Of a stretch of 64,000 nucleotides of DNA, positions 1-64,000 are shown piece by piece; position 1 is the first letter of the stretch, and the number at the start of each line of letters is the position of its first letter. This DNA is from Candidatus Aminicenantes bacterium (lineage in GTDB: Bacteria; Acidobacteriota; Aminicenantia; UBA2199). The notes under the pieces were generated by a model that did no database searches, was not told the DNA's origin, and saw only the letters and a program-made list of their open reading frames with translations. Where the stretch lies: NCBI GenBank assembly GCA_963770755.1, contig CAVYQZ010000006.1, forward strand, positions 12,509 through 76,508, given 5' to 3'. The translations under genes and the position numbers were made by a program.

Positions 1-91
1 CCGCCGCCAGCCAGGCCGGTGATAAAACAAGGGCGAAGACGGCAGCGGCAAGCCGTTTTTTAAAATTGTTTCTGATGATCATTTTTTTCAT
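1..91 (-). CDS. 5' end of a secreted protein, running off the window
   Basis: ATG at 91 with a GGAGG RBS upstream; reads MKKMIIRNNFKKRLAAAVFALVLSPAWLAA, a signal-peptide-like sequence. Confidence 0.6.
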   Translation of the reverse strand, partial: MKKMIIRNNFKKRLAAAVFALVLSPAWLAA

Positions 92-230
92 TTTAACCTC
101 CGGTTTTAATATATTTTAAAATTAATTTTTATTAACAATAATTTTAATACTATTTGTCAAAGGGTCGTTTCAGCAATTTCCTGTACTTTTCAAAATAGAA
201 TTCAAGCATGAATTTTCCTATGGTTTATTC

Positions 231-1160
231 TCATTTAAAAAAGATATTTTCATTATGCCATTTCAAATATTCTGCTTTCGGCCATGAATCTGTGTTTTGC
301 GGCAACCGCAGTTTATTCCCTTGTAGCAAATAATAATCTTTGCCGTTTTCAAATTCCTCGCGGATACGTCGACTTACTTCCAGGTTGTATTCCGGTGTAA
401 AAGTTATATAGCCTTTATCTAGAAGTTTGTGAAGATCGGAGCGCAGCAGAATCCCATTGCTGATTTCGTGAGGTCCGTTCAAGCTGTAAGGTTTAATATG
501 GGCTGCTTCCAAAACTGGCAGAGTGCGTTCCTGGGTAATAGCGCAGCGGCGATTATAGACATCGGTGATTATAACCCGGAAACTGCCCTGACCGAGCCTT
601 GGCGTAATAGTCGTCGGCTGACCATATTGCTGAGTTGAATCACTTTGCGATTTTTGATCAAGAAAATAGTTCTGCCCCTGCAAGCGAATTCGGATATCTT
701 CCCACAATTTTGTCCCCAATTCATTTTCCGTATGGTAGGTTTTTCCCTGGACGATGCTCGGCTTCCAATCTGCAGGGACAGGAATCCATTCGTCTTCAGC
801 AAAGAAAAATGGTTGTTCTAATAGAATGCAACCTATTAAATAATCGTTACTCTGTGAGGAACTTTGCTTGCGATAAAATTCAATTCTGCGGCGCATTTCC
901 TTTATGGAATCAACTCCATTTTTTTCAGTAAACGAATCCCAGGCCAGACTAAGGGGCAAAATGTTGCTGTAAGCGAAAAAGCCGCCACCAACAATATAGT
1001 TGCGTGGAGCGTGGAGCTTGAATAGAAACATTTCGCCTTTTTTTAAAGCATTGAATTGTCGATTTCCTCCTGGTTGCCAGAAGTTGACTTCATCAATATT
1101 GGGTATGGAGATAAGCTTCCGATACCAATCAAAATCGGTAATCCCTACATAGATATTCAT
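231..1160 (-). CDS. HNH endonuclease with N-terminal PUA/EVE-like putative reader domain (type IV restriction-like)
   Basis: C-terminal RLGQGSFR..YNRRCAIT..LEAAHIKP..NGILLRSDLHKLLD is an HNH_2 pattern; the N-terminal fold assignment is an inference. Confidence 0.8.
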   Translation of the reverse strand: MNIYVGITDFDWYRKLISIPNIDEVNFWQPGGNRQFNALKKGEMFLFKLHAPRNYIVGGGFFAYSNILPLSLAWDSFTEKNGVDSIKEMRRRIEFYRKQSSSQSNDYLIGCILLEQPFFFAEDEWIPVPADWKPSIVQGKTYHTENELGTKLWEDIRIRLQGQNYFLDQKSQSDSTQQYGQPTTITPRLGQGSFRVIITDVYNRRCAITQERTLPVLEAAHIKPYSLNGPHEISNGILLRSDLHKLLDKGYITFTPEYNLEVSRRIREEFENGKDYYLLQGNKLRLPQNTDSWPKAEYLKWHNENIFFK

Positions 1161-1165
1161 TGATC

Positions 1166-2074
1166 TTAAGCTGATAGAAATCGCTTATATCTTACATCCA
1201 GCCTATCCCTATCTGGATAATCCGATTTATGTCTGGGGAATCTAATTTTATTCCCTTCCATAGCCTGCAAACCATATTTCAGCATAGGACCGTCTTTTTC
1301 ATCTAAAACGTCCTTTCTGACTTTTACTAAATAATCGGGGGAAATGCCGATAATATCACTATCATAGGCCGCGTGATGTATTTTACATAGAGCCAATCCG
1401 TTTGAAACGATTGGGTTACCTTCGAGTTCAGAATCAGCAATAATATGCGCGGCATCCAACAACTCGATGTGTTGTAAATTGCAGAGCGTACATTTGCGCT
1501 CATAGGCATCAAGGACAAATTCCCTGAATGCAATTTGATGCAAACGCTTTTTGGTTATAACTGTTATATATTTTCTCACACCAAGTTTTTCTTCGTGGTT
1601 TTTCTCGGCCACAAAAGTGGGTACATTTAATTCACCCGTTATTGAATAAACCGTATCAATAGCTACTCGAACACAAAGTTCTGATGGAACATCTTCAATT
1701 ATAAAAACCGGCCAAACTGCGACATACTTCCCCGGCTTGAAACTGCGAAAATAAGCAAGGGGGATTTTCTGTCTCATTGCCTCTCTTAAACCAGTATTAT
1801 CTCTATGATTCGAATCAGTCCCTCGATACTTATAGTTTAGTATGCCGTCTTCAGTCAATCCGTCAGCATACGGCCCCGAGGTTGTAGTGGTTATTGATAT
1901 TGGAGTTGAAAATCCTGCCGGAATCCATATCCCGGAAGGCCCCATGAGGGTGATTTTCTTTCCATTAATTGTAAACTTTGACTCCAACTGCTCCCTGGAA
2001 AAAACGCCTCCATTAAGCAAATCCTGTTCGTGAAGCCAGTCAAACAACTTCATACGTATCTCTTGTTCATTCAT
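1166..2074 (-). CDS. HNH endonuclease with N-terminal SRA-like domain
   Basis: CTLC..LDAAHII..NGLALCKIHHAAYD HNH motif; GIW..PYADG..YKYRG..DNTGLREAM resembles SRA. Confidence 0.8.
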   Translation of the reverse strand: MNEQEIRMKLFDWLHEQDLLNGGVFSREQLESKFTINGKKITLMGPSGIWIPAGFSTPISITTTTSGPYADGLTEDGILNYKYRGTDSNHRDNTGLREAMRQKIPLAYFRSFKPGKYVAVWPVFIIEDVPSELCVRVAIDTVYSITGELNVPTFVAEKNHEEKLGVRKYITVITKKRLHQIAFREFVLDAYERKCTLCNLQHIELLDAAHIIADSELEGNPIVSNGLALCKIHHAAYDSDIIGISPDYLVKVRKDVLDEKDGPMLKYGLQAMEGNKIRFPRHKSDYPDRDRLDVRYKRFLSA

Positions 2075-2089
2075 TGTGAACTTTGATAT

Positions 2090-3187
2090 TTACCCCATGG
2101 AAGGGTCCCAGGAAAACTTTCTAATGAGATGTGTGTGGTAATTCCATTTTTTCGTAAGAAACTGATAACGGCCAGCGACGATTCCCCGAGAAATGTTGAG
2201 CTCCTTTGCAATTTTTATAAGTTCCGTATCAGACTTGGCTTGGATGATCCGGGAATTAAATTTCTCTGGGATCAGAAATTCTCTAGCGAAATTATTTGCA
2301 TTTATTTCACGTGGATCGTCTGTGCTTCCATCATTGATCAGAAGATCTTTTTTACTGTCGTGCAATACATGCCCCGCTTCATGAAAAAAGGAGAACCAAA
2401 ACCGATCTTCCCCTTTGCCGCGCAGGCACAGAATGATCATGGCCTTGGTCGGAGTCAACCATTTCGTGGCGCCGTTCCAAGGCACTTTCGGCATTTCTTT
2501 GACAAATGCCAGTGCCACACCTGCAGCTGCGCACAAACGCAGCATCTCGGGCTCAAACGCATCGGGTTCCTTGCAGGTCAGGGATCGGATTTCTCGCAAA
2601 GCCATTTCGAATTTCGATTTATCATAAGCTTGACATTTGATTCTTTGAGCCTTCAGCTCGCCGATGCGTATCCAGGCCGAAGCGGAACCCGGATCGGTAT
2701 TAAAGCATGGAGATCGGCGTGCTGCCACTGCGGGCTTTTTCCATATTTTTTTCCAGGCATCGATATTGCTGACCCCATAAAAAGTAAGCACCTCTCGAAG
2801 CTGCAAAACAGAATCCTTTTGCGCTTGAATTACCTTGCGTTTGAGTAGTTCTTTGAGCGGAATCAGCTTTAGCCATTCCAGTCCTTCAGCCAGTCTCTTT
2901 TTTTCTTCCATTCTTTCCAACTGCTCTCGATACTGGGATTCCAGATTGTTCCAGAAGCGGGCGGGGACTCCGGTAACCAATTCAAGTCGGTTAGCGGTTT
3001 CATAAGTTATTGGTTGTACGCCTTTAAAAATTCGATTCAGTGTCTGCACGGTTAGAGAAGTCCTGAGGGCAAGCTCTTTCTGGCTCATGCCAAGGGATCT
3101 GCTCATTTCCTGGAGGGTCACTCCCGGCGGAACGGCATAATCTGGTTCAAAGTGTAATCTTTTCTTAATGCTCATGGTATGCCTCAT
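2090..3187 (-). CDS. higA: HigA-family XRE HTH antitoxin fused to an ImmA/IrrE metallopeptidase domain
   Basis: PPGVTL..MSQKELA..FWNNLESQY (HigA) followed by FFHEAGHV..EINANNFA (HExxH..E). Confidence 0.85.
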   Translation of the reverse strand: MRHTMSIKKRLHFEPDYAVPPGVTLQEMSRSLGMSQKELALRTSLTVQTLNRIFKGVQPITYETANRLELVTGVPARFWNNLESQYREQLERMEEKKRLAEGLEWLKLIPLKELLKRKVIQAQKDSVLQLREVLTFYGVSNIDAWKKIWKKPAVAARRSPCFNTDPGSASAWIRIGELKAQRIKCQAYDKSKFEMALREIRSLTCKEPDAFEPEMLRLCAAAGVALAFVKEMPKVPWNGATKWLTPTKAMIILCLRGKGEDRFWFSFFHEAGHVLHDSKKDLLINDGSTDDPREINANNFAREFLIPEKFNSRIIQAKSDTELIKIAKELNISRGIVAGRYQFLTKKWNYHTHLIRKFSWDPSMG

Positions 3188-3523
3188 TCAATGCGTATCC
3201 TCAATGGAGACAACCTCAATTTCAGTGACCAATCCCTTGTCAATACTTCCATCCGCTGTTTTCGGAAGAGGCTCGTTAACAGGCTTAAAAATCAACCGCA
3301 TGGGTTGCTCTAGATCAACGGAAAAATGCCCCTTATAATTGCCCGTCAATTCGTGGCAACGAGCCGGAGGCAAATGCGACATAATGGCAAGGCAATCTGC
3401 CGCTTGCAATTCCATCAACCTTTGCTTTAGTTTGCCAGCCATCCTGTCTCCATATTTTCGCTTCATCTCACGTTCCAAAGAACACTCCTTTCTCATTTTA
3501 TTCGTCTTAAATGTTAATAGCAT
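3188..3523 (-). CDS. higB: HigB/RelE-family toxin
   Basis: RCHELTGNYKGHFSVDLEQPMRLIF motif; abuts higA in toxin-first order. Confidence 0.85.
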   Translation of the reverse strand: MLLTFKTNKMRKECSLEREMKRKYGDRMAGKLKQRLMELQAADCLAIMSHLPPARCHELTGNYKGHFSVDLEQPMRLIFKPVNEPLPKTADGSIDKGLVTEIEVVSIEDTH

Positions 3524-3548
3524 CGTTTTTCTTAAATGTCAACAAATT

Positions 3549-3567
3549 ATTAACATATCGTGTTAAT
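3549..3567. promoter_or_regulatory. Palindromic operator, probable HigA site
   Basis: ATTAACA-tatcg-TGTTAAT, 25 bp upstream of the higB start. Confidence 0.5.
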
Positions 3568-3792
3568 TTAAATAAACTAGTGACCCTTGAAAAAGCCCCT
3601 TTACCATGATGGGTTACAATTTCCATAGATCCTGCCTCGAAGTCTCAAAATCAATTGCTAAAGCCTTCACTTTTTTAAAGGCATACCAACGAAAAATTGG
3701 ATTGAAAAATCGCACTTCTCTCCGTTTTCTTTTGATACCATATACTCTTCGAGGAAAAAAGAATCAATACTGGCCTGAATTAAATAAAGTAT

Positions 3793-4618
3793 TCAACAGG
3801 CATAGCAGTAGAGGCAGCCGTGGCGGCAGGTGCCGTAGCTGCCGATGTCCACGCTCTGCTGGCACAGGCACAATTTTCTTTGCCCGGGGTCCTTGCGATA
3901 GGAAAGTCGCAAACCGAACAGCTCGTTCAGCAATTCTTCGTCCACGCACTTGCCGGGTTTCACCTCCGCTGCATGAGCCGCCTCGGCGCAGCTCTGGATT
4001 TCGATCCCAATCCGGGCGGCCGCGGCGGCAAAGCGCGCCAGCAGTTCAAGCTGCCGGGCCGGGCTGCCGCTTGCCGTCTGCATGTCGATCCCGGCCTTTG
4101 CCAGGCGCTTGCCGACCTTGGGATAGGGATCGAAAAAACTGACGATGACGCGCGCTGTGAACGGGACCAGTCGATGCGGCCAGCCTGGAAAAATTATGCG
4201 ACATGAAAATCGAAATCGGTTTGCTCCGTGAAGATCACCGGGTCATAGCGCCAGATGACGCGGCGCCGGCCGATGCGCGTCGGCCAATGCTCCGAAAAAA
4301 GTGACCGCATCCTCGATCGGCCGGGGTGAGCAGGCTCCAGCAGCCGCGGGATAGCCGGTGACCGTGAGCAGGAAATAGTACGGGAAGCCGCCGTCGATCG
4401 ATCTCGGGCAGGTATGGCAGGAACGGCCGCGGATCGCGGCTCCAGAAAACAAAGGCAGCGACATCCTTTTTTTTCAGGCTGACCGTTCTGGAACGGGCAG
4501 GGCGGAAGGGATTTCCGACTGTGACTTCGCCGCGGCGCAGATGCTCCATGAACCAGGAGCCGTGAAAAGCCGGGATATCGCTGCGCCGGGAAGCACTGAC
4601 GATCATTGGTTTCCCCAT
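3793..4618 (-). pseudogene. DUF1848 family protein, frameshifted (pseudogene or assembly indels)
   Basis: IVSASRRSDIPAF..FWSRDP at the N-terminus and CLCQQSVDIGSYGTCRHGCLYCYA at the C-terminus lie in different frames. Confidence 0.75.
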
Positions 4619-4641
4619 GAAAACGCCGGCGGGTCGCAACG

Positions 4642-6171
4642 CTAATGGCCGCTTTTTTTCAGCTGCAGCAATTCCGCGCTTTGCGGAAATTTACGCAGCG
4701 CCAGGGTCATGGTTTTCCTGAATTTCTCCCATTGCTTCCAGGCCTGATAAATTTTAATCTTGAGCAAGAAATTATCCGGGTTCTCTTTTAAAAACAGGGC
4801 ACTTTGGGCATAAACCTCAGCCTGGGCATAGTTATGTTTCTGCAGGTAAAGCAGGGCCAGCAAATGGTGGTTTTCATTCAGAAACGGATTGACTTCCATG
4901 GCTTCTTCCGCTTTTTGCATGGCGCCGCTGAAATCATTTTCCAGAAAAAGATTTCTGGCCTCAATGTAAAAGGTGTTGCTGTCCGTTTGCATTCCTGGTA
5001 ATGAACTCACCTGGAAGGGATTCTTCATCAGCGGCTGCATGGGCAGGGCCTCCTCGCCCTGGGTGAGCGGCGGCAGCAGATTGCGGAAAGCCTGAGCCAG
5101 CAATTCCCGGTTTTCATTGGCGGCCAGAAAAATGGAAAATTGTCCGAGTAATTTTTCATCTCCCGGAAACCTTTGCAGGGCGCGGTTCAATTCCTCCGCG
5201 GCGCGGCTGCCTTGACCCATGGCGTGCAGCAATACGACCATGTTGCTGAAAATTTCCGGATCCTTTTTCAAATACAGGGCGTATTGCAGGCACTTTTCCG
5301 CAGTCGGATAATCGCCTTTCTGCAGGTAAATGACTCCCAGGTTGTTGTTGGTGGCCACGGCGTAGATGTTCTGCCGCTGCAGGCGAATGAACTGGTTCAA
5401 TCCCATGTCGATGTAGCCGTAGGCAAAATTGATCAGCGCCGAAAGAAATTCTTTTTTGTACTTGAAAAGAGAATCGGTTTTGACGCGGTTTAAAAAGGAT
5501 TCGCTGTTGGCGAGGTCATTTTTTTCAAGGTAAATTTTTGCCAGTTCAAAATTAATAAAATTGGATGACTGGCCGGTTTCTTTAATGGACAGCAGCAGCT
5601 CCAGTTTTTTGCCGCTGTCAAGGACCAGCAGGCTCTTGATGAATTTCTCATAATCAGGCAGCGTCATGTTTAACTCGGGGAAACGGATCGCCGTCTTTTC
5701 AGGGGCGATCACCTTGATGATTTCTTTAAGCAATTCCTCCTGGATTTGATAAATATTCCTCAAGTTCCCTTTGAGCAACGGCAAATGTTTCTGCACCCGG
5801 CCTTTGAGATCGATTAAAAAAACCTTGATCGCTATCTGGCTGGAACTTTTACCGCTGTATAAAATCTCGCCCCAAAGCAGTCGTTCGGCTTGACTTTCCC
5901 GGGCCAGAACCATGGCCGTGGCCTTGGTGATGTCGAAAGGAAAACGGACCAGGTTACGGTTCATGGCAAGCTGGGACTCCGCATCGTCCATGACCGGCAT
6001 GTTGTTCAGCGCCAGGCCGGAAAGTATGTAATTGGCGAATGCTTTTCCCAGCCATTGGTATGACGCGTGGTTCTGAGTGTCCACCTTGAGCGGCAGCACC
6101 ATGATTTGGGCCGTCAGGACGGCCGCGCACAGAATGCCGCTGATCAGGGTGATATTTTTTTTCATGGTCAT
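4642..6171 (-). CDS. Secreted TPR protein with TolB-N/FlgO-like N-terminal domain
   Basis: Signal peptide; NNLGVIYLQKGDYPTAEKCL-type TPR repeats. Confidence 0.75.
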   Translation of the reverse strand: MTMKKNITLISGILCAAVLTAQIMVLPLKVDTQNHASYQWLGKAFANYILSGLALNNMPVMDDAESQLAMNRNLVRFPFDITKATAMVLARESQAERLLWGEILYSGKSSSQIAIKVFLIDLKGRVQKHLPLLKGNLRNIYQIQEELLKEIIKVIAPEKTAIRFPELNMTLPDYEKFIKSLLVLDSGKKLELLLSIKETGQSSNFINFELAKIYLEKNDLANSESFLNRVKTDSLFKYKKEFLSALINFAYGYIDMGLNQFIRLQRQNIYAVATNNNLGVIYLQKGDYPTAEKCLQYALYLKKDPEIFSNMVVLLHAMGQGSRAAEELNRALQRFPGDEKLLGQFSIFLAANENRELLAQAFRNLLPPLTQGEEALPMQPLMKNPFQVSSLPGMQTDSNTFYIEARNLFLENDFSGAMQKAEEAMEVNPFLNENHHLLALLYLQKHNYAQAEVYAQSALFLKENPDNFLLKIKIYQAWKQWEKFRKTMTLALRKFPQSAELLQLKKSGH

Positions 6172-7841
6172 TTTTCCTGCAGTATATTGACCAGGTCGCG
6201 TAAAAAAAGCACCCCGGTCAGCTCTGGTTTTCCGGCGCCCTCCAGTCTGAAAGCAAACGCATAGCGGGGTTTTTGGGCGGGGAAAAACCCGATGACCAGT
6301 GCGTCGAAACCATAGCGGCGGTCTCCGGCGGTTCCGGTTTTAACGGCCAGGTCGGCTGAAGCGGACCTGGCGCGGTAGCTGGTGCCGTTTTTATCATTCA
6401 CCGTGGCCCGCATGGCTTTTTTAACATGCCTGAAATTCATATCGTCGCTCAACAGGCGCAGCGGCCGGGAAGTGTGGCTATAGTAGCCGAGATAGAGAAG
6501 GCTTTTGGCGTCTTCGATGAGATAGGGTGGGAACAACAGGCCGTTTTGTGAAAAAACGGCCGCCAGCATGGCGGCATGAATCGTGGTCAGGGAGATTTCG
6601 CCGATACCGACGGCCAGTTTGGCCAGTGCGAAATCTTGGCTCAATTCCCTGTTGAAGGTACCGGTACGGAATGTCAGGAACCAGTCCTGAAACGGCCGGG
6701 AATTGAAATGAAAAAGTTCCAGCATGGCGGCCAGTCGCTTGGAACCGACCTGCAGCCCCATTCTGGCAAAGCTGAGATTGCAGGACACGGCCAGCGCTGT
6801 GGAATAATCTTTAACGCGCTGGTGGGCTTTCCAGTCATAAAAAATTTTTCCTCCCAGGGCCATGTGCCCCGAGCAGTCGTAAGGGAATAAGCCCTGTTCA
6901 TCCTGGCGCAAATAAGCCAGCAATGAAACGATCTTGACGATTGATCCGGGTTCATAGGCTTCGGAAAAAACGGCATTGGCGAGGCTGGGGGAGCGGGGTT
7001 TCGAATAAGCGGCCAGGATACTGTTTTGCGGCAGGTTTAAAACGACCAGGGTTCCGAAAAAATCAGTAAAAAGACGGTCGATCTTATTCTGCAGCCCGGC
7101 ATCCAGGGTCAGTTGGAAATAACTCAGGCCTTTTTTCAATTGCCGGTCAAAGTCACCCAGGTCCAATCCCGGCAGCATGGAGCGGGTCTTTTGCCTGTGG
7201 ACATCAAAATAGGCCAGCGCCGTACCGTTTTTGTCAAAAACGTAATCGAAACGCCCACGGCGCAGGTCGGCGTTGACTCTGCCAAGGAGCGCCAGGGCCT
7301 TGGCATGGCTCTGGCGGAAGTCCGCGGACAGCCTGGCCGTGGCTTTTTCGGATTCGGCGCCGTTAAAAAAAGCGGACTGAACCAAGGCATAGAACCACGT
7401 GTTTTCATCGCCGCCCCGCGGCAGCAGGTAATCGGTATAGATTTTCAGCTTGTGGTATTCGCCACGATCCAGAAAATATTTTTGAAAGCGGCCGGAACGC
7501 AGCGATGTCGCGGCCCGCCGGCGCTTGAGCTCGTCGAAGCGCGTCTGAGCCCGGGGCAGGCGGTCTCCAACCAGATCGCTCAAAGCCCGCAGCTCCCGGA
7601 ACTGGGCGCGTAAAAATAATGCCGATGCCGACGCGTCAATTTTTTTTTCAGCCTCGCTGACGCGGCCGCCGAGCAGCAAGTCCTGGATTTTTGCGGAGGC
7701 GATGCTGACGCGCAGATAACGGTAACCGCAAAAAACAGCGCCCAGCGCCAGGACCAGCAGGACGAGTTTCAGTCTTTGCCGCCGCCGCCGCAGCTTTCTT
7801 TTTTGAAACGAAAAAGCCACATCCTTGTAATCGAGGACCAT
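6168..7841 (-). CDS. Penicillin-binding transpeptidase domain protein
   Basis: N-terminal TM helix; EPGSIVK (SxxK), SCN (SxN), KTGT. Confidence 0.85.
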   Translation of the reverse strand: MVLDYKDVAFSFQKRKLRRRRQRLKLVLLVLALGAVFCGYRYLRVSIASAKIQDLLLGGRVSEAEKKIDASASALFLRAQFRELRALSDLVGDRLPRAQTRFDELKRRRAATSLRSGRFQKYFLDRGEYHKLKIYTDYLLPRGGDENTWFYALVQSAFFNGAESEKATARLSADFRQSHAKALALLGRVNADLRRGRFDYVFDKNGTALAYFDVHRQKTRSMLPGLDLGDFDRQLKKGLSYFQLTLDAGLQNKIDRLFTDFFGTLVVLNLPQNSILAAYSKPRSPSLANAVFSEAYEPGSIVKIVSLLAYLRQDEQGLFPYDCSGHMALGGKIFYDWKAHQRVKDYSTALAVSCNLSFARMGLQVGSKRLAAMLELFHFNSRPFQDWFLTFRTGTFNRELSQDFALAKLAVGIGEISLTTIHAAMLAAVFSQNGLLFPPYLIEDAKSLLYLGYYSHTSRPLRLLSDDMNFRHVKKAMRATVNDKNGTSYRARSASADLAVKTGTAGDRRYGFDALVIGFFPAQKPRYAFAFRLEGAGKPELTGVLFLRDLVNILQEK

Positions 7842-7888
7842 CAGCTTTTCGCTTCCCGGCGGAATGGATTCATTACCCGGCTCATGGT

Positions 7889-9076
7889 TTAATCGCTTTG
7901 GCGCAAATAGGCTTCGATTTTATCTAACCCTGCCGTGATGTCCTTTATGGAAGTGGCATAAGAAATACGCATATAACCGGGAGCGCCGAAGGCTGACCCC
8001 GGTACCAGGATGATGTTTAACTTTTCAAGGATGTCCATAGCCAGCTGGTTGTCATCCTTGAAATTCTTTTTGGCGATATCGTAAGAAAAATCAGCGAAGA
8101 AATAAAAAGCGCCGTCGGGCATGACGTAGGTAATGTGGCCGATCTCGTCGATGCGTTGGGCAAAATAGTCACGCCGCCGGCGGTATTCGTCCACCATGGC
8201 CTGCACCGCACTCTGGTCACCGCCCAGGGCTTCCACGGCCGCTTTCTGTGAGATCGAGCAGGGATTGGAAGTCGAATGTTCCTGGATCTTGGTCATGGCT
8301 GCGGCCAGTGTTTCCGGGACAATGGCATAGCCGATGCGCCATCCGGTCATGGCGAAGGTCTTGGACAGGGAACTAACTACGGCGACCATGTCCCGGGCTT
8401 CCGGAACCAGGTTTATGGGCGAAGGGTAATCCGTGTTGGTATAGATGATCTTCCGGTAGCAGTCATCGACAATCGTCAGCACGTTTTTTTTATTGAAAAA
8501 ATCGATCACCTGCCGCAATTCTTCCCGGTTCATGATTTTGCCGGTGGGATTGGAAGGCGAATTGATGATCACGGCTTTGGTTTTGGCGCTGAACCGGGAC
8601 ATGTAGGAATCGGCGGTCAGTTCGAAAAGCTTGCCCGGCTGCAAGTGGTCGGCGTAGATCGCCTGGCCGCCGCAGAATTTAACCATTTCCGGATAAGATA
8701 CCCAATAGGGCCGCGGGACGATCACCTCGTCGCCGGAATTAATCAAGGCCTGCAGCAGCAGGAAGAGGCTGTACTTGCTGCCGGGGGAAACCAGGATCTG
8801 CTTTTCCGTGGCGGCAACCGCCTGTTCCTGGCGGTAGGCTTGCTGTATGGCCTTCTTTAATTCAGCGATTCCCGAAGTCGGGGTATACTTGGTAAAATTG
8901 TTTTGAATGGCGGCGATCCCGGCATTTTTAATATTTTCCGGGGTAGGGAAGTCCGGTTCACCGGCTCCGAAATCAAGGATCATTTTGCCCTGGGCTTGCA
9001 GCTGATTCTTGATCTGCACCAGTTTTAGCGTCGGTGAGCTGGTCATGGTTTGAACGCGTTCAGATAATTGGATCAT
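7889..9076 (-). CDS. aspC: PLP-dependent aspartate aminotransferase (class I/II)
   Basis: GEPDF, NSPSNPTG, SLSKTFAMTGWRIGY; start placed at MIQLSE (9076) behind GGAGG. Confidence 0.9.
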   Translation of the reverse strand: MIQLSERVQTMTSSPTLKLVQIKNQLQAQGKMILDFGAGEPDFPTPENIKNAGIAAIQNNFTKYTPTSGIAELKKAIQQAYRQEQAVAATEKQILVSPGSKYSLFLLLQALINSGDEVIVPRPYWVSYPEMVKFCGGQAIYADHLQPGKLFELTADSYMSRFSAKTKAVIINSPSNPTGKIMNREELRQVIDFFNKKNVLTIVDDCYRKIIYTNTDYPSPINLVPEARDMVAVVSSLSKTFAMTGWRIGYAIVPETLAAAMTKIQEHSTSNPCSISQKAAVEALGGDQSAVQAMVDEYRRRRDYFAQRIDEIGHITYVMPDGAFYFFADFSYDIAKKNFKDDNQLAMDILEKLNIILVPGSAFGAPGYMRISYATSIKDITAGLDKIEAYLRQSD

Positions 9077-9647
9077 TTTTTCCTCCACATACTTGCTTTT
9101 CAACAGTTTCGGCCATGATGTGCAACAAAAAAAGGTGCATTTCCTGGATGGTCGGCGTGTCCACGGCATCTACAGCGATCAGGATGTCCACCGGGACCGC
9201 CTGAAGCGTCTCAACCCAACTGCCGGCCAGTGCGATGGTCAGGGCTCCTTTTTCCCGGGCCGCGGCGAAAGCCTGGATAACATTGGCCGAGTTGCCGCTG
9301 GTGGTGATGCCCAGCGCCACATCGCCCCGGACGGCAAAAGCTTCCACCTGCCTGGAAAAAACAAAACGAAAATCTTCGTCATTGGCAATGGAAGTGATGT
9401 TGGCCATGTCGGCGCCCAGGGCCAGCGCCGGCAGGGCCCGGCGGCGGAAGTAAAACTTGTTGACCAACTCGGCGGCGAAATGCGAGGATTGGGTGGCTGA
9501 ACCGCCGTTGCCGAAGACCAAAATTTTATTCCCGGCGCTGAGCGCTTCTACCATGGCGGCGATGGCGCGCCGGACGTGAGGATCTTCATTCAATGCGGCA
9601 AGCAAGTGAGCGCGTTGCCGTATTTTTTCGGCATCAATAATTTTCAT
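9060..9647 (-). CDS. gmhA: Phosphoheptose isomerase (SIS domain)
   Basis: GNGGS, HFAAEL, SRQVEA, TTSGNS, IQEMH. Confidence 0.9.
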   Translation of the reverse strand: MKIIDAEKIRQRAHLLAALNEDPHVRRAIAAMVEALSAGNKILVFGNGGSATQSSHFAAELVNKFYFRRRALPALALGADMANITSIANDEDFRFVFSRQVEAFAVRGDVALGITTSGNSANVIQAFAAAREKGALTIALAGSWVETLQAVPVDILIAVDAVDTPTIQEMHLFLLHIMAETVEKQVCGGKNDPII

Positions 9648-9735
9648 GGTTTTTATCCTGGCCCAGCAGAGCTGGATAAGAGCCTTAGATAATAAATTTT
9701 CTTTGCTAAAAGCGCAGAAAATTTATTATAAGGCT

Positions 9736-10440
9736 CTAATAAATTTTGTGCTGCAAATTTTGTATCCATTCTTTCAACTCGCTTTCCTGGAGGCCGGTCA
9801 TGCTCAAGGGGCTGAACAGTTCAATATCCACGGTTCCCGGCTTGATGAGTATCCGGCCCGGCGGCAGCAGCTGGTGGCTGCCGGAAATTTTTATCGGCAA
9901 TACCGGCACGCCGGCTTGCAGGGCCATCTTGAAGCCGCCTTTTTTAAAATTCTGCCCGAGCCCGTCCTTGCTGCGCGTTCCTTCGGGAAAAACCAGGAAC
10001 GAGTAATGTTTTTTTTTTATCTTTTCGACCGCTTCATTCAGCGCTTCATGCCTGCGCGGCGGGTTTTTTCGGTCCACGAAGACAAAATCGGCCAGCTTCA
10101 GCGCCAGACCGATCAGGGGAATTCTCCGGGTTTCGCTCTTGATCAAGGCTCGCGGCTGGCAAGTCAGGACACTGTACAGCAGGGGGCCGTCCAGATTCGA
10201 CAAATGGTTGCATATCAGCACCATGGGTCGGGAAAAATCGATCAAGGCCAGCCCGTGCACCCGCGTTTTGACCCTGGTGATGGCCAGCATCATTTTGAAT
10301 ACGCGCCGGGAGAGCACGTAAAGGAATTTATCATTGCCGCAAAGGCCGCTGACGATCAGGACCGGAATATAGAGCAGGATAATCAGCGACAAGACAAGCA
10401 GATAAGCCGGGATGTTTCTTAACAAGTACATTGCTTTCAT
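9736..10440 (-). CDS. plsC: 1-acyl-sn-glycerol-3-phosphate acyltransferase
   Basis: NHLSNLD (HxxxxD) and FPEGTRS motifs. Confidence 0.9.
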   Translation of the reverse strand: MKAMYLLRNIPAYLLVLSLIILLYIPVLIVSGLCGNDKFLYVLSRRVFKMMLAITRVKTRVHGLALIDFSRPMVLICNHLSNLDGPLLYSVLTCQPRALIKSETRRIPLIGLALKLADFVFVDRKNPPRRHEALNEAVEKIKKKHYSFLVFPEGTRSKDGLGQNFKKGGFKMALQAGVPVLPIKISGSHQLLPPGRILIKPGTVDIELFSPLSMTGLQESELKEWIQNLQHKIY

Positions 10441-10476
10441 TAATAATTTTTTTTCCGCTGTTTGTCAAGAAAATAG

Positions 10477-10506
10477 TTGACATTTCAGGAATTATTGGTT
10501 GATAAT
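10477..10506 (+). promoter_or_regulatory. Putative sigma70 promoter of gdhA
   Basis: TTGACA-18 nt-GATAAT. Confidence 0.45.
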
Positions 10507-10573
10507 ATAATTTCTTTTAAACATCCAAAAAAAACAAGCAGGATGATTTAAAATTTAGCCAAGGAGATAAACC

Positions 10574-11929
<1,356 letters not shown>

Positions 11930-12026
11930 TAACTTAAAGCGAATTGGCTTGGTGAACAAACAAGATAATTCGCTTTCTAAGTTACTTATCCAGCGCAGCT
12001 GGGTTAGTTAAAATCGATTGATCTGC

Positions 12027-12060
12027 AAAGGGGAGTTTGCCGCAAACTCCCCTTTTTTTT
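12027..12060 (+). terminator. Rho-independent terminator of gdhA
   Basis: GGGGAGTTTG-ccg-CAAACTCCCC followed by T8. Confidence 0.85.
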
Positions 12061-12123
12061 GCCGAAAAAACACCGCTTGAAATTTTCTCACAAATAGGAT
12101 ATAAAAACAAAAAGGAGAAAATC

Positions 12124-12723
12124 ATGGACGAAAAAAATGTTTTATTTAAAGAAATCACCCAAAAAACGCCATTTTATCAGCAGACTAAATTCTGGGCCTC
12201 GTTAATTACCATTATCGTCGGGCTTGTTTTAATCCTGGTTTTTTACAAAACCGTGATCAAGGAAACCATGAGCGATGAAGAGGTGGCGAAATCGATACAG
12301 ATCGTCTGGCATGATTCCATCTGGGTCGACAAAAAGGGCAAACCCGACGAAGCGATCATTGTGCCTTCTTTCACTTTCAAAATCAAGAACACCGGCGATC
12401 GTCCGCTGCAGCATGTTAATTTCAACTGCATTTTTATTTTTGCCGAAAGCCGGGAAAACCTGACCGATGGCTACGTGACGGCAATCAAGGAGCCACTCCC
12501 GCCGGGGGCAGTCAGCGAGGAAATTTTCGTCAAGGGTTTTTTCGGCTACAGTGCCTCGTCCAAGCCGGCTTTCATCAAAAACATGGCCAACTGGAAGGAT
12601 ATCAAGGTTAAAATCTATGCCAAGACCAAAAATTCCGGCCAGGTGCTTTTGGGAATTTTCCCGATTACAAAAAAAATTGACGGTCTCAAGATCATTTATG
12701 AGGGCCAGGAAGAGAGCCAATGA
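12124..12723 (+). CDS. Single-TM hypothetical protein with Ig-like periplasmic domain
   Basis: AGGAG RBS and ATG at 12124; one hydrophobic helix; FKIKNTG beta-sandwich pattern. Confidence 0.7.
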   Translation: MDEKNVLFKEITQKTPFYQQTKFWASLITIIVGLVLILVFYKTVIKETMSDEEVAKSIQIVWHDSIWVDKKGKPDEAIIVPSFTFKIKNTGDRPLQHVNFNCIFIFAESRENLTDGYVTAIKEPLPPGAVSEEIFVKGFFGYSASSKPAFIKNMANWKDIKVKIYAKTKNSGQVLLGIFPITKKIDGLKIIYEGQEESQ

Positions 12724-12751
12724 ACCTAGTTGATCCGGGCGTACGGATTGA

Positions 12752-15322
12752 ATGAAAAAATTATATCTGCTGCTTTTATTTTTTCTCTTTTTTTATATTG
12801 TCCTGAACGGGGCCCTGCATTTCCTGCCGCTGGATCCCTTTTTACATTTTTGGCTGAATGTCTTGCTTTTACCGATTTTCATGGCGCTGTTCCTGGTTTT
12901 TTTTAATATCACGTTTCTGAACCCCCTGCGCGAAATCAACCGCAGCTTGCTGTTTTTCAGGCAAACCGGAACCGGCCGTTTTTCCGGCCATGGCTCCGGC
13001 ATCGCGAACGAAGTCAAAGAAATCTTTGCCAGCCTGGAAAACATCTATGGCCAATTGCGAAAAAAAACAAGCGAAACCAGGGAAGCCAAGGAATTCCTGG
13101 AAAAACTGATGCAAACCACCCAGGCCATGGTGATCAAGTTTGACCGCGGCATGCATCCCATTTATATGAATGATTACGGCCTGAAAATATTCCAGGCTAA
13201 CAGTCAAGGCATCGACTCATTGCGCATTTCCGATTTTCTGGAAAAAAAATTCATCCATGAAATTATCAGCGCCTTGAAAGAAAACGACCATGTTGTTGAC
13301 AAAGAAACCATGATGCTGATGAAGACCGGGGAGAAAATCGACATTGCGTTGTCGTTTTCCATCATCCGCGATTTAAATCAGAAAGTCACCGGATACCTGG
13401 CCGTAATCGCCGATATCAGCAAGCGCAAAAAGGCCGAGATCAATTTGCGCAATCAGATCATTTTCTCGCAGCAAATATTCCAATCGATTCCGGAAATGAT
13501 CATCATCGTCGACCGCAAATTGCGCATCACCTTTTTCAATAAGCGGGCCCACGACGTGATCCAATCCGGCACGGAAAGCATCAACGGCCAAAGCCTGCAG
13601 CTGATTCTGAGCAAAATCGCCATGGAGAGCGGCTTTGACGAACTGGTGCGCAATGTCATCGAGAGCAACAACAGCGTGCATCGCATCAATACCGTCAATC
13701 CCATACTGGAAGAAGAAAGTTACGTGGATTTGATCGTCGAACCGCTGAAAAGCGGCAGGAGTAACATCGGCGGCATCATCTTGATCCGGGATATTTCCGA
13801 ATGGCGCGGCTTGACCGCCCAGCTCAGATCTTTGCAGGGCTTCATGCAAAAACTGATTAACGCCAGCCCCTATGCGGTCATTTCCATCAACAGCACCAAC
13901 CTGATCACCACCTGGAACCTGTCGGCCGAAAAAATACTGGGCGTTCCTTTCGCCGCCGCTTTCGGCCAGAACATCTACACTCTGCAGCCCCTTTTCAACA
14001 AGTACAAGGACATCATCAACGAGATCATGATCCTGAAAAAAACCATCTATCTCAATGATGAAAAAATATTCATCGGCGAGGAGGCTTTCATTGTTGCCAA
14101 CCTGACCCTGTACCCGGTGACGGACGAACAAAACGGCGTAGTCATCCATATCGAGGATATGTCGGCGCTAAAAAAACTCGAATCATCGCTGCTGCAGGCG
14201 CAAAAAATGGAATCACTGGGACTGCTGACCAGCCACATCGTCCATGACTTCAACAACCTGCTCAGCGGCATCATGGGGTACGCGTCGTTGCTGGAAAAAA
14301 AAATCGGCGATGATCCCAAAATAAAAAAATATATATCGAGTATTATCAACTCCAGTGAGAGGGCTTCGACCCTGATCGGCCAACTGCTTAACTTTTCGCG
14401 CAAGAAACTCGCTGAAAAAGAGATCGTGGACATCAACAGCCTGATCAAGGAATCCTTGGATTTCCTGTCCATGAGCCTGAAAACCATCCATCTGGACGTC
14501 CAGCTGCACCCGGGACAGATCCTGCTGCAGGCCGACAAGACAAAAATTTCCCAAATCTTGATTAACCTGCTCATCAACGCCAAGGATGCGCTGGAAACCT
14601 CTCCTCGTCCGACCATCTCCGTCAGAACCGGCCTGACCACCGTCAGCGACCACCCCAATCTCATGGACGGCCGCTACGCCCGCATCCAGGTCGGTGATAA
14701 CGGCCGCGGCATCAGCCGGGAAAACCTGGGCAGAATTTTTGAACCGTTTTTCACCACCAAGGGACAGGGTCGCGGCACCGGGCAGGGCCTGGCCATTGTG
14801 CAGGAAATCGTCAAGGATTTCAACGGCCGCATTGACGTGAAGTCGGAAATCGACCTGGGCAGCATTTTCACCATCCTGCTGCCCGTGTTGGAAACGAAAA
14901 TCGTCCAGGCTGTCGTTGAATTGAAAAAGGAGCCGGCGGCGACGTTGGAAGGCCTGGTCCTGCTCGTCGATGATGAAGACGTGGTGCGTGAAATCGGCAG
15001 CGACATGTTGAAAAACATGGGCATGAAATGCCTGACCGCCATCAACGGCAGCGAAGGCATCGATCTATTCAAGAAAAACAAGGCTGCGATCAGGTTGGTC
15101 ATCCTGGATGTTGAAATGCCGGGAATTTCCGGAGAAAAGGTATTTCAGGTTCTGAAGGAGATCGATCCCGGCGTCAAAATCCTGATTGCCAGCGGTTATG
15201 GCAAGGAATACCTGGAAACGACCGTATTTAATGGCAAGATTGAAAATTTCCTGGCTAAGCCATTCAACATCACGCAGCTTTCCTACCAGATCAGCAGATT
15301 GTTGGGCGGCAAGAATGTTTAA
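12752..15322 (+). CDS. Membrane PAS-domain hybrid histidine kinase
   Basis: Two TM helices, about three PAS domains, HDFNN H-box, NLLINA, DNGRG, FFTTK, receiver LVDDE..LDVEMP. Confidence 0.92.
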   Translation: MKKLYLLLLFFLFFYIVLNGALHFLPLDPFLHFWLNVLLLPIFMALFLVFFNITFLNPLREINRSLLFFRQTGTGRFSGHGSGIANEVKEIFASLENIYGQLRKKTSETREAKEFLEKLMQTTQAMVIKFDRGMHPIYMNDYGLKIFQANSQGIDSLRISDFLEKKFIHEIISALKENDHVVDKETMMLMKTGEKIDIALSFSIIRDLNQKVTGYLAVIADISKRKKAEINLRNQIIFSQQIFQSIPEMIIIVDRKLRITFFNKRAHDVIQSGTESINGQSLQLILSKIAMESGFDELVRNVIESNNSVHRINTVNPILEEESYVDLIVEPLKSGRSNIGGIILIRDISEWRGLTAQLRSLQGFMQKLINASPYAVISINSTNLITTWNLSAEKILGVPFAAAFGQNIYTLQPLFNKYKDIINEIMILKKTIYLNDEKIFIGEEAFIVANLTLYPVTDEQNGVVIHIEDMSALKKLESSLLQAQKMESLGLLTSHIVHDFNNLLSGIMGYASLLEKKIGDDPKIKKYISSIINSSERASTLIGQLLNFSRKKLAEKEIVDINSLIKESLDFLSMSLKTIHLDVQLHPGQILLQADKTKISQILINLLINAKDALETSPRPTISVRTGLTTVSDHPNLMDGRYARIQVGDNGRGISRENLGRIFEPFFTTKGQGRGTGQGLAIVQEIVKDFNGRIDVKSEIDLGSIFTILLPVLETKIVQAVVELKKEPAATLEGLVLLVDDEDVVREIGSDMLKNMGMKCLTAINGSEGIDLFKKNKAAIRLVILDVEMPGISGEKVFQVLKEIDPGVKILIASGYGKEYLETTVFNGKIENFLAKPFNITQLSYQISRLLGGKNV

Positions 15323-16079
15323 GGATTGGTTCATTCGCGTCGCCGCTGAACGCCTGGCCGCCCAGGCGCCGCTGCTCGGCAAGATAAAGGCCGGTCCGGA
15401 AGTATATATCAAGGCCGAAAAACTGAAGGGGTTTTCCACGAAAACCGTCAAGGAATACGCGGCTATTTTAACGGATTTCCCCAGCCATACCATTCATGCC
15501 CCCTTCATGGACGTCTGGCCCGGGGCTGTTGATGAAGATGTCCGCCGCGTGAGCCTGGAACATATGCAGCGGGTCATGGATCTGGCCTCGGCCTGGAGAA
15601 GTTTTTTGGTGGTCATGCATTTCAATTATGACCCCATTTATTACTCCCAGCATTTTCGCGGCTGGCTCGATCGCGCTGCGGAGTTTTATCAAATCCTGCT
15701 ACAGGCAAACGACGGCCCGTTCATTGCTTTGGAAAACATCGCCGAACCGACGCCGTATATTGTCCTGCAATTATTGAAAAAAATCGATCGTCCGCGCCTC
15801 ATCCACTGCTTTGATTTTGGTCACCACAACGTGTTCGCCCGCATTCCCGTGGAAGAATGGCTTTTTTATCTCGCGCCGCGCCGCCACATCCATTTCCATT
15901 TTCATGACAATTTCGGCCGCAGCGATGATCACCTGGCCATGGGCCGGGGTGGCATTGATTGGCAGGCGGCTAAAGCAGCCATCCGCGGCCTGGACCATCC
16001 ATTTTCCATCACTCTGGAACCACACTCCCCTGACGTTTTGCGTGCTTCCGCCGCGTACTACAAAAAGACGTTTCTTTGA
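15315..16079 (+). CDS. Sugar phosphate isomerase/epimerase (AP endonuclease 2 TIM barrel)
   Basis: HAPF, LEN, DFGH, HFHDN..DDH..G.G, LEPH; overlaps the kinase stop. Confidence 0.85.
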   Translation: MFKDWFIRVAAERLAAQAPLLGKIKAGPEVYIKAEKLKGFSTKTVKEYAAILTDFPSHTIHAPFMDVWPGAVDEDVRRVSLEHMQRVMDLASAWRSFLVVMHFNYDPIYYSQHFRGWLDRAAEFYQILLQANDGPFIALENIAEPTPYIVLQLLKKIDRPRLIHCFDFGHHNVFARIPVEEWLFYLAPRRHIHFHFHDNFGRSDDHLAMGRGGIDWQAAKAAIRGLDHPFSITLEPHSPDVLRASAAYYKKTFL

Positions 16080-16118
16080 TGGCCTGCCTGCGCGGGCGGG
16101 CGGATGCGCCGGGTGAGA

Positions 16119-16460
16119 TTATTTGGTGTGTTTTTCTTCCCGCAGCCTGACAAATTCAAGGTACGCCGGCGGCGGATCCATGATCAGGATACCCAGTTTT
16201 CCTTTTTCATTCCCGGCCGTGCCGGGATCGATACTCCAGCGCACGCTGCCTTTCATGGCCACTTTTTCGCCCTTGATCGTCATGACCACTTCGATCTCCT
16301 TGTAGGTTGGGATAAAATGCCCGCCACTTACGGAAATTCCGCTGGCGGAAATGTCGGTCAACAGGCAACTGTAGCTCAAGCCGTCGTTGTTTATGGTGAT
16401 TTCCACTTTATCCTGATTGTCCGGCAAAGTTCTTTTCCTCATCTTCCGCCTCCATTCCAA
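16119..16460 (-). CDS. PilZ domain protein
   Basis: RRKMR (RxxxR) and DISASG (DxSxxG). Confidence 0.8.
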   Translation of the reverse strand: MEWRRKMRKRTLPDNQDKVEITINNDGLSYSCLLTDISASGISVSGGHFIPTYKEIEVVMTIKGEKVAMKGSVRWSIDPGTAGNEKGKLGILIMDPPPAYLEFVRLREEKHTK

Positions 16461-16654
16461 TTCTTGTTTTTATTAACATAAAAATAAATCCATTTCAAGG
16501 GTCATGCGTTCAACTGCCGCCCGGAATTTTTCATTGTCTTCTTTACATCCGTTTTTGAAAATTGTACAATGTCAGGGTTAGAGGGTTCATGGTTCAACCC
16601 CGATCGGCTTCAAACGCTTATGCCGGGGATGGCCTTCAGGAGGATCAAGCGACA

Positions 16655-17896
16655 ATGAGCGAAAACCGAATCGTGATAACTGGACTGGGCGCCGTAACCC
16701 CAGTCGGCATTGGTATTGAAGCGTTCTGGCGGGGATTGCTGGCCGGGAAAAACGGCATCGCCCGGGTCAGTCAATTCGATCCAAGTGGATATCGTTCGCA
16801 GTTGGCGGCTGAAGTCAAGGACTTCGATCCCCTGCAATGGATCGACAAGAAATCGTTCGAGCGCATGGACCGTTTTGCCGTGTTCGCCGTGGCCGCCGCG
16901 GCCATGGCTATGAAGGATGCCGGCCTGGAAAACAAAACGTTCAACGGGGAGCGGGCCGGGGTCATTATCGGTTCCGGGATCGGCGGATCCGCTACGATTG
17001 AAGAAGGCCATTACCGGATCCAGGAGAAAGGGCCCAAGTCCCTGACACCCTTCTTCGTATCCAAAATACTCATCAACATGGCGGCGTGCATGGTCTCCAT
17101 TCGCTTCGGCCTGAAGGGGCCCCTGTCGGCACCGTCCGTCGCCTGTTCGACCGGAGCCAATGCCATCGGTGACGCCTTCAGGATACTGCAGCGCGGTGAC
17201 GCCGATATCATGCTGGCCGGAGGCAGCGAGGCGGCCGTAACCCCACTGGCCTATGCCGGTTTCTGTGCCACGCGGTCGATGTCTGCGAATACTGATCCCG
17301 AAACCGCCTGCCGGCCTTTTGATCGCCTTCGCGACGGTTTTGTAATGGGCGAAGGGGCCGGCGTGGTCGTCCTTGAACGGCGCGAACATGCCGTCCAGCG
17401 CCAGGCCAGGATCTATGCCGAACTGGTCGGCTATGGCAATACTGCCGACGCCTATCATTTCACCGCTCCGGAGCCCCGGGGCGACGGCATGATCAGGGTC
17501 ATCAAGGCAGCCCTGAAGGATGCGGCGATCACCCCCGCAGAAATTGACTATATCAATGCCCACGGCACGTCGACTGTCGCAAACGATAAAGTCGAAAGTG
17601 CCGCCATCATCAATGTATTCGGCGACCAGGCGCGGACATTGAAGGTCAGCTCAATCAAATCGATGATCGGCCACCTGCTGGCGGCAGCCGGGGCGGTGGA
17701 ATTCATCGCCACGGTGATGAGCGTGCACAGCGGCATCGTGCCGCCGACGATCAACTTCCGGGAACCCGATCCCGACTGCCCCCTGGACTACGTGACCCAG
17801 GGCGCAGAAAAGCTGGCGGTGCGCTTTGCTGCCAGTAATTCATTCGGCTTTGGCGGCGGCAACGCCTGCCTGGTCATCAAGAAATGCGAGGATTAA
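16655..17896 (+). CDS. fabF: 3-oxoacyl-ACP synthase II
   Basis: VACSTG, NAHGTST, KSMIGHLL, SNSFGFGG; start at MSENRIVITG. Confidence 0.95.
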   Translation: MSENRIVITGLGAVTPVGIGIEAFWRGLLAGKNGIARVSQFDPSGYRSQLAAEVKDFDPLQWIDKKSFERMDRFAVFAVAAAAMAMKDAGLENKTFNGERAGVIIGSGIGGSATIEEGHYRIQEKGPKSLTPFFVSKILINMAACMVSIRFGLKGPLSAPSVACSTGANAIGDAFRILQRGDADIMLAGGSEAAVTPLAYAGFCATRSMSANTDPETACRPFDRLRDGFVMGEGAGVVVLERREHAVQRQARIYAELVGYGNTADAYHFTAPEPRGDGMIRVIKAALKDAAITPAEIDYINAHGTSTVANDKVESAAIINVFGDQARTLKVSSIKSMIGHLLAAAGAVEFIATVMSVHSGIVPPTINFREPDPDCPLDYVTQGAEKLAVRFAASNSFGFGGGNACLVIKKCED

Positions 17897-17897
17897 C

Positions 17898-18965
17898 ATG
17901 ACGATTCCGAAACTGAAAATCGGCAACATTACGGCCGAGATCCCGATTGTCCAGGGCGGCATGGGCGTGCGGGTCTCGCTTTCCTCCCTGGCATCGGCAG
18001 TGGCCAACGCCGGGGGCATCGGCACCCTGTCCAGCATCGGCCTGGGTGATTTTGTGGAATCTTTAAGCGAATACGAAAGGATTTCCCGGGAAGCGCTGGA
18101 GCGCGAGATTCGCCGGGTGAAAACAATGACCGATGGCCCGGTCGCCGTGAACTTTATGGGCGCATTGAGCAATGTCAATGATCTGATTGTGACGGCCGTC
18201 GCTGAAGGGATCAAGATCATTGTCTACGGAGCCGGCCTGCCGTCGTCCCTGCCCGAACTGGTTCCCGATCCTTCTGTTAACCTGGTGCCCATCGTCAGCT
18301 CGGCCCGGGTGGCGGAGTTGATCCTGCGCGTATGGGACAAGCGTTTCAAGCGCATCGCCGATGCCTTCATCCTGGAAGGGCCGTTGGCCGGCGGCCACCT
18401 CGGTTTTTCGAAAGAGCAGCTGGTGCAACCGCAGGAATTCTCGCTGGAGCGTCTTTTGCCGGATCTGTTGGAAACGCTGAAGGCCTATGAGGACAAATAC
18501 GGCCGGAAAATTCCGGTGATCGCCGGCGGCGGCATCTTTAGCGGCCGCGACATCGCCCGCATGCTCAATTTGGGCGCCTCGGGTGTGCAGATGGCAACCC
18601 GCTTCGTCTGTACTGTGGAATGCGACGTTGCTGCTGAATTCAAGCAGGCATATCTGGATGCCAAAGAGGAAGACATCGTCATTATCGACAGCCCGGTGGG
18701 CATGCCCGGCCGCGCTATCCGCAATGATTTTTTAAAGGAGCTGGAAGCCAAGGGGAAAATTGCGGTCAATTGCCCTTACCGCTGCCTGACCGCCTGCAAA
18801 GTCGACAAAGCCCATTACTGCATCGCCAAGGCGCTGTTGAATTCCTATTTGGGGGATGTAAAAAACGGGCTTATCTTTTGCGGCCAGAACGCCCACCGCA
18901 TTGGCAAGATCGTGACCGTAAAGGAACTTTTTAGTGAATTGATTGCCGGCATTGAGGCGGAATAA
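17898..18965 (+). CDS. Nitronate monooxygenase-family flavoprotein (FabK/FabX-like, Fe-S motif)
   Basis: PIVQGGMG, EGPLAGGH, GVQMATRF, CPYRCLTAC..YC. Confidence 0.88.
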   Translation: MTIPKLKIGNITAEIPIVQGGMGVRVSLSSLASAVANAGGIGTLSSIGLGDFVESLSEYERISREALEREIRRVKTMTDGPVAVNFMGALSNVNDLIVTAVAEGIKIIVYGAGLPSSLPELVPDPSVNLVPIVSSARVAELILRVWDKRFKRIADAFILEGPLAGGHLGFSKEQLVQPQEFSLERLLPDLLETLKAYEDKYGRKIPVIAGGGIFSGRDIARMLNLGASGVQMATRFVCTVECDVAAEFKQAYLDAKEEDIVIIDSPVGMPGRAIRNDFLKELEAKGKIAVNCPYRCLTACKVDKAHYCIAKALLNSYLGDVKNGLIFCGQNAHRIGKIVTVKELFSELIAGIEAE

Positions 18966-19039
18966 GGAAAATTTCCCTTGCTGGATTGCAATGCCGGTTC
19001 GGCATTGATTTATTTTAATTTTATTATACAGCATGAGGT

Positions 19040-21229
19040 TTGATGAGTAAGAAATCTTTTATCTTTCTATGGCTGTTGACTGGATGTTTGGCCATACCGG
19101 CAGCCGCGGCCGAGGTGCAGGCCGTGCGCGTTGCCCATGGTCCCAAAATTGACGGCCGCCTGGACGATCCTGTTTGGAGCTCCGCCATCGTCTTCAGTGC
19201 TTTCCGCATGGCCGAACCCGTTGCGGACGGGGAACCGAGCGAAAAAACCGAGCTGCGCGTCCTTTACGACGACGGCAACCTCTATATCGGCGTCCGTTGC
19301 CTGGACGGCGAGCCGGGCCGGATCGCTGCCCATTCCATGCTCCATGACAGCGGCAAGTCGCAGAATGGCTGGGGCGGCCAGGGTTCCGTCGGCACCGGTG
19401 ACGATGATGTCGTGCGCGTGCTGCTCGACCCTTTTCTGGACAAGCGCAGCGGCTATTTTTTTACCGTTAATCCGCGCGGCGCCCGCGGGGAAGGCCTGAC
19501 CTCGGGGGGCAGCTCCAGCCTCAACTGGGACGGCATCTGGGACGCGGCCGGCCATATCGACGGCAGCGGCTGGAGCGCTGAAATGAAAGTCCCCTTCAAG
19601 ACCATTCAGTTCCGTGCCGAACTGGCCACCTGGGGGATCAATGTCGAAAGGTTCATCGCCCGCAAGCAGGAGAAGATCCGCCTGGCCGGTACCGACCGCG
19701 ACAGCAATTTCTTCAATCCCATGGCGGCCGCTGCCTTGAGCGGTATAGCTGGCGTCAAGCAGGGCAAGGGTATCACCATCCGTCCCTACGGCCTGGTCAG
19801 TGTCGAGAAGGATCACGCTGCTACTTCGGGTTACCGCTGGAAACTGGACGGCGGTTTCGATGTCTACAAGAATTTTACCCCCAACCTGGTGGGTGCCTTC
19901 AGCTACAACATGGATTTTGCCGAGACCGAGGCTGACGAGCGGCGCATCAACCTGACCCGCTTCCCGCTTTTTTTCCCCGAAAAAAGGATGTTCTTCCTGG
20001 AGGGCTCGGAAACCTTCAGCTTCAGTTCCAGCGTCAGTTTTCAGCCTTTTTTCAGCCGCAAGATCGGCCTGTACCAGGGCGAACAGGTTCCGGTCCTGTT
20101 CGGCGGCAAGGTATACGGCAAGATTGGCCAGGTCAACCTGGCTTTTCTCGACGTGCAGACTGAAGAATTTTCCGGGCTGCCGGGGCGCAATTTCCTGGCC
20201 CTGCGCGTGACCCGCGACATCTTCAGCGAGAGCAAGGCAGGCTTCATTCTGACCAACGGCAGCCCGTCGGGTGAACGCAACACCCTGCTCGGGGCCGATT
20301 TCCGCTACGCCACGTCGCGCTTCCTGGGCAGCAAGAACCTCAACCTCGCCGCCTGGGCGGCCTACAACTGGAACGAAAAGATCGCGGGCAGCCATGCCGG
20401 CTTCGGTTTCCGCGCCAACTACCCCAACGACCTCTGGGACATCCAGAGCACCTACGCCTACTACGGCGAAGCGCTCGACCCCGGACTGGGCTTCATGCTG
20501 CGCCAGGGGATCCAGACCGCCTACCTGCGCATCGGCCTGCAGCCGCGTCCCGGAACGGGATGGCTGAAAAATCTGGTCCGGCAGTTCTTTTTCAATGTCA
20601 GCGGCGATTTTTACTGGGACCTGAAGGGCAACCTGGAAACCAGCCGGCTTGAAGCCATGCCCATGAGTCTCAAAACCGAAAGCGGCGAGCAATTCAGTTT
20701 CAAGGTCACGGCCAATCGCGATGTCCTGCCTGCCGCCTTCGAGGTGTCGACCGGGGTCGTCCTGCCCGCCGGGGCCTACGGCTTCACCAGCCTAAACATC
20801 TCTTTCAGCAGCGCCGCGCACCGCCGCTGGGTTTTCGACGCCGGCATCGACTTCGGTGAATTCTATTCGGGCCGCTACGAGAACGCCAGCGCCGGCCTGA
20901 CCCTCAAGTACAAGGGCTACGCCAACCTGGGGATCGACGTCAACCTGGTGCGCGGCCGACTGCCCGAAGGGGATTTCAACGAGAACGTCTTCCAGCTCAA
21001 GGCCGACATTTTTCTTTCGCCCGACATCGGCTTCATGAACTACATCCAGTACGACAGCGTCTCCAAACTGCTGGGCTGGAGCGCCCGCCTGAAGTGGCGC
21101 CTGGCGCCCGGCAACGAGCTCGCCCTGATCTACAACAAGAACTGGGAACGGCGCTGGGACCCGGCCAGCAGGTTCTATCCCTCGGAAGAGCGGGGGGTCT
21201 TCAAGCTGTCGTTGTCCATAAGGCCGTAA
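19040..21229 (+). CDS. CBM9-like plus DUF5916 beta-barrel outer-membrane protein
   Basis: Signal peptide; IDGRLDD..W, WSAEMKVPF, NMDFAETEAD..NLTRFPLFFPEKRMFFLEG. Confidence 0.85.
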   Translation: MMSKKSFIFLWLLTGCLAIPAAAAEVQAVRVAHGPKIDGRLDDPVWSSAIVFSAFRMAEPVADGEPSEKTELRVLYDDGNLYIGVRCLDGEPGRIAAHSMLHDSGKSQNGWGGQGSVGTGDDDVVRVLLDPFLDKRSGYFFTVNPRGARGEGLTSGGSSSLNWDGIWDAAGHIDGSGWSAEMKVPFKTIQFRAELATWGINVERFIARKQEKIRLAGTDRDSNFFNPMAAAALSGIAGVKQGKGITIRPYGLVSVEKDHAATSGYRWKLDGGFDVYKNFTPNLVGAFSYNMDFAETEADERRINLTRFPLFFPEKRMFFLEGSETFSFSSSVSFQPFFSRKIGLYQGEQVPVLFGGKVYGKIGQVNLAFLDVQTEEFSGLPGRNFLALRVTRDIFSESKAGFILTNGSPSGERNTLLGADFRYATSRFLGSKNLNLAAWAAYNWNEKIAGSHAGFGFRANYPNDLWDIQSTYAYYGEALDPGLGFMLRQGIQTAYLRIGLQPRPGTGWLKNLVRQFFFNVSGDFYWDLKGNLETSRLEAMPMSLKTESGEQFSFKVTANRDVLPAAFEVSTGVVLPAGAYGFTSLNISFSSAAHRRWVFDAGIDFGEFYSGRYENASAGLTLKYKGYANLGIDVNLVRGRLPEGDFNENVFQLKADIFLSPDIGFMNYIQYDSVSKLLGWSARLKWRLAPGNELALIYNKNWERRWDPASRFYPSEERGVFKLSLSIRP

Positions 21230-21250
21230 AGGCACTTCGTAACGAGTGAT

Positions 21251-21303
21251 AACACAAATCATCCACAAGCCCTGGTGGATTTGATTTGTTTATCCCCAAG
21301 GGG
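21251..21303 (+). repeat. 53-bp structured mini-element, copy 1
   Basis: aacacaaatcatcc-N12-ggatttgatttgttt-atccccaagggg, flanked by GAT/GAC. Confidence 0.85.
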
Positions 21304-21423
21304 GACGCGTAACAAGTGACGAGAGAAGAAAAGTCAGGAAATAATTCATTATGTAGGGGTTTGATTCATCAAACCCTTCAAGCGGATGCAATTTAGATTG
21401 TTGTCTGTTATGCTTGTCAACTG

Positions 21424-22494
21424 ATGAAAAACATGTTGAATGACAAACTGCAAAAAAAACTGGTACGTCTGCTGCGCAGCGCTCCCGAATTGCGTCTGGA
21501 CGCGAACCAGAAGCTGGTCATTTTTTCCGATCTGCACCTGGGCGACGGCGGCGGCAACGACGATTTTAAAAAAAATGGCGACCTGTTCCTGGCCATGCTG
21601 CGCCGCCACTACCTGCCGGAGTGTTTCACCCTGATTCTCAACGGCGACATCGAGGAATTGGCCCTCTTCCGTCTGAAGCGCATCATGACCCGCTGGAGCG
21701 GCGTCTACGGCGCCTGGGCCGAGTTCGCCGCCCGCGGCGCCTTGTTCAAGCTGGCCGGCAACCATGACCTGGCGCTGCTGCGGCGCCGTTCCGGTGACAT
21801 GCCCTTCCCGGTCAGCGAAGCGCTGAACATTCGCTGGAACGGCCAGTCGCTTTTCGTGCTGCACGGCCACCAGACCTCGCACCTGAACTGGGTTTTCCAG
21901 ACCCTGGGCATCCTGTTTTTGCGCTGGCTGCTCCAGCCCCTGGGTTTCGGCAACTACACGGTGGCCCGCAGCAGCCGCCGTCGTTTTCGCGTGGAAAAGC
22001 GTATCTACGACTTTGCCCGCCGCAAAAAGCTGCTGGCCCTGATCGGACATACCCACCGGCCGTTGTTCGAAACCCTGTCGCGCCTCGACACCCTGAAGAT
22101 CGAGATCGAAAACCTCTGCCGCAAGTATCCGCAAGCCGCCGCCGGAGAGAAGTTTGCATTGGAATCAAAGTTGACTCTCCTGAAGGAAGAATACGTCAAG
22201 CTGCAGCACAAGGACCACCGGACCCGGAGTTCCGAAAATCTCTACCACGACGGCCCATTGCTCCCCTGCTTGTTCAATTCGGGCTGCGGCATCGGCCGCC
22301 ACGGCATCACGGCCATCGAAATTGCCGGCGGCCGGGTGGCCCTGGTCTATTGGTTCGACCGCCGGCGCTCTGAAAAGTATTTGGATTTTGAAGGCTACCC
22401 GCCGCAGCCGCTCGGCGACAGCGACTATTTTCGCGTGATTCTGAAGGAAGAAGACCTGGATTATATATTCACCAGGATCAATCTTCTAGGATGA
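21424..22494 (+). CDS. Calcineurin-like metallophosphoesterase
   Basis: DLHLG, NGD, GNHD, HGH, GHTH, NSG. Confidence 0.88.
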   Translation: MKNMLNDKLQKKLVRLLRSAPELRLDANQKLVIFSDLHLGDGGGNDDFKKNGDLFLAMLRRHYLPECFTLILNGDIEELALFRLKRIMTRWSGVYGAWAEFAARGALFKLAGNHDLALLRRRSGDMPFPVSEALNIRWNGQSLFVLHGHQTSHLNWVFQTLGILFLRWLLQPLGFGNYTVARSSRRRFRVEKRIYDFARRKKLLALIGHTHRPLFETLSRLDTLKIEIENLCRKYPQAAAGEKFALESKLTLLKEEYVKLQHKDHRTRSSENLYHDGPLLPCLFNSGCGIGRHGITAIEIAGGRVALVYWFDRRRSEKYLDFEGYPPQPLGDSDYFRVILKEEDLDYIFTRINLLG

Positions 22495-22498
22495 CTTT

Positions 22499-22526
22499 GT
22501 GACGCGTAACGCGTGACACGTGACGA
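22499..22526 (+). repeat. Heptamer tandem array GT(G/A)ACRN x4
   Basis: GTGACGC GTAACGC GTGACAC GTGACGA just after the stop codon. Confidence 0.8.
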
Positions 22527-22684
22527 GGGAAGAAAAGAATTCAGAATAGAAATACAATAAAAACTTAAGAGACTTTGGTTTCTGTTTTCTGTAGGGAACT
22601 GCGTTCTCTACTGCGTACAGAAATCGTGATATTGATAAAGAGCGCGGATCTGTGTTTGCTCTGGAAGAAAATATAAAATGCTTT

Positions 22685-23077
22685 TTATTTGGCCTCATCG
22701 ATCATGAGCATGGTCTTCTCCTCGACCTCGCGGGCCACCCGGCGCCAGGTCCGCATCGCTGGACAGCGCCGCCAGCATCTGCCCGGGCTTGATCATGCCG
22801 ATCTTGGTCACGCCTTTTTCGGTGAACACCGAGATGCGGCAGGGCAGCGCCATGTTCAGGCGCATGTCGGCGGACATCACCTTGGCCGCCTGCTGCGGAT
22901 TGCAGATTTCAAAGATCCGGCATTCTTCCGGGAAAGCGACGCCTTTGCCGCGCAGGGTGGAACCCACGTCATGGACGTGCAGACACCCCGAAAGCCATGG
23001 CGTTTGACCGCGGTTTCCAAATCGGCTGTTGCCTGATCGAAACTTTTTTCGCTTTCTACGATGTAATACATGGGCAT
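22685..23077 (-). pseudogene. DUF302 family protein, frameshifted
   Basis: YYIVESEKSFDQA..; FEICNP..LPCRISV; indels near 22990 and 22740. Confidence 0.8.
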
Positions 23078-23180
23078 CTCCTCGGAGTCCGTACTGGCTT
23101 GCCGTGTTGCTTTGGCCGGCAGCGGCACGCTCACAGCCTTATTTTAACAAACCCGGCAAGATAAGAAAAGGCCGGGCCGT

Positions 23181-23210
23181 TTGACAAAATTCCGGCTCCG
23201 ATGGTAAAGT
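23181..23210 (+). promoter_or_regulatory. Putative sigma70 promoter of the ABC operon
   Basis: TTGACA-18 nt-TAAAGT with an extended TG. Confidence 0.5.
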
Positions 23211-23246
23211 GATTCTTTGCAATCCGCTTGAAAACAGGAAGGCGAC

Positions 23247-23973
23247 ATGATCGAACTGCGCAATGTTTGCAAGAGCTACAACAAGGGCGCCGTGCGCGCC
23301 GTCGACGACCTCACCCTGGCCGTGCCGCCCGGGGAGATCTTCGGCTTTCTCGGACCCAACGGCGCCGGCAAGACCACGACCATCAAGATGATCGTCGGCA
23401 TCCTCACTCCGGATTCGGGGACTATCGCCATCGAGGGGCTTGACAACCGCCGCGAACCTCTGGCCTGCAAGGCGATCACCGCCTACGTTCCCAGACTCTC
23501 CGGAGCTCTACGAGCGCCTGACCGGCATCGAGTACCTCAACTTCATCGCTGACGTATACGGCGTGCCGGCCGCTGCGCGCAGCGAGCGCGCCACGCGCTG
23601 GCTGGAGATCTTCGAACTGACGACGGCAGCCGCCGATCCCATCCAGACCTACTCGCACGGCATGCGCCAGAAGATCGTTCTCAGCGGCGCCCTGCTGGTC
23701 GAGCCGCGCGTCTTCGTCCTCGACGAGCCCATGACCGGCTTGGACCCGCGCTCTGCCCACCTCCTCAAGGAGGCCATGCGCGCCCACTGCGACCGTGGCG
23801 GCACCCTCTTCTTCTCGACCCACGTCATGGAGGTCGCCGAAAAGTTCTGCGACCGCATCGCCATCATCCACAAGGGACGGCTGCGCGCCTGCGCCACGCT
23901 GGATGAGCTGCGCCGCCAGGCCGGCGAATCGCAGTCCCTGGAAAATATCTTCCTGGAGATGACCGGCCAATGA
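23247..23973 (+). CDS. ABC transporter ATP-binding protein, one frameshift near 23490
   Basis: GPNGAGKT in the first frame; YSHGMRQK, LDEP and STH in the second. Confidence 0.85.
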
Positions 23974-25639
23974 GACGCCTCCTGGTCCTGCTGCGGTGCC
24001 GGTTTGCGCCAGAACTTCGCCCTGGCGCTGCTCAAGCACAAGGTTTTCAAGGAAAGGAAGGACCTTTGGCTGGTGTTGCTCGTCGGCCCTGGGTTTGTTG
24101 GGCCTGCTGCCCGTGATCGCGCTGTATTTCAAGGTTCTCGGCCTGCTTTTCTCGATCCTGCAAGTCCAGGGCCAGGAAACGGCGCTGCTGACCCTGGCCA
24201 TCCTGGCCGGCCAGTTCCTCGTCCTGATCTTCGGCCTCTTCTATGTCCTTTCGGCCTTTTACTTCGCCCGTGACCTGGAGTTCCTGGTCTCTTTGCCGGC
24301 CCGGCCCTTCGAGGTCATCGGCGCCAAGTTCGGCGTCATCATGGTCAACGAATACCTGACCGCGGCGCTCATCGTCGTCCCGGCCTTTATCGTCTACGGT
24401 GTCATGGCCGCCAAGCCACCGGCCTACTGGCCGCTGGCCGCCATCGTCTTTTTACTGCTGCCGGTCATCCCCCTGGCCCTGTCGGGCCTGCTGGTCATGG
24501 CCATGATGCGCCTGGTCAACGTCAGCCGCAAGAAGGATTTCCTGCTCCTGGCCGGCTCGCTGGTGCTGGTAACGGGGGTCCTTTTTCTGCAGCTCGGACT
24601 GGTCGGCAATCGCAGCCCCGAGGAGCTGCTGAAGTTTTTCACCGCCGCCGACGGACTGACGCGCCTGGTGGGCGAAAAGTTCCCGCCCTGCATCTGGGCC
24701 TCGCGCCTGCTGGCCTCGGGATTCAGTGCCCCGGGCCCGGGCTACCTGGTCCTGTACGTCGGCGTTTCCGTGGCCGTGCTGCTGCTCCTGCTGCTGGCCG
24801 CGGAAAAGCTCTTCTACCGCGGCCTGATCGGCCTGGCGGAAATGGCCGTCCGCCGTAAAAAACTTTCCGCCGCCGCCCTGGCCGGCAGTTTCGTCCATCG
24901 CCGCCGGGCCTGGCGCGCCATCCTGCTGCGCGAGTGGAAGCTGATGAACCGCACCCCCATTTTCCTGCTCAACGGCATCTTTTCGGTCATCCTGGTCCCG
25001 GCCATGTTTTTTTTCATGGTGCGCAGCGGCGCCGGCTCGTCCTCGATGGCCATCCTGAAACTCCTGGGCTCGGGAAAGCGCACGGTCGAGGTCCTGGTCG
25101 CCACCGTATTCTTCATCGCCTGCGGCTGTCTGAACGGAACCGCCTCGTCAACCTTTTCGCGCGAAGGTCGCAACTTCTGGATTTCCAAGGTCATCCCGGT
25201 CGCTCCCGGACGCCAGGTCATGGGCAAATTCATCCATTCCTACCTGGTGGCGGTGCTGGGGGTTGTGGGCGGTTCGCTGGTGGCCAGGCTGGCCATGGGC
25301 CTGAACTGGAGGAGCATCCTGCCGGCTGTGCTGCTGGCCCTGGCCGCCGGGGTATTGCTCACCGCAGTGAACATGGCCGTCGATCTGGCCCGGCCGCTGC
25401 TGACCTGGACCAACCCGGTGCGGGCCATCAAGCAGAACCTGAACGTGGTGCTGGCCATGGCCATCGACGCCGGCATCGTCTTCGTCTTCTACCACGTCAT
25501 GCAATTCCTGCGCCGGGCCGGATTGGATGGCCACGTGCTGGTCGCCGTTCTATTCGCCTTCACCGTCATGCTGGCGGCCGCCGCGCTCTATTTCCTGGTC
25601 CGCTTCGCTGGCAAACGCTACGCGACGATTGTGACGTAA
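23970..25639 (+). CDS. ABC-2 type permease, with 5' frameshifts
   Basis: ATGA overlap with the ATPase; many TM helices; DLEFLVSLP, FSREGRNFW. Confidence 0.8.
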
Positions 25640-25647
25640 GAAAATGG

Positions 25648-25682
25648 TTCAGGGGACAGGGTCGAGGGGCTAGGGTCCAGCG
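25648..25682 (+). repeat. NNNAGGG heptamer array
   Basis: ttcAGGG gacAGGG tcgAGGG gctAGGG tccAGCG. Confidence 0.75.
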
Positions 25683-25928
25683 TGAAGACAAGGAAAGGCT
25701 AAAAGCAGTATAAAGCAACCCAGTTCATATGGATGTCTGTCTTAAGTCAACCCAAGTATTCAAAAAAACAATTCTTGAGCTTGCTGGTTGTTTTTTACCT
25801 TCAACCTTTTCCCCTACTTTCTGTTTTCGCTTTCAAGCTTGGTAATTTTTTATGTGTTTTTTGAGTTGAAAAATTCAATTAATTGAACTTTTTACGGTGG
25901 GAATAAATCAAAGCTGGGGTGTGATGGC

Positions 25929-26878
25929 TCAAGCTCCGACGTCCGGAATGATCTCGTCAGGTGAACAGTCTTGCTTGGCCATGTTGCTAGTAAGTATCCC
26001 AGCCAGCATGATCGTGCCTCCGACGAAGAAATAAAAGGTGATGCCGATGCCGAAAAACAGGTAGGTGAATATCGCCGTCAGCGGCGGGTTAAGATAAACA
26101 AATAATGATACGTTGGAGGCGTGCCAGTGCTTGACCGCAATGTTCCACAGGCTGTAAGCCAGGATGGTGCAGGCCAGGGAAAGGAAGGCGGCGGCGCCGT
26201 ATTCCAGCATGCCCAGGGAAAGGACCTTGGCGATGAAGGGCCGGTCGATGAAAAAAAAGAGCGGCAGGCCGCCGATGGCCAGGCTGACGAAATTGAAGAC
26301 CAGCGGCGAATGGTTTTTCAGCGCCGGCTTGATGATGACGGTGGCCGCGGCCCAGCTCAGCGGGCCGCCCAGGACCAGCAGGGCGTAGGGGACCTTGTCC
26401 AGGGCGATCCAGGTCCCGCCGGCGGCGCCGACCCGGCCCAGCAGCACCACCAGGGCCAGGCCGATGAAGGTGACGACGGTGCCGAACAGGCGCCGGCGCG
26501 TGAAGGGTTCGTCGCAGGAAGCGCACGGCCAGCAGCAGGGTGAGCAGGGGGTTCAATGCGATCAGCAGCGAGGCGGCGTTGGGCTGCACGTACTTCATCC
26601 CCGAGTTCAGGAACATGTTGTAGCTGATCACCATCAGCAAACCGCCCAGGGTGATGCGCACGGGATGGGCCTTGACGATCTGCCCGGCCTCGGCCCGGTA
26701 GAACAGCATGACGACGGCTCGTGCTGATCAGGGCCACCGGGATGAAGCGCAGCCTGAGCAGGTCGAAGGCGGTCAGCCTGGCCAGCAGCACCTTGATGGC
26801 GATGAAGGAATTGGACCAGATCAGGAAGGTCAGGATCAATAGAAGGAATATTCCCAGGTCACGTTTTTTATCAGACAA
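25929..26878 (-). pseudogene. EamA/DMT transporter, frameshifted into three frames
   Basis: IWSNSFIAIK..RF; ASLLIALNP; LAYSLWN..YLNP in successive frames. Confidence 0.8.
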
Positions 26879-27095
26879 AGGTCCTCCGAGTTTCTTCAGT
26901 TCAGGGCTTTGCGCAAGCAGGGATTGTAAGGCGGTTCATTGAACTTGTCAAACAAATGAAGTAAGTGTTAGTGATAGTGTTAGTGTTAGCAAGAGACCCC
27001 AAATAAATTCAGGAAAAGTTAATCAAACCCCAACACCTGGAATAATCTTATATTTTCAATGTCGAACTTCGAACGTTTCTTTCTCGTCACGCGTC

Positions 27096-27148
27096 CCCTG
27101 CAGGGACAAACAAATCAAATCCGCAAAGATATGCGGATGATTTGTGTT
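27096..27148 (-). repeat. 53-bp structured mini-element, copy 2
   Basis: Reverse complement aacacaaatcatcc-N12-ggatttgatttgttt-gtccctgcaggg, flanked by GAC/GAC. Confidence 0.85.
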
Positions 27149-27156
27149 GTCACGCG

Positions 27157-28947
<1,791 letters not shown>

Positions 28948-29115
28948 GGGAAATTCCTCTTTTTTTATTCATTATAATTCAAATAAAAATTTGCTGCTTG
29001 GGTGGATATTTGCAAATAAAATTTATCAAATGGCGGCTGTCGGGGACCAGGCCCATACCTGGAATTATTTAAAACGGGAGTGGGGCAATTGGGGACGGTG
29101 CTTGACTTTGTGACT

Positions 29116-30024
29116 TTAGCATTTTTTGGCGATAAGCCGTTTCCGGGCGTCCTTGTACAACTTTGCCAATGAGTGCAATTTTATATCACGGAATTCGGGC
29201 AATTGGGCAATTTCTCTGTAAGTAAGTCCTGATAATTCCTTTAGTCTGACCAGCAGTTTGCTACGCAATTGTTTCCCGGCCAACGTCCCGTAATCCAACT
29301 GGGCGAACTTAATTTTGTTTTCTTTTTCCAATTCCCAATATACTTTCTCTACTGGCTCGAACCAGCTGTCTTCCTTGCGCCGTCTTTCCAGGGATCTCTC
29401 ATCGATGCGTTTGTCGCGTTTCTCCAGGGCTTTTTCCAAAAACTCATATTCCCCCAGCAGATCGCCAAAGTCACTTTTTTTTATCGGCAGCTTGTCTGTT
29501 TGTGTGCCCAAGATCTCTTTTATCATGAATTTTTTTCCACCCCATAATTCATGGACAAACAAATTATCCGTGATAGCCTGCCTGGTTTTCCCCAAGTACT
29601 CCCCTGCACTTGACCATGGGTATTCAATGCAATTGGCCACCAGTCCCGCGCGCACCGGGTTTTGCAGCAGATAAAGAATCGCCAACCGTAAATACGCATC
29701 ATCCTGGATCAAGGTCGACTTATAGCGATTCTGGAAAACGTACCCCTTGCCGCCATGTTTGTGGCGGTAGTAGATGCCGTAGGAGCCGTTGACAATCTTT
29801 AGCAACGCACTCATGCGGCCCGAATTGTTCTCCAGCAGCACATGATAATGGTTGCTCATCATGCAATAACCGATGAGGCGCACCCCCAGTAATTTGACCT
29901 TATCAGAAAGAATTTCCAAAAAGACCTTCTTGTCCTCATCGTCAGGAAAAATGAATTCTCCCCTTAAGCCACGGTTCATCACATGATGGAAAGCGCCTGG
30001 ATAGGTAAGTCTTGCCCGCCGCAT
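29116..30024 (-). CDS. HUH Y1 transposase (RAYT-like) with C-terminal HTH
   Basis: HVMNRG, MSNHYHVL (HUH), YLLQNPVRAG, YPWSS, LTYREIA. Confidence 0.9.
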   Translation of the reverse strand: MRRARLTYPGAFHHVMNRGLRGEFIFPDDEDKKVFLEILSDKVKLLGVRLIGYCMMSNHYHVLLENNSGRMSALLKIVNGSYGIYYRHKHGGKGYVFQNRYKSTLIQDDAYLRLAILYLLQNPVRAGLVANCIEYPWSSAGEYLGKTRQAITDNLFVHELWGGKKFMIKEILGTQTDKLPIKKSDFGDLLGEYEFLEKALEKRDKRIDERSLERRRKEDSWFEPVEKVYWELEKENKIKFAQLDYGTLAGKQLRSKLLVRLKELSGLTYREIAQLPEFRDIKLHSLAKLYKDARKRLIAKKC

Positions 30025-30030
30025 AAATAT

Positions 30031-30059
30031 AGTTTACACTAATGAAGTCACAATGTCAA
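30031..30059 (-). promoter_or_regulatory. Leaderless promoter of transposase 1, -35 box inside the inverted repeat
   Basis: TTGACA-17 nt-TAAACT-6 nt-ATG; no RBS. Confidence 0.6.
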
Positions 30060-30261
30060 GCACCGTCCCCAATCCTCCCCCAATCCTCCCCTGGTTTTCG
30101 CCCAGTGCAGCGGCCCTAAGGATTATTCAATGTTGAGGCAGTTCTCCTTGAAGCTCTGGATGACACTCGCATCCAGCCAATAAATATGATTGTTCCGGGT
30201 AAAAAAAGAAATTTTCCATCCGGAGAAAAGGAACAATCCGTCCCTAAGCTTTCCTTGGAGG

Positions 30262-31287
30262 TTATAGGCGCGGGCCATAGACGAAGGCGCCGGCTGTGAA
30301 AATGATGTCCTTGCCCGTCAGGTCGAGGTAGAATCCCTCCTGGTCGAATCCCTCGAATATGCCGTCGCTGCCGGGGCTGGCGATCAGGAACCGGGCGCTA
30401 TCCGCATCGATTTGGCAGATAAAAGCATTGCCCCAGGCGTCTTTTTCCGTAAGCTCCTGCAGGAAACCGGGGAAAAGATCCTTGACGGCCCGTGGATATT
30501 TCATGCGCTCCAGGTAGTGCCGCTCGGCGGCGGCGCCGATTTGTTGCATCATCTCCATGGTCTTCCTGTATCCGCTCAATACATCCGGGTCAAACGCGGC
30601 TGGAGCCAATTCTTTCAAAGCGGACCTGGCCCGGTTGGCCGTCTCGGCATCGGGGCTCGCTTCCGCAACCTTCTGAAGCAGGGCTTTTCCCTCCGCCAGG
30701 AAGCCCAGATTGACCAAGGCCCTGGCCTTATCCAGGAGGCGGGGATAGGAGCCCGGTTCCAGTGCCAGGGATTTTTCCGAATAATAAAGGGCCAAGTCCC
30801 ACTCCTTGTCAGCGGCTGCAAAACCGCCAAGTTTGTCCAAGGCCTCTTTCTTCTTGTCTTTTTCGGCCTCATACTTGTGGAGATAGGTCATCAGGGCGTC
30901 CTTGGCTCCGAGCGTATTTCCGCACATCAGATTGTAGGTGTAGATGTCCCAATGGGCCATCCGGGCTGACTTGGTGTCGGGCGCTTTGAAAAGAATGTCC
31001 GTGTTCAGTTGTAGTATTTGGCTATAGTCCGTGGAGTCGGGGCCCCCTGTTTCCAAGAGCTTCTTGATCGTCTCGATTCGAAGCGCGGCGAGTTCCCGTT
31101 GCTCTGCGAGCGGGGCATCCGTCCGCGCAAAGAATGGATTTTCAGACATCTGCTTGAGCGAATCAATGGTAGCGGCGATTTTATGCTCCGCAGTATTAAG
31201 TATCTTCTCGACAGTATAGGTTTGCCGGGAGGGGGAACCGCAGGCCATCACGCCAAGCGTTAACAGGGAAATCACGATTCTGCCCAT
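30262..31287 (-). CDS. TPR lipoprotein with C-terminal GspG/pseudopilin-like domain
   Basis: Lipobox VMAC; TPR helices; YPRAVKDL..KDAWGNAF..IASPGSDG. Confidence 0.65.
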   Translation of the reverse strand: MGRIVISLLTLGVMACGSPSRQTYTVEKILNTAEHKIAATIDSLKQMSENPFFARTDAPLAEQRELAALRIETIKKLLETGGPDSTDYSQILQLNTDILFKAPDTKSARMAHWDIYTYNLMCGNTLGAKDALMTYLHKYEAEKDKKKEALDKLGGFAAADKEWDLALYYSEKSLALEPGSYPRLLDKARALVNLGFLAEGKALLQKVAEASPDAETANRARSALKELAPAAFDPDVLSGYRKTMEMMQQIGAAAERHYLERMKYPRAVKDLFPGFLQELTEKDAWGNAFICQIDADSARFLIASPGSDGIFEGFDQEGFYLDLTGKDIIFTAGAFVYGPRL

Positions 31288-31350
31288 CTTGTCCTCCTTA
31301 CAAATTTCACCTCGGCCTTGGGGCCGGGTCTTTTCATTTGCACGGGCATC

Positions 31351-31373
31351 GGGGTCAGATCTCAATTATAAAG
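31351..31373 (+). repeat. Orphan copy of the element 2 end
   Basis: ggggtcagatctcaattataaag versus ggggtcaggtctcatttgtaaag at 33491. Confidence 0.75.
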
Positions 31374-31418
31374 TTATCATGATTGGATTACGCCTGGACA
31401 TTGGTGTCTGGGCTTTCA

Positions 31419-32144
31419 CTATTTAAGTTGAAATACAATATGTCCATTGACAATCCCATCCGCAGTGCCTCTGCCCGGAGTAATTGTATAAACTCCCGGG
31501 GGCAGAGTTTGTCCTTCGAGAGTTTTTCCCAAACTCACCCCGGCACTGTTAAATACTTTTGGTCCCGGATTGAAGTGGTTATGAGGGGATAAATATCTTA
31601 AAAATGCCCGGTGTGGTTGGCTGGCAGCAAAGATTCCCATACCATCAGTTCCGGTATAAGCTGCACTTATTATTGTTGTGGGTGAACAAATAACAATCAC
31701 ATTGCCATCCCATCGGGGTTTTACCACGGCAGTTTGCATTCCCCACAAGATGACATTTTCCGGTTTAAATACTGTATTTAAAAAGATAGTCACTGATCCG
31801 CCAAGGGTTCTCAGGACATATTTTCCAGGAGGCAGTATTCCCTTTAAGCCATTTTTCTCAGTGAACGTTAAACGGCTAACAGTAAAGTATAGACTGTTAT
31901 TTTTCCATATGGAAAAACTTTCAAGTTTTTGTGTATATGAAACCCGCATTATTTTTGCTGGGGCGGTTAATGTCACTACGTTTCCTGTTGTTGGGGTCCG
32001 GAATAACTGGAATTCAGTCGCCTGACTCATGGAAAAGCCAACACCAATTATAAATAGAAACAGGAGATATTTTGTTATTGAACCGGCCCTATTTCCTTTT
32101 GATGTTTTGTTGGATTGATTTGAAAACATTTTTTTCATGTACAT
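31419..32144 (-). CDS. Low-GC hypothetical exported protein
   Basis: GGAGG RBS; hydrophobic signal; repeated LPPGxY motif. Confidence 0.65.
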   Translation of the reverse strand: MYMKKMFSNQSNKTSKGNRAGSITKYLLFLFIIGVGFSMSQATEFQLFRTPTTGNVVTLTAPAKIMRVSYTQKLESFSIWKNNSLYFTVSRLTFTEKNGLKGILPPGKYVLRTLGGSVTIFLNTVFKPENVILWGMQTAVVKPRWDGNVIVICSPTTIISAAYTGTDGMGIFAASQPHRAFLRYLSPHNHFNPGPKVFNSAGVSLGKTLEGQTLPPGVYTITPGRGTADGIVNGHIVFQLK

Positions 32145-32239
32145 CCTCCTTTTTTTAACCTGCTATAATAGTACCGGTAATTATTTTTTAATACAACTCG
32201 TATTAAAAGAGTCTTAATTATTATTTCAGGAGGCAGCCC

Positions 32240-33466
32240 ATGAAAACAACGATGGTCATCCCATCCTACTGGGGACGTGAACATGCTCTTGAGACAAGAG
32301 AGACCGATGCCGTCTACGACCACCCCACTCCGCTTAACGAGGAAGGGACACTCAAAAGAGCTCTCGAAAGCCTCCGTATCCTCGATGACAAGGATTTTAG
32401 CCTGGTGGTTATTGCCGTTGCCAACGCCGAAGATATTGCAGAAAGGGTGGAAGACAAGGTCTCCGGCATCATTTCCTCCGTTGCTGCTGATGTCCCGACG
32501 GTTCTCTTCAGCCATTCAAACCTGAGGCGAGTTCACAAGGTCTTGAAAAAGGCTGATGGTGAGCAATTTTGCGAGCTCCTAAACCTCCGGGGATATTCCA
32601 ATGTTCGTAATCTATGTCTGTTTCTGCCCCATGTGCTCGGCTCGGATATTGCCGTTCTTATCGACGACGATGAGGTTTTCGAGAATCCCGCCTTCATAAG
32701 CAAGGCACGCGAGTTCATCGGGCGAAGGCTCGGCGATGAGTTTATCGGTGCCGTGGCCGGATACTATCTGCAGCCCGATGGCGGCTGGCTTGTCAAGCGG
32801 AATAAAAGCAAGTGGATGGAGTATTGGGACAAGCTCGACAGAATGAACGAGGCCTTTGAACAGATAATCGGCAGCGGCCCGCGACTCAAGGAAACTCCCT
32901 TTGTTTTCGGTGGCAATATGATCGTACACAGAAAGATTTTTACCCGCATTCCATTCGACCCGAACGTGACGCGAGGAGAAGATATTGATTTCCTAATAAA
33001 TATGAGGATGTTCGGGCATAAGTTCTTCCTCGACAACACCCTTTCCATCAAACACCTGCCCCCGCCCAAGTCTAATCCGACCTGGAAACAGCTTCGGGAG
33101 GACATATACCGATTCGTTTTCGAGAGGGCCAAGCTCCGTGATCAGGATGCTACTGTGGAGGGTATGGTTGCTGTATCCGCCGCAGAACTGTCTCCTTACC
33201 CCGGGGCATTTCTGAAGGACGACCTCGAGGATAAAATTGCGAATGCCTGCACGATCCTGGCAGACGATTACCGTGCCCAGGGCAAGGAGGCTGACAGGGC
33301 GGAAACGTTGAAGAATATCGAACTGGCGACCGGGGATGCTCTTCCCGTGGAGAACGCCTTTCACCAGCTTCTCAATATCCAGAAGCTGTGGGAGAAGATG
33401 ATGGAGTTTGCTTCGCGAGAGGAAATAAAAAGACGCCTAACGCAGGAAGTTACACGTATTAAATAG
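32240..33466 (+). CDS. GT-A fold glycosyltransferase-like protein
   Basis: RGYSNVRN, IDDDE (DxD), FGGN, RGEDID, IKH. Confidence 0.65.
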   Translation: MKTTMVIPSYWGREHALETRETDAVYDHPTPLNEEGTLKRALESLRILDDKDFSLVVIAVANAEDIAERVEDKVSGIISSVAADVPTVLFSHSNLRRVHKVLKKADGEQFCELLNLRGYSNVRNLCLFLPHVLGSDIAVLIDDDEVFENPAFISKAREFIGRRLGDEFIGAVAGYYLQPDGGWLVKRNKSKWMEYWDKLDRMNEAFEQIIGSGPRLKETPFVFGGNMIVHRKIFTRIPFDPNVTRGEDIDFLINMRMFGHKFFLDNTLSIKHLPPPKSNPTWKQLREDIYRFVFERAKLRDQDATVEGMVAVSAAELSPYPGAFLKDDLEDKIANACTILADDYRAQGKEADRAETLKNIELATGDALPVENAFHQLLNIQKLWEKMMEFASREEIKRRLTQEVTRIK

Positions 33467-33490
33467 CAAGGATGACTCAAGGGGAGGCGT

Positions 33491-34571
33491 GGGGTCAGGT
33501 CTCATTTGTAAAGATTGCTATTAATTTTTAATCGGTATATAGTTTAAAAATGGCAAGACCATTGCGGATCGAATACGAAGGCGCATTCTACCATGTGTTG
33601 GCACGCGGGGAAAGGCGGGAAGATATTTTCACCCAGGATGGGGATAAAGAGAAATTTCTAGTCAAGCTGGCCGAAACCGCTGAAAAGTTTCGGCTGCTCA
33701 TTCATGCCTATGTGCTCATGGATAACCATTATCACCTGCTGGTGGAAACACCGCAGGCCAATCTCAGTAGGGCCATGCACCATCTGAACGCCAGTTATTC
33801 AAATTGGTTTTGTCGTAAATACCGGATCGTCGGTTCTGTTTTTCAAGGGCGCTTTAAGGCGATTTTGGTTGAAAAGGATGAATACTTGAAAATGCTGAGC
33901 GCGTATATCCATCTGAATCCGGTGCGTGCGAAAATCGTTTCCCAGCCGACCATGTATCGTTTCAGCAGCATGCCTTTCTATGCCGGGAAAGGCAAGCCTC
34001 CCAAGTTTTTACATACGCATGATTTGCTGGCGCTTTTCTCCGGCAAAACCCAGTACCTGGCTTTCGTGCTGGGCTATGAAAACGGGGGCGCCGAGATAGA
34101 AAAAGAGGAAATATATGGATGCAATTCGCTTTTGGGAAGCACGGGGTTTTTACGGGAAGCCTATGCAAAGTTAAAGGCATCCGGCAAAAAAATGGACAAG
34201 CGGGAACAGGCGGATATTCGCGATGCGAGACGAGTGTCGGCGGATGACATATTCGAAGTTTTAATTGTCGATATGAAAATTCATGAGGATGATTTATGGA
34301 GCCGGCGGCGAGGGAACGTATATCGCAAACTGTTGGTTTATGCCCTGCGTCGTTACACGGCCTTGACCTTAAAAGAGATTGGCGCCATTATGAAGATGGA
34401 TTACGCAGCGGTTTCGGAGTTGGCGCGAAGCTTTGAAAGGGCTCTGGAGACCGAGCGAAAATATCAGCGCTTGGCAAAAATCCTTGAGAAAGAAATAGTC
34501 GATCGTCAATTGCTGGCTGATGCGTGAGCTTCAAATCAATAACGATATTTTTAAAATTGAGACCTGACCCC
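33491..34571 (+). mobile_element. Y1 transposase element 2 with inverted repeats
   Basis: ggggtcaggtctca at 33491 and its perfect reverse complement tgagacctgacccc at 34558-34571. Confidence 0.85.
33550..34527 (+). CDS. HUH Y1 transposase (RAYT-like) with C-terminal DnaA-like HTH
   Basis: MARPLRIEYEGAFYHVLARG, MDNHYHLL, YIHLNPVRA, LTLKEIG..DYAAVS. Confidence 0.92.
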   Translation: MARPLRIEYEGAFYHVLARGERREDIFTQDGDKEKFLVKLAETAEKFRLLIHAYVLMDNHYHLLVETPQANLSRAMHHLNASYSNWFCRKYRIVGSVFQGRFKAILVEKDEYLKMLSAYIHLNPVRAKIVSQPTMYRFSSMPFYAGKGKPPKFLHTHDLLALFSGKTQYLAFVLGYENGGAEIEKEEIYGCNSLLGSTGFLREAYAKLKASGKKMDKREQADIRDARRVSADDIFEVLIVDMKIHEDDLWSRRRGNVYRKLLVYALRRYTALTLKEIGAIMKMDYAAVSELARSFERALETERKYQRLAKILEKEIVDRQLLADA

Positions 34572-34622
34572 AATTCTGCGACACTCTCAAACTTGATGGG
34601 GAATTCTGGACAATGCGATCTG

Positions 34623-34651
34623 TTGACATTTCATCAAATTCTTCTTAAAAT
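34623..34651 (+). promoter_or_regulatory. Putative sigma70 promoter
   Basis: TTGACA-17 nt-TAAAAT. Confidence 0.55.
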
Positions 34652-34715
34652 CCATCATGGAGAAAATTGATTTTCCTATCAATTTTCAATTATTTTATTT
34701 AAAGTAGGGGGAACA

Positions 34716-35039
34716 ATGAAAAATAAAAAATTTTTACTCATCATGCCGATTTTCATCTGTCTGCTTTTGGTTTCTAACTGCAAAAACCAAGAGGAAGATC
34801 CTTGCTCGCGAGTCAGTGTCAATTCCAGTGGCAATGTGAGTGTGTCTGATTGCGGGAGCGGTGGTGTCATGTATTCCAATATTACTTATAATTCTTTTGG
34901 CCATCGTACTGGCTATGATTTCACCGTCACCTGCTCGACCGGGGGAACCTTTTCTGGCCATGTTACGCTGACTTACGATTTTGGTCGGAGTAACATCGTA
35001 TCTAAAAGTTTGACGGTCAACGGTATTAAATGCTTCTAA
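34716..35039 (+). CDS. Small low-GC lipoprotein, hypothetical
   Basis: K-rich N-terminus, hydrophobic core, VSNC lipobox-like; beta-rich with several Cys. Confidence 0.7.
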   Translation: MKNKKFLLIMPIFICLLLVSNCKNQEEDPCSRVSVNSSGNVSVSDCGSGGVMYSNITYNSFGHRTGYDFTVTCSTGGTFSGHVTLTYDFGRSNIVSKSLTVNGIKCF

Positions 35040-35196
35040 GTGAAATCTTCTAGGTAAAAAGCGCTAAAATTCGGGGCGGGCAGATTGTTTTTACCGTCCT
35101 GCCCTTTAAATCCTTGGATCCCAATACTGAGATCGCCCTGACCTTCACCCAAACACTCAGTGGAACTTTTTGGCCGCTGCTGTGGGACGGTAAATA

Positions 35197-35226
35197 GGGA
35201 CAGTGCTTGACTTTGAGACTTTAGCA
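35197..35226 (+). repeat. Orphan copy of the element 1 end
   Basis: gggacagtgcttgactttgagactttagca, 28/30 identical to 29092-29121. Confidence 0.85.
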
Positions 35227-35297
35227 CTTACTTAATCCGATCAGCTTTCTTTAACAAAAATCCTTTGGTATAATTGAACAAATAAGAGGAGAAAATC

Positions 35298-35756
35298 ATG
35301 CCGACAAGAAAACAATTTTGCCAGAGCTGCCTGGCCATGGCCGTGGCCGGGCTGGGGGCGCCGCTGCTGTTCGGGAAGAAAGGCGACGAGATGAAGAAAG
35401 AAGCGGGCCAGGAGAAGAAGATGATCGCTAAGTGCGGTCTGGTCTGCAGCGACTGCCCGGCCTATATCGCCACCAAGAATAACGACGACGCCCTGCGCGC
35501 AGAGACGGCCAAGAAGTGGTCCGCGATGTTCAAGGCCGACATCAAGCCTGCCGATATCAACTGCGACGGCTGCCAGAGTGAATCGCAGCGCCTGTTCAGC
35601 TACTGCCAGACCTGCGAAATCCGCAAGTGCGCCCGAGAAAGAAATCTGGCCACCTGCGCTGACTGCCCGGACTATTCCTGCGAGAAGCTGGACAAGTTCC
35701 TGGCCCAGGTGCCGGAAGCCAGGAAGGTGCTGGATGGATTGAGGAAAGGGGGCTAG
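35298..35756 (+). CDS. DUF3795 Cys-rich protein with Tat-like leader
   Basis: CGLVCSDC, CDGC, CEIRKC, CADCPDYSC; leader TRKQF plus a hydrophobic stretch. Confidence 0.8.
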   Translation: MPTRKQFCQSCLAMAVAGLGAPLLFGKKGDEMKKEAGQEKKMIAKCGLVCSDCPAYIATKNNDDALRAETAKKWSAMFKADIKPADINCDGCQSESQRLFSYCQTCEIRKCARERNLATCADCPDYSCEKLDKFLAQVPEARKVLDGLRKGG

Positions 35757-35779
35757 GGTTCAGGGTACAGGGGCTAGGG
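35752..35779 (+). repeat. NNNAGGG heptamer array
   Basis: gctAGGG ttcAGGG tacAGGG gctAGGG. Confidence 0.75.
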
Positions 35780-35801
35780 TGAAGAAAAGGCAATTCCGGA
35801 T

Positions 35802-35884
35802 GTAGGGGAGGGTTTGGATCCCCTGCGGGGACAGAAAACCAAATCCACGTATGGAGACGCGGATGATTTATACTGTCTCTCCCG
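35802..35884. repeat. GTAG-type REP-like palindrome interrupted by mini-element copy 3 (35821-35874)
   Basis: GTAGGGGAGGGTTTGG-ATC-[54 bp]-GTC-TCTCCCG. Confidence 0.7.
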
Positions 35885-36083
35885 TTTTATATTCACATCC
35901 ACCCTCTTTAATTCCGCATCATGAACGCCAATTTCAAAATAACCGATGGCAACCCGGCAATGGGCGTCCCCAATCTTTATAATACCTATATTAATCCCAG
36001 TGCTGTTGATGCCATTGATTGCCAGCGCCGCCTGAATTACATATAATTCCGAACAGGTCCGCCGCGGCCTGAGGGAGGTTGGC

Positions 36084-37619
36084 ATGAGAAAAAAAAAAGG
36101 CATCCTCTTCGAGCCCAGACGCTTCGACCGCATCGGGTTGTGGAAAGGAGTGGACAAACAGCAGTGGAACGACCCGCACTGGCAGTTGCAGAACTCGATC
36201 CGCTCCGTCGCCGAGCTTAAAAGGGTCATCCGCCTGAACCCTTTCCAGGAACAGGAGATCGCCCGCACCGTGGATACGCTGCGCGCCCAGGGCAAACAGC
36301 CGCTGCGCATCACCCCTTACTATGCCTCGCTGATGCAGGCCGACCCCTTCCACCCGAAAATGCTGCCCGGGGAAAAATCGCATAAACGCCTCGATCCCGT
36401 CTTCTGGCAGAGCGTGCCCACGCCGGCCAACCTGCTGTTCCCCGATACCGGCGTCGAGGGCGCCATGAACGAGGGCTCGCGCAGCTTCGGCGCCGCCTAC
36501 CAGCGCTACCCCAACCGCCTGGCCCTCTTCGTGGCCCAGAACACCAGCTGCGCCTCCTACTGCGTCCACTGCCAGCGCGCCAAGTCCCTGGACAACACGG
36601 TGGAGGTCAGCCGAAGCGAGATCGACCGCGGCCTGTTCTATATCGGCTTCAACCGCAACATCAACGAGGTGCTGGTCACCGGCGGCGACGCGCTGATGAT
36701 CAGCCACCGGCGCCTGCAGTATGTGCTGGAGGAGCTGAGCCGCATCGAGCACCTGCACGTTATCCGCATCGCCACCCGCGTCCCGGTGGTCCTGCCCATG
36801 GCCGTGAGCGACGACCTGCTGGAACTGATCAAGGCCTCGGCCAACCGCTACTCGGGGAACAATCAGAAGTACGTCTATTTCATGACCCACATCAACCATT
36901 ACCAGGAGATCACCGCCGACCTGGCCGCGGCCGTGCAGCGCATCCGCGCCCACGGCTTCACCGTGCGCAACCAGACCGTGCTGCTGAACCACGTCAACGA
37001 TTACTTCCGCACGCTGGCCGAGACCCTGCGCCGCATGTTCTGGATCGGCGTCCATCCCTACTACCTGCTGCAGTGCCATAAGGAAAGGGGCATCATGCAC
37101 TTCATTACGCCCATCCAGGTCGGCAAGCTCTACATGAAGCACCTGCAGGGCTGGATGTCGGGCATCACCCTGCCCAAGTATGCCGCCAACGTCGAGGGCG
37201 GCGGCGGCAAGATCCTGCTGATGCCCAGCGGTCATGACACCCTGAACGAGGACACGCCCATTGACGCCAAGATCTCGGAAAGCTGGGCCACGGTGATCAC
37301 CTGGGACGGCCGTGAACTCCTGCGCTACGAGGCGCTGGGCCGGGCGTCGCGCCGCGAATTTAACGCGGCCGTGGAGACCATGGAGGCCTTTATCGGCCGC
37401 CCCGGGGTCTTTCTGCCCAAGGTGATCATCGTCGGCAGCGACGGTCGGCACCTGGAAACGACCAACCGCATGAAGCTGCCAGGCCTGGAGAAGATGAAGA
37501 AGGCGTGGCAGCTGGACTACGAGGTCCGGGCCGACGGCATGCCGCTGACCAACCCCGCCGACATCGTCGCCGAGTTGGAGAAGAAGTTCGGGCGTTCGAA
37601 ATTCGCCAAGCCGGGCTGA
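36084..37619 (+). CDS. KamA-family radical SAM/PLP aminomutase-like protein
   Basis: WNDPHWQLQN, CASYCVHCQR (CxxxCxxC), TGGDAL, RIATRVP, NQTVLL, GGGGKI. Confidence 0.88.
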   Translation: MRKKKGILFEPRRFDRIGLWKGVDKQQWNDPHWQLQNSIRSVAELKRVIRLNPFQEQEIARTVDTLRAQGKQPLRITPYYASLMQADPFHPKMLPGEKSHKRLDPVFWQSVPTPANLLFPDTGVEGAMNEGSRSFGAAYQRYPNRLALFVAQNTSCASYCVHCQRAKSLDNTVEVSRSEIDRGLFYIGFNRNINEVLVTGGDALMISHRRLQYVLEELSRIEHLHVIRIATRVPVVLPMAVSDDLLELIKASANRYSGNNQKYVYFMTHINHYQEITADLAAAVQRIRAHGFTVRNQTVLLNHVNDYFRTLAETLRRMFWIGVHPYYLLQCHKERGIMHFITPIQVGKLYMKHLQGWMSGITLPKYAANVEGGGGKILLMPSGHDTLNEDTPIDAKISESWATVITWDGRELLRYEALGRASRREFNAAVETMEAFIGRPGVFLPKVIIVGSDGRHLETTNRMKLPGLEKMKKAWQLDYEVRADGMPLTNPADIVAELEKKFGRSKFAKPG

Positions 37620-37646
37620 TGCTTTTTTAAACGGGAAGCCTCCGGG

Positions 37647-37797
37647 ATCAGGTCTCAACGGGCCGCAGGGGGTTTCCCCCAGCCGGCTGAGCACTATCCC
37701 GAATGGGAAGCAGTGGTATCAGGTCTCAACGGGCCGCAGGGGGTTTCCCCCAGCCGGCTGAGCACTATCCCGAATGGGAAGCAGTGGTATCAGGTCT
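37647..37797 (+). repeat. Exact 71-bp tandem duplication bounded by ATCAGGTCT cores
   Basis: Units start at 37647 and 37718; a third core starts at 37789. Confidence 0.9.
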
Positions 37798-37900
37798 TGA
37801 AACGACAGTTTTTTAAAGCAAATTCAAGGGATGTCGCGATCCCGGCGGGCGGAATCGCCCGGGCTTTTTAACTCCGGGCCGCTCCATGCTAAAATAAGAT

Positions 37901-38167
37901 ATGGCAAAAATAAAAGATCTGCTCAAATCCGCACACACGTATATTGTGTTTATTGACGGTCTGTCCATTCTGGCCCTGGCGATCGCATCGAAGTACTTCT
38001 TGAAAACCAAGATCAATCCATTGTTCCTTGCTGTTCCTGCCCTGGTCGTGGTCTGCTACGAGGGCTTGGCGAATCACAAAAAATACCGTCGCTTTGCCAA
38101 TCCATGGTATTGGGTGATCGGGGTGATTTTGGCCACGGCAGGAGTTATTTTGTATCATGCGTTGTGA
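37901..38167 (+). CDS. Small three-TM membrane protein
   Basis: Three hydrophobic segments; lower GC than the flanks. Confidence 0.6.
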   Translation: MAKIKDLLKSAHTYIVFIDGLSILALAIASKYFLKTKINPLFLAVPALVVVCYEGLANHKKYRRFANPWYWVIGVILATAGVILYHAL

Positions 38168-38274
38168 TCGGGTTGAGCCGCCCGGACTGTCTTTAAAGTC
38201 AAAATCCTGAACAGGCACATCAAAGCAGGACGCGGGGGTCAGGTCTTCCGTGACTGCTTTTTAAGGAGAAAAAC

Positions 38275-38631
38275 ATGGAGGAAAATAAAATAATCGCCTA
38301 TTGCGGCATCGACTGCGGTACCTGTCCCGCCTACGTGGCTACGCAAAATGACGACGACGCCCTGCGCGCCGAGACGGCCCGCAAGTGGTCGGAGCTGTAC
38401 GGTGCCGAAAGAAAGGTCGAAGACATTAACTGCGACGGTTGCCCGGGCGACTCCGGGCGCCTGTTTCTTTACTGCGGCGCCTGCGAGGTCCGACGCTGCG
38501 CCCGCGAAAAGAACATCGCCAGCTGCGCCGTTTGCCCGGAATATTCCTGCGCCCGGCTGGATGAATTTTGCGCGATCATGCCGGAGGCAAGGAAATTGCT
38601 GGAAAGACTCAGAAAGAGGAGCATTTCATGA
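38275..38631 (+). CDS. DUF3795 Cys-rich protein
   Basis: CGIDCGTC, CDGC, CEVRRC, CAVCPEYSC; paralog of 35298. Confidence 0.85.
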   Translation: MEENKIIAYCGIDCGTCPAYVATQNDDDALRAETARKWSELYGAERKVEDINCDGCPGDSGRLFLYCGACEVRRCAREKNIASCAVCPEYSCARLDEFCAIMPEARKLLERLRKRSIS

Positions 38632-40217
38632 ATAAAGCAACGTTCTCCCTCGGCTTGATATTCCTGCTGTTTTTTTTCAGCGCCCCTGTGCCGGCCCGGG
38701 AAAAGCCGACGCTGACCGACGAGCAAAAACTGCTCCAGGCCATGCACTCGATCACCAGCCGGGACCTCTACGGTCACGTCGACAAACTGGCCTCCGCCGA
38801 ATTCGCGGGCAGGCTCTCGGGAGACGCCGGCTACGACAGGGCGGCGGCATGGGTGATCCGGCACCTCAAGGAGTGGGGCATCAAACCGCTGGGCAGCGAC
38901 GGCGGCTACCTGCAGAAATTTTCCCATGCCTACACCGACGTCCTGGATGGCTGTTATGTGAAATTGCACGGCAAACAGAAGAACGGCGAAATGATCAAGG
39001 ATTACAACTACGTGGACGATTATATCCCCGGCTCCACCTCGGGAAACGGCGAGATCAAGGCCGAGGCGGTTTTCGTCGGTTACGGCATCAGCGCGCCGGA
39101 ACTGGGATACGACGATTACGCGGCCGTGAACGTCAAGGGCAAGATCGTCGTCATGAACCCCGAGGCGCCGGTCGGCGGCGCGCACAAGAATTTTTTGAAA
39201 TGGCGCCGATACTCTTTTCACCAGTACAAGTTGCTCAATGCCGTCCGCCATGGTGCCGCCGGCATGCTCTACAATTACGGTCCGATCGGCAATCCCAACA
39301 ACGCCTACGCGGATGGCTTCCTCTATACGCATGTCGGGAAAACCGTGATGGCCGACCTGTTCGCCGGCACGGGCCGGAGCGAAGAGGAAGTCTTCAAGAA
39401 AATCAAGGCCAGGCTGAAACCGCTCTCTTTTGCGACCGGGAAAGTGTTCTCCATAAAAAACGTGACCCGGCATCACGCCGACGGCACCACGGCCAACGTG
39501 ATTGGCTATATCGAAGGATCTGATCCGCTGTTGAAGGACGAATTCATCATGGTCGGCGGCCACCTCGACCATCTGGGCCGCTGCCCGGAGATCATGCCCG
39601 GCGCCAACGACAATGCCTCGGCCGTGGCGGTCACCCTGGAGGTGGCGCGGGCGCTGTCCAAACTGGACCTGAAACTGAAACGGTCGGTGGTCTTTTTTTT
39701 CATCGCCGCCGAAGAGGCGGCCCTCAAGGGGGTGCAGTATTTCCTGAAGCATCCCACCATCCCGCTCGAACAGATCAGGGGATTCATCAACATGGACGCG
39801 GTCGGCAACGGACACAGCCTCTGGGTCGGCTTCGCCAGGAATTACCCGGATCTTTATTCATTCCTGGAACAGGCAAACCGGAAATATATCCACCGCGAAT
39901 TGGAGCCCGAATTCAGCGAGAACCTCACCCGGCCCCGCCAGGATGCGGTGTTTTTTGATTACTACGGCATTCCGGTTGTCTCTTTCGGTTCTTTCGGCGA
40001 CGCCGGCGGCGCCGGCACCTACCGCTATCACACCCCCTACGACAACATCAGCAATATCACCCCGGAGATCATGGAGGACCTGTCCCAGCTTCTATTCATG
40101 GCCATTGCCGACATGGCCGGGCAGGACCATCTCGCCATCAAACGGGGCAAGGGCAAGCCCGAATTGCTGAAGCAGTCATCTCTTCCCGATTTGGGTAAGG
40201 CACAAGGGATGGACTAA
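38628..40217 (+). CDS. Secreted M28 peptidase with PA domain
   Basis: Signal peptide; FVGYGI, GHLDHLG, GANDNAS, AEE, NMD, YHTPYD. Confidence 0.9.
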   Translation: MNKATFSLGLIFLLFFFSAPVPAREKPTLTDEQKLLQAMHSITSRDLYGHVDKLASAEFAGRLSGDAGYDRAAAWVIRHLKEWGIKPLGSDGGYLQKFSHAYTDVLDGCYVKLHGKQKNGEMIKDYNYVDDYIPGSTSGNGEIKAEAVFVGYGISAPELGYDDYAAVNVKGKIVVMNPEAPVGGAHKNFLKWRRYSFHQYKLLNAVRHGAAGMLYNYGPIGNPNNAYADGFLYTHVGKTVMADLFAGTGRSEEEVFKKIKARLKPLSFATGKVFSIKNVTRHHADGTTANVIGYIEGSDPLLKDEFIMVGGHLDHLGRCPEIMPGANDNASAVAVTLEVARALSKLDLKLKRSVVFFFIAAEEAALKGVQYFLKHPTIPLEQIRGFINMDAVGNGHSLWVGFARNYPDLYSFLEQANRKYIHRELEPEFSENLTRPRQDAVFFDYYGIPVVSFGSFGDAGGAGTYRYHTPYDNISNITPEIMEDLSQLLFMAIADMAGQDHLAIKRGKGKPELLKQSSLPDLGKAQGMD

Positions 40218-40261
40218 GAAAATGTGAAAACGATTGCTGGACAGCCTGGAGATATTGGAAA

Positions 40262-41596
40262 CTAGTTTCCTGCTTCGGTCATGCGCACCGCATAATCCAT
40301 TTGCACGTCGGTCCCAGCTAAGATGTCCTGGATAGTGGGAACGACGCGGAAATCGGGTGGGAACCCTTCCGAGACGTCGTGGTCCGGAACGGCCGCTTCA
40401 TAGGTCGTCCGGGCCACGCGCAGGCGGATGCCGGTGTTATCCAGGACAAAATCCCTGGAATTGTCGTGGCAGCGAAAGGTGCCGCCACCGGTCTCCCCGA
40501 CAAAGACGGCCAGCCCATGGTATCGGACAATGGAGCAGAAATGTCCGGAGGTCGAAAAACAGCCGCCGTCGATCAGCACCTGGACGGTGCCGCTGAAATG
40601 GACAGTATGCGGAACCGTGGCTTCGAACAAATTATCATAACCCAATCCTTTTTTTAAATAGATGAATGGCTCGTTGGCCAGGTGCGCGATCAAGGCGACC
40701 GACAGCTGGGGATCTCCGCCGCCGTTGCCGCGGATATCGATGATCAGGTGCTTCACGCCGCTGGCGTTCATTTCCATGAATGAGTCTTCAAAAAATATGA
40801 GGTAATTTTGATTTTGCGCGATCACGAAGGACGGGACGGTCATGACAGCCAGGTTGCCGTTGATTTCAAGGGACAAGCGGCTATCGACTGCAAATCTGTC
40901 GCTGACTTCGCCGCTGACCAGAGTATAAGCTCTGGCATTCACCCGGACCACGGACTCGGCGCCGCTGGCGGGATCTTTTACTCTAAAATCAAAGTCGGCC
41001 ATTTCACCCCAAAAATAATAGTAGTACAGGAAAAAATTACGCTTCAAGCGCTGTATCTTGGCTGACGTGTTCAGCGCATCGGAAGATATCCCGGCCATCA
41101 TCCGATCCACGATGGCGGCAATCGGCTCGCCGTTGATGGAGAGCACTTCGCTGCCCAACGGTATTCCCGACATGGAGCCGTAGTCCGCATCAACATGGGC
41201 TTGGCCGTCGGCCAGGTATATCCCCAGCGGCATGACCAGTCCTGGCGAGAATGCAGCGGAAGGCCGGATGATGGTATGGCCGCAATGATAGCGGGTGACC
41301 AGGGGGGCGACGAGCCTGAAAAATTCGATCTCGCTCATGTCGTTCCGGATGGAATCGTATGCCGCATCGAAAAGGCTGCTGAGCGTGGCCGCGGTTTCGT
41401 AGCGCAGCCGGTCGGGATGGTTGTTTTCCAGGGCCTGCCTCATTTGCGTGAAATCGGCCTGCAATTGTTCCGCGGGAAAGGTCCTGCTGCCGTCCTCCCG
41501 GTCATTGCCATTGATTTTGCAGGAAATGGGGAATATGAAAAAAACACAGAATAAAATCAGGGCATATTTGAAAAACGCATGTCTTCTAACGATCAT
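40262..41596 (-). CDS. S41-family peptidase, probable lipoprotein
   Basis: PISC lipobox-like; CGHT, IDIRGNGGG, FVGETGG. Confidence 0.8.
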   Translation of the reverse strand: MIVRRHAFFKYALILFCVFFIFPISCKINGNDREDGSRTFPAEQLQADFTQMRQALENNHPDRLRYETAATLSSLFDAAYDSIRNDMSEIEFFRLVAPLVTRYHCGHTIIRPSAAFSPGLVMPLGIYLADGQAHVDADYGSMSGIPLGSEVLSINGEPIAAIVDRMMAGISSDALNTSAKIQRLKRNFFLYYYYFWGEMADFDFRVKDPASGAESVVRVNARAYTLVSGEVSDRFAVDSRLSLEINGNLAVMTVPSFVIAQNQNYLIFFEDSFMEMNASGVKHLIIDIRGNGGGDPQLSVALIAHLANEPFIYLKKGLGYDNLFEATVPHTVHFSGTVQVLIDGGCFSTSGHFCSIVRYHGLAVFVGETGGGTFRCHDNSRDFVLDNTGIRLRVARTTYEAAVPDHDVSEGFPPDFRVVPTIQDILAGTDVQMDYAVRMTEAGN

Positions 41597-41784
41597 CCGT
41601 CCTCCTGTTCCCTACCGGGACCATCAACCATAGCTGCCGGGAACAAATAACTTTAAATCCAAGATTTAGTACGTTCAATTTCATCTCACAGTTTACCATC
41701 GTGATCGGATCGGCGGCATAGCGATTGGATCACAAGCAATCGCGGCACTTGGATTGGCAGCGGGTCCCCAAGTGCCGCGGCGGC

Positions 41785-42237
41785 TCAGCGCAGCATGGCC
41801 AGGGTGTCTTCGAGGATCGAACTTTGGGGATTTTCGATAATGCGGCCCTGTTCGACGCCGTCGACGAGAAAGATGAAGGTCGGCACGCGTTCCACCATCC
41901 GCTCCTCGGCGTAGAACTTCTGCTCCGGCGACGCCTTGCGCTCCACCGCGAACCAGTTCACCGTCACCCCGGGGAGGTCGGCGACGTCCAGGATCTTCAG
42001 CAAGACCGGGACATGGTTTTTGGAATCGCTGCACCAGGTGCCGAGATAGACATCGATCTGAAGCTCCGGTGCCTTGGTCCTCAGGGCGGCGATCAGGCTC
42101 TCATCCGGGGTGTAGTCGTCATAGACCTTCTGCCACTCCGGGTCATTCAGGATATCGCTGCGGTCCATCGCCACCTGGGCGTGGACGGCAAGGGAAAGAA
42201 CAAACAGCGCCGCGGCGCCAAACAGAATCTTTTTCAT
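41785..42237 (-). CDS. Exported thioredoxin-like protein (CxxS)
   Basis: Signal peptide; GTWCSDS, VPTFI. Confidence 0.8.
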   Translation of the reverse strand: MKKILFGAAALFVLSLAVHAQVAMDRSDILNDPEWQKVYDDYTPDESLIAALRTKAPELQIDVYLGTWCSDSKNHVPVLLKILDVADLPGVTVNWFAVERKASPEQKFYAEERMVERVPTFIFLVDGVEQGRIIENPQSSILEDTLAMLR

Positions 42238-42496
42238 GTTTCCTCCTGACAATACCTGACGATTTTATTGGTTTTCCACCACCCCTGTCAATGCTTTTCA
42301 GGAAAGGAGATCGCTATGCTGAACTTTGGCTGACAGGAAATGGGGGCCAGTCTTGAAATGAAAATTCAAGGCGGGATGGCGGAGTCCAGTTTATCATGGT
42401 TACCTTGCAACTCGAAAAGAAATTTCATAAAATCAAACCAGGCAAGATAAAAAATAAGTATAACATGATGTCAGCGTGATTGACAGGGAGGAAAAA

Positions 42497-43948
42497 ATGA
42501 AGGGTACGTGCGTATGGGTTTGTTTGTGGCTGGTTTTTGCAGGTTTCGTTTTTTCGCAAGCCGGAGACACGGACCGGGAAGCGATCCGGCAGGTGATCGA
42601 TGACAGCATCGGCTGGTTCAAGACAAAGAACTTTGACCGCCTTTTTGAGATATTCCCACTCGATCCAGAGCTGTTCATGTTTCAGCCCACGTCGCAAGGC
42701 ACGGTGATCGGCGGCGAGGCCTTTCGCAAATCGACTGACCTGTGGCGGGATAAAAACAATGTCTACCTGCGGCACCAGATTCGTGATTTGCGCATCAATT
42801 TGTCCGCATCGGGCACGGTGGCCTGGTGGTCGGCCATGCTCGACGACTGCGGCTCCTACGGCGGGCAGGAATTCTGCTGGAAGGATTGCCGCTGGACCGG
42901 GGTCGTGGAAAAACGGGGCGGCCAATGGGTGATCGTCCAGGGCCACTTTTCCTTTGCCCGCGATGTGGTGGAGGCCGAAGCGCTGGCCGGGGATGACGCG
43001 CCGGCCGAGGAATTTGCCGATTACCAATCCATGCGCCAGCGCATCGGGGAATTGTTCGCCCAAGAAAAATATGCTGCTGCGGCCGTCATTTTAAAGGGCG
43101 GCCTGGACAAGTTTCCCGATCACCAGTTGGCCAATACCATCAACCTGGCCCTGACGGCGCTGCTGCAGAATGATGCGGAGAAAACCGTTTACTGGCTTGA
43201 GGAAGGGCACCGCCGCGGCCTGTTTTTTGGCAAGTGGGCCTTTCTGGGCGATCTCTGGAAGCCCCTTGCCGATCATGCCCGTTTCCGGGCTTTCGTGCAG
43301 GAGAACGAAGCCCGCATCGCCGCCGCCCAAAAGCAGGCCTCGATGAAACTGGAGCTGGTCAAGCCGGCCGCTTTCAATCCCAGGCGCCGCTACCCGCTGT
43401 TCATCGCGCTGCACGGCGGCGGAGAGAACGTGGCCGAATTCAAGCCGCACTGGACATCGCCGCGCCTGCAAAAAGAGTTTGTGGTAGCCTTCGTGCAATC
43501 CTCGCAGGTGGCCGACATGAAGGGGTTTCACTGGCAGGAGGATGCCGTCACGCTTAAAGAACTGACACTGGCTTACCAGCAGATCCAGCAGCAGGTGTCC
43601 ATCGATCCGCGCCACGTGTACATCGGCGGGTTTTCCTCGGGCGGCTACGGCTCGATGATCGCCCTGATTTCGGGGATCATCCCCATCCGGGGTTTCATTA
43701 TCCTCTGCCCGGAGCTGCCGGCCGATCCGGACGATGCCCAGTTGGCCTCATTGGCCAAGCGAAAAATCAGGGGCACCCTGCTGACTACGGAACTGGACCG
43801 CCGCATCGAAAGACAAAAAGCCTTTGTCCAGTATCTGAATGCCGGCCGCGTGCCGGTTCATCTCAAGGTTACGCCCAACATCGGCCACTGGTATCCGGAC
43901 AATCTTCCGCAATTGATCGACCAGGCGCTGAAACACATGCGGCGCTGA
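42497..43948 (+). CDS. SnoaL/NTF2-like domain fused to an alpha/beta hydrolase
   Basis: RWTGVVEKRGGQWVIVQGHFS; ALHGGG, GFSSGG (GxSxG), GHWYP. Confidence 0.75.
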   Translation: MKGTCVWVCLWLVFAGFVFSQAGDTDREAIRQVIDDSIGWFKTKNFDRLFEIFPLDPELFMFQPTSQGTVIGGEAFRKSTDLWRDKNNVYLRHQIRDLRINLSASGTVAWWSAMLDDCGSYGGQEFCWKDCRWTGVVEKRGGQWVIVQGHFSFARDVVEAEALAGDDAPAEEFADYQSMRQRIGELFAQEKYAAAAVILKGGLDKFPDHQLANTINLALTALLQNDAEKTVYWLEEGHRRGLFFGKWAFLGDLWKPLADHARFRAFVQENEARIAAAQKQASMKLELVKPAAFNPRRRYPLFIALHGGGENVAEFKPHWTSPRLQKEFVVAFVQSSQVADMKGFHWQEDAVTLKELTLAYQQIQQQVSIDPRHVYIGGFSSGGYGSMIALISGIIPIRGFIILCPELPADPDDAQLASLAKRKIRGTLLTTELDRRIERQKAFVQYLNAGRVPVHLKVTPNIGHWYPDNLPQLIDQALKHMRR

Positions 43949-44049
43949 TGATGCAGACAATTTAAAAAGAGCCGCCCTGCAAAAAAAGCTATCCACGTCA
44001 CTGTTCATTTCATTGCGATTCCTTTAAAATAACTCTGCTTGGGGAAAAA

Positions 44050-44796
44050 ATGAAAAAACAGGCGTTGCATTTTTTATTACTGGCCATGCTGGTTTTGCCA
44101 ATTTATAGCCAGGAAAAGATCGATCTGGGCCGGGACGTCAAAGTGGTCGCACTGGCCCGCGGCATCTGGCGCCATGTGACCTGGAAGACATTCGAATTGA
44201 AGTGGAAGGTGCCGGCCAACGGGCTGATTGTAGTTGACGGGGAACACGCCGTCATGATCGACACCCCCTGGTCGCCGGAGCAAACGGACGTGCTGCTGGA
44301 CTGGGTGCAAAACAGTCTCAAGGTGAAAGTCGAAACGGCGATCGTCGGCCACTCCCACGTCGACTGCCTGGGCGGACTGTCCGCGATTCACCGTCGGGGC
44401 GGTACCTCCATCAGCCTGGACCAGGCGTGCCAGCTGGCGCTGGCCGGGGGTGTCGAAGCGCCCAAAGAAACATTCGCCGGCACGCGCAAGCTCATGGTCG
44501 GCGAACGCGAACTGGAACTTTTTTATCCCGGGCCGGGGCACACCGTGGACAACATCGTCACCTGGATCGCGGACGAGAAGGTCCTGTTCGGCGGCTGCTT
44601 TGTCAAGTCGGCCGATGCCGGATCGCTTGGCTACACGGCCGAATCGGACCTGGCCGCCTGGCCGGCAAGCCTGGCCAGATTGAGAAGCCGCTATCCCGGG
44701 GCCAGGGTGATCGTCCCGGGCCACGGCGCTCCCGGCGGCTGGGAGCTGGTCGAGAACACCCTGAAGCTGCTCAAAGATAAAAGTGAAGGAAAATAA
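44050..44796 (+). CDS. bla: Subclass B1 metallo-beta-lactamase
   Basis: Signal peptide; ANG, IDTPW, HSHVD, GPGHTVDN, FGGCFVK, VPGHG. Confidence 0.9.
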   Translation: MKKQALHFLLLAMLVLPIYSQEKIDLGRDVKVVALARGIWRHVTWKTFELKWKVPANGLIVVDGEHAVMIDTPWSPEQTDVLLDWVQNSLKVKVETAIVGHSHVDCLGGLSAIHRRGGTSISLDQACQLALAGGVEAPKETFAGTRKLMVGERELELFYPGPGHTVDNIVTWIADEKVLFGGCFVKSADAGSLGYTAESDLAAWPASLARLRSRYPGARVIVPGHGAPGGWELVENTLKLLKDKSEGK

Positions 44797-44808
44797 ACTT
44801 TGCCTTTA

Positions 44809-44836
44809 CTACTGACTACTACCTACTAACTACTTT
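44809..44836 (+). repeat. CTACTNN heptamer array
   Basis: CTACTGA CTACTAC CTACTAA CTACTTT. Confidence 0.7.
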
Positions 44837-44856
44837 CTTCCTTACGGAGGTGACCC

Positions 44857-45189
44857 ATGCAATTCATGGTGCTGGCTTATGACGGAACCGATACGGGTGC
44901 CCTGGACCGGAGGCTGGCGGCGCGGCCGGAGCACTTGCGAATGGGAAAGGAATTGCACGAGACGGGGAAATGGCTGTATGCGGCGGGCATACTGGACGAT
45001 GACGGAAAGATGATCGGTTCGATGATCGTCTGCGATTTTTTATCCAGGGAAGAAATGGAACGGCGCTGGCTCAGCCGCGAGCCCTATATTGCCGGCAAGG
45101 TGTGGCAGAAGATCGACATCCAGCGCGTGCAGATTGCTTCTTTCTGTGCAGCCAAACACGGCCCGAGCGGCAATGGTCCGCCAAGCTAA
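44857..45189 (+). CDS. YciI-family protein
   Basis: RLAARPEHL, AGILDDDG..GSM, EPY. Confidence 0.85.
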   Translation: MQFMVLAYDGTDTGALDRRLAARPEHLRMGKELHETGKWLYAAGILDDDGKMIGSMIVCDFLSREEMERRWLSREPYIAGKVWQKIDIQRVQIASFCAAKHGPSGNGPPS

Positions 45190-45294
45190 GATGAAATTCA
45201 GTCTGTGACGCAGCGAACCGAGAAGGCGACCTTCTTGGGATAGGTGCGGCGGCCAGGCGAAGAAGTGAGATAGCGGAAGGGATGCTCTGAAAAA

Positions 45295-46806
45295 CTACTC
45301 GCCGAGCTTTTTCAACATCTCGACTGCGTTGGTATTTTGCGGATTGAGCACCAGAGATTTTTTGTAATTTTTGATTGCTAATTCTTTGTTTCCTTTGATC
45401 ATATACGCCTCTCCCAAGCTGTCATAGACATCCGCCGAGTCCGGATATTCTTCCACATTCAGCTTGAACAATGCAATGGCGTCATCGATCCTGTTTTCCT
45501 TGATCATTTGGTAAGCCAGGTCATTTAATTCGCTTTCAGTGAAATTGTACGCTTCAGGCAAACCGGCTTTAATGCTGCGATATTTCACTATCGCTTCCAG
45601 GACATCCTTCAATTTGATTATGTCATACAGTCGTCTGCCGACGGATTTTTTCTCCATTAAATAATATGGAATATACCCTTCCCATTCCCAGGGTGTGTAC
45701 GTGTCCCCGATCGTTTTTTCGAGAACATCCTTGAACATTTTTTCCCCGTTGTCACTGTTGGTCATCATGATGATTGAAATTCCCTGATCGGAAAAGTTGA
45801 CGTTATAGTTCTGCCATCCTTCCCCATGGCCCTCTTTGAAAAAGGCGCGGCCATATTTGCACTTAAAAAGTCCCCAGCCCAAACCATAAGAAAGCGTGAT
45901 GGCATCATTCCGGTCCGTAACTTCCTCTGCCAGAGAGGGAAACTGATGCTTTGACTTGATGACAATTTGCGCTGAGAGCATCATTTGCCTGGATGATTCC
46001 TTTAATCCTTTGCCTTGCATCATCGCTTCAACAAATTTAGCGTAATCCGCAATACTCGTCTGCAATGACCCCCCGGCGCTTGCCTGTGTAATTTTTCCGT
46101 AATAATCAACAGGGATCTCAATGTCATCGTGGCCGACGGCCAAATTGTCCTTGAACCTGTCCTGCCATATATAGCTTGTGTTTTTCATGTCCAGGGGCTT
46201 GAAAATTTTTTCTTGGGCCAATTTTTCCAATTTTTTACCGGTGATTTTTTCAACGGCAAGTTGCAGCAATTGGATGCCTTCCCCTGAATACGCGTAGCGG
46301 GTCCCGGGCCTGAAAAATATTTCCAGTTTGTTGCCGCGGGCATTGGGAAATCCGGTTGTATGGCTGAGGCACATTCTTGCCGAGATCAATTTCCATTGCT
46401 CATCCGCGGCAAGGTCTTGGTAGCCATCATATTCCGGTAAAGGTTTATCCAGGTATCGGCAAAGCGGTTTGTCAAGATTCAAAATACCTTCCTGAACCAG
46501 TTGCATTGCCAAATATGCAAAAACAGCCTTACTGAATGATGCCCCCAGCATGATGGTGTTTTTATCAAGCAACGTGCCTTCTTCCTTGTTCCGGAATCCA
46601 AAGGTTTTCACGTAGGCGATCTTGTTATCGTTCAATATGACCAGTCCCAGGCCGGTCACCTTGGCCGCAGCCATCAAGTCAATCACCGTTTTGTCAATTT
46701 CACCGGTTTTAATTGTGCTGCCATCCAATTTTTTCAGCTGCTGAACCTGGGTAAAAGCCAAACTGCATGTGATAAAAAATATGACGATACTGCAAAATGA
46801 TTTCAT
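45295..46806 (-). CDS. Serine hydrolase (beta-lactamase/AmpC-like family) with C-terminal TPR
   Basis: ASFSK (SxxK), LSHTTG, YSGEG, YDSLGEAY TPR. Confidence 0.88.
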   Translation of the reverse strand: MKSFCSIVIFFITCSLAFTQVQQLKKLDGSTIKTGEIDKTVIDLMAAAKVTGLGLVILNDNKIAYVKTFGFRNKEEGTLLDKNTIMLGASFSKAVFAYLAMQLVQEGILNLDKPLCRYLDKPLPEYDGYQDLAADEQWKLISARMCLSHTTGFPNARGNKLEIFFRPGTRYAYSGEGIQLLQLAVEKITGKKLEKLAQEKIFKPLDMKNTSYIWQDRFKDNLAVGHDDIEIPVDYYGKITQASAGGSLQTSIADYAKFVEAMMQGKGLKESSRQMMLSAQIVIKSKHQFPSLAEEVTDRNDAITLSYGLGWGLFKCKYGRAFFKEGHGEGWQNYNVNFSDQGISIIMMTNSDNGEKMFKDVLEKTIGDTYTPWEWEGYIPYYLMEKKSVGRRLYDIIKLKDVLEAIVKYRSIKAGLPEAYNFTESELNDLAYQMIKENRIDDAIALFKLNVEEYPDSADVYDSLGEAYMIKGNKELAIKNYKKSLVLNPQNTNAVEMLKKLGE

Positions 46807-47008
46807 GTTTTCCTCCTGTGCCTGCTGCATTTAATACAACGAACAAAGCACAAGTTTGGTTACATTTTTCTGAAGAAATAAGTCTCAGGTCTTGAGATGA
46901 CAGTCTTTTTAGGGATCGGGGGCAGTGCCCTATTGGGGAAAAGGAGTTTATTTTTATGATTGAATTTATTCCTGGCGGTTGCTACAATGGTCTTTCAGGG
47001 GGTAAACC

Positions 47009-47362
47009 ATGGACATGATGATCAAGGTGATCGCGCGCTTCGTTGACAAGACCAGCAAAAAACCCTTAACCGGGAATGATCTCACGGCCAGGCTGTATGA
47101 CAACGATGTGGTCGGTGATGATTTCCTCGGCGAATCCAAGCTCGATGAAAACGGAAATGCCGAAGTTGTGACCAACCTGGCCGCTGCCGAATCCGCGGAC
47201 AGCCCGCTGGAAACCTACCCCGACCTTTATTTTTCCCTAAATAATCAGGACGGGGTGATCTTTGAAAGCCAGGTATTCAAAAATGTCGATTTTTTAGGCA
47301 AGGACGACGTTTCCCATGAGCATCGCTCCGCTACCCGCGACCTGGGAACCTTCGAAGTCTGA
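47009..47362 (+). CDS. Hypothetical acidic protein, possibly transthyretin/C2-like fold
   Basis: LYDNDVVGDDFLG..PDLYF; followed by a hairpin and T-run. Confidence 0.65.
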   Translation: MDMMIKVIARFVDKTSKKPLTGNDLTARLYDNDVVGDDFLGESKLDENGNAEVVTNLAAAESADSPLETYPDLYFSLNNQDGVIFESQVFKNVDFLGKDDVSHEHRSATRDLGTFEV

Positions 47363-47381
47363 GCCCACCCTGTCCGCCGCC

Positions 47382-47418
47382 GGCTGCCGTCCGCTCCATT
47401 CACAGCGGCAGTCTTTTT
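47382..47418 (+). terminator. Putative intrinsic terminator
   Basis: ggctgccg..cggcagtc followed by TTTTT. Confidence 0.55.
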
Positions 47419-47444
47419 ACTTTTAATTCATTTTTTGCAAGAAT

Positions 47445-48083
47445 ATGCGGATGCAAGACGGCAATCCAGGCCAGGCCCGAAACCGGCTGTTTCTCAGCGA
47501 AAGAAAAAAAACCCGCTTATTTTTCAACCTGGCTGCGCCCGTTTATCCCCTGATCGAGCGCCACCTGTTCCCGCGTTACGAAGCGGCCCTGGCCCGCTTG
47601 GGACTTTCCCCTGAATTCACGGTCCTGGACGTGGCCACGGGCAGCGGCATCCTGGCGGCCGCCTTTGCGCGGCGCGGCCACCCGGCGCGTGGGCTGGACT
47701 TTTCCGAAAGGCTGCTGAAGCGGGCCAGGAAAAAATTCCCGGGCATTGATTTCCAGCCATTCGACCTGGCCGACCTGGCGGAGATCCCGGCCAGGAGCTG
47801 GGACATCGTTTGCTGCGGCTATGTGCTGCACGGGCTCTCGGCCGGGTTCAGGCACGCCGTGCTGAAAAACTTGTCGCGCATTGCCTGCCGCTACGTGGTG
47901 GTCTTTGACTACTGCCATGACGGCGGCTGGCTGGTGCGCCTGATCGAGCGGGCCGAAGGGCCGCATTACCGGCAGTTCATGGCCACTTCCCGCCAGGCGG
48001 AATTCGCCGCAGCCGGGCTACGTATCGAAAAATCGCTGTCGACCTCTAATTTCGGCTGTGCGTGGCTGTGCCGGCTGCAATAA
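47445..48083 (+). CDS. Class I SAM-dependent methyltransferase
   Basis: VLDVATGSG, GLDFS. Confidence 0.85.
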   Translation: MRMQDGNPGQARNRLFLSERKKTRLFFNLAAPVYPLIERHLFPRYEAALARLGLSPEFTVLDVATGSGILAAAFARRGHPARGLDFSERLLKRARKKFPGIDFQPFDLADLAEIPARSWDIVCCGYVLHGLSAGFRHAVLKNLSRIACRYVVVFDYCHDGGWLVRLIERAEGPHYRQFMATSRQAEFAAAGLRIEKSLSTSNFGCAWLCRLQ

Positions 48084-48124
48084 GCATCGGCCGGGGCAGT
48101 GTGCAGCGGGAACGGTCTGCGGAA

Positions 48125-49531
48125 CTATTTCATCAAGGCGGCCAGCGGGTCCCAGGACGGGAGGATGACGGGCTCCAGCTCCAGCAGTTTGCGGTCGGCT
48201 TCACTCAGGTGTTTTTTATTGATGATAATGACCAGGACGTACTGATCGAACCAGCTGTCGTACATGGTCCAATAACCCTTGTCGCCGACGCCGCTGCCCC
48301 AGGAATTTTCTACCAGCCATTTCAGCGGCCGGCCGTTTTCGTGGTCGACGCCGACGATGGCCATGGCATGCACCGGTGAAAGGTCCTTGTATTGAAGTTT
48401 TTCGGCCTTGCTCATTTTTTTCTCATAGCCGTACAGCGAAGCGGTGTCGAAGAGGCCTTCGGCCATGATGCCGAGCATGCGGTCCATTTGCTGGCGCGAA
48501 TCGGCGCCGAACCAGACCGCTTCGTCGTTCTCCAGCGCTTTCAGGGCGTAGGCCTTCAACTTGGCGATGCCCAGGTTGAGGTAATCCATGTCGGCCGCGT
48601 CGCTGAGGTTGCGGCAATAACGGAGTTGGTAATGGCGGTCATAGGCGTGGACCGGGTGGTCGGCCAGGGTCACGTAGTCCTTCAGGTCGGTTGTCGCCGC
48701 GATTTCGCCATAAAACTCCAGCGGCGAATAGGTTTTTTTCACGGCCTTGCCGTCCTTGTTCTCGTAGCTCCAGGTGAATTTTTCGCAGGGGCTGCCCAGG
48801 TGCAGCACCAGCAGGCGGTAGACGTTTTTCAGGACCGCCGTTTTCTGCCGGCGCAATTCCTCTATGCCGGCCCCGCCGGCGGCCTGCTTGCGGATCCCGG
48901 CTGCCGCGTCGCGCAAAACGGTGTTCAGAACGGTGTTCATGCTGGTGGAGCTGTCGGTGTTGCTGGTATCGGGCATGACCGCCCGGGGGACCAGGCCGTA
49001 TTTCCCGGCCAGGGCGACGTAATGGCTCCACCAGCCGCCGTCGGCGACCGGGTCGGTCATCCAGGCCTGCAGTTCGCGGTCGTCCCAGCTCTTGTCGCGG
49101 TTGGCGATGATCATTTCCAGAAACAGGTTGGCCTTTTCCAGCTTGTCCCAGAAGAACAGGTAGGTCTCGGAAAATTCGAAACCGGCCAGCTTGAATTTTT
49201 TCATGACCGCCGGGCGCAGGACGTTCAGGCCGGCGAACATCCAGCAGCGACCGGTCGATTTCTGGTTGGTGATGCCGTTGACGGCGAGCTTGACGTTGAA
49301 CACGGCGCTGTGGCCGGACACAATCTCGCGGTTCAGGGCGAGATCATTGACCTTGTTGTTGCTGACGGCGTTGACCAGCGCCCGGGTCTGTCCGTCCATG
49401 ACCACGGACTGCTTGAGTTCCTGCAGCATGGCGTTGCTGATCCGACCCTGATCTTCGGCCCGGCCCGGCGTTTGGATGCACAGCAGGATCAGGATGAACA
49501 GGGAAAACATATAAACGGTCGATCTTTTCAT
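48125..49531 (-). CDS. pepC: C1B aminopeptidase C / bleomycin hydrolase, exported
   Basis: NQKSTGRCW, FWDKLEKAN, HAM, VENSWG, WDP. Confidence 0.92.
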   Translation of the reverse strand: MKRSTVYMFSLFILILLCIQTPGRAEDQGRISNAMLQELKQSVVMDGQTRALVNAVSNNKVNDLALNREIVSGHSAVFNVKLAVNGITNQKSTGRCWMFAGLNVLRPAVMKKFKLAGFEFSETYLFFWDKLEKANLFLEMIIANRDKSWDDRELQAWMTDPVADGGWWSHYVALAGKYGLVPRAVMPDTSNTDSSTSMNTVLNTVLRDAAAGIRKQAAGGAGIEELRRQKTAVLKNVYRLLVLHLGSPCEKFTWSYENKDGKAVKKTYSPLEFYGEIAATTDLKDYVTLADHPVHAYDRHYQLRYCRNLSDAADMDYLNLGIAKLKAYALKALENDEAVWFGADSRQQMDRMLGIMAEGLFDTASLYGYEKKMSKAEKLQYKDLSPVHAMAIVGVDHENGRPLKWLVENSWGSGVGDKGYWTMYDSWFDQYVLVIIINKKHLSEADRKLLELEPVILPSWDPLAALMK

Positions 49532-49684
49532 TATTACCTCCGCGTGACCTGAGTGCCCGGTCTATGGATGGCGCATGGCCAGGATCATAGTAGGGGAAAA
49601 CGGTAAAAAAATCAAGGCGCCGCCGCCCCGGAGAGCGGCTATGAAAAAATTGCATTTGCCGCGCCCAAACCGTATAATTCCAAC

Positions 49685-51286
49685 ATGAAAAGAAAATTAT
49701 TTATCCATGTGATCCTGATCGGTTTTATCTTGCCTGCCCTGGCGGCCTGCGGCTGCGGCTGCAACTCCGAGAGTCCGCTCATCGATCCGGCCCGTGCCTT
49801 CAACCTGGAGGAAATCACGGTCCGGCAGCTGCAGCAAGGCTACCGGGAAGGCCGTTTTTCAATTAGCGATGTCGTGCAGGGCTACCTGCAGCGCATGGAA
49901 GCCCTTGACAAAAACGGTCCCGGACTCAACGCCATCATCCACGTCAATCCCGATGCCCTGCTGATCGCGGCTGAACTGGACAGGGAGTTGAAGGCCGGCA
50001 AGGACCGCGGCCCCCTGCACGGTATCCCGGTCATTCTCAAGGACAACATCGACAGCATGGACCCGATGCCGACCACGGCCGGCGCCACCGCACTGCGGGA
50101 TTCTTTCGCCAGGAGCGACAGTGGGGTCGCCAAAAAATTGCGCGCCGCCGGCGCCGTGATCCTGGCCAAGGCCAACCTGAGCGAATGGGCCAATTTTCGC
50201 GCCAATTTGTCCTCCAGCGGCTGGAGTGGAGTGGGCGGCCAGACCCGCAATCCCTACGTGCTGGACCGCAATCCCTGCGGTTCGAGCTCCGGTTCCGGGG
50301 TGGCGGTCGCCGCCAATCTCTGTGCGCTGGCCATTGGCACCGAGACCAACGGTTCCATCGTCTGCCCGGCCAACAACAACGGCATCGTCGGTCTCAAGCC
50401 CACCGTCGGGCTGATCAGCCGCTCGGGCATCATTCCCATCTCGTTCACTCAGGATACGGCCGGCCCCATGGGGCGCACGGTCGAGGACATAGCCATCTGC
50501 CTGGGCGCGCTGACCGGCGTCGATGAAACGGACAGCAAAACGATGCTTTCGCGGGGCAAGTATGCCAGTGATTATACGCCGTTCCTGAAGGCCGACAACC
50601 TGAGCGGGAAACGCATCGGCCTGCTCAAGGATTCGGCCGCCTACCATCACAAGGTGGCCCTGCTGCTGGAGCGGGCCGCGGCCTACCTGAAAAGTCGCGG
50701 GGCGACGGTCATCGAGGTCGAGCCGCTGCCGGAGCGCGCCATGGAAAACGATTCCTTTCAGGTCATGCTCTACGAGTTCAAAGACGGGCTGAACAAATAC
50801 TTCGCCACTCTGGGCGAAAACGCCAAAGTGAAGGACCTGGCCGGGCTGATCGAGTTCAACCGGGCCGACCCGGTCGAGTTGCGGTACTTCGACCAGGCGC
50901 TGCTCGAAATGGCGCAGGAGAAGGGCGGCCTGGAAGCGTCCGAATATCAGGAGGCCCTGGCCAGGATGTTAAAGGCCGCGCGCCAGGACGGCATCGACAA
51001 GCTCATGGATGAGAACAAGCTGGACGCCATTATGGCACCGACCGGATCCCCGGCCTGGAAGACCGACCTGCTCGACGGCGATCATTTCCTGGGCGGCAGC
51101 TCCTCAGCGGCGGCCATTGCCGGCTACCCGGCCATCACCGTGCCCATGGGCTTCATCGATGAACTGCCGGTGGGTGTTTCCTTTTTCGGCCGGGCCTGGA
51201 GCGAACCACTGCTGCTGGAGATCGCCTATGCCTACGAGCAGGGGACCAAGCAGCGCCGGGCGCCCAAATTTCTTGTCTCTGATTGA
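49685..51286 (+). CDS. Amidase-signature family enzyme, probable lipoprotein
   Basis: LAAC lipobox; [20 protein letters not shown]. Confidence 0.92.
51218..51286 (+). repeat. 69-bp direct repeat (amidase 3' end), copy A
   Basis: 60/69 identical to 56183-56251. Confidence 0.85.
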
Positions 51287-51291
51287 AAAGG

Positions 51292-51319
51292 AACAGGGGA
51301 TAGGGTCCAGGGTACAGGC
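51292..51319 (+). repeat. NNNAGGG heptamer array
   Basis: aacAGGG gatAGGG tccAGGG tacAGGC. Confidence 0.7.
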
Positions 51320-51436
51320 GCTTGACTTTAGATAACGCACTATATAGAATTCAATAGACAGAAAGGGAGCGGGCCAGCAAATACATAGTAGTCCGGATTA
51401 CATGCCAGGCATCCATGCCCGACAGAGAGAGGGGTG

Positions 51437-53413
51437 ATGATGCGATCACGTAAACGCTTGGTTTCAATAGCGGCAGTCGCATTCCTGTTCACAGCCATCT
51501 TGCATGGCACTTCGGAACCCGTGAACACAAAACCGGTTGCTTTTCAGCCGGCGCAGAGTTTCGACCGCGGCCGTTCCCTCACCCTCACGGCCACGGCCAG
51601 CGATAAACCGGAATGGATCAGTCTCTTTTTCCGGACCACGGCAGCGGCCGAATTCGCGGCCCGGCAGATGGAAAAGGATGCGGCAGGCGGATATTCGGCG
51701 ACCCTGGGCGGCGACGAACTCCTGGGTGAACGTCTCGAATACTATCTGGCCTACAAGATCAACGGGCAGATCGGCTACCTTCCAGAGGAGGTCCCGGCCC
51801 GTTTTTTCTCGGCCCAGCCGTCGTCGCTGCCGGCTCCGGCAGCCGTGGCTGCGGCAGTCCCGGAAACCGCTGCCGAGCCGAAAACGACCTCCTTCTCCCT
51901 GGCCCTCGACGGCAGCGCCTCCGGGCAGCTTGGCGCCCTGAACGCCGCCGGCCCCGACCCCCGCTTCCTGCACGGCGAAAACCTGCGCCTGGCTTTTCAG
52001 AGCGGACGCGAAAACCTGCAGGTCCTTTTAGACGCCCGGCTGCGCTACGACTCGCAGCCGCTCGGCCTGCAGAAGGATCTGAGCTTCGCCGCCGGCAGGA
52101 TGCAGATCAGCCTGGGGCGCCATTCGCTGCAGGCCGGGAAAATATTGCCGCCGGGGAGCGATCTGGGGCTGCAGCCGTTCGAGCGCCAGGGTTTGGCCTA
52201 CAGTTTCAACGGCGCGGCCTGGCAGCTGAACCTGTTCAGCCTGGCCACCCAGCATCTGCCCGGGTTTGACGGGCTCATCGTCCCCAAAGAGGGGGCCGGC
52301 CTTTTCGGCGCCAGCCTCGGTTTTTCGCTGCTCAAGCGAGCCGTTTTTGTCCGTGCCACCGGGCTTGCGGGCGAGGACGACCCGGCACTGGGCATCAACA
52401 CCGGTTTCACTTCGACATTCAAGAGCCGCAAGGGCGACCTGCTCTCCCTGGCCGCCGGCGCCAGCCTGTGGGAAAATTCCCTGGTCTTCGGCAGCGAACT
52501 GGCGCTCAGTCGCTGCGACCCGGACACGAGCGACGCCCAGCCGGCAGTAAGCGACAGCGCCTGGCGGCTGGACGGGAGATACGCGCGCGGCGCGCTGGAC
52601 CTGCATGCCGGCTTGAAAAACGTCGGCCCGGACTTCAATTCCATCGGCCAGCTGTTCATGGTCAATGACCGCCGCAGCCTGGAGGCCGGCGTGGGCTTGC
52701 GCGTCGCCGGTCTCCGCCTCAGCGCCTCCTACCGGAGCGAGCGCAACAACCTCGAAAACGACAGCGCCGTTTCGACCGCCACCGATAGCCAGGTCCAGGC
52801 TGCCCTGGGCTGGGACTTCGCCAGGAACGCAAGCCTGCAGCTGGGCTATGCACGCGGCCAGAACAACCTCCCGGCCACCGTCCTGTCGCCGCTCGGCGGC
52901 GGCGTCGCCAAGGAGGGTTATTCCGGCACCCTGAGCTGGCGGCCAAGCCGCCGGGCCAGCCTGCAGATTTCGGCCCAGCGCGACGTGTTCAGCAAGGCTG
53001 CGAACCCCGAGCTGGACGGCCGCTCGCTGACCGTCAACGCCGGCGGGAATTTTCAACGCCCGGACCGCTTCAGCCTCAGCTGCCAGCTGGGAGCGACCCA
53101 AGCCAGCTATGCGACGACGCAGAAGGAGAGCCGTTTTTACTATGCCTTCGTCAACGGGGAAGTGGCGATCATCGCCAAGCTGCTGTCCGTCGCCCTGACA
53201 ACGTCCTACAACCGCAGCGAGCCCGGCAGCAACGACAACCAGCAGACGGCCGGTCTCGACGGCGGGCTGGTGCTGAAGACACCGCCGGGCTGGAAGATCG
53301 GGCTGGTCATGGTGGCGCTGCGCGGCAGCTGGCTGCGAACGACAGTGGCAAATGTCGAGACCGACAATACCCGTCTTTATATAAAATGCGATTTTTCACT
53401 AGGGGGAAATTAA
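51437..53413 (+). CDS. Putative outer-membrane beta-barrel with N-terminal Ig-like domain
   Basis: Signal peptide, Ala/Pro linker, long run of amphipathic beta strands, VGPDFNSIG motif. Confidence 0.7.
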   Translation: MMRSRKRLVSIAAVAFLFTAILHGTSEPVNTKPVAFQPAQSFDRGRSLTLTATASDKPEWISLFFRTTAAAEFAARQMEKDAAGGYSATLGGDELLGERLEYYLAYKINGQIGYLPEEVPARFFSAQPSSLPAPAAVAAAVPETAAEPKTTSFSLALDGSASGQLGALNAAGPDPRFLHGENLRLAFQSGRENLQVLLDARLRYDSQPLGLQKDLSFAAGRMQISLGRHSLQAGKILPPGSDLGLQPFERQGLAYSFNGAAWQLNLFSLATQHLPGFDGLIVPKEGAGLFGASLGFSLLKRAVFVRATGLAGEDDPALGINTGFTSTFKSRKGDLLSLAAGASLWENSLVFGSELALSRCDPDTSDAQPAVSDSAWRLDGRYARGALDLHAGLKNVGPDFNSIGQLFMVNDRRSLEAGVGLRVAGLRLSASYRSERNNLENDSAVSTATDSQVQAALGWDFARNASLQLGYARGQNNLPATVLSPLGGGVAKEGYSGTLSWRPSRRASLQISAQRDVFSKAANPELDGRSLTVNAGGNFQRPDRFSLSCQLGATQASYATTQKESRFYYAFVNGEVAIIAKLLSVALTTSYNRSEPGSNDNQQTAGLDGGLVLKTPPGWKIGLVMVALRGSWLRTTVANVETDNTRLYIKCDFSLGGN

Positions 53414-53414
53414 A

Positions 53415-56069
53415 ATGAAAAAAATGAATTATGTTTTTTTGACTCTGCTCATTATGCTAACCGGGACGGCTAGTCTTTCGGCTGCCCTGACATTTTCGCC
53501 GCCGGCGCCGAAGACCGGCGAGACGGTTACATTCAGTCTAAATCCTTCCGGCCCACCAGGTGACGCGATCAGCTGGAACTTCGGCGATGGCACCCCGGTG
53601 CAGACAAGCAGTAACCGGACAATGACCCATATCTATGCCGCGGTCGGCACGTATTCGGCCTCCGCGGGGTATTCCTTGCCGACCCACTACCAGGTCGATC
53701 GGGCGATGGTCACGGTCATTGATCAGCGCCAGGTCTTATTTTCGCCGTTGCAGCCCAAGGCCGGGCAGGCGGTCACTTTTACGGCGCAGAACTTCTTCTC
53801 GTCCTGCATCCGCTGGGACTTCGGCGACGGCACGGTGAAGAACGGCGCGGCCGCTGAAAGCCACACTTATGCCAGCGCCGGCAATTACACCGTGCACGCC
53901 TACGAGGAGTGCGGCAATACCTATGGAGCAGCGGTCGCCATCGCCGTTGCCGCCAAGGATGAGGAACCGCCGCCGATCACACCGACAAAACCCACCCTGG
54001 CCGTGGCTTTCCTCAACCTCTATTTCGCCGGCGGCAAGGCCGAGGCCAGCGTGGCCAAGGACTTCGCCGGCTTGCAGGCCTTCGCCGACATCCAGGTCGA
54101 AGGGATCGGCATACTGCAGTGGCAATGGCTGGTCGACAACATGGTGGTCAAGTCCGATACCATGGCCGTCAGCTTCGGCAACAAGTTCAGCCTCGATTCG
54201 GGCAAAATCCCAGGCCTGCCTACCGCCATTCCCGGCCGCCATGTTGTGACGCTGCGCTTCCAGCAGCCGGCAACCAGTTTCACTATCCCGGCCATCGGCT
54301 ATTTTGTGGGATTGCGCGGCCCGGCCCCGGTCATCCGCCGGGTGACGCCGGCGACTCTGGCCCCCGGCAAAGAGTATACCCTGGAGCTGGAAGGGGCCGA
54401 ACTGACCCAGGGCACCGAGATCTCATTCCCGGCGCCGCTGGCGCTGGTCAAAAAACCGGTCATCATGTCCTCGTCCCGGGCGCAGGCGACCGTGTTCGTA
54501 CCGCCCACGGCGGGAAACGGGTCGAAAGCGGTAAGTGCCTGGAACGAATACGGCAAGAGCAACGGCCCCGGCCAGGTGACGATCGCGGTGCCGGTACAGA
54601 CGCCAAAACTTCCCGACGCGAAGCCTTTCCCCGGCCCCAAGCCGCCTCTGATCACTACAGTATCGATTGATTGGTTCAAGGAGCAACTGAAAAAATCACC
54701 CGTCATCACCGGCGGAATCGATTGCTATCCCTATTCTTACGGTTCTTCAGCCTCCTATGGGCAGGTCAACATCTTCGTAAAAAAAGGCGGGGCCCCGGTA
54801 TCGGGCGCCGTTGTCAAGGTCGATGGCAACGTTATCCCCGAAAGCAACAATACACCTGGGCATTACTTCGCCGAACCGCAGTTGGCGCTTCAATCCGGGC
54901 ACATATTCACGACAACGGTGAAAATCGACGGCGTGACCTATAGCGGCAGCGGCGGCAAAATCGACACCATCGTCCACCTCACCAAGCCGGCGCACGGTTC
55001 GACCATTTATTTCAAGAAATTTCCCCAGTTCGATTGCAAGTGGACATTCAGCAACGGCCCCGCCCAGGTCCATCTGTACGCCCTGTACATCGGCCAACCC
55101 GGCAATAAGGGCATATTCGAGCAGGACCTGACCGCGGACCATGTCTCCATTCCCACGGATCCCATTCCCGGGGCCCAGGGCGAGCTCTACTTTTTCTTGG
55201 GCAGGCAGTATGCCGACATCAAATTCGACGGCCTGCTGGCTTTCACATCGGGTCTCCATGTTTATCAAAATTTTGGGCAGCCGCAGAGCAAGGCTGGCCT
55301 GTCGGATGTCGTCCTCGAGAAAACGCCGTTGGCGGTAAAAGCTCTGGAGGCGAAGCCTTCCCCCGGCCCAAAGCCGCCTGTGATCGATGATGTTTCCATT
55401 AACTGGTTCAAGGAGCAACTGAAAAAATCACCCGTCATCACCGGCGGCATCGATTTCTGTCGCTATGGGTATGATTCTGCCGCTGCCTCTGCCCAGATCA
55501 ATATTTTTATAAACAAGGGCGGAACTCCCGTTTCAGGCGCCGTTGTCAAGGTCGACGGCATCGTTATCCCCGAATGCAATGCGCCGTACCAATATTTCGC
55601 TGAACCGCAAATGGAGCTTGAACCCGGGCATGTGTTCACGATCACGGTGCAAATCGATGGCAAGACGTATACGGCCAGCGGCGGAAAAATCGATACTATT
55701 GTCAAGCTGACTCAGCCCCAGAACCATTCGACCATCTATTTCAAGAAATCCCCCCTATTCGATTGCAAGTGGACATTCAGCAATGGCCCTGCTCAGGTTC
55801 ACCTGTATGTCCTGTATATCGGCCAACCCGCCAATAAAGGCATTTTCGAGCAAGACCTGACCGAGGACCATATCTCCATCCCCACGGCTCCCATTCCCGG
55901 CGCCCAGGGCTATCTCTACTTTTTTTTAGGAAGGCAATATGCCGACATCAAGTTTGACGGTCTGCTGGCATTCACATCGGGCGTCCATGTTTATCAAAAC
56001 TACGGGCATCCGCAGAGCGACGCCGGCCTGTCGGATATCGTCCTCGAGAAAGCCCCGCTGAAAAAGTGA
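53415..56069 (+). CDS. Secreted PKD-domain adhesin-like protein with two C-terminal repeats of about 244 aa
   Basis: WNFGDG and WDFGDG PKD motifs, IPT-like PVIRRVTP; repeats start at 54618 and 55350. Confidence 0.85.
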   Translation: MKKMNYVFLTLLIMLTGTASLSAALTFSPPAPKTGETVTFSLNPSGPPGDAISWNFGDGTPVQTSSNRTMTHIYAAVGTYSASAGYSLPTHYQVDRAMVTVIDQRQVLFSPLQPKAGQAVTFTAQNFFSSCIRWDFGDGTVKNGAAAESHTYASAGNYTVHAYEECGNTYGAAVAIAVAAKDEEPPPITPTKPTLAVAFLNLYFAGGKAEASVAKDFAGLQAFADIQVEGIGILQWQWLVDNMVVKSDTMAVSFGNKFSLDSGKIPGLPTAIPGRHVVTLRFQQPATSFTIPAIGYFVGLRGPAPVIRRVTPATLAPGKEYTLELEGAELTQGTEISFPAPLALVKKPVIMSSSRAQATVFVPPTAGNGSKAVSAWNEYGKSNGPGQVTIAVPVQTPKLPDAKPFPGPKPPLITTVSIDWFKEQLKKSPVITGGIDCYPYSYGSSASYGQVNIFVKKGGAPVSGAVVKVDGNVIPESNNTPGHYFAEPQLALQSGHIFTTTVKIDGVTYSGSGGKIDTIVHLTKPAHGSTIYFKKFPQFDCKWTFSNGPAQVHLYALYIGQPGNKGIFEQDLTADHVSIPTDPIPGAQGELYFFLGRQYADIKFDGLLAFTSGLHVYQNFGQPQSKAGLSDVVLEKTPLAVKALEAKPSPGPKPPVIDDVSINWFKEQLKKSPVITGGIDFCRYGYDSAAASAQINIFINKGGTPVSGAVVKVDGIVIPECNAPYQYFAEPQMELEPGHVFTITVQIDGKTYTASGGKIDTIVKLTQPQNHSTIYFKKSPLFDCKWTFSNGPAQVHLYVLYIGQPANKGIFEQDLTEDHISIPTAPIPGAQGYLYFFLGRQYADIKFDGLLAFTSGVHVYQNYGHPQSDAGLSDIVLEKAPLKK

Positions 56070-56131
56070 TTAGCGCCACTCCCGCCCAGGCGTCAGAGGC
56101 GCAGCCTGCCGAATACTGACGAGGGGCTGAA

Positions 56132-56251
56132 ATGAAGGGCAAAATCCTGGTGGTGTACGCCAGCAAGTACGGCGAGACGAAAGAGATCGCCTATGCCTAC
56201 GAGCAGGGAACCAAGCAGCGCCGGGCGCCGAAGTTCCTGGCAACCGATTGA
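56132..56251 (+). pseudogene. 39-aa chimera: flavodoxin N-terminus joined to the amidase C-terminus (repeat copy B)
   Basis: MKGKILVVYASKYGETKEIA joined to [19 protein letters not shown]. Confidence 0.8.
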
Positions 56252-56259
56252 TCTAGGAA

Positions 56260-56337
56260 AGAAGACAGAAAACAGAGGGCAGAGGACAGATTCCTTTTCT
56301 CTGTCTTCTGTTATCTGTTTTCTGTCATCTGTCCTCT
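56260..56337. repeat. Inverted heptamer arrays forming a long hairpin between convergent genes
   Basis: AGAagac AGAaaac AGAgggc AGAggac AGA ... TCTgtct TCTgtta TCTgttt TCTgtca TCTgtcc TCT. Confidence 0.8.
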
Positions 56338-56348
56338 ATTTTTCTTCT

Positions 56349-57710
56349 TCAACCGGACCCTTTCCCGCCCGGCCAGGGCGAAAAACGGAACCAGCCGTTC
56401 AGCAGCGAGATGAGCCAAAACAGGGCCATACCGCCCAGGCAAATGGCCATGGCCCACCAGGAGCCCAGCTCGATGATCAGAAAGGGCGCCGCCGCCGTCA
56501 GCAGGCCGCCGCCCAGGATGGGCTCATAGACCATCTGCTTGAAGCCGAAGGCCTCGGCCGTGCCGGTGTCGTAGAGGGGGTCGACGAGGCGCAGCAGCAG
56601 CAGGCCCATGGCCGTGACGCCGCTCTGCATACCGAATTCGGTGATGCCGCGCTCCAGCCAGAACTGCGGAAACATACGCGGCGCCAGGAAAAACATGGCG
56701 AAGAAGAGCCAGGCGATGCCCACAGCCATCAGGATGACGAAGGGCCAAAGATGGGCAACAAAGAGGTCGAGGCGGATGGTGGCAATGGCGGCGACCACGA
56801 GCATTTCCAGGGAAAAGCCAAGGATACGTTCAAAGGTGTCGCGATCGAAATAGCGGGCCAGGCGCAGGGGCTTGGCCAGGAGCTGTATGACCAGGCCGCC
56901 GATCATGGCCAGGGGGAAAAGAGGGAAACCGCGCAGCAGGGGATGCAGACCGCGGACCGGCCCCAGCATGGCCCAGCCCAGCAGCACCGCCAGGGCGACC
57001 AGGGCGAAATGAAAGGCCAGGGGTTCCAGGGATTCGGGGGCCACCGTGGCCCGGGCGATCGAAAAGCCCTCGCTCTTTTCAAGCAGTCCTGAGTGGGAGC
57101 GCAGCGGTTTGCCGGCGCCGGCCAGGGTGCGATAGCCCCGGCGCACAACGATATTGATGACCAGGATGCCGCCGAGTATCGCGGTGATGATGCCGACCGT
57201 GGCCGACATCTGCGCCAGGGCCGAACCGGCCGGAAACCCGACCTGCTGGAAGACCTCGTTCATGCCCGCGGCCGTGCCGTGGCCGCCGGAAAAGCCGATC
57301 TCCAGGATGGTGGCGAAAACGGCCGGTACGCCGAAGAACGGGGTGAGGAACAGGGCCGTGACCAGCAGTGCCCAGGCGTATTGGCCCAGACCGATGACCA
57401 TGCCGAAACAGAGCTGGGCGCCGCCCCGGCTCCAGAGCGCCCGGGCCCCGGGCAGGGCCACGCCGAGAAAGAGGCAGGCGAAAACCAGGTTGATCAGCAG
57501 GCCGGGCAGGGGGGTCCAATTGACGGTCACCCAGGCGGGCAGCAGGTCGAGCAGGTAGGGACCGCTGATCAGGGCGATGAAGCCGCCGAGGATCGATGCC
57601 GGCAGAAAGAGTGCCTGGAAAGGGCGCACCGCTACGCGCAGGGCCTTGCCCAGCAGCAGGAAGACGCCCAGCAGGCAGAAGCTGAAAAACATGGCCTGGA
57701 TGCCTTCCAT
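56349..57710 (-). CDS. gltS: Sodium:glutamate symporter family protein
   Basis: LFLPASILGG, GFSGGHGTAAG, GVTAMGLLL. Confidence 0.85.
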   Translation of the reverse strand: MEGIQAMFFSFCLLGVFLLLGKALRVAVRPFQALFLPASILGGFIALISGPYLLDLLPAWVTVNWTPLPGLLINLVFACLFLGVALPGARALWSRGGAQLCFGMVIGLGQYAWALLVTALFLTPFFGVPAVFATILEIGFSGGHGTAAGMNEVFQQVGFPAGSALAQMSATVGIITAILGGILVINIVVRRGYRTLAGAGKPLRSHSGLLEKSEGFSIARATVAPESLEPLAFHFALVALAVLLGWAMLGPVRGLHPLLRGFPLFPLAMIGGLVIQLLAKPLRLARYFDRDTFERILGFSLEMLVVAAIATIRLDLFVAHLWPFVILMAVGIAWLFFAMFFLAPRMFPQFWLERGITEFGMQSGVTAMGLLLLRLVDPLYDTGTAEAFGFKQMVYEPILGGGLLTAAAPFLIIELGSWWAMAICLGGMALFWLISLLNGWFRFSPWPGGKGSG

Positions 57711-57785
57711 GGTGGGAATACTCCTATCTGTTTCTCACGCCGGCAGGCCGTGGCCTGCGTGCTTTCCTGGGCGGTGAAGCACGTT

Positions 57786-58727
57786 TTATTTTGACTGGCG
57801 CAGGAATTTCAGGAATTCGGCGTCGGTGGACATGATCAGGACGGTCTCGCCGTCCATGATCTCGCGGTAAGCGTCGAGCGTCTTGATGAACTGGTAGAAG
57901 GCCGGGTCGCGGTTGTAGGCGGCGGCGTAGATCTGGGTGGCCTGGGCGTCGGCCTTGCCCATGGTCTCCTGTCCCTGGCGATAGGCCTCCGACTCGATAC
58001 GCTTGGCTTCGCGCTCCCGCTGGCCGCGGATCTCGGCGCTCTTGCCGTCGCCCTCGGAGCGGTAGCGTTCGGCGATACGTTTCCTTTCGGAGATCATGCG
58101 GTCGAAGACCTTGCGCTGCACGTCGTCGACGTAATTGACCCGCTTCAGCTTGACGTCGCGCAGCTCGATGCCGTACTCGGGTGTGATGGCCGATGCGGCC
58201 TTGAGGATGATGGCGTTAATGTTTTCGCGTCCGACTTCGACTTTTTCCAGCACAGTGGCCACATCGAGAAACTCCTGCAGTTCGCCGGTGGTTTCGAAGG
58301 GGCGATTGGAGGAGCGTACGATCTCGATCAGGTTGTTATTGGCGATGGCATTGCGCGTCTCGCCGTCAATGATGTCGTCGAGGCGCGAATACGCCCCGCG
58401 TTCGTCGCGTACGCGTTGAAAGAAGACCAGCGGATCGCTGATGCGCCAGCGGGCGTAGGTGTCGACCCAGATGTACTTCTTGTCCTTGGTCGGGATCTGG
58501 TTGGAGTCGCCGTCCCATTCGAGCCAGCGCTTCTCGAAAACATGGGTCTTCTGAATGAAGGGCAGCTTGAAGTGCAGTCCGGGGTTCATGATGGCACCGC
58601 CCACCGGTTGACCGAACTGGGTCACGATGACCTGGTTGGTTTCGGAAATGATAAAAAAAGCATCATTCAATATAATCAGGGTCAGCAGGGCGACGACCAC
58701 GGCGATGATTGCGATTGTCTGTTTCAT
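57786..58727 (-). CDS. hflC: Protease modulator HflC
   Basis: PGLHFKLPFIQ, TKDKK, RMISER..YRSEG. Confidence 0.93.
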   Translation of the reverse strand: MKQTIAIIAVVVALLTLIILNDAFFIISETNQVIVTQFGQPVGGAIMNPGLHFKLPFIQKTHVFEKRWLEWDGDSNQIPTKDKKYIWVDTYARWRISDPLVFFQRVRDERGAYSRLDDIIDGETRNAIANNNLIEIVRSSNRPFETTGELQEFLDVATVLEKVEVGRENINAIILKAASAITPEYGIELRDVKLKRVNYVDDVQRKVFDRMISERKRIAERYRSEGDGKSAEIRGQREREAKRIESEAYRQGQETMGKADAQATQIYAAAYNRDPAFYQFIKTLDAYREIMDGETVLIMSTDAEFLKFLRQSK

Positions 58728-59716
58728 TTTTTCACCTCCTTCTTCAACTCCTCGCCCAGGTTGAGGAGCGGCAGGACGTTCTTCTGTTTCTCATCGACGA
58801 TCACCTTGCGGCCGATCTTGGGCATGATCTCGTTGATCGTTTCCAGGTAGAGGCGCTTGCGGGTTACGTCCGGAGCCTTGACGTATTCCCGGTGCATGGC
58901 GATGAAACGCTCGGCCTCGCCGCGGGCACGGTTGACGCGGGCCAGGGCGTAACCCTCGGCGCGGCGCAGGATCTCTTCGGCCTCGCCGGAGACCCTGGGT
59001 ATGGTCTGGTTGTAATCCGACCAGGCTTCGTTGATCTTGCGCTCTTTTTCCTGCAGCGACTGGTTGACCTCGTTGAACGACGGCTTGACCTGTTCGGGGG
59101 GATTAACATCCTGGAAGATCAACTGCTTGACGTCGATGCCGATCTCGTACAGGTTGCAAAGCTCCTGCAGCAGGTCCTTGGCTTCGGATGCGATCCGGGC
59201 CCGGCCGATGGTCAGGACCTCGTCGACGCTGTTGTCGCCGATGACTTTGCGGATCACGGCTTCGTTCATGTAACGGAAGGTATTGTTGACGCTGCGCACT
59301 TTGAACAGGTACTTGTAGGGGTCGCGGATCTGGTACTGCACGATCCATTCGGCGTCCACGACATTCAGGTCGCCGGTAAGCATGACCGCCTCTTTCTTGG
59401 CGTCCACCGGGGTGGCGTAGCGGGTGGTAATATTAGGCTCCATGGTGCGGAAGCCGAATTCCATCTTCAGCTGCCGCTGCACCGGTACCTTGATCAGTTC
59501 CTCGATGCCCAGGGGAAATTTGAAGTTCAGCCCCGGTTCGCTGGTGCGCTGGTACTTGCCGAAGCGCAGGACCACGCCCACCTCCTCCGGTTGGACCTGG
59601 TAAACGGAGCCGACAACGATGATCAACGCGAAAACGATCAGCGCCGCGATCCAAACTGATTTTTTGGATATGGCCGGCCACTTGATCTGTTCCAGCCTTT
59701 GAAAATCATAGCTCAT
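58724..59716 (-). CDS. hflK: Protease modulator HflK
   Basis: GVVLRFGK, MLTGDLN, PPEQV, APDVTRKRLYLET. Confidence 0.93.
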   Translation of the reverse strand: MSYDFQRLEQIKWPAISKKSVWIAALIVFALIIVVGSVYQVQPEEVGVVLRFGKYQRTSEPGLNFKFPLGIEELIKVPVQRQLKMEFGFRTMEPNITTRYATPVDAKKEAVMLTGDLNVVDAEWIVQYQIRDPYKYLFKVRSVNNTFRYMNEAVIRKVIGDNSVDEVLTIGRARIASEAKDLLQELCNLYEIGIDVKQLIFQDVNPPEQVKPSFNEVNQSLQEKERKINEAWSDYNQTIPRVSGEAEEILRRAEGYALARVNRARGEAERFIAMHREYVKAPDVTRKRLYLETINEIMPKIGRKVIVDEKQKNVLPLLNLGEELKKEVKK

Positions 59717-59870
59717 GATAACCTCCTCTTAGCCTGCTGCAAGGCGGTGAAGGATAATGCTTGCAGCCAAGTATGAATATCACTATACCTGAATAACTTT
59801 TTTTCCGCAAACCGGTCCGCTGCGGCGGCCTCTGATTAAAAAGGGCTTCCGTTTATGCTAAAATAAAACA

Positions 59871-60929
59871 ATGCCAATGAAACTGCTGCTGTTCGTGCTG
59901 GGATTGATGCTGCTGGTGAAGGGGGCGAACTACTTCGTGAAAGCGGCGGCCGAACTGGCCAAGAAGCTCGGCGTCTCGGAGTTTGTCATCGGCCTGACTC
60001 TGGTAGCGCTGGGAACTTCCGTGCCCGAGCTCGGCTCGGCGCTGGCGGCCGTCTTCAGGAAACAGGGCGGCCTGGTGCTGGGCACGGTCATCGGCGCCAA
60101 CGTGGCCAACATGCTCTTGATCACCGGCCTGGCCGGACTGCTCGCGGCCGTGCGCACGCGCAGGGAAATGATCGCTCGCGACGGCTACATCATGTTCGGC
60201 GCGACCGCGCTGTTCTGCCTGTTCGCCTGGAACGGCACCTTCTCGCGGCTCGAGGCGGCGGCCATGCTCCTGGTCTATGTCACCTACACGCTGTTTCTTT
60301 TCACGGCCAAGGCGGGCCTGGAGGAACAGTACGATTTCCGGCGCTTCCTGAACTACCTGTTCCGTTTCCAGTATATTCTGACCATCCGCGATGTCGTCCG
60401 CACCGGTTTTGGACGACGCCGGGGCAGCGGCGCGGTCAGCGTTGCTGACAGAAAAATCCAGAGGGCCTTTCGCGAGGGTGTGGTCAAAGACCTGCTGGTG
60501 ATGCTGGCCAGTGGAGCGGCCATCGCCTTCGGGGCCGATCTCTTCGTCGGTTCGGCTGTTTTTTTCGCCGAGATGATGAAGGTCCCGCCACTGACGATCG
60601 GCGCCAGCATCGTCTCCCTGGGCACGACGCTGCCCGAGATGAGCGTCACGGTAGCGGCCGCCAGGAAGGGCTTCGGCAATATCGCCCTGGGCAATGTCCT
60701 GGGCTCGTGCATCACCAACATCGGACTGATCGTCGGCGCCTCGGGCCTGGTTTACCCCTTGGCTGCGGACAGGGCGCATCTGCCCTTGCTGTTGGGCTTT
60801 CTCTTTTTTTCCAGCATGCTCCTCCTGGTCATGATTCGCAGCGCCTGGCGCGTCCGCCGTTGGGAAGGGGCCATACTGCTGGCCCTGTACGTGGCTTACG
60901 CGGCGCTGCTTTTTTCTTCCATAATCTGA
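59871..60929 (+). CDS. Calcium/sodium antiporter (YrbG family)
   Basis: Alpha repeats GTSVPE and GTTLPE..GNVLGS. Confidence 0.9.
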   Translation: MPMKLLLFVLGLMLLVKGANYFVKAAAELAKKLGVSEFVIGLTLVALGTSVPELGSALAAVFRKQGGLVLGTVIGANVANMLLITGLAGLLAAVRTRREMIARDGYIMFGATALFCLFAWNGTFSRLEAAAMLLVYVTYTLFLFTAKAGLEEQYDFRRFLNYLFRFQYILTIRDVVRTGFGRRRGSGAVSVADRKIQRAFREGVVKDLLVMLASGAAIAFGADLFVGSAVFFAEMMKVPPLTIGASIVSLGTTLPEMSVTVAAARKGFGNIALGNVLGSCITNIGLIVGASGLVYPLAADRAHLPLLLGFLFFSSMLLLVMIRSAWRVRRWEGAILLALYVAYAALLFSSII

Positions 60930-61103
60930 AGAAATTCCTCCAGGTTCCTTGACGAAGCGACCGTGGCTGGGGTATCATTCATTCAGGTTCCGGCTGGACC
61001 GTTGCGTTCAACGAGGAAAGGAAATTCAGCGAATCATCGCGGACGGCGTGCCGGCACGCCGCGTCAAAAAGGGAACGGGAGCCGAATTTAAAATGAGGTA
61101 AAT

Positions 61104-63308
61104 ATGGCCAGACTGCTGATCGTTTCCAACCGCCTGCCCGTCACCATTACCCGTGAGAGCGGCGAATACCGTTTTCAGCCGAGTGCCGGCGGCCTGGCCA
61201 CGGGCTTGAAATCGTTCCTTAATCACCAGAGAAATCTTCCGGAAACTCAATTGAAATATTTGTGGGTCGGCTGGCCCGGGATCACGATCCAGGATAAAAA
61301 GGAAACCGATGTCCTGAAAAAAAAGCTGTGCAAATTGAATCAGTGGCCTGTTTTCCTTTCCGAAACCGAGATGGAGAATTTTTATCACGGTTTTTGCAAC
61401 AAGACCATCTGGCCGCTTTTTCATTATTTCCCGTCCTACGTCGATTATAAAAAGGAATTCTGGCTGGATTTCATCAAGGTCAACCGCATCTTTTACGACG
61501 CCCTGCTGGAGATCGTCCGGGACGACGATACCATCTGGATCCACGACTACCACCTGATGCTGCTGCCACAGATGATCCGCGAAAAATTCCCCAAGGTCAA
61601 GATCGGCTTCTTCCTGCATATCCCCTTTCCCACTTTTGAGATTTTTCGATTGTTGCCGGGCGAGTGGCGCCGGGAGATCCTGAGCGGCATCCTGGGGGCG
61701 GACCTGGTTGGATTTCACACCAATGACTATACCCAGTACTTTTTACGCTGCGCATTGCGCATCCTGGGCCTGGAACACGATATGGGACGGATCATGCTGG
61801 AGGACCGGCTGGTGATGGTCGAGACCTTCCCGATGGGTATCGATTTCCAATCTTTCCACAATGCCGGCAGGGAAAAAGCAGTCAAAAAAGAAAAGTTCCG
61901 GCTCAAAAAAGAATTAAAAAAAACAAAGACCATCCTCTCCATCGATCGCCTGGATTATTCCAAGGGCATCATCAACCGCCTGCAGGGCTTCGAACTTTTT
62001 CTGGAGCAGTACCCCGACTGGCGCGAGAAGGCGCAGCTGGTCATGGTCGTGGTCCCTTCGCGGGCCGGGGTTACCCACTATGCACGCACCAAGAAACAAA
62101 TCGATGAAGCGGTCGGCAAGATCAACGGCAAATATGCCACCCTGACCTGGACGCCGATTTTATACCAATTCAGGTCTTTGCCTTTTTCCTCACTGGTCGC
62201 GCTCTACTCCCTGTGTGACGTCGGGCTGGTCACGCCGCTGCGTGACGGCATGAACCTGGTCGCCAAGGAGTATGTCGCCAGCAAGTCTGAGAGCGTCGGC
62301 GTCCTGATCCTGAGCGAAAAGGCCGGCGCCGCTGAGGAGTTGGGCGAAGCCATCGTGATCAATCCCTTCTACATCGAGGAAATCGCCAAGGCTATTGCCG
62401 AGGCACTGGCGATCCCTGAAGACGAACAGTTGAAGAGGCTGAAAGCCATGCAAGTTCGGCTGCAGCGCTACGACGTGGTGCAATGGGCTCGGGATTTCAT
62501 GCGCCATCTGGAACTCATCCGCGAAGCCCAGAAAAAAGTGGAGATCCGCATGCTCGGCGGCTGCCGCGAGCAGCTTTTGGACGCTTACCGTCGGGCCCGC
62601 AAGCGCCTGATCTGTCTGGATTACGACGGGACGCTGGTGCCGATCGTCAAGCACTATGCCCTGGCGGCGCCGGACAAGGAAATACTGCAACTGCTCGAGA
62701 CGCTCAGCGCCAATGCCAGCAACTGCCTCGTTATCGTGACCGGCCGTGACCGTAAAACCATCGCCGACTGGATAAAAATTAAAAACTGCAGTTTCGTTGC
62801 CGAGCACGGCGCCTGGCTGAAGGAAGGTGGCGGTAAATGGTTCAAGGCCAAGGCCCTGACCGCGGAATGGAAGGAACAGATCCTGCCGCTGCTGGAAATC
62901 ACCGTGGACCGCCTGCCCGGGTCCTTTATCGAGGAAAAAGAATTTTCGCTGACCTGGCATTTCCGCAACACCGACCCGGAATTGGGGTTATTGCGGGCCA
63001 AGGAGCTGATGGATTACCTTATCAGCTTCACCGCCAACCAGGATCTCCAGGTTCTGCAGGGGAAAAAAGTGGTCGAAATCCGCAATGCCGGGATCAGCAA
63101 GGGGCTGGCGGCGGCGTACTGGCTGGAAAAAAAGGAGTTTGATTTTATCCTGGCGGCTGGCGACGACTGGACCGACGAGGATCTCTTCAAGGTCTTGCCA
63201 GAAACGGCTTATTCCATTAAAGTAGGCATCTCGTCTTCCCAGGCCCGCTTCAATGTGATCAACTATAAAGATATCCGCAAATTGATCGAGGAGTTAAATA
63301 AAAATTAA
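61104..63308 (+). CDS. otsAB: Bifunctional trehalose-6-phosphate synthase/phosphatase
   Basis: [33 protein letters not shown] motifs DYDGTL and GDDWTDED. Confidence 0.95.
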
Positions 63309-63309
63309 A

Positions 63310-64000
63310 ATGTGGACAAATTTTTCACACGTGATCGCGCCACTGTGTTTTATCGCCGGTGCCGCCGTTCTTGGTTTCATCGCCAAAAGGATCATTTTAA
63401 AGAAAATCGAAAAACTGGCCCGGCGGACAAGTTGGAAAGGAGACGACATCCTGATCGCCGCCCTCAGAAGATGGATCGTCTGGTGGTTTCTTTTTGCCGG
63501 TGCCTATCTGGCTACGCTGAGCGCCCCCGTGGAAATCGCTCTACTGAAACTGCTCCACAGTCTCATCCTGATCCTGGCCCTCTTGAGTTTGACTGTTTTT
63601 GCTTCCAACCTCAGCGTGAATTTTGTCAATTTGTACTCCGAGAATTTAAAGGAGTCCATTCCCCGAACGACCATCTTCGCCAACCTGACCAGGGTTTTAG
63701 TTTTCATGATCGGTCTTTTGATCATTTTCAATTCCCTGGGCATCTCCATTGCCCCCATTCTCACCGGCCTGGGCATCGGCGGTCTGGCCGTCGCCCTGGC
63801 CATGCAGGAAACGCTGGCCAACCTTTTTTCCGGACTGCAGATTATCGCTTCCAAGCAGATCCGGCCGGGAGATTACATTCGCCTGGAGAGCGGCGAAGAG
63901 GGGTTTGTCGTCGACATCAACTGGCGCAATACCACGGTGCGCGAGCTCGGCAACAACGTGAACATCATCCCCAACTCGCGCATAGCCAAGACCATCATTA
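63310..64000 (+). CDS. mscS: MscS mechanosensitive channel, running off the window
   Basis: Read from ATG 63310: MWTNFSHVIAP..GLGIGGLAVALAMQETLANLFSG..G.VVDINWRNT..IIPN. Confidence 0.88.
   Translation, partial: MWTNFSHVIAPLCFIAGAAVLGFIAKRIILKKIEKLARRTSWKGDDILIAALRRWIVWWFLFAGAYLATLSAPVEIALLKLLHSLILILALLSLTVFASNLSVNFVNLYSENLKESIPRTTIFANLTRVLVFMIGLLIIFNSLGISIAPILTGLGIGGLAVALAMQETLANLFSGLQIIASKQIRPGDYIRLESGEEGFVVDINWRNTTVRELGNNVNIIPNSRIAKTII

What the first reader, a model, noticed from the sequence alone, without database searches (positions are those of the whole stretch)
231..3567. HigB / HigA-ImmA toxin-antitoxin coupled to two tandem reader-HNH nucleases
Four tightly packed co-oriented genes (gaps of 0, 15 and 5 bp) form a low-GC block behind a palindromic operator. 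The two HNH proteins have different N-terminal domains (SRA-like and PUA/EVE-like by eye). Such domains are known readers of modified bases in type IV restriction enzymes. The antitoxin carries an HExxH peptidase. Inference: a layered anti-phage operon with two modification-dependent nucleases plus a protease-controlled abortive toxin, possibly not catalogued as a unit.
Basis: partly seen in the sequence, partly recalled or inferred. Interest (0 to 1): 0.7.

Follow-up and report, generated by a model that had tools for sequence, protein, structure and literature searches.

The report
Toxin-antitoxin pair beside two restriction nucleases
A small foreign DNA islet holds two separate, already known kinds of anti-phage module side by side, a HigB-like toxin with a repressor-protease partner and two nucleases that probably cut chemically modified DNA; they are neighbours and not one conserved four-gene system.

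Summary
Four co-oriented minus-strand genes (gaps 0, 15 and 5 bp) form a low-GC islet of about 3.75 kb behind a perfect TTAACA-N5-TGTTAA dyad.

- g1 is HigB-like.
- g2 is an XRE-HTH fused to an M78 (HExxH) peptidase. Its best match is PD-lambda-2 component B.
- g3 is an SRA-HNH enzyme of the TagI/ScoA3IV type IV kind.
- g4 has a VcaM4I-like HNH module behind an unnamed N-terminal domain, which is only weakly PUA-like.

The reading as one coupled unit is not supported.
- g1-g2, with its operator, recurs as a self-contained pair. None of 95 g2-centred loci carries g3 or g4.
- None of 80 g3-centred loci carries g1 or g2.
- A close relative has g1-g2 at the same chromosomal site without the roughly 2-kb HNH cassette. 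Five same-genus genomes have the site empty.

The islet is therefore a stepwise-built defence hotspot.

The new observations are the conserved operator (43 of 53 loci) and a recurrent tight tandem of g4-type and SRA-HNH genes (11 of 46 g4-bearing genomes in a 400-genome phylum sample). That tandem could be a dual-reader restriction cassette.

Overall this is ordinary: new members of known kinds.

The parts
39..3791 (.). Whole low-GC islet, inserted between a nitroreductase-family gene on the left (it starts at window 91 and runs leftwards out of the window) and a DUF1848 gene on the right.
   Evidence: In 5 of 6 same-genus loci fetched (L164, L166-L169), homology to the left flank ends at window 3-28 and homology to the right flank begins at window 3792-3800. 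Only 149-212 bp lie between them, so the site is empty there. GC drops from 0.69 to 0.37 at the left edge and rises from 0.39 to 0.58 at the right edge.
3550..3566 (.). Operator-like dyad TTAACA-N5-TGTTAA, inside a block of about 55 nt (3524..3578) that is nearly invariant among close relatives. A third half-site (TATTAACAT) lies at 3511..3519, inside the first codons of g1.
   Evidence: Searches give the sequence and the inverted repeats. One search shows it is the only exact match in the window. One search shows conservation in 4 of 4 close loci. One search finds the dyad, with TTAAC/GTTAA arms, at about -40 in 43 of 53 loci. That the g2 HTH binds it is an inference.
3188..3523 (-). g1: HigB/RelE-like small protein of 111 aa.
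   Evidence: Pfam HigB-like_toxin gives E 9.6e-5 and 23.2 bits, below the 27-bit cut-off. Of 34 aligned family members, 30 match PF05015, with a best E of 3.5e-8. The family profile hits PDB 6f8s_B 'putative killer protein' at 1.9e-5, then the HigB chains. R35, H57, D70, R76 and the C-terminal H111 are invariant in 34 of 34.
2090..3187 (-). g2: XRE/HigA-like HTH (residues 31-78), a middle region and an M78 ImmA/IrrE peptidase (236-339, HExxH at 269-273); 365 aa.
   Evidence: Pfam HTH_3 gives 1.2e-10 and Peptidase_M78 gives 3.2e-11, both above cut-off. PADLOC PD-Lambda-2_B gives 1.9e-25 over residues 95-357; RmrA gives 1.9e-11 and capP 1.3e-8. HigA chains of the PDB match at 0.001. There are 2031 relatives at E <= 0.001.
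1166..2074 (-). g3: SRA-HNH nuclease of 302 aa. SRA reader at about 1-150, a long linker helix at 160-191, and an HNH_2 module at 195-302.
   Evidence: The AF2 model has mean pLDDT 77.9. Foldseek's top hit is TagI 6ghs at 6.2e-5. VIA-align gives Z 12.4 (rmsd 2.6 A, 125 aa) to SUVH5 SRA, Z 10.2 to TagI (rmsd 18.6 A over 206 aa of the whole two-domain chain), Z 9.2 to the ScoMcrA SRA, Z 8.7 to MspJI, and Z 6.5 for the HNH part to VcaM4I. Y69, D71, H210, N225, H233 and H234 are invariant.
231..1160 (-). g4: second reader-type HNH nuclease of 309 aa. An unnamed N-terminal domain (about 1-165) precedes a VcaM4I-like linker and HNH_2 module (about 176-309).
   Evidence: Pfam HNH_2 gives 1.2e-12. VcaM4I 6yex matches residues 181-309 at 4e-8 with the single sequence and at 1.1e-9 with the profile. 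The C-terminal 124 columns are homologous to g3 (hhalign probability 99.2%, 28% identity), while the N-terminal domains do not align. The N-terminal domain has 2493 cluster representatives at E <= 0.001 and no Pfam family.
102..2096 (-). The HNH cassette (g3, g4 and the spacer after g4) as an indel unit.
   Evidence: Metagenome contig L083 (g1 96% and g2 86% identical) is collinear with the window from 8207 down to 2097, then continues after 64 bp at window 101 into the nitroreductase gene. It therefore lacks exactly this stretch.

Best explanation
The block is a small defence hotspot built in steps from two independent modules that happen to be co-oriented.

Module A is g1, g2 and their operator. 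It is a self-contained HigBA-type toxin-antitoxin or abortive-infection module of the 'RelE/HigB + Xre-COG2856 fusion' kind, whose tested relative is PD-lambda-2 A/B. I infer the following steps. The g2 HTH binds the TTAACA-N5-TGTTAA dyad and represses the operon. g1 and g2 neutralise each other as a complex. A trigger such as phage infection or DNA damage acts through the M78 peptidase on the repressor/antitoxin part, in the way ImmA acts on ImmR and IrrE on DdrO, and frees a growth-arresting activity. Which partner is the toxic one is open. g1 keeps RelE-like conserved residues, but in PD-lambda-2 the Xre-peptidase was the toxic component and the HigB-like protein neutralised it.

Module B is g3 and g4: two type IV, modification-dependent restriction nucleases. 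g3 reads modified cytosine (5mC or 5hmC) with an SRA pocket and cuts with its HNH domain, probably as a dimer like TagI. g4 uses the same nuclease module behind a different N-terminal domain, probably a reader of another modified base.

Module B was inserted, or in relatives lost, as a cassette of about 2 kb placed 15 bp after the g2 stop codon. In this genome it may be transcribed by read-through from the module A promoter, but the two modules do not need each other.
For: SHOWN.
(1) g1-g2 is a conserved pair. A g1 homologue lies directly upstream of g2 in 66 of 80 metagenome loci; by my reading of the coordinates, 8 of the 80 have no room upstream of g2, which leaves 72 loci. The same holds in 12 of 15 viral loci and in two annotated plasmids, where the pair is named killer/RelE + HigA.
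(2) The operator dyad travels with the pair in 43 of 53 loci.
(3) No g3 or g4 homologue lies near g2 in 0 of 80 and 0 of 15 loci. The genes downstream of g2 in 51 loci are heterogeneous, about 12 loci carry other defence genes, and none carries PD-Lambda-2_C.
(4) No g1 or g2 lies near g3 in 0 of 80 genome loci from many phyla.
(5) L083 carries g1-g2 at the same chromosomal site with only 64 bp between g2 and the nitroreductase gene. Same-genus G009 and G012 also carry g1-g2 at this site. Five of six same-genus loci have the site empty.
(6) g3 has an SRA fold (Z 12.4) and resembles TagI. g4's nuclease module resembles VcaM4I.
(7) No C5-cytosine methyltransferase (PF00145) was found in the window's own genome, which is 93.6% complete. 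That fits carriage of a 5mC-directed enzyme.
Against: The four genes are co-oriented, and only 15 bp separate g2 from g3. No second operator and no terminator-like site lies between them, so in this genome they may form one transcript. One other locus, L099, has a different reader-type HNH_2 gene that overlaps the end of g2. G012 holds both g1-g2 and a g4 fragment on contigs that break inside g2 and inside g4, so it could carry the same four genes. g1 itself scores below Pfam's cut-off and matches no PADLOC model, not even PD-Lambda-2_A at E <= 10. No function was tested here: toxicity, operator binding, proteolysis and modification dependence are all inferred.
Confidence: 0.75

Rival explanations
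1. Integrated four-gene operon. The Xre-M78 protein acts as a sensor and repressor, in the way CapH/CapP and ImmR/ImmA do, and keeps both the toxin and the two nucleases off until infection. The nucleases would then be induced effectors of one layered system.
For: The genes are co-oriented with gaps of 0, 15 and 5 bp. The only operator dyad lies in front of g1. No terminator-like site was found between g2 and g3. g2 matches the capP model at 1.3e-8. L099 is a second, independent case of g1-g2 followed by a reader-type HNH gene that overlaps the end of g2.
Against: The arrangement is seen in 1 of 52 g2 loci with at least 700 nt downstream, and in none of the 15 viral loci. L083 has the same site without the nucleases. 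Both nuclease families are mostly solitary elsewhere. The promoter scan does not even find the g1 promoter, so the lack of a predicted internal promoter says little.
Confidence: 0.2
2. g3 and g4 are not two separate enzymes. They are subunits of one heteromeric dual-reader nuclease that dimerises through the homologous HNH modules, so that cutting needs or integrates two different marks. This rival is compatible with the best explanation for module A.
For: The pair recurs as a tight tandem. In the same 400 phylum genomes g4 is in 46 and g3 in 44, and they are adjacent (at most 160 bp between the matched stretches) in 11 genomes from 9 genera, co-oriented in 10 (hand cross-tabulation). In 7 of 29 g4 loci a full-length g3-like gene is next door. 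Both gene orders occur. Pairwise identities of the two genes co-vary over 10 pairs: Mantel r 0.86, with 0 of 2000 permutations as high. The nuclease modules are homologous. VcaM4I dimerises through its HNH domains (passages of PMC7897488), and TagI is dimeric (abstract as printed in the search listing).
Against: About three quarters of the carriers of either gene lack the partner next door, and about 76 of 80 g3 loci lack it. Both proteins keep full catalytic motifs, so neither looks like a dead subunit. The co-variation is driven by one clade of related genomes, and kin are not independent. Defence genes cluster in any case. Several of the paired copies are broken or partial.
Confidence: 0.2
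3. Module A is not a defence system. It is only an addiction or stabilisation module, or a stress regulator, that keeps the islet in place. In that case only the nucleases defend against phage.
For: The same pair lies on 58 plasmid records, annotated as an addiction-module antitoxin. In about three quarters of the loci it sits next to housekeeping genes. It lacks the PD-lambda-2 C gene, which was required for defence in the tested system (passages of PMC9519451).
Against: It matches PD-Lambda-2_B at 1.9e-25. About 12 of 51 loci have other defence genes directly downstream. It is found on 15 viral contigs.
Confidence: 0.3

Closest known systems
PD-lambda-2 (Vassallo et al. 2022, PMC9519451; passages read)
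   Same: It has a HigB-like first gene followed by a HigA-like Xre HTH fused to a C-terminal peptidase. g2 matches the PADLOC PD-Lambda-2_B model at 1.9e-25.
   Different: PD-lambda-2 has a third gene, related to a P4 phage antitoxin, that is required for defence. Here there is none, and none among the 97 ORFs downstream of relatives. g1 does not match any PADLOC model, including PD-Lambda-2_A. In the window two HNH nucleases follow instead.
HigBA / GraTA type II toxin-antitoxin modules, and the 'RelE + Xre-COG2856 fusion' class predicted by Makarova et al. 2009 (PMC2701414; passages read)
   Same: The toxin gene comes first. The toxin is RelE/HigB-like, the partner has a HigA-like HTH, and there is a palindromic operator. 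The fused Zn-peptidase is exactly the class described in 2009.
   Different: Classical HigA proteins are about 100 aa and have no peptidase. No member of this fused subfamily has a worked-out mechanism in the papers I searched.
SRA-HNH type IV restriction endonucleases: TagI, ScoA3IV (Sco5333), TbiR51I
   Same: g3 has the same two-domain plan, an N-terminal SRA and a C-terminal HNH. TagI is the best Foldseek hit. No methyltransferase lies next door. The family cleaves 5mC and 5hmC DNA (section 17 of PMC6765204).
   Different: Sequence similarity is very low: the profile scores only E 0.16 against TagI. Specificity is untested. Here the gene stands in tandem with a second reader-HNH gene.
EVE-HNH enzymes VcaM4I / TspA15I and the PUA-like-HNH enzyme ScoA3V
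   Same: g4 has the same length (309 aa) and a homologous linker plus HNH module. It has an N-terminal domain of about 150 aa where VcaM4I has its EVE reader (residues 1-147; passages of PMC7897488).
   Different: The N-terminal domain is not an EVE domain by profile comparison (hhalign probability 0.2%) and matches no Pfam family. The fold matches are weak (Z <= 5.1), although they are mostly to PUA-like folds: ASCH, YTH, THYN1, McrB-N.
Repressor/protease switches ImmR-ImmA, DdrO-IrrE and CapH-CapP. ImmA/ImmR and IrrE are as described in PMC2701414. DdrO-IrrE is from the abstract of PMC6868357 in the listing. CapH-CapP is recalled, with no paper read.
   Same: An XRE HTH repressor is paired with an M78 metallopeptidase that can inactivate it. 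g2 matches the capP model at 1.3e-8.
   Different: In g2 the two parts are fused in one chain and are partnered with a RelE-like protein.

Membership tests
HigBA-type type II toxin-antitoxin module | Toxin gene upstream of the antitoxin gene in one tight operon. | tested here: met
   The g1 stop codon abuts the g2 start (gap 0). The order is kept in 66 of 80 related loci.
HigBA-type type II toxin-antitoxin module | The toxin belongs to the HigB/RelE family. | tested here: inconclusive
   g1 alone scores 23.2 bits against a Pfam cut-off of 27. Of 34 family members, 30 match PF05015 at E <= 0.01. The profile hits PDB 6f8s_B at 1.9e-5. No structure of g1 was predicted.
HigBA-type type II toxin-antitoxin module | The antitoxin has a HigA-type XRE HTH. 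| tested here: met
   Pfam HTH_3 gives 1.2e-10, above its cut-off. TIGR02607 antidote_HigA gives 1e-10 but is below its cut-off, 41.3 against 47.7 bits. The HigA chain 2icp matches at 0.0011.
HigBA-type type II toxin-antitoxin module | Toxicity of one partner that is neutralised by the other. | not testable with these tools
   This needs expression experiments. In PD-lambda-2 the roles were the reverse of those expected.
PD-lambda-2 defence system | Component B: Xre-peptidase fusion. | tested here: met
   PADLOC PD-Lambda-2_B gives 1.9e-25 over residues 95-357.
PD-lambda-2 defence system | Component A, as modelled by PADLOC. | tested here: not met
   g1 has no PADLOC match at E <= 10.
PD-lambda-2 defence system | Component C (third gene, needed for defence). 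| tested here: not met
   The genes after g2 match only HNH and restriction-enzyme models. There is no PD-Lambda-2_C among the 97 downstream ORFs of 51 related loci.
SRA-HNH type IV restriction endonucleases (g3) | N-terminal SRA fold. | tested here: met
   Z 12.4, rmsd 2.6 A over 125 aa to SUVH5 SRA. The top 40 rows are nearly all SRA or SRA-like readers. TagI is first in Foldseek.
SRA-HNH type IV restriction endonucleases (g3) | C-terminal HNH nuclease with its catalytic His, Asn and His kept. | tested here: met
   Pfam HNH_2 gives 2.9e-6, above its cut-off. H210, N225, H233 and H234 are invariant in 39 of 39.
SRA-HNH type IV restriction endonucleases (g3) | No cognate methyltransferase, so the host lacks the target modification. 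| tested here: met
   There is no methyltransferase in the islet. PF00145 was not found in the own genome, which is 93.6% complete. One PF01555 and one PF02384 amino-methyltransferase lie elsewhere.
SRA-HNH type IV restriction endonucleases (g3) | Cleavage depends on 5mC or 5hmC. | not testable with these tools
   This needs enzyme assays.
EVE-HNH / PUA-HNH type IV restriction endonucleases (g4) | VcaM4I-type linker and HNH module. | tested here: met
   6yex matches residues 175-308 at 1.1e-9. H221 and N235 are invariant and H244 is nearly invariant in 45 sequences.
EVE-HNH / PUA-HNH type IV restriction endonucleases (g4) | N-terminal EVE domain (PF01878). | tested here: not met
   No Pfam match in 26 of 26 members. 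hhalign of the family profile against an EVE profile of 21 sequences gives probability 0.2%.
EVE-HNH / PUA-HNH type IV restriction endonucleases (g4) | N-terminal domain with a PUA-superfamily fold. | tested here: inconclusive
   The model is poor (pLDDT 54.9). The best matches are ASCH at Z 5.1, then YTH, THYN1 (EVE), McrB-N and AF2351 at Z 3-4.5. By my reading of the entry titles these are mostly PUA-like folds and fill most of the first 25 rows out of 48,161 chains, but every Z is below 8.

The most novel reading that the evidence does not exclude
The tandem of an SRA-HNH gene and a g4-type reader-HNH gene is a distinct, recurrent two-gene restriction cassette. Its products would form a heterodimer through their homologous HNH modules, giving one nuclease that reads two different DNA modifications, or a modified base in two contexts. 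In this genome the cassette has been captured under the Xre-M78 operator, so that it is induced together with a HigB-type abortive module.
Probability: 0.15. Interest if true: 0.55.

Novelty: new member of a known kind. Interest (0 to 1): 0.3.

Why it matters
The result shows how a tidy-looking 'operon' can be a chance stack of independent defence modules at an insertion hotspot. The same site is empty, holds two genes, or holds four genes in close relatives. That warns against cataloguing co-oriented defence genes as one system without a census.

Three by-products may be useful:
- A conserved operator, TTAACA-N5-TGTTAA, for the widespread HigB + Xre-M78 family. This makes the proposed repressor/protease switch directly testable.
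- A large unnamed N-terminal domain family (2493 cluster representatives), seen at the N-terminus in nearly all of the 150 best hits, many of them about 300 aa long like g4. It is a candidate new reader of modified bases.
- A recurrent pairing of two reader-HNH nucleases that could be a dual-specificity type IV enzyme.

Tried and rejected
No result exists.
- Sequencing runs: no RNA holder was listed, and the only holder was a DNA run with 0.05 of the words. I did not lay reads, so nothing can be said about co-transcription.
- An ASCH profile for a profile-profile test of g4 could not be built: only 2 of 101 genomes had a match.
- The ESM Atlas search for the g4 N-terminal domain gave unnamed clusters (0.91-0.94) and DUF365 at 0.80, which is only a lead.
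- The single-sequence PDB search for g1 found nothing. For g3 it found only a chance-level SAVED hit.
- The promoter and terminator scans were no better than shuffles and did not find the g1 promoter.
- No direct repeats or target duplication were seen by eye at the cassette junctions.
- Earlier-findings look-ups by place and by sequence returned nothing.
- Matching the longest-contig lengths between the hit lists suggested that g3 and g4 share contigs (11771, 9969, 5977, 2142) and that g2 does not. I treat this as a hint only, because only the longest contig of each cluster is shown.
- Considered and rejected, phosphorothioate-dependent enzyme: the NCBIfam PT-DNA_restrict matches cover only the HNH part and lie far below the cut-off, 61 and 74 bits against 180.
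- Considered and rejected, IscB: E 0.002-0.008, HNH part only.

Full report
WHAT IS THERE. The window is G000:C6:12509-76508. Four minus-strand ORFs lie at 3188..3523 (g1, 111 aa), 2090..3187 (g2, 365 aa), 1166..2074 (g3, 302 aa) and 231..1160 (g4, 309 aa). The gaps between them are 0, 15 and 5 bp. GC across them is 0.36-0.49, against 0.58-0.69 on both sides. Upstream of g1 lies a perfect dyad, TTAACA-N5-TGTTAA (3550..3566), with a third half-site inside the first codons of g1. It is the only exact copy in the 64 kb.

THE PARTS.
- g1 is HigB/RelE-like. On its own it scores below Pfam's cut-off (23.2 against 27 bits). Of 34 aligned relatives, 30 match PF05015. The family profile finds the 'killer protein' chain 6f8s_B at 1.9e-5, then the HigB chains. 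R35, H57, D70, R76 and the C-terminal H111 are invariant.
- g2 has an XRE HTH (residues 31-78) and an M78 ImmA/IrrE peptidase (236-339) with an invariant HExxH motif. Its best defence-library match is PD-Lambda-2_B at 1.9e-25. RmrA and capP score lower.
- g3 folds with confidence (pLDDT 77.9). Its first 150 or so residues are an SRA domain: Z 12.4 and rmsd 2.6 A over 125 aa to SUVH5 SRA. Other matches are TagI at Z 10.2, the ScoMcrA SRA at 9.2 and MspJI at 8.7. TagI is first in Foldseek. Its C-terminal part is an HNH_2 nuclease with the catalytic residues kept.
- g4 shares that nuclease module. The last 124 columns align with g3 at hhalign probability 99.2% and match VcaM4I at 1.1e-9. Its N-terminal 165 residues are a different domain, which matches no Pfam family. 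That domain has 2493 cluster representatives and lies at the N-terminus in nearly all of the 150 best hits, many of them about 300 aa long.
- The g4 N-terminal domain shows no profile similarity to EVE (probability 0.2%). The g4 model is poor (pLDDT 54.9).

IS IT ONE UNIT? Three samples say no.
- (a) Around relatives of g2: in 80 metagenome loci, g1 lies directly upstream in 66 (8 loci have no room upstream, by my reading of the coordinates), and no g3 or g4 homologue is present in any. In 15 viral loci g1 is present in 12 and g3/g4 in none.
- The two ORFs after g2 in 51 loci are heterogeneous. They include housekeeping genes and, in about 12 loci, other defence genes: type I R-M, SoFic, PD-T4-3, an HKD-Snf2 protein and PDC candidates. 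None matches PD-Lambda-2_C.
- Only L099 has an HNH_2 gene after g2. That gene overlaps the end of g2 and shares only the nuclease module with g4.
- Plasmid records annotate the pair as killer/RelE toxin + HigA antitoxin, standing alone.
- (b) Around relatives of g3: 80 genome loci from many phyla hold no g1 or g2.
- (c) At the site itself: metagenome contig L083 (g1 96%, g2 86%) is collinear with the window on both sides, but runs from the g2 stop over 64 bp straight into the nitroreductase gene. It lacks window 102..2096, which is exactly g3 + g4.
- Same-genus genomes G009 and G012 carry g1-g2 at this site. In five of six other same-genus loci the nitroreductase and DUF1848 genes are 149-212 bp apart, with nothing between them.
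The site is thus a hotspot that is empty, holds two genes, or holds four genes. The HNH cassette is a separable unit of about 2 kb.

WHAT TRAVELS TOGETHER. The operator belongs to module A. The 55 nt before the g1 start are nearly invariant in four close loci, while the DNA further upstream diverges. A dyad with TTAAC/GTTAA arms sits at about -40 in 43 of 53 loci, even where g1 is only about 50% identical.

The two nucleases are mostly solitary but do pair recurrently. In one sample of 400 phylum genomes, g4 was found in 46 and g3 in 44; one of the 44, G086, is flagged unpublished. I cross-tabulated the tables by hand. They are adjacent in 11 genomes from 9 genera, co-oriented in 10, usually in the order g4 then g3. 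Several copies are partial or broken. In 7 of 29 g4 loci a full-length g3-like gene is next door. In the g3-centred sample this holds for 2 loci, plus one fragment, of 80. Identities of the two genes co-vary over 10 pairs (Mantel r 0.86, 0 of 2000 permutations), but the signal is driven by one clade and kin are not independent.

HOW IT MOST LIKELY WORKS. Everything in this section is inferred unless a call is cited.
- Module A is a self-regulated HigBA-type module of the 'RelE + Xre-COG2856 fusion' class predicted in 2009 (passages of PMC2701414). Its tested relative is PD-lambda-2, in which the Xre-peptidase alone was toxic, the HigB-like protein neutralised it, and a third gene was needed for defence (passages of PMC9519451).
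- I propose three steps. The g2 HTH represses the operon at the dyad. g1 and g2 hold each other in check. The M78 peptidase converts an infection or damage signal into loss of repression or neutralisation. Which partner arrests growth is open.
- Module B is a pair of type IV enzymes. g3 reads modified cytosine by SRA base flipping and cuts with its HNH, as described for ScoA3IV, TagI and relatives (sections 14, 16 and 17 of PMC6765204). g4 uses the same nuclease behind another reader.
- The own genome shows no C5-methyltransferase family match (93.6% complete), which fits. It has one PF01555 and one PF02384 methyltransferase elsewhere.
- With a 15-bp gap and no second operator, the cassette may be read through from the g1 promoter in this genome. 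No RNA data were available to check this.

COMPARISON AND NOVELTY. Each module is a new member of a described kind, and the four genes together are not a catalogued or conserved system. In the papers I searched I found no description of the operator. I also found no description of the g4/SRA-HNH tandem; a term search of PMC6765204 found no mention of tandem reader-HNH genes. Supplements were not opened, and journals outside the library are not covered.

Earlier notes of this scan describe SRA-HNH genes that usually stand alone (e1-1186186, e1-867314), which agrees.

The claims that rest partly on genomes flagged unpublished are the tally of 44 g3-bearing genomes (G086) and the EVE tally (G086, G063). 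Neither genome entered an alignment.

VERDICT. Interest is low to moderate.

Noticed in passing
window 3793..4083 and 4235..4639 (minus strand): The DUF1848 gene on the right flank of the islet is split into two ORFs. They match profile positions 174-262 and 1-77, and the middle is missing from both frames. It is either a frameshifted pseudogene or an assembly error in a high-GC stretch.
   Followed up: partly
L099:4808-5701 (metagenome contig): A 298-aa HNH_2 protein overlaps the end of a g2 homologue. It has a third, different N-terminal domain and shares only the nuclease module with g4 (hhalign probability 98.4%). This is a second, independent case of a HigB + Xre-M78 pair followed by a reader-type HNH gene.
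   Followed up: partly
L194:2-658 (G277): An Xre-M78-like gene, 26% identical to g2, lies about 0.8 kb downstream of a g4 homologue on the same strand, with another gene between them.
   Followed up: no
L173 and L174 (G012 contigs C127 and C316): G012 has g1-g2 at the same site on a contig that ends inside g2. It also has a g4 fragment (83% identical) on a contig that starts inside g4, and the DNA after that g4 does not match the window's left flank. The same four genes could be present there with a different neighbour.
   Followed up: partly
L171:6738-7641 (G021) and G054:C36:1331755-1332657: Several relatives of the nucleases look broken. The g3 homologue of G021 is matched in two separate pieces. 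The g4 homologue of G054 has an internal TAA, G396 has two stops, and the g3 of G117 is in two pieces. This decay is common for type IV enzymes.
   Followed up: no
L205-L210 (viral contigs): Several g1-g2 pairs on viral contigs lie within a few kb of a contig end. This would fit cargo at prophage borders.
   Followed up: no
window 3494..3523: The second in-frame ATG of g1 (codon 10) is CTG in the three closest relatives, so the first ATG at 3523 is the likelier start. Database gene calls start g2 four codons and g3 seven codons later than the longest ORFs.
   Followed up: partly

Follow-up and report, generated by a model that had tools for sequence, protein, structure and literature searches.

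What is the hairpin of roughly 58 bases that recurs between the genes of an Aminicenantes-like genome? The initial annotation of this locus had taken it for a tiny non-autonomous mobile hairpin or structured RNA that targets other repeats, possibly moved by an HUH enzyme. In the window, by which we mean the whole 64-kb stretch of DNA that was analyzed, copies are present at each of the three sites so annotated, with bounds slightly wider than first given. All three are intergenic (3 copies in 64 kb), and their orientations are mixed within 15 kb, one on the plus strand and two on the minus strand:

21248-21306, plus strand: copy 1, covariance model score 79.9 bits
27093-27151, minus strand: copy 2, covariance model score 84.2 bits
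35818-35877, minus strand: copy 3, covariance model score 67.3 bits

Extent and fold of the repeat

The element family is real and sharply bounded. A 16-base motif is identical in all three window copies, and the pattern AAATCATCC-N12/14-GGATTTG has 3 exact matches in the window versus 0 in 100 dinucleotide shuffles. The covariance model search proposed as a check, run on the 64-kb window with filters off, returned only the three copies; there is no fourth, for the scores next drop to 23.2 and 19.9 bits, given by the reverse strands of these copies, and all remaining window matches score below 10 bits. One relative was found, L001 (the MAG copy below), in an uncultured Aminicenantes MAG; under a model trained on the three window copies alone it reaches 61.9 bits, as against 11.5-18.4 bits for the other 7 pattern matches. 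The known members are four in all, the three window copies and the MAG copy. Searches of plasmids and phages with the element gave no match. The Rfam check gave 0 family matches in the window at gathering thresholds, leaving the element without a known Rfam family, and when the three sites were scanned permissively, no match overlapping a copy exceeded that to SNORD59, at 17.2 bits against a cut-off of 45.

The unit is non-coding and 56-60 nt long. Two inverted arms of about 20 nt, GAYAR-YACAAATCATCCRC on the 5' side and GYGGA-TT-TGATTTGTYTRTC on the 3' side, form an imperfect long hairpin of 47 nt, in which a TT bulge (2 nt) on the 3' arm, between inner and outer stem, is invariant in 4/4 copies; the arms are nearly invariant, and the hairpin tip differs in each copy with its pairing kept. 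In the alignment of all four sequences, a small sample, 97.7% of 86 cells are paired and 5 of 22 pairs (3-47, 5-45, 18-31, 20-29 and 21-28) have changed on both sides, as compared with 29-60% pairing and 0-1 such pairs in slid controls; the observed covariation score was matched by 6 of 500 shuffles. The conserved arms, variable loop and covarying inner stem of the original description are thus borne out. A second, short hairpin, TCCC-loop-GGGA, had also been described 3' of the long one, and it is indeed present in all four copies (as TCCCC-AA-GGGGGA in copy 1); it is almost invariant, with one U-A to U-G change, so that covariation neither supports nor tests it.

That the element is strand-asymmetric is supported by the bulge on one arm in every copy and by the wobble pairs, all four of which read G-U on the strand of the element, whereas none would do so on the other. 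As RNA, copy 1 folds at -21.3 kcal/mol (z -2.29) and copy 2 at -26.4 kcal/mol (z -4.55); copy 3 gives -23.5 kcal/mol (z -2.98) on its own strand and -17.6 kcal/mol (z -1.44) on the opposite one, and folds well on its own strand only. The stem lies between an A-rich tract on its 5' side and a T-rich one on its 3' side, and a terminator pattern scan flagged the inner stem ATCCRC..GYGGAT with its T-rich TTGATTTGTT tail in 3/3 window copies; the T tract is interrupted, and it pairs back into the stem.

Genes and repeats around the copies

Copy 1 starts 19 nt past the TAA stop of ORF 19040-21229 (DUF5916/CBM9) and copy 2 starts 8 nt past the TGA stop of ORF 27157-28947 on the minus strand (DUF255, thioredoxin-like), both in sense orientation. 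Copy 3, on the minus strand, lies between two plus-strand genes, DUF3795 (35298-35756) and radical SAM (36084-37619); a minus-strand ORF considered as its neighbor was rejected, the adjoining gene being the radical-SAM ORF, and with this correction copy 3 is antisense to both neighbors. The MAG copy is flanked by the starts of two divergent genes and follows the 3' end of neither; terminator-like placement (sense, 3' of a gene) holds for 2/4 copies. The genes adjoining the copies have no function in common, and the gene contexts of the element in the two genomes are unrelated.

The copies keep company with other repeats:

22499-22526, plus strand: uninterrupted GTGACGC-type heptamer array, an "empty" paralogous site (period 7, 3.9 copies)
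21239-21366, plus strand: composite module around copy 1, from local alignment to 27021-27160 on the minus strand
27021-27160, minus strand: composite module around copy 2, homologous to 21239-21366
21352-21378, plus strand: GTAG-type hairpin TGTAGGGGTTTGAT-TC-ATCAAACCC, 46 nt 3' of copy 1

Copies 1 and 2 had been said to interrupt a heptamer array whose uninterrupted form lies nearby, and the register agrees: both split a GTGACGC-type array in phase, and the 7-nt register is restored on removing the element together with one triplet (computed for copy 1, read by eye from the flanks for copy 2). The TGA stop upstream of copy 2 falls within the first heptamer of its array. The uninterrupted array at 22499-22526 starts 4 nt past the TGA stop of ORF 21424-22494, is followed by GGGAAGAAAAG, and has the same kind of GA-rich tail without the element; this "empty" site is paralogous to the filled arrays and does not represent an orthologous allele. 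The module around copy 1 runs in the order array, element, array, GA-rich tail and TGTAGGGGTTTGATT hairpin, and the downstream flank alone aligns between the two modules with a score of 33 versus 16.1 +/- 2.0 (maximum 23) for shuffles. Since copies 1 and 2 lie within this common module of about 130 nt, they may descend from one insertion, and there may have been no more than three independent insertions. That the element targets other repeats is therefore only a possibility: copies 1 and 2 do sit in arrays, but the proposal draws on fewer than three independent events.

The sequence GGGTTTGRWT has three matches in the window (21357 plus, 27021 minus and 35810 plus; 0.97 expected), every one of which overlaps a copy or is within 61 nt of one. 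At copy 3 the GTAGGGGAGGGTTTGGAT motif, which resembles the GTAGGGGTTTGAT hairpin 3' of copy 1, abuts the element; the candidate right arm, ATCCACCCTC, is 19 nt past copy 3 and needs a 2-nt deletion to match, and there is no uninterrupted copy. The earlier view, in which a GTAG-type REP palindrome is split by copy 3, is therefore not confirmed; what the sequence shows is a motif that abuts the element.

The 5'/3' triplets are GAT/GAC at copy 1, GAC/GAC at copy 2, GAC/GAT at copy 3 and GGC/GGC at the MAG copy; the left flank is G-R-Y in 4/4 copies, and the two triplets are identical in 2/4 (copy 2 and the MAG copy) and one transition apart in the others. Direct GAY triplets, as first noted, are thus present at all three window copies, but target duplication does not follow from them, since RTC within the unit (columns 47-49) is the pairing partner of the 5' GAY and the exact match is limited to half of the copies. 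The third base of the 5' triplet covaries with column 47 (T-A in copy 1, C-G in the two further copies that have letters there), and the 3-47 pair of the MAG copy, read by eye, is also C-G. The inverted arms stop at column 49, the unit runs on through the second hairpin, and the 3' triplet occupies columns 59-61. The triplet and array-register data fit insertion without duplication, a 3-bp duplication, or a stem.

Candidate enzymes and known repeat families

Two genes of the kind that an HUH mechanism would call for lie between copies 2 and 3, within 9 kb of copies:

29116-30024, minus strand: RAYT-like Y1 (HUH) gene 1, 302 aa (Y1_Tnp 5.8e-6)
33550-34527, plus strand: RAYT-like Y1 (HUH) gene 2, 325 aa (Y1_Tnp 3.2e-15)

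Against REP_Tyr_transpos they score 53.6 bits (gene 1) and 71.9 bits (gene 2), both below the cut-off of 80; they share 31% identity, and gene 2 has a C-terminal DnaA-type HTH (Bac_DnaA_C 9.6e-5). Gene 1 is flanked by 29-nt inverted repeats (29088-29116 / 30045-30073, 97% complementary), with a solo copy of this repeat at 35202-35221, and gene 2 by inverted GGGGTCAGGTCTCA (33491-33504 / 34558-34571). The element flanks neither gene in the window, each having its own, unrelated repeats, and the foot of the element's hairpin has no GTAG, the 5' foot being GAYAR(Y)AC in all copies. On this evidence the suggested mobilization by an HUH enzyme did not gain ground: the link is only circumstantial, and we regard an HUH enzyme as a possible but rather doubtful agent of the element's spread. 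The 58 window ORFs scanned include no DDE transposase and no integron integrase, and the window contains no full-length parent element or TnpB. The integron attC site, with its core-site consensus RYYYAAC / GTTRRRY, was rejected as an identity for the element, because the ends do not fit the core sites and no integrase is among the scanned ORFs.

REP/REPIN-RAYT systems (Bertels & Rainey; Messing et al. 2012) are among the closest known to the element. The element is likewise a short extragenic hairpin with conserved inverted arms and a spacer that varies from copy to copy but stays folded; excerpts of a REPIN review describe nearly invariant arms around a spacer saturated with changes yet folded (PMC3337134). 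It has an imperfect stem with a conserved bulge, and extracts of work on REP binding by its Y1 nuclease describe the mismatched bulge as essential (PMC3479197). The same genome has RAYT-like genes, each with its own repeat family. Unlike REPs and REPINs, the element has GTAG only in separate neighboring hairpins and not at its foot, its arms are inverted copies of one another and not palindromic REPs themselves, it is 56-60 nt long, where the REPIN drawn in those excerpts measures 89 bp (PMC3337134), it carries an extra GC hairpin at one end, and it flanks neither RAYT-like window gene.

With IS200/IS605 elements and their miniature derivatives (PATEs) it shares strand-specific folded ends, and insertion by a short target without duplication would fit the arrangement GAY / element...GAY / together with the in-phase restoration of the array. 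The ends of IS200/IS605 elements carry similar, matching hairpins, whereas those of the element are dissimilar, with a 47-nt A/T-rich hairpin on the left and a 13-nt TCCC..GGGA hairpin on the right. The internal RTC, complementary to the left flank and to the right end, recalls the guide-sequence recognition of cleavage sites described in extracts of PMC3479197; the element's guide would, however, be 3' of the long hairpin and not 5' of a hairpin foot. Also unlike IS200/IS605, it has neither parent element nor TnpB in the window and its copies are of mixed orientation, which within 15 kb is at odds with a strict replication-strand bias.

E. coli BIMEs and Neisseria Correia elements are mosaic intergenic repeats that double as terminators. 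The element resembles them in being composite with other repeats (array, GA-rich tail, GTAG hairpin) and in having a terminator-like core directly 3' of genes, and differs in that it has no sequence relationship to them, is far smaller, and has terminator placement and orientation in only 2/4 copies. The SDRs of the Nostocaceae, 21-27 nt long, have conserved flanks and a structured, variable center and also occur inside tandem heptamer repeats; like them, the element is a very small repeat with an unknown mobilizing agent, inserted precisely into another repeat. The comparison with SDRs is by description only (Elhai et al. 2008, Genome Res 18:1484): excerpts of citing papers state that SDR5 (21 nt), of unknown function, inserts into HIP1, between its bases 3 and 4, and that SDRs are reported only in Nostocaceae, whereas the element is 56-60 nt long and belongs to an Aminicenantes-like genome, with its only relative in an Aminicenantes MAG.

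Weighing the explanations

The sense placement of copies 1 and 2 just past stop codons (19 and 8 nt), the A-rich and T-rich tracts on either side of the stem, the terminator-like stem and tail flagged in all three window copies and the homologous module of about 130 nt would all suit a host cis-element, that is, an intrinsic-terminator-like or mRNA 3'-end-protecting hairpin forming part of a module (array, GA-rich tail, GTAG hairpin) that recurs in 3' intergenic sequence and was spread by duplication or recombination and not by its own transposition; in excerpts of the REPIN review, flanking A/T runs are likewise said possibly to reflect co-option for attenuation (PMC3337134). Such a host function could explain part of the pattern. 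As the whole explanation we consider it unlikely: copy 3, antisense to its neighbors, argues against a pure terminator role and folds weakly on their sense strand, the MAG copy is 3' of no gene, the T tract is interrupted and paired into the stem, the arms and bulge are kept across two genomes far beyond what a terminator needs, and the element is absent from the array at 22499. A classical cut-and-paste MITE, in which the arms would be TIRs for a DDE transposase and G-R-Y a 3-bp target-site duplication, would account for triplets that match in two copies and are a single transition apart in the rest, and for the return of the array register on removal of the element and one triplet. We judge it improbable, because the unit runs to column 61, past the arms, which stop at column 49, so that the supposed duplication does not flank the inverted repeats, because the 5' triplet pairs with RTC and covaries with column 47 at its third base, and because no DDE transposase is among the scanned ORFs.

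A duplex palindromic binding site, in which a free spacer would separate two half-sites bound for example by a nucleoid protein or a regulator acting as a dimer, is very improbable. It would fit two invariant half-sites of about 10 nt around a variable spacer, the half-site TCATCCACA of copy 1, which we take to resemble a DnaA box, and the DnaA-type HTH carried by the neighboring RAYT-like proteins; yet the spacer, of variable length (12-14 nt), shows compensatory changes at 18-31, 20-29 and 21-28, of which a duplex site needs none, the restriction of wobbles to G-U is what a single strand would give, the neighboring genes have no common function, and the base that makes the DnaA-box likeness is the covarying column 18, not a conserved one. 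The stable conserved fold with covariation on one strand would also be expected of a small RNA gene present in several copies or of a regulatory RNA resembling a riboswitch, readings to which we give only the slightest chance: Rfam gave no match at gathering or permissive thresholds, there is no consistent promoter or flanking gene class, and in so small and nearly perfect a hairpin the only single-stranded region for a ligand or target is the hypervariable loop.

Our preferred reading, held at about even confidence, is that the element is a new, lineage-restricted family of non-coding hairpin dispersed repeats, miniature and non-autonomous, of the REP/REPIN kind; the odds that this repeat spread by insertion we put at even or slightly better. 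Against this reading count the small number of copies and the fact that neither excision nor an insertion polymorphism, nor a cognate enzyme, was seen. A unit of this family would spread as one folded DNA strand, inserted after cuts beside the G-R-Y triplets at both ends, by an enzyme supplied in trans, the likeliest candidate being an HUH Y1 (RAYT/IS200-like) transposase whose gene would lie at another locus of the genome. Heptamer arrays and GTAG hairpins, intergenic repeats of other kinds that lie just past the 3' ends of genes, would be its preferred landing places, and where the element comes to lie in sense after a stop codon, as at copies 1 and 2, its core of A-tract, stem and T-rich tail may double, secondarily, as a terminator-like or mRNA-end hairpin. 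The element would add a family to the small, probably mobile, repeats carried by many bacteria.

A hairpin repeat folded on one strand

The window carries three copies of a 56-60-nt hairpin repeat at the sites claimed in the initial annotation, as direct reading of the sequence and alignment confirm, in a unit slightly wider than first drawn.

Copies of the repeat (sequence read and alignment)
21248-21306, + strand, copy 1
27093-27151, - strand, copy 2
35818-35877, - strand, copy 3

Exact matches to AAATCATCC-N12/14-GGATTTG number three in the window and zero in 100 dinucleotide-preserving shuffles, a result that together with the covariance-model scan rules out a chance origin of the motif. 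For that scan a model built from the three copies and L001, a related copy outside the window, was run unfiltered over the window: scores were 84.2, 79.9 and 67.3 bits for the copies and 23.2 and 19.9 bits for their own reverse strands, and all other matches fell below 10 bits, which leaves the 64 kb with no fourth, degenerate copy. The search for further members proposed in the initial annotation thus found a relative in another genome and none in the window.

That relative comes from a collection of genome contigs, to which the window's own genome does not belong, scanned with an exact 23-base pattern that misses diverged members. The scan returned eight loci, of which L001 alone, from a MAG that bears the label Candidatus Aminicenantes, has the whole unit. 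Scored with a model of the three window copies only, L001 reaches 61.9 bits and the other seven loci 11.5-18.4 bits; the seven were rejected as relatives, their match being limited to the bases forced by the pattern. The L001 element lies between a divergently transcribed gene pair, with no heptamer array near it, and the element had no blastn match in the plasmid or phage collections.

The fold of every copy is a long imperfect hairpin with a short GC hairpin after it, with RNA fold energies of -21.3 to -27.9 kcal/mol (z-scores -2.3 to -4.6) and a similar fold as DNA. The long hairpin spans columns 3 to 47 of the four-sequence alignment (the three copies and L001) and has ACAAATCA/TGATTTGT as its outer stem and TCCRC/GYGGA as its inner stem, an unpaired TT on the 3' side that is the same in every sequence, and a tip that is unlike in all copies and nevertheless keeps its pairing. 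Across these four sequences 97.7% of 86 cells are paired and 5 of 22 pairs (3-47, 5-45, 18-31, 20-29 and 21-28) are changed on both sides; in a control with partners slid by 1-3 columns, pairing was 29-60%, with 0-1 both-side-changed pairs. The observed covariation score was equalled or passed in 6 of 500 shuffles; because the sample is four sequences, the long hairpin is well, though not overwhelmingly, supported. The TCCC..GGGA hairpin that comes second is nearly invariant, and covariation is therefore uninformative about it.

The fold is maintained on one strand only, since each of the four wobble pairs is G-U when read on the element's strand and an A-C mismatch on the opposite one, and since copy 3 has a fold energy of -23.5 kcal/mol (z -2.98) on its own strand versus -17.6 (z -1.44) on the other. 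The comparison with Rfam called for in the initial annotation gave no family match: there were zero hits at gathering thresholds over the whole window and sub-threshold noise only in permissive scans of the three sites, and a known RNA family is rejected on that basis.

Gene ends, heptamer arrays and flanking triplets

The genes beside the three copies have nothing in common. Copy 1 lies in sense orientation 19 nt past the stop codon of a DUF5916/CBM9 gene and copy 2, also sense, 8 nt past that of a DUF255 thioredoxin-like gene; copy 3 is antisense, between a DUF3795 gene and a radical-SAM gene. Codon-position GC content and Pfam identify the latter as the + strand ORF 36084-37619 and rule out an overlapping - strand ORF as the neighbour. 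The window has two paralogous DUF3795 genes 2.9 kb apart, seen as a 283-nt direct repeat at 35410-35692 and 38279-38561 (71% identity), with similar ribosome-binding regions.

Heptamer arrays are a wider feature of gene ends in this window. On the sense strand they start within ~13 nt of the stop codon in 8 of 47 candidate genes, as judged by eye; their units are of the GTGACGC, CAGGGNT, ACTACTA and AGGACAG types, four of the eight were scored independently by TRF, and a purine-rich GAAGAAAAG-like tail comes after most of them. They recall the heptamer (STRR) arrays of cyanobacteria, a different lineage.

Heptamer arrays in the window
21230-21250, stop-codon array
22495-22526, stop-codon array
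22499-22526 (within the preceding entry), uninterrupted GTGACGC-type array with a GA-rich tail like that of the hosts, after the next gene (read, and tandem-repeat scan)
25645-25695, stop-codon array
27152-27160, stop-codon array
35742-35792, stop-codon array
44808-44834, stop-codon array
51289-51339, stop-codon array
56255-56337, stop-codon array

The last 69 nt of an amidase gene (51218-51286) recur with 87% identity at 56183-56251, where they close a 39-codon ORF (56132-56251), and a heptamer array directly follows both. This arrangement suggests that gene ends and arrays were duplicated or recombined together.

Copies 1 and 2 lie within GTGACGC-type arrays that begin at, or no more than 10 nt from, the stop codon, the first heptamer at copy 2 including the TGA stop itself. 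Removal of the element and one triplet leaves the array in perfect 7-nt register at both sites (computed for copy 1, read by eye from the flanks for copy 2), which upholds the earlier claim that these copies interrupt an array whose uninterrupted form stands at 22499-22526. The filled and empty sites compared here are paralogous arrays, not alleles. Homology between the two copies reaches far past the element (21239-21366 versus 27160-27021), in the common order array, element, array, GA-rich tail and TGTWGGGGTTTGATT; the downstream flanks alone align with a score of 33, versus 16.1 +/- 2.0 for shuffles (maximum 23). On the strength of this homology, the two copies may descend from one insertion into a module that was later duplicated. 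An intergenic AGTGTT hexamer array (26964-26989, 4.3 copies) lies 3' of the module of copy 2.

The GAY triplets noted initially at the ends of each copy are present, as GAT/GAC at copy 1, GAC/GAC at copy 2 and GAC/GAT at copy 3, and L001 has GGC at both ends; their description as direct duplications is, with four copies and a 5' triplet that pairs with RTC, not separable from a stem or a guide. This 5' triplet is complementary to the RTC of columns 47-49, and its third base covaries with column 47 (T-A in copy 1, C-G in copies 2 and 3; the L001 row has a gap at the 3-47 pair in the alignment and C-G when read by eye). Within the short hairpin that RTC also pairs with the 3' triplet. The four copies fit three readings of the triplets without separating them: they are part of the stem, they are a 3-bp target duplication that is perfect in two of the four copies, or they belong to an IS200/IS605-style order, 'target / element...end /', with an internal guide.

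At copy 3 the proposed interruption of a GTAG-type REP is a tentative reading, the window having no intact copy of that hairpin for comparison: a GTAGGGGAGGGTTTGGAT motif adjoins the copy, and a candidate right arm 19 nt past it requires a 2-nt deletion to match. The 10-mer GGGTTTGRWT occurs three times in the window versus 0.97 expected and always overlaps a copy or lies no more than 61 nt from one; the element therefore keeps company with GTAG hairpins.

RAYT-like genes and neighbouring repeat families

Between copies 2 and 3 lie two paralogous genes (31% identity), 29116-30024 (-) and 33550-34527 (+), each encoding a Y1 HUH transposase domain and a C-terminal helix-turn-helix (HTH). Pfam Y1_Tnp is matched with E-values of 5.8e-6 (gene 1) and 3.2e-15 (gene 2), and the NCBIfam REP-associated tyrosine transposase model gives 53.6 and 71.9 bits, both below its cut-off of 80. 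More than 6,000 homologues of gene 2 exist, and the sources of several call them 'REP element-mobilizing transposase RayT'; named homologues come from Aminicenantes and Chrysiogenales MAGs (64% identity). Gene 2 also matches Bac_DnaA_C, and the C-terminal HTH of the pair is of DnaA type.

Repeat families of the two RAYT-like genes
29088-29116 and 30045-30073, 29-nt inverted pair at gene 1, with a solo copy at 35202-35221
33491 and 34558 (bracketed span 33491-34571), inverted GGGGTCAGGTCTCA at gene 2, with looser copies at 31351, 37644, 37715 and 38235

Neither family resembles the element, and with different repeats flanking both genes the element is rejected as the REP of either. The check for a transposase consistently beside the copies led to these two genes between copies 2 and 3, each bracketed by other repeats of its own. 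The genome therefore clearly runs RAYT-type systems with one repeat family each, as in the REPIN-RAYT pairs described in PMC3337134, where each RAYT has its own repeat family; the cognate enzyme of the element, if any, is outside the window.

Several other repeats and segments were recorded. Upstream of gene 1 the repeat includes a TTGACA-17-TAAACT that resembles a promoter, and a CCCCAATCCTC 11-mer array (30067-30091, 2.3 copies) lies beside the inverted repeat of that gene. Just 3' of the radical-SAM gene, a 71-nt tandem unit (37644-37785, 2.1 copies, 100% matches) begins with the GGGATCAGGTCTCA motif of the gene 2 family and includes a GGGGGTTTCCCCC hairpin. Another intergenic family is represented by a 42-nt inverted pair (76% complementary; 9662-9703 and 11962-12003) with CTTATCCAGC...GCTGGG in both arms, one at the 3' end of an acyltransferase gene (9736-10440, -) and one 3' of a glutamate dehydrogenase gene (10574-11929, +). 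An ABC ATPase gene and an EamA transporter gene (23247-23973, 25929-26878) each appear split over two overlapping frames, possibly as frameshifts or pseudogenes. Positions 1-4000 are low in GC (0.40-0.46 versus 0.55 window-wide), encode two HNH_2 endonucleases and an HTH with an IrrE-like peptidase, and could represent an island of foreign or defence type.

Proposed spread by insertion, rival explanations and significance

The most likely reading is that the element is a miniature non-autonomous repeat that inserts in folded, single-stranded form and spreads in this way. Its basis is seen directly: boundaries are sharp and contexts unrelated in two genomes, an array with an element-free relative is interrupted in phase, the arms are conserved while the tip is saturated with changes yet paired, and the structural signature, with its invariant bulge, belongs to one strand. 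The main rival, a terminator-like host element, draws on an inner stem and TTGATTTGTT tail that a pattern scan flags in all three window copies, two of them suitably placed and oriented; however, copy 3 is antisense and folds poorly on the sense strand, and the L001 copy is 3' of no gene. Since these two do not fit, we treat any terminator activity as secondary. We assign low probability to identification of the repeat as an integron attC site, as a DDE MITE or as a small-RNA gene.

For insertion by an HUH enzyme, a Y1 enzyme would cut the element, the G-R-Y triplets would mark the cut sites and the internal RTC would serve as guide. This agent, put forward as a possibility in the initial annotation, is the most likely candidate enzyme, though in our estimate less likely than not, and four points speak against it: the hairpin foot has no GTAG, the two end hairpins are unlike each other, copy orientations are mixed (one on +, two on -), and other repeats flank the local RAYT-like genes. 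It is quite improbable, in our estimate, that the element is the smallest self-contained single-strand (HUH) transposition substrate yet seen, with a guide triplet specifying both cuts; RTC (columns 47-49) would then pair alternately with the left-flank G-R-Y and with the G-R-Y at the element's right end. If true, this would account for heptamer arrays being interrupted in phase and without a scar and for the flank base that covaries with column 47, would make the stop-codon arrays landing pads, and would provide, in a second phylum, a mechanistic parallel to the SDR/heptamer phenomenon of cyanobacteria, which lacks an explanation.

REP, REPIN, SDR and MITE elements are small hairpin repeats that shape the DNA between bacterial genes, and to our knowledge the mobilising enzyme is unknown for many of their families. 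SDRs reportedly also occur within heptamer arrays. We file the element among the known small hairpin-forming dispersed repeats, as a new family member; among the papers listed by a literature search, none linked Aminicenantes with REP, REPIN or RAYT. By analogy the element may work like a REP or REPIN: its variable yet paired tip parallels REPIN spacers, which differ in every copy while the hairpin is kept (PMC3337134), and its TT bulge resembles the mismatched bulge without which the E. coli REP nuclease does not bind (PMC3479197). However, it lacks two of their defining features, GTAG at the foot and the flanking of a RAYT gene. Cyanobacterial small dispersed repeats (SDRs) are likewise very small units placed precisely inside another repeat; according to papers that cite their original description, SDR5 is 21 nt long, inserted between bases 3 and 4 of HIP1, of unknown function and restricted to Nostocaceae.

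Alone, the element is not a surprising discovery. The family is unusually compact, with a clear single-strand signature (the invariant bulge and one-strand wobble pairs), and its host lineage is uncultured, poorly studied and endowed with several RAYT-like genes; for these reasons, and because one related array is free of the element, it offers a handy system in which to study the recognition and copying of very small repeats. Its model improves the annotation of intergenic DNA and marks where assembly and recombination hot-spots are likely in these genomes.
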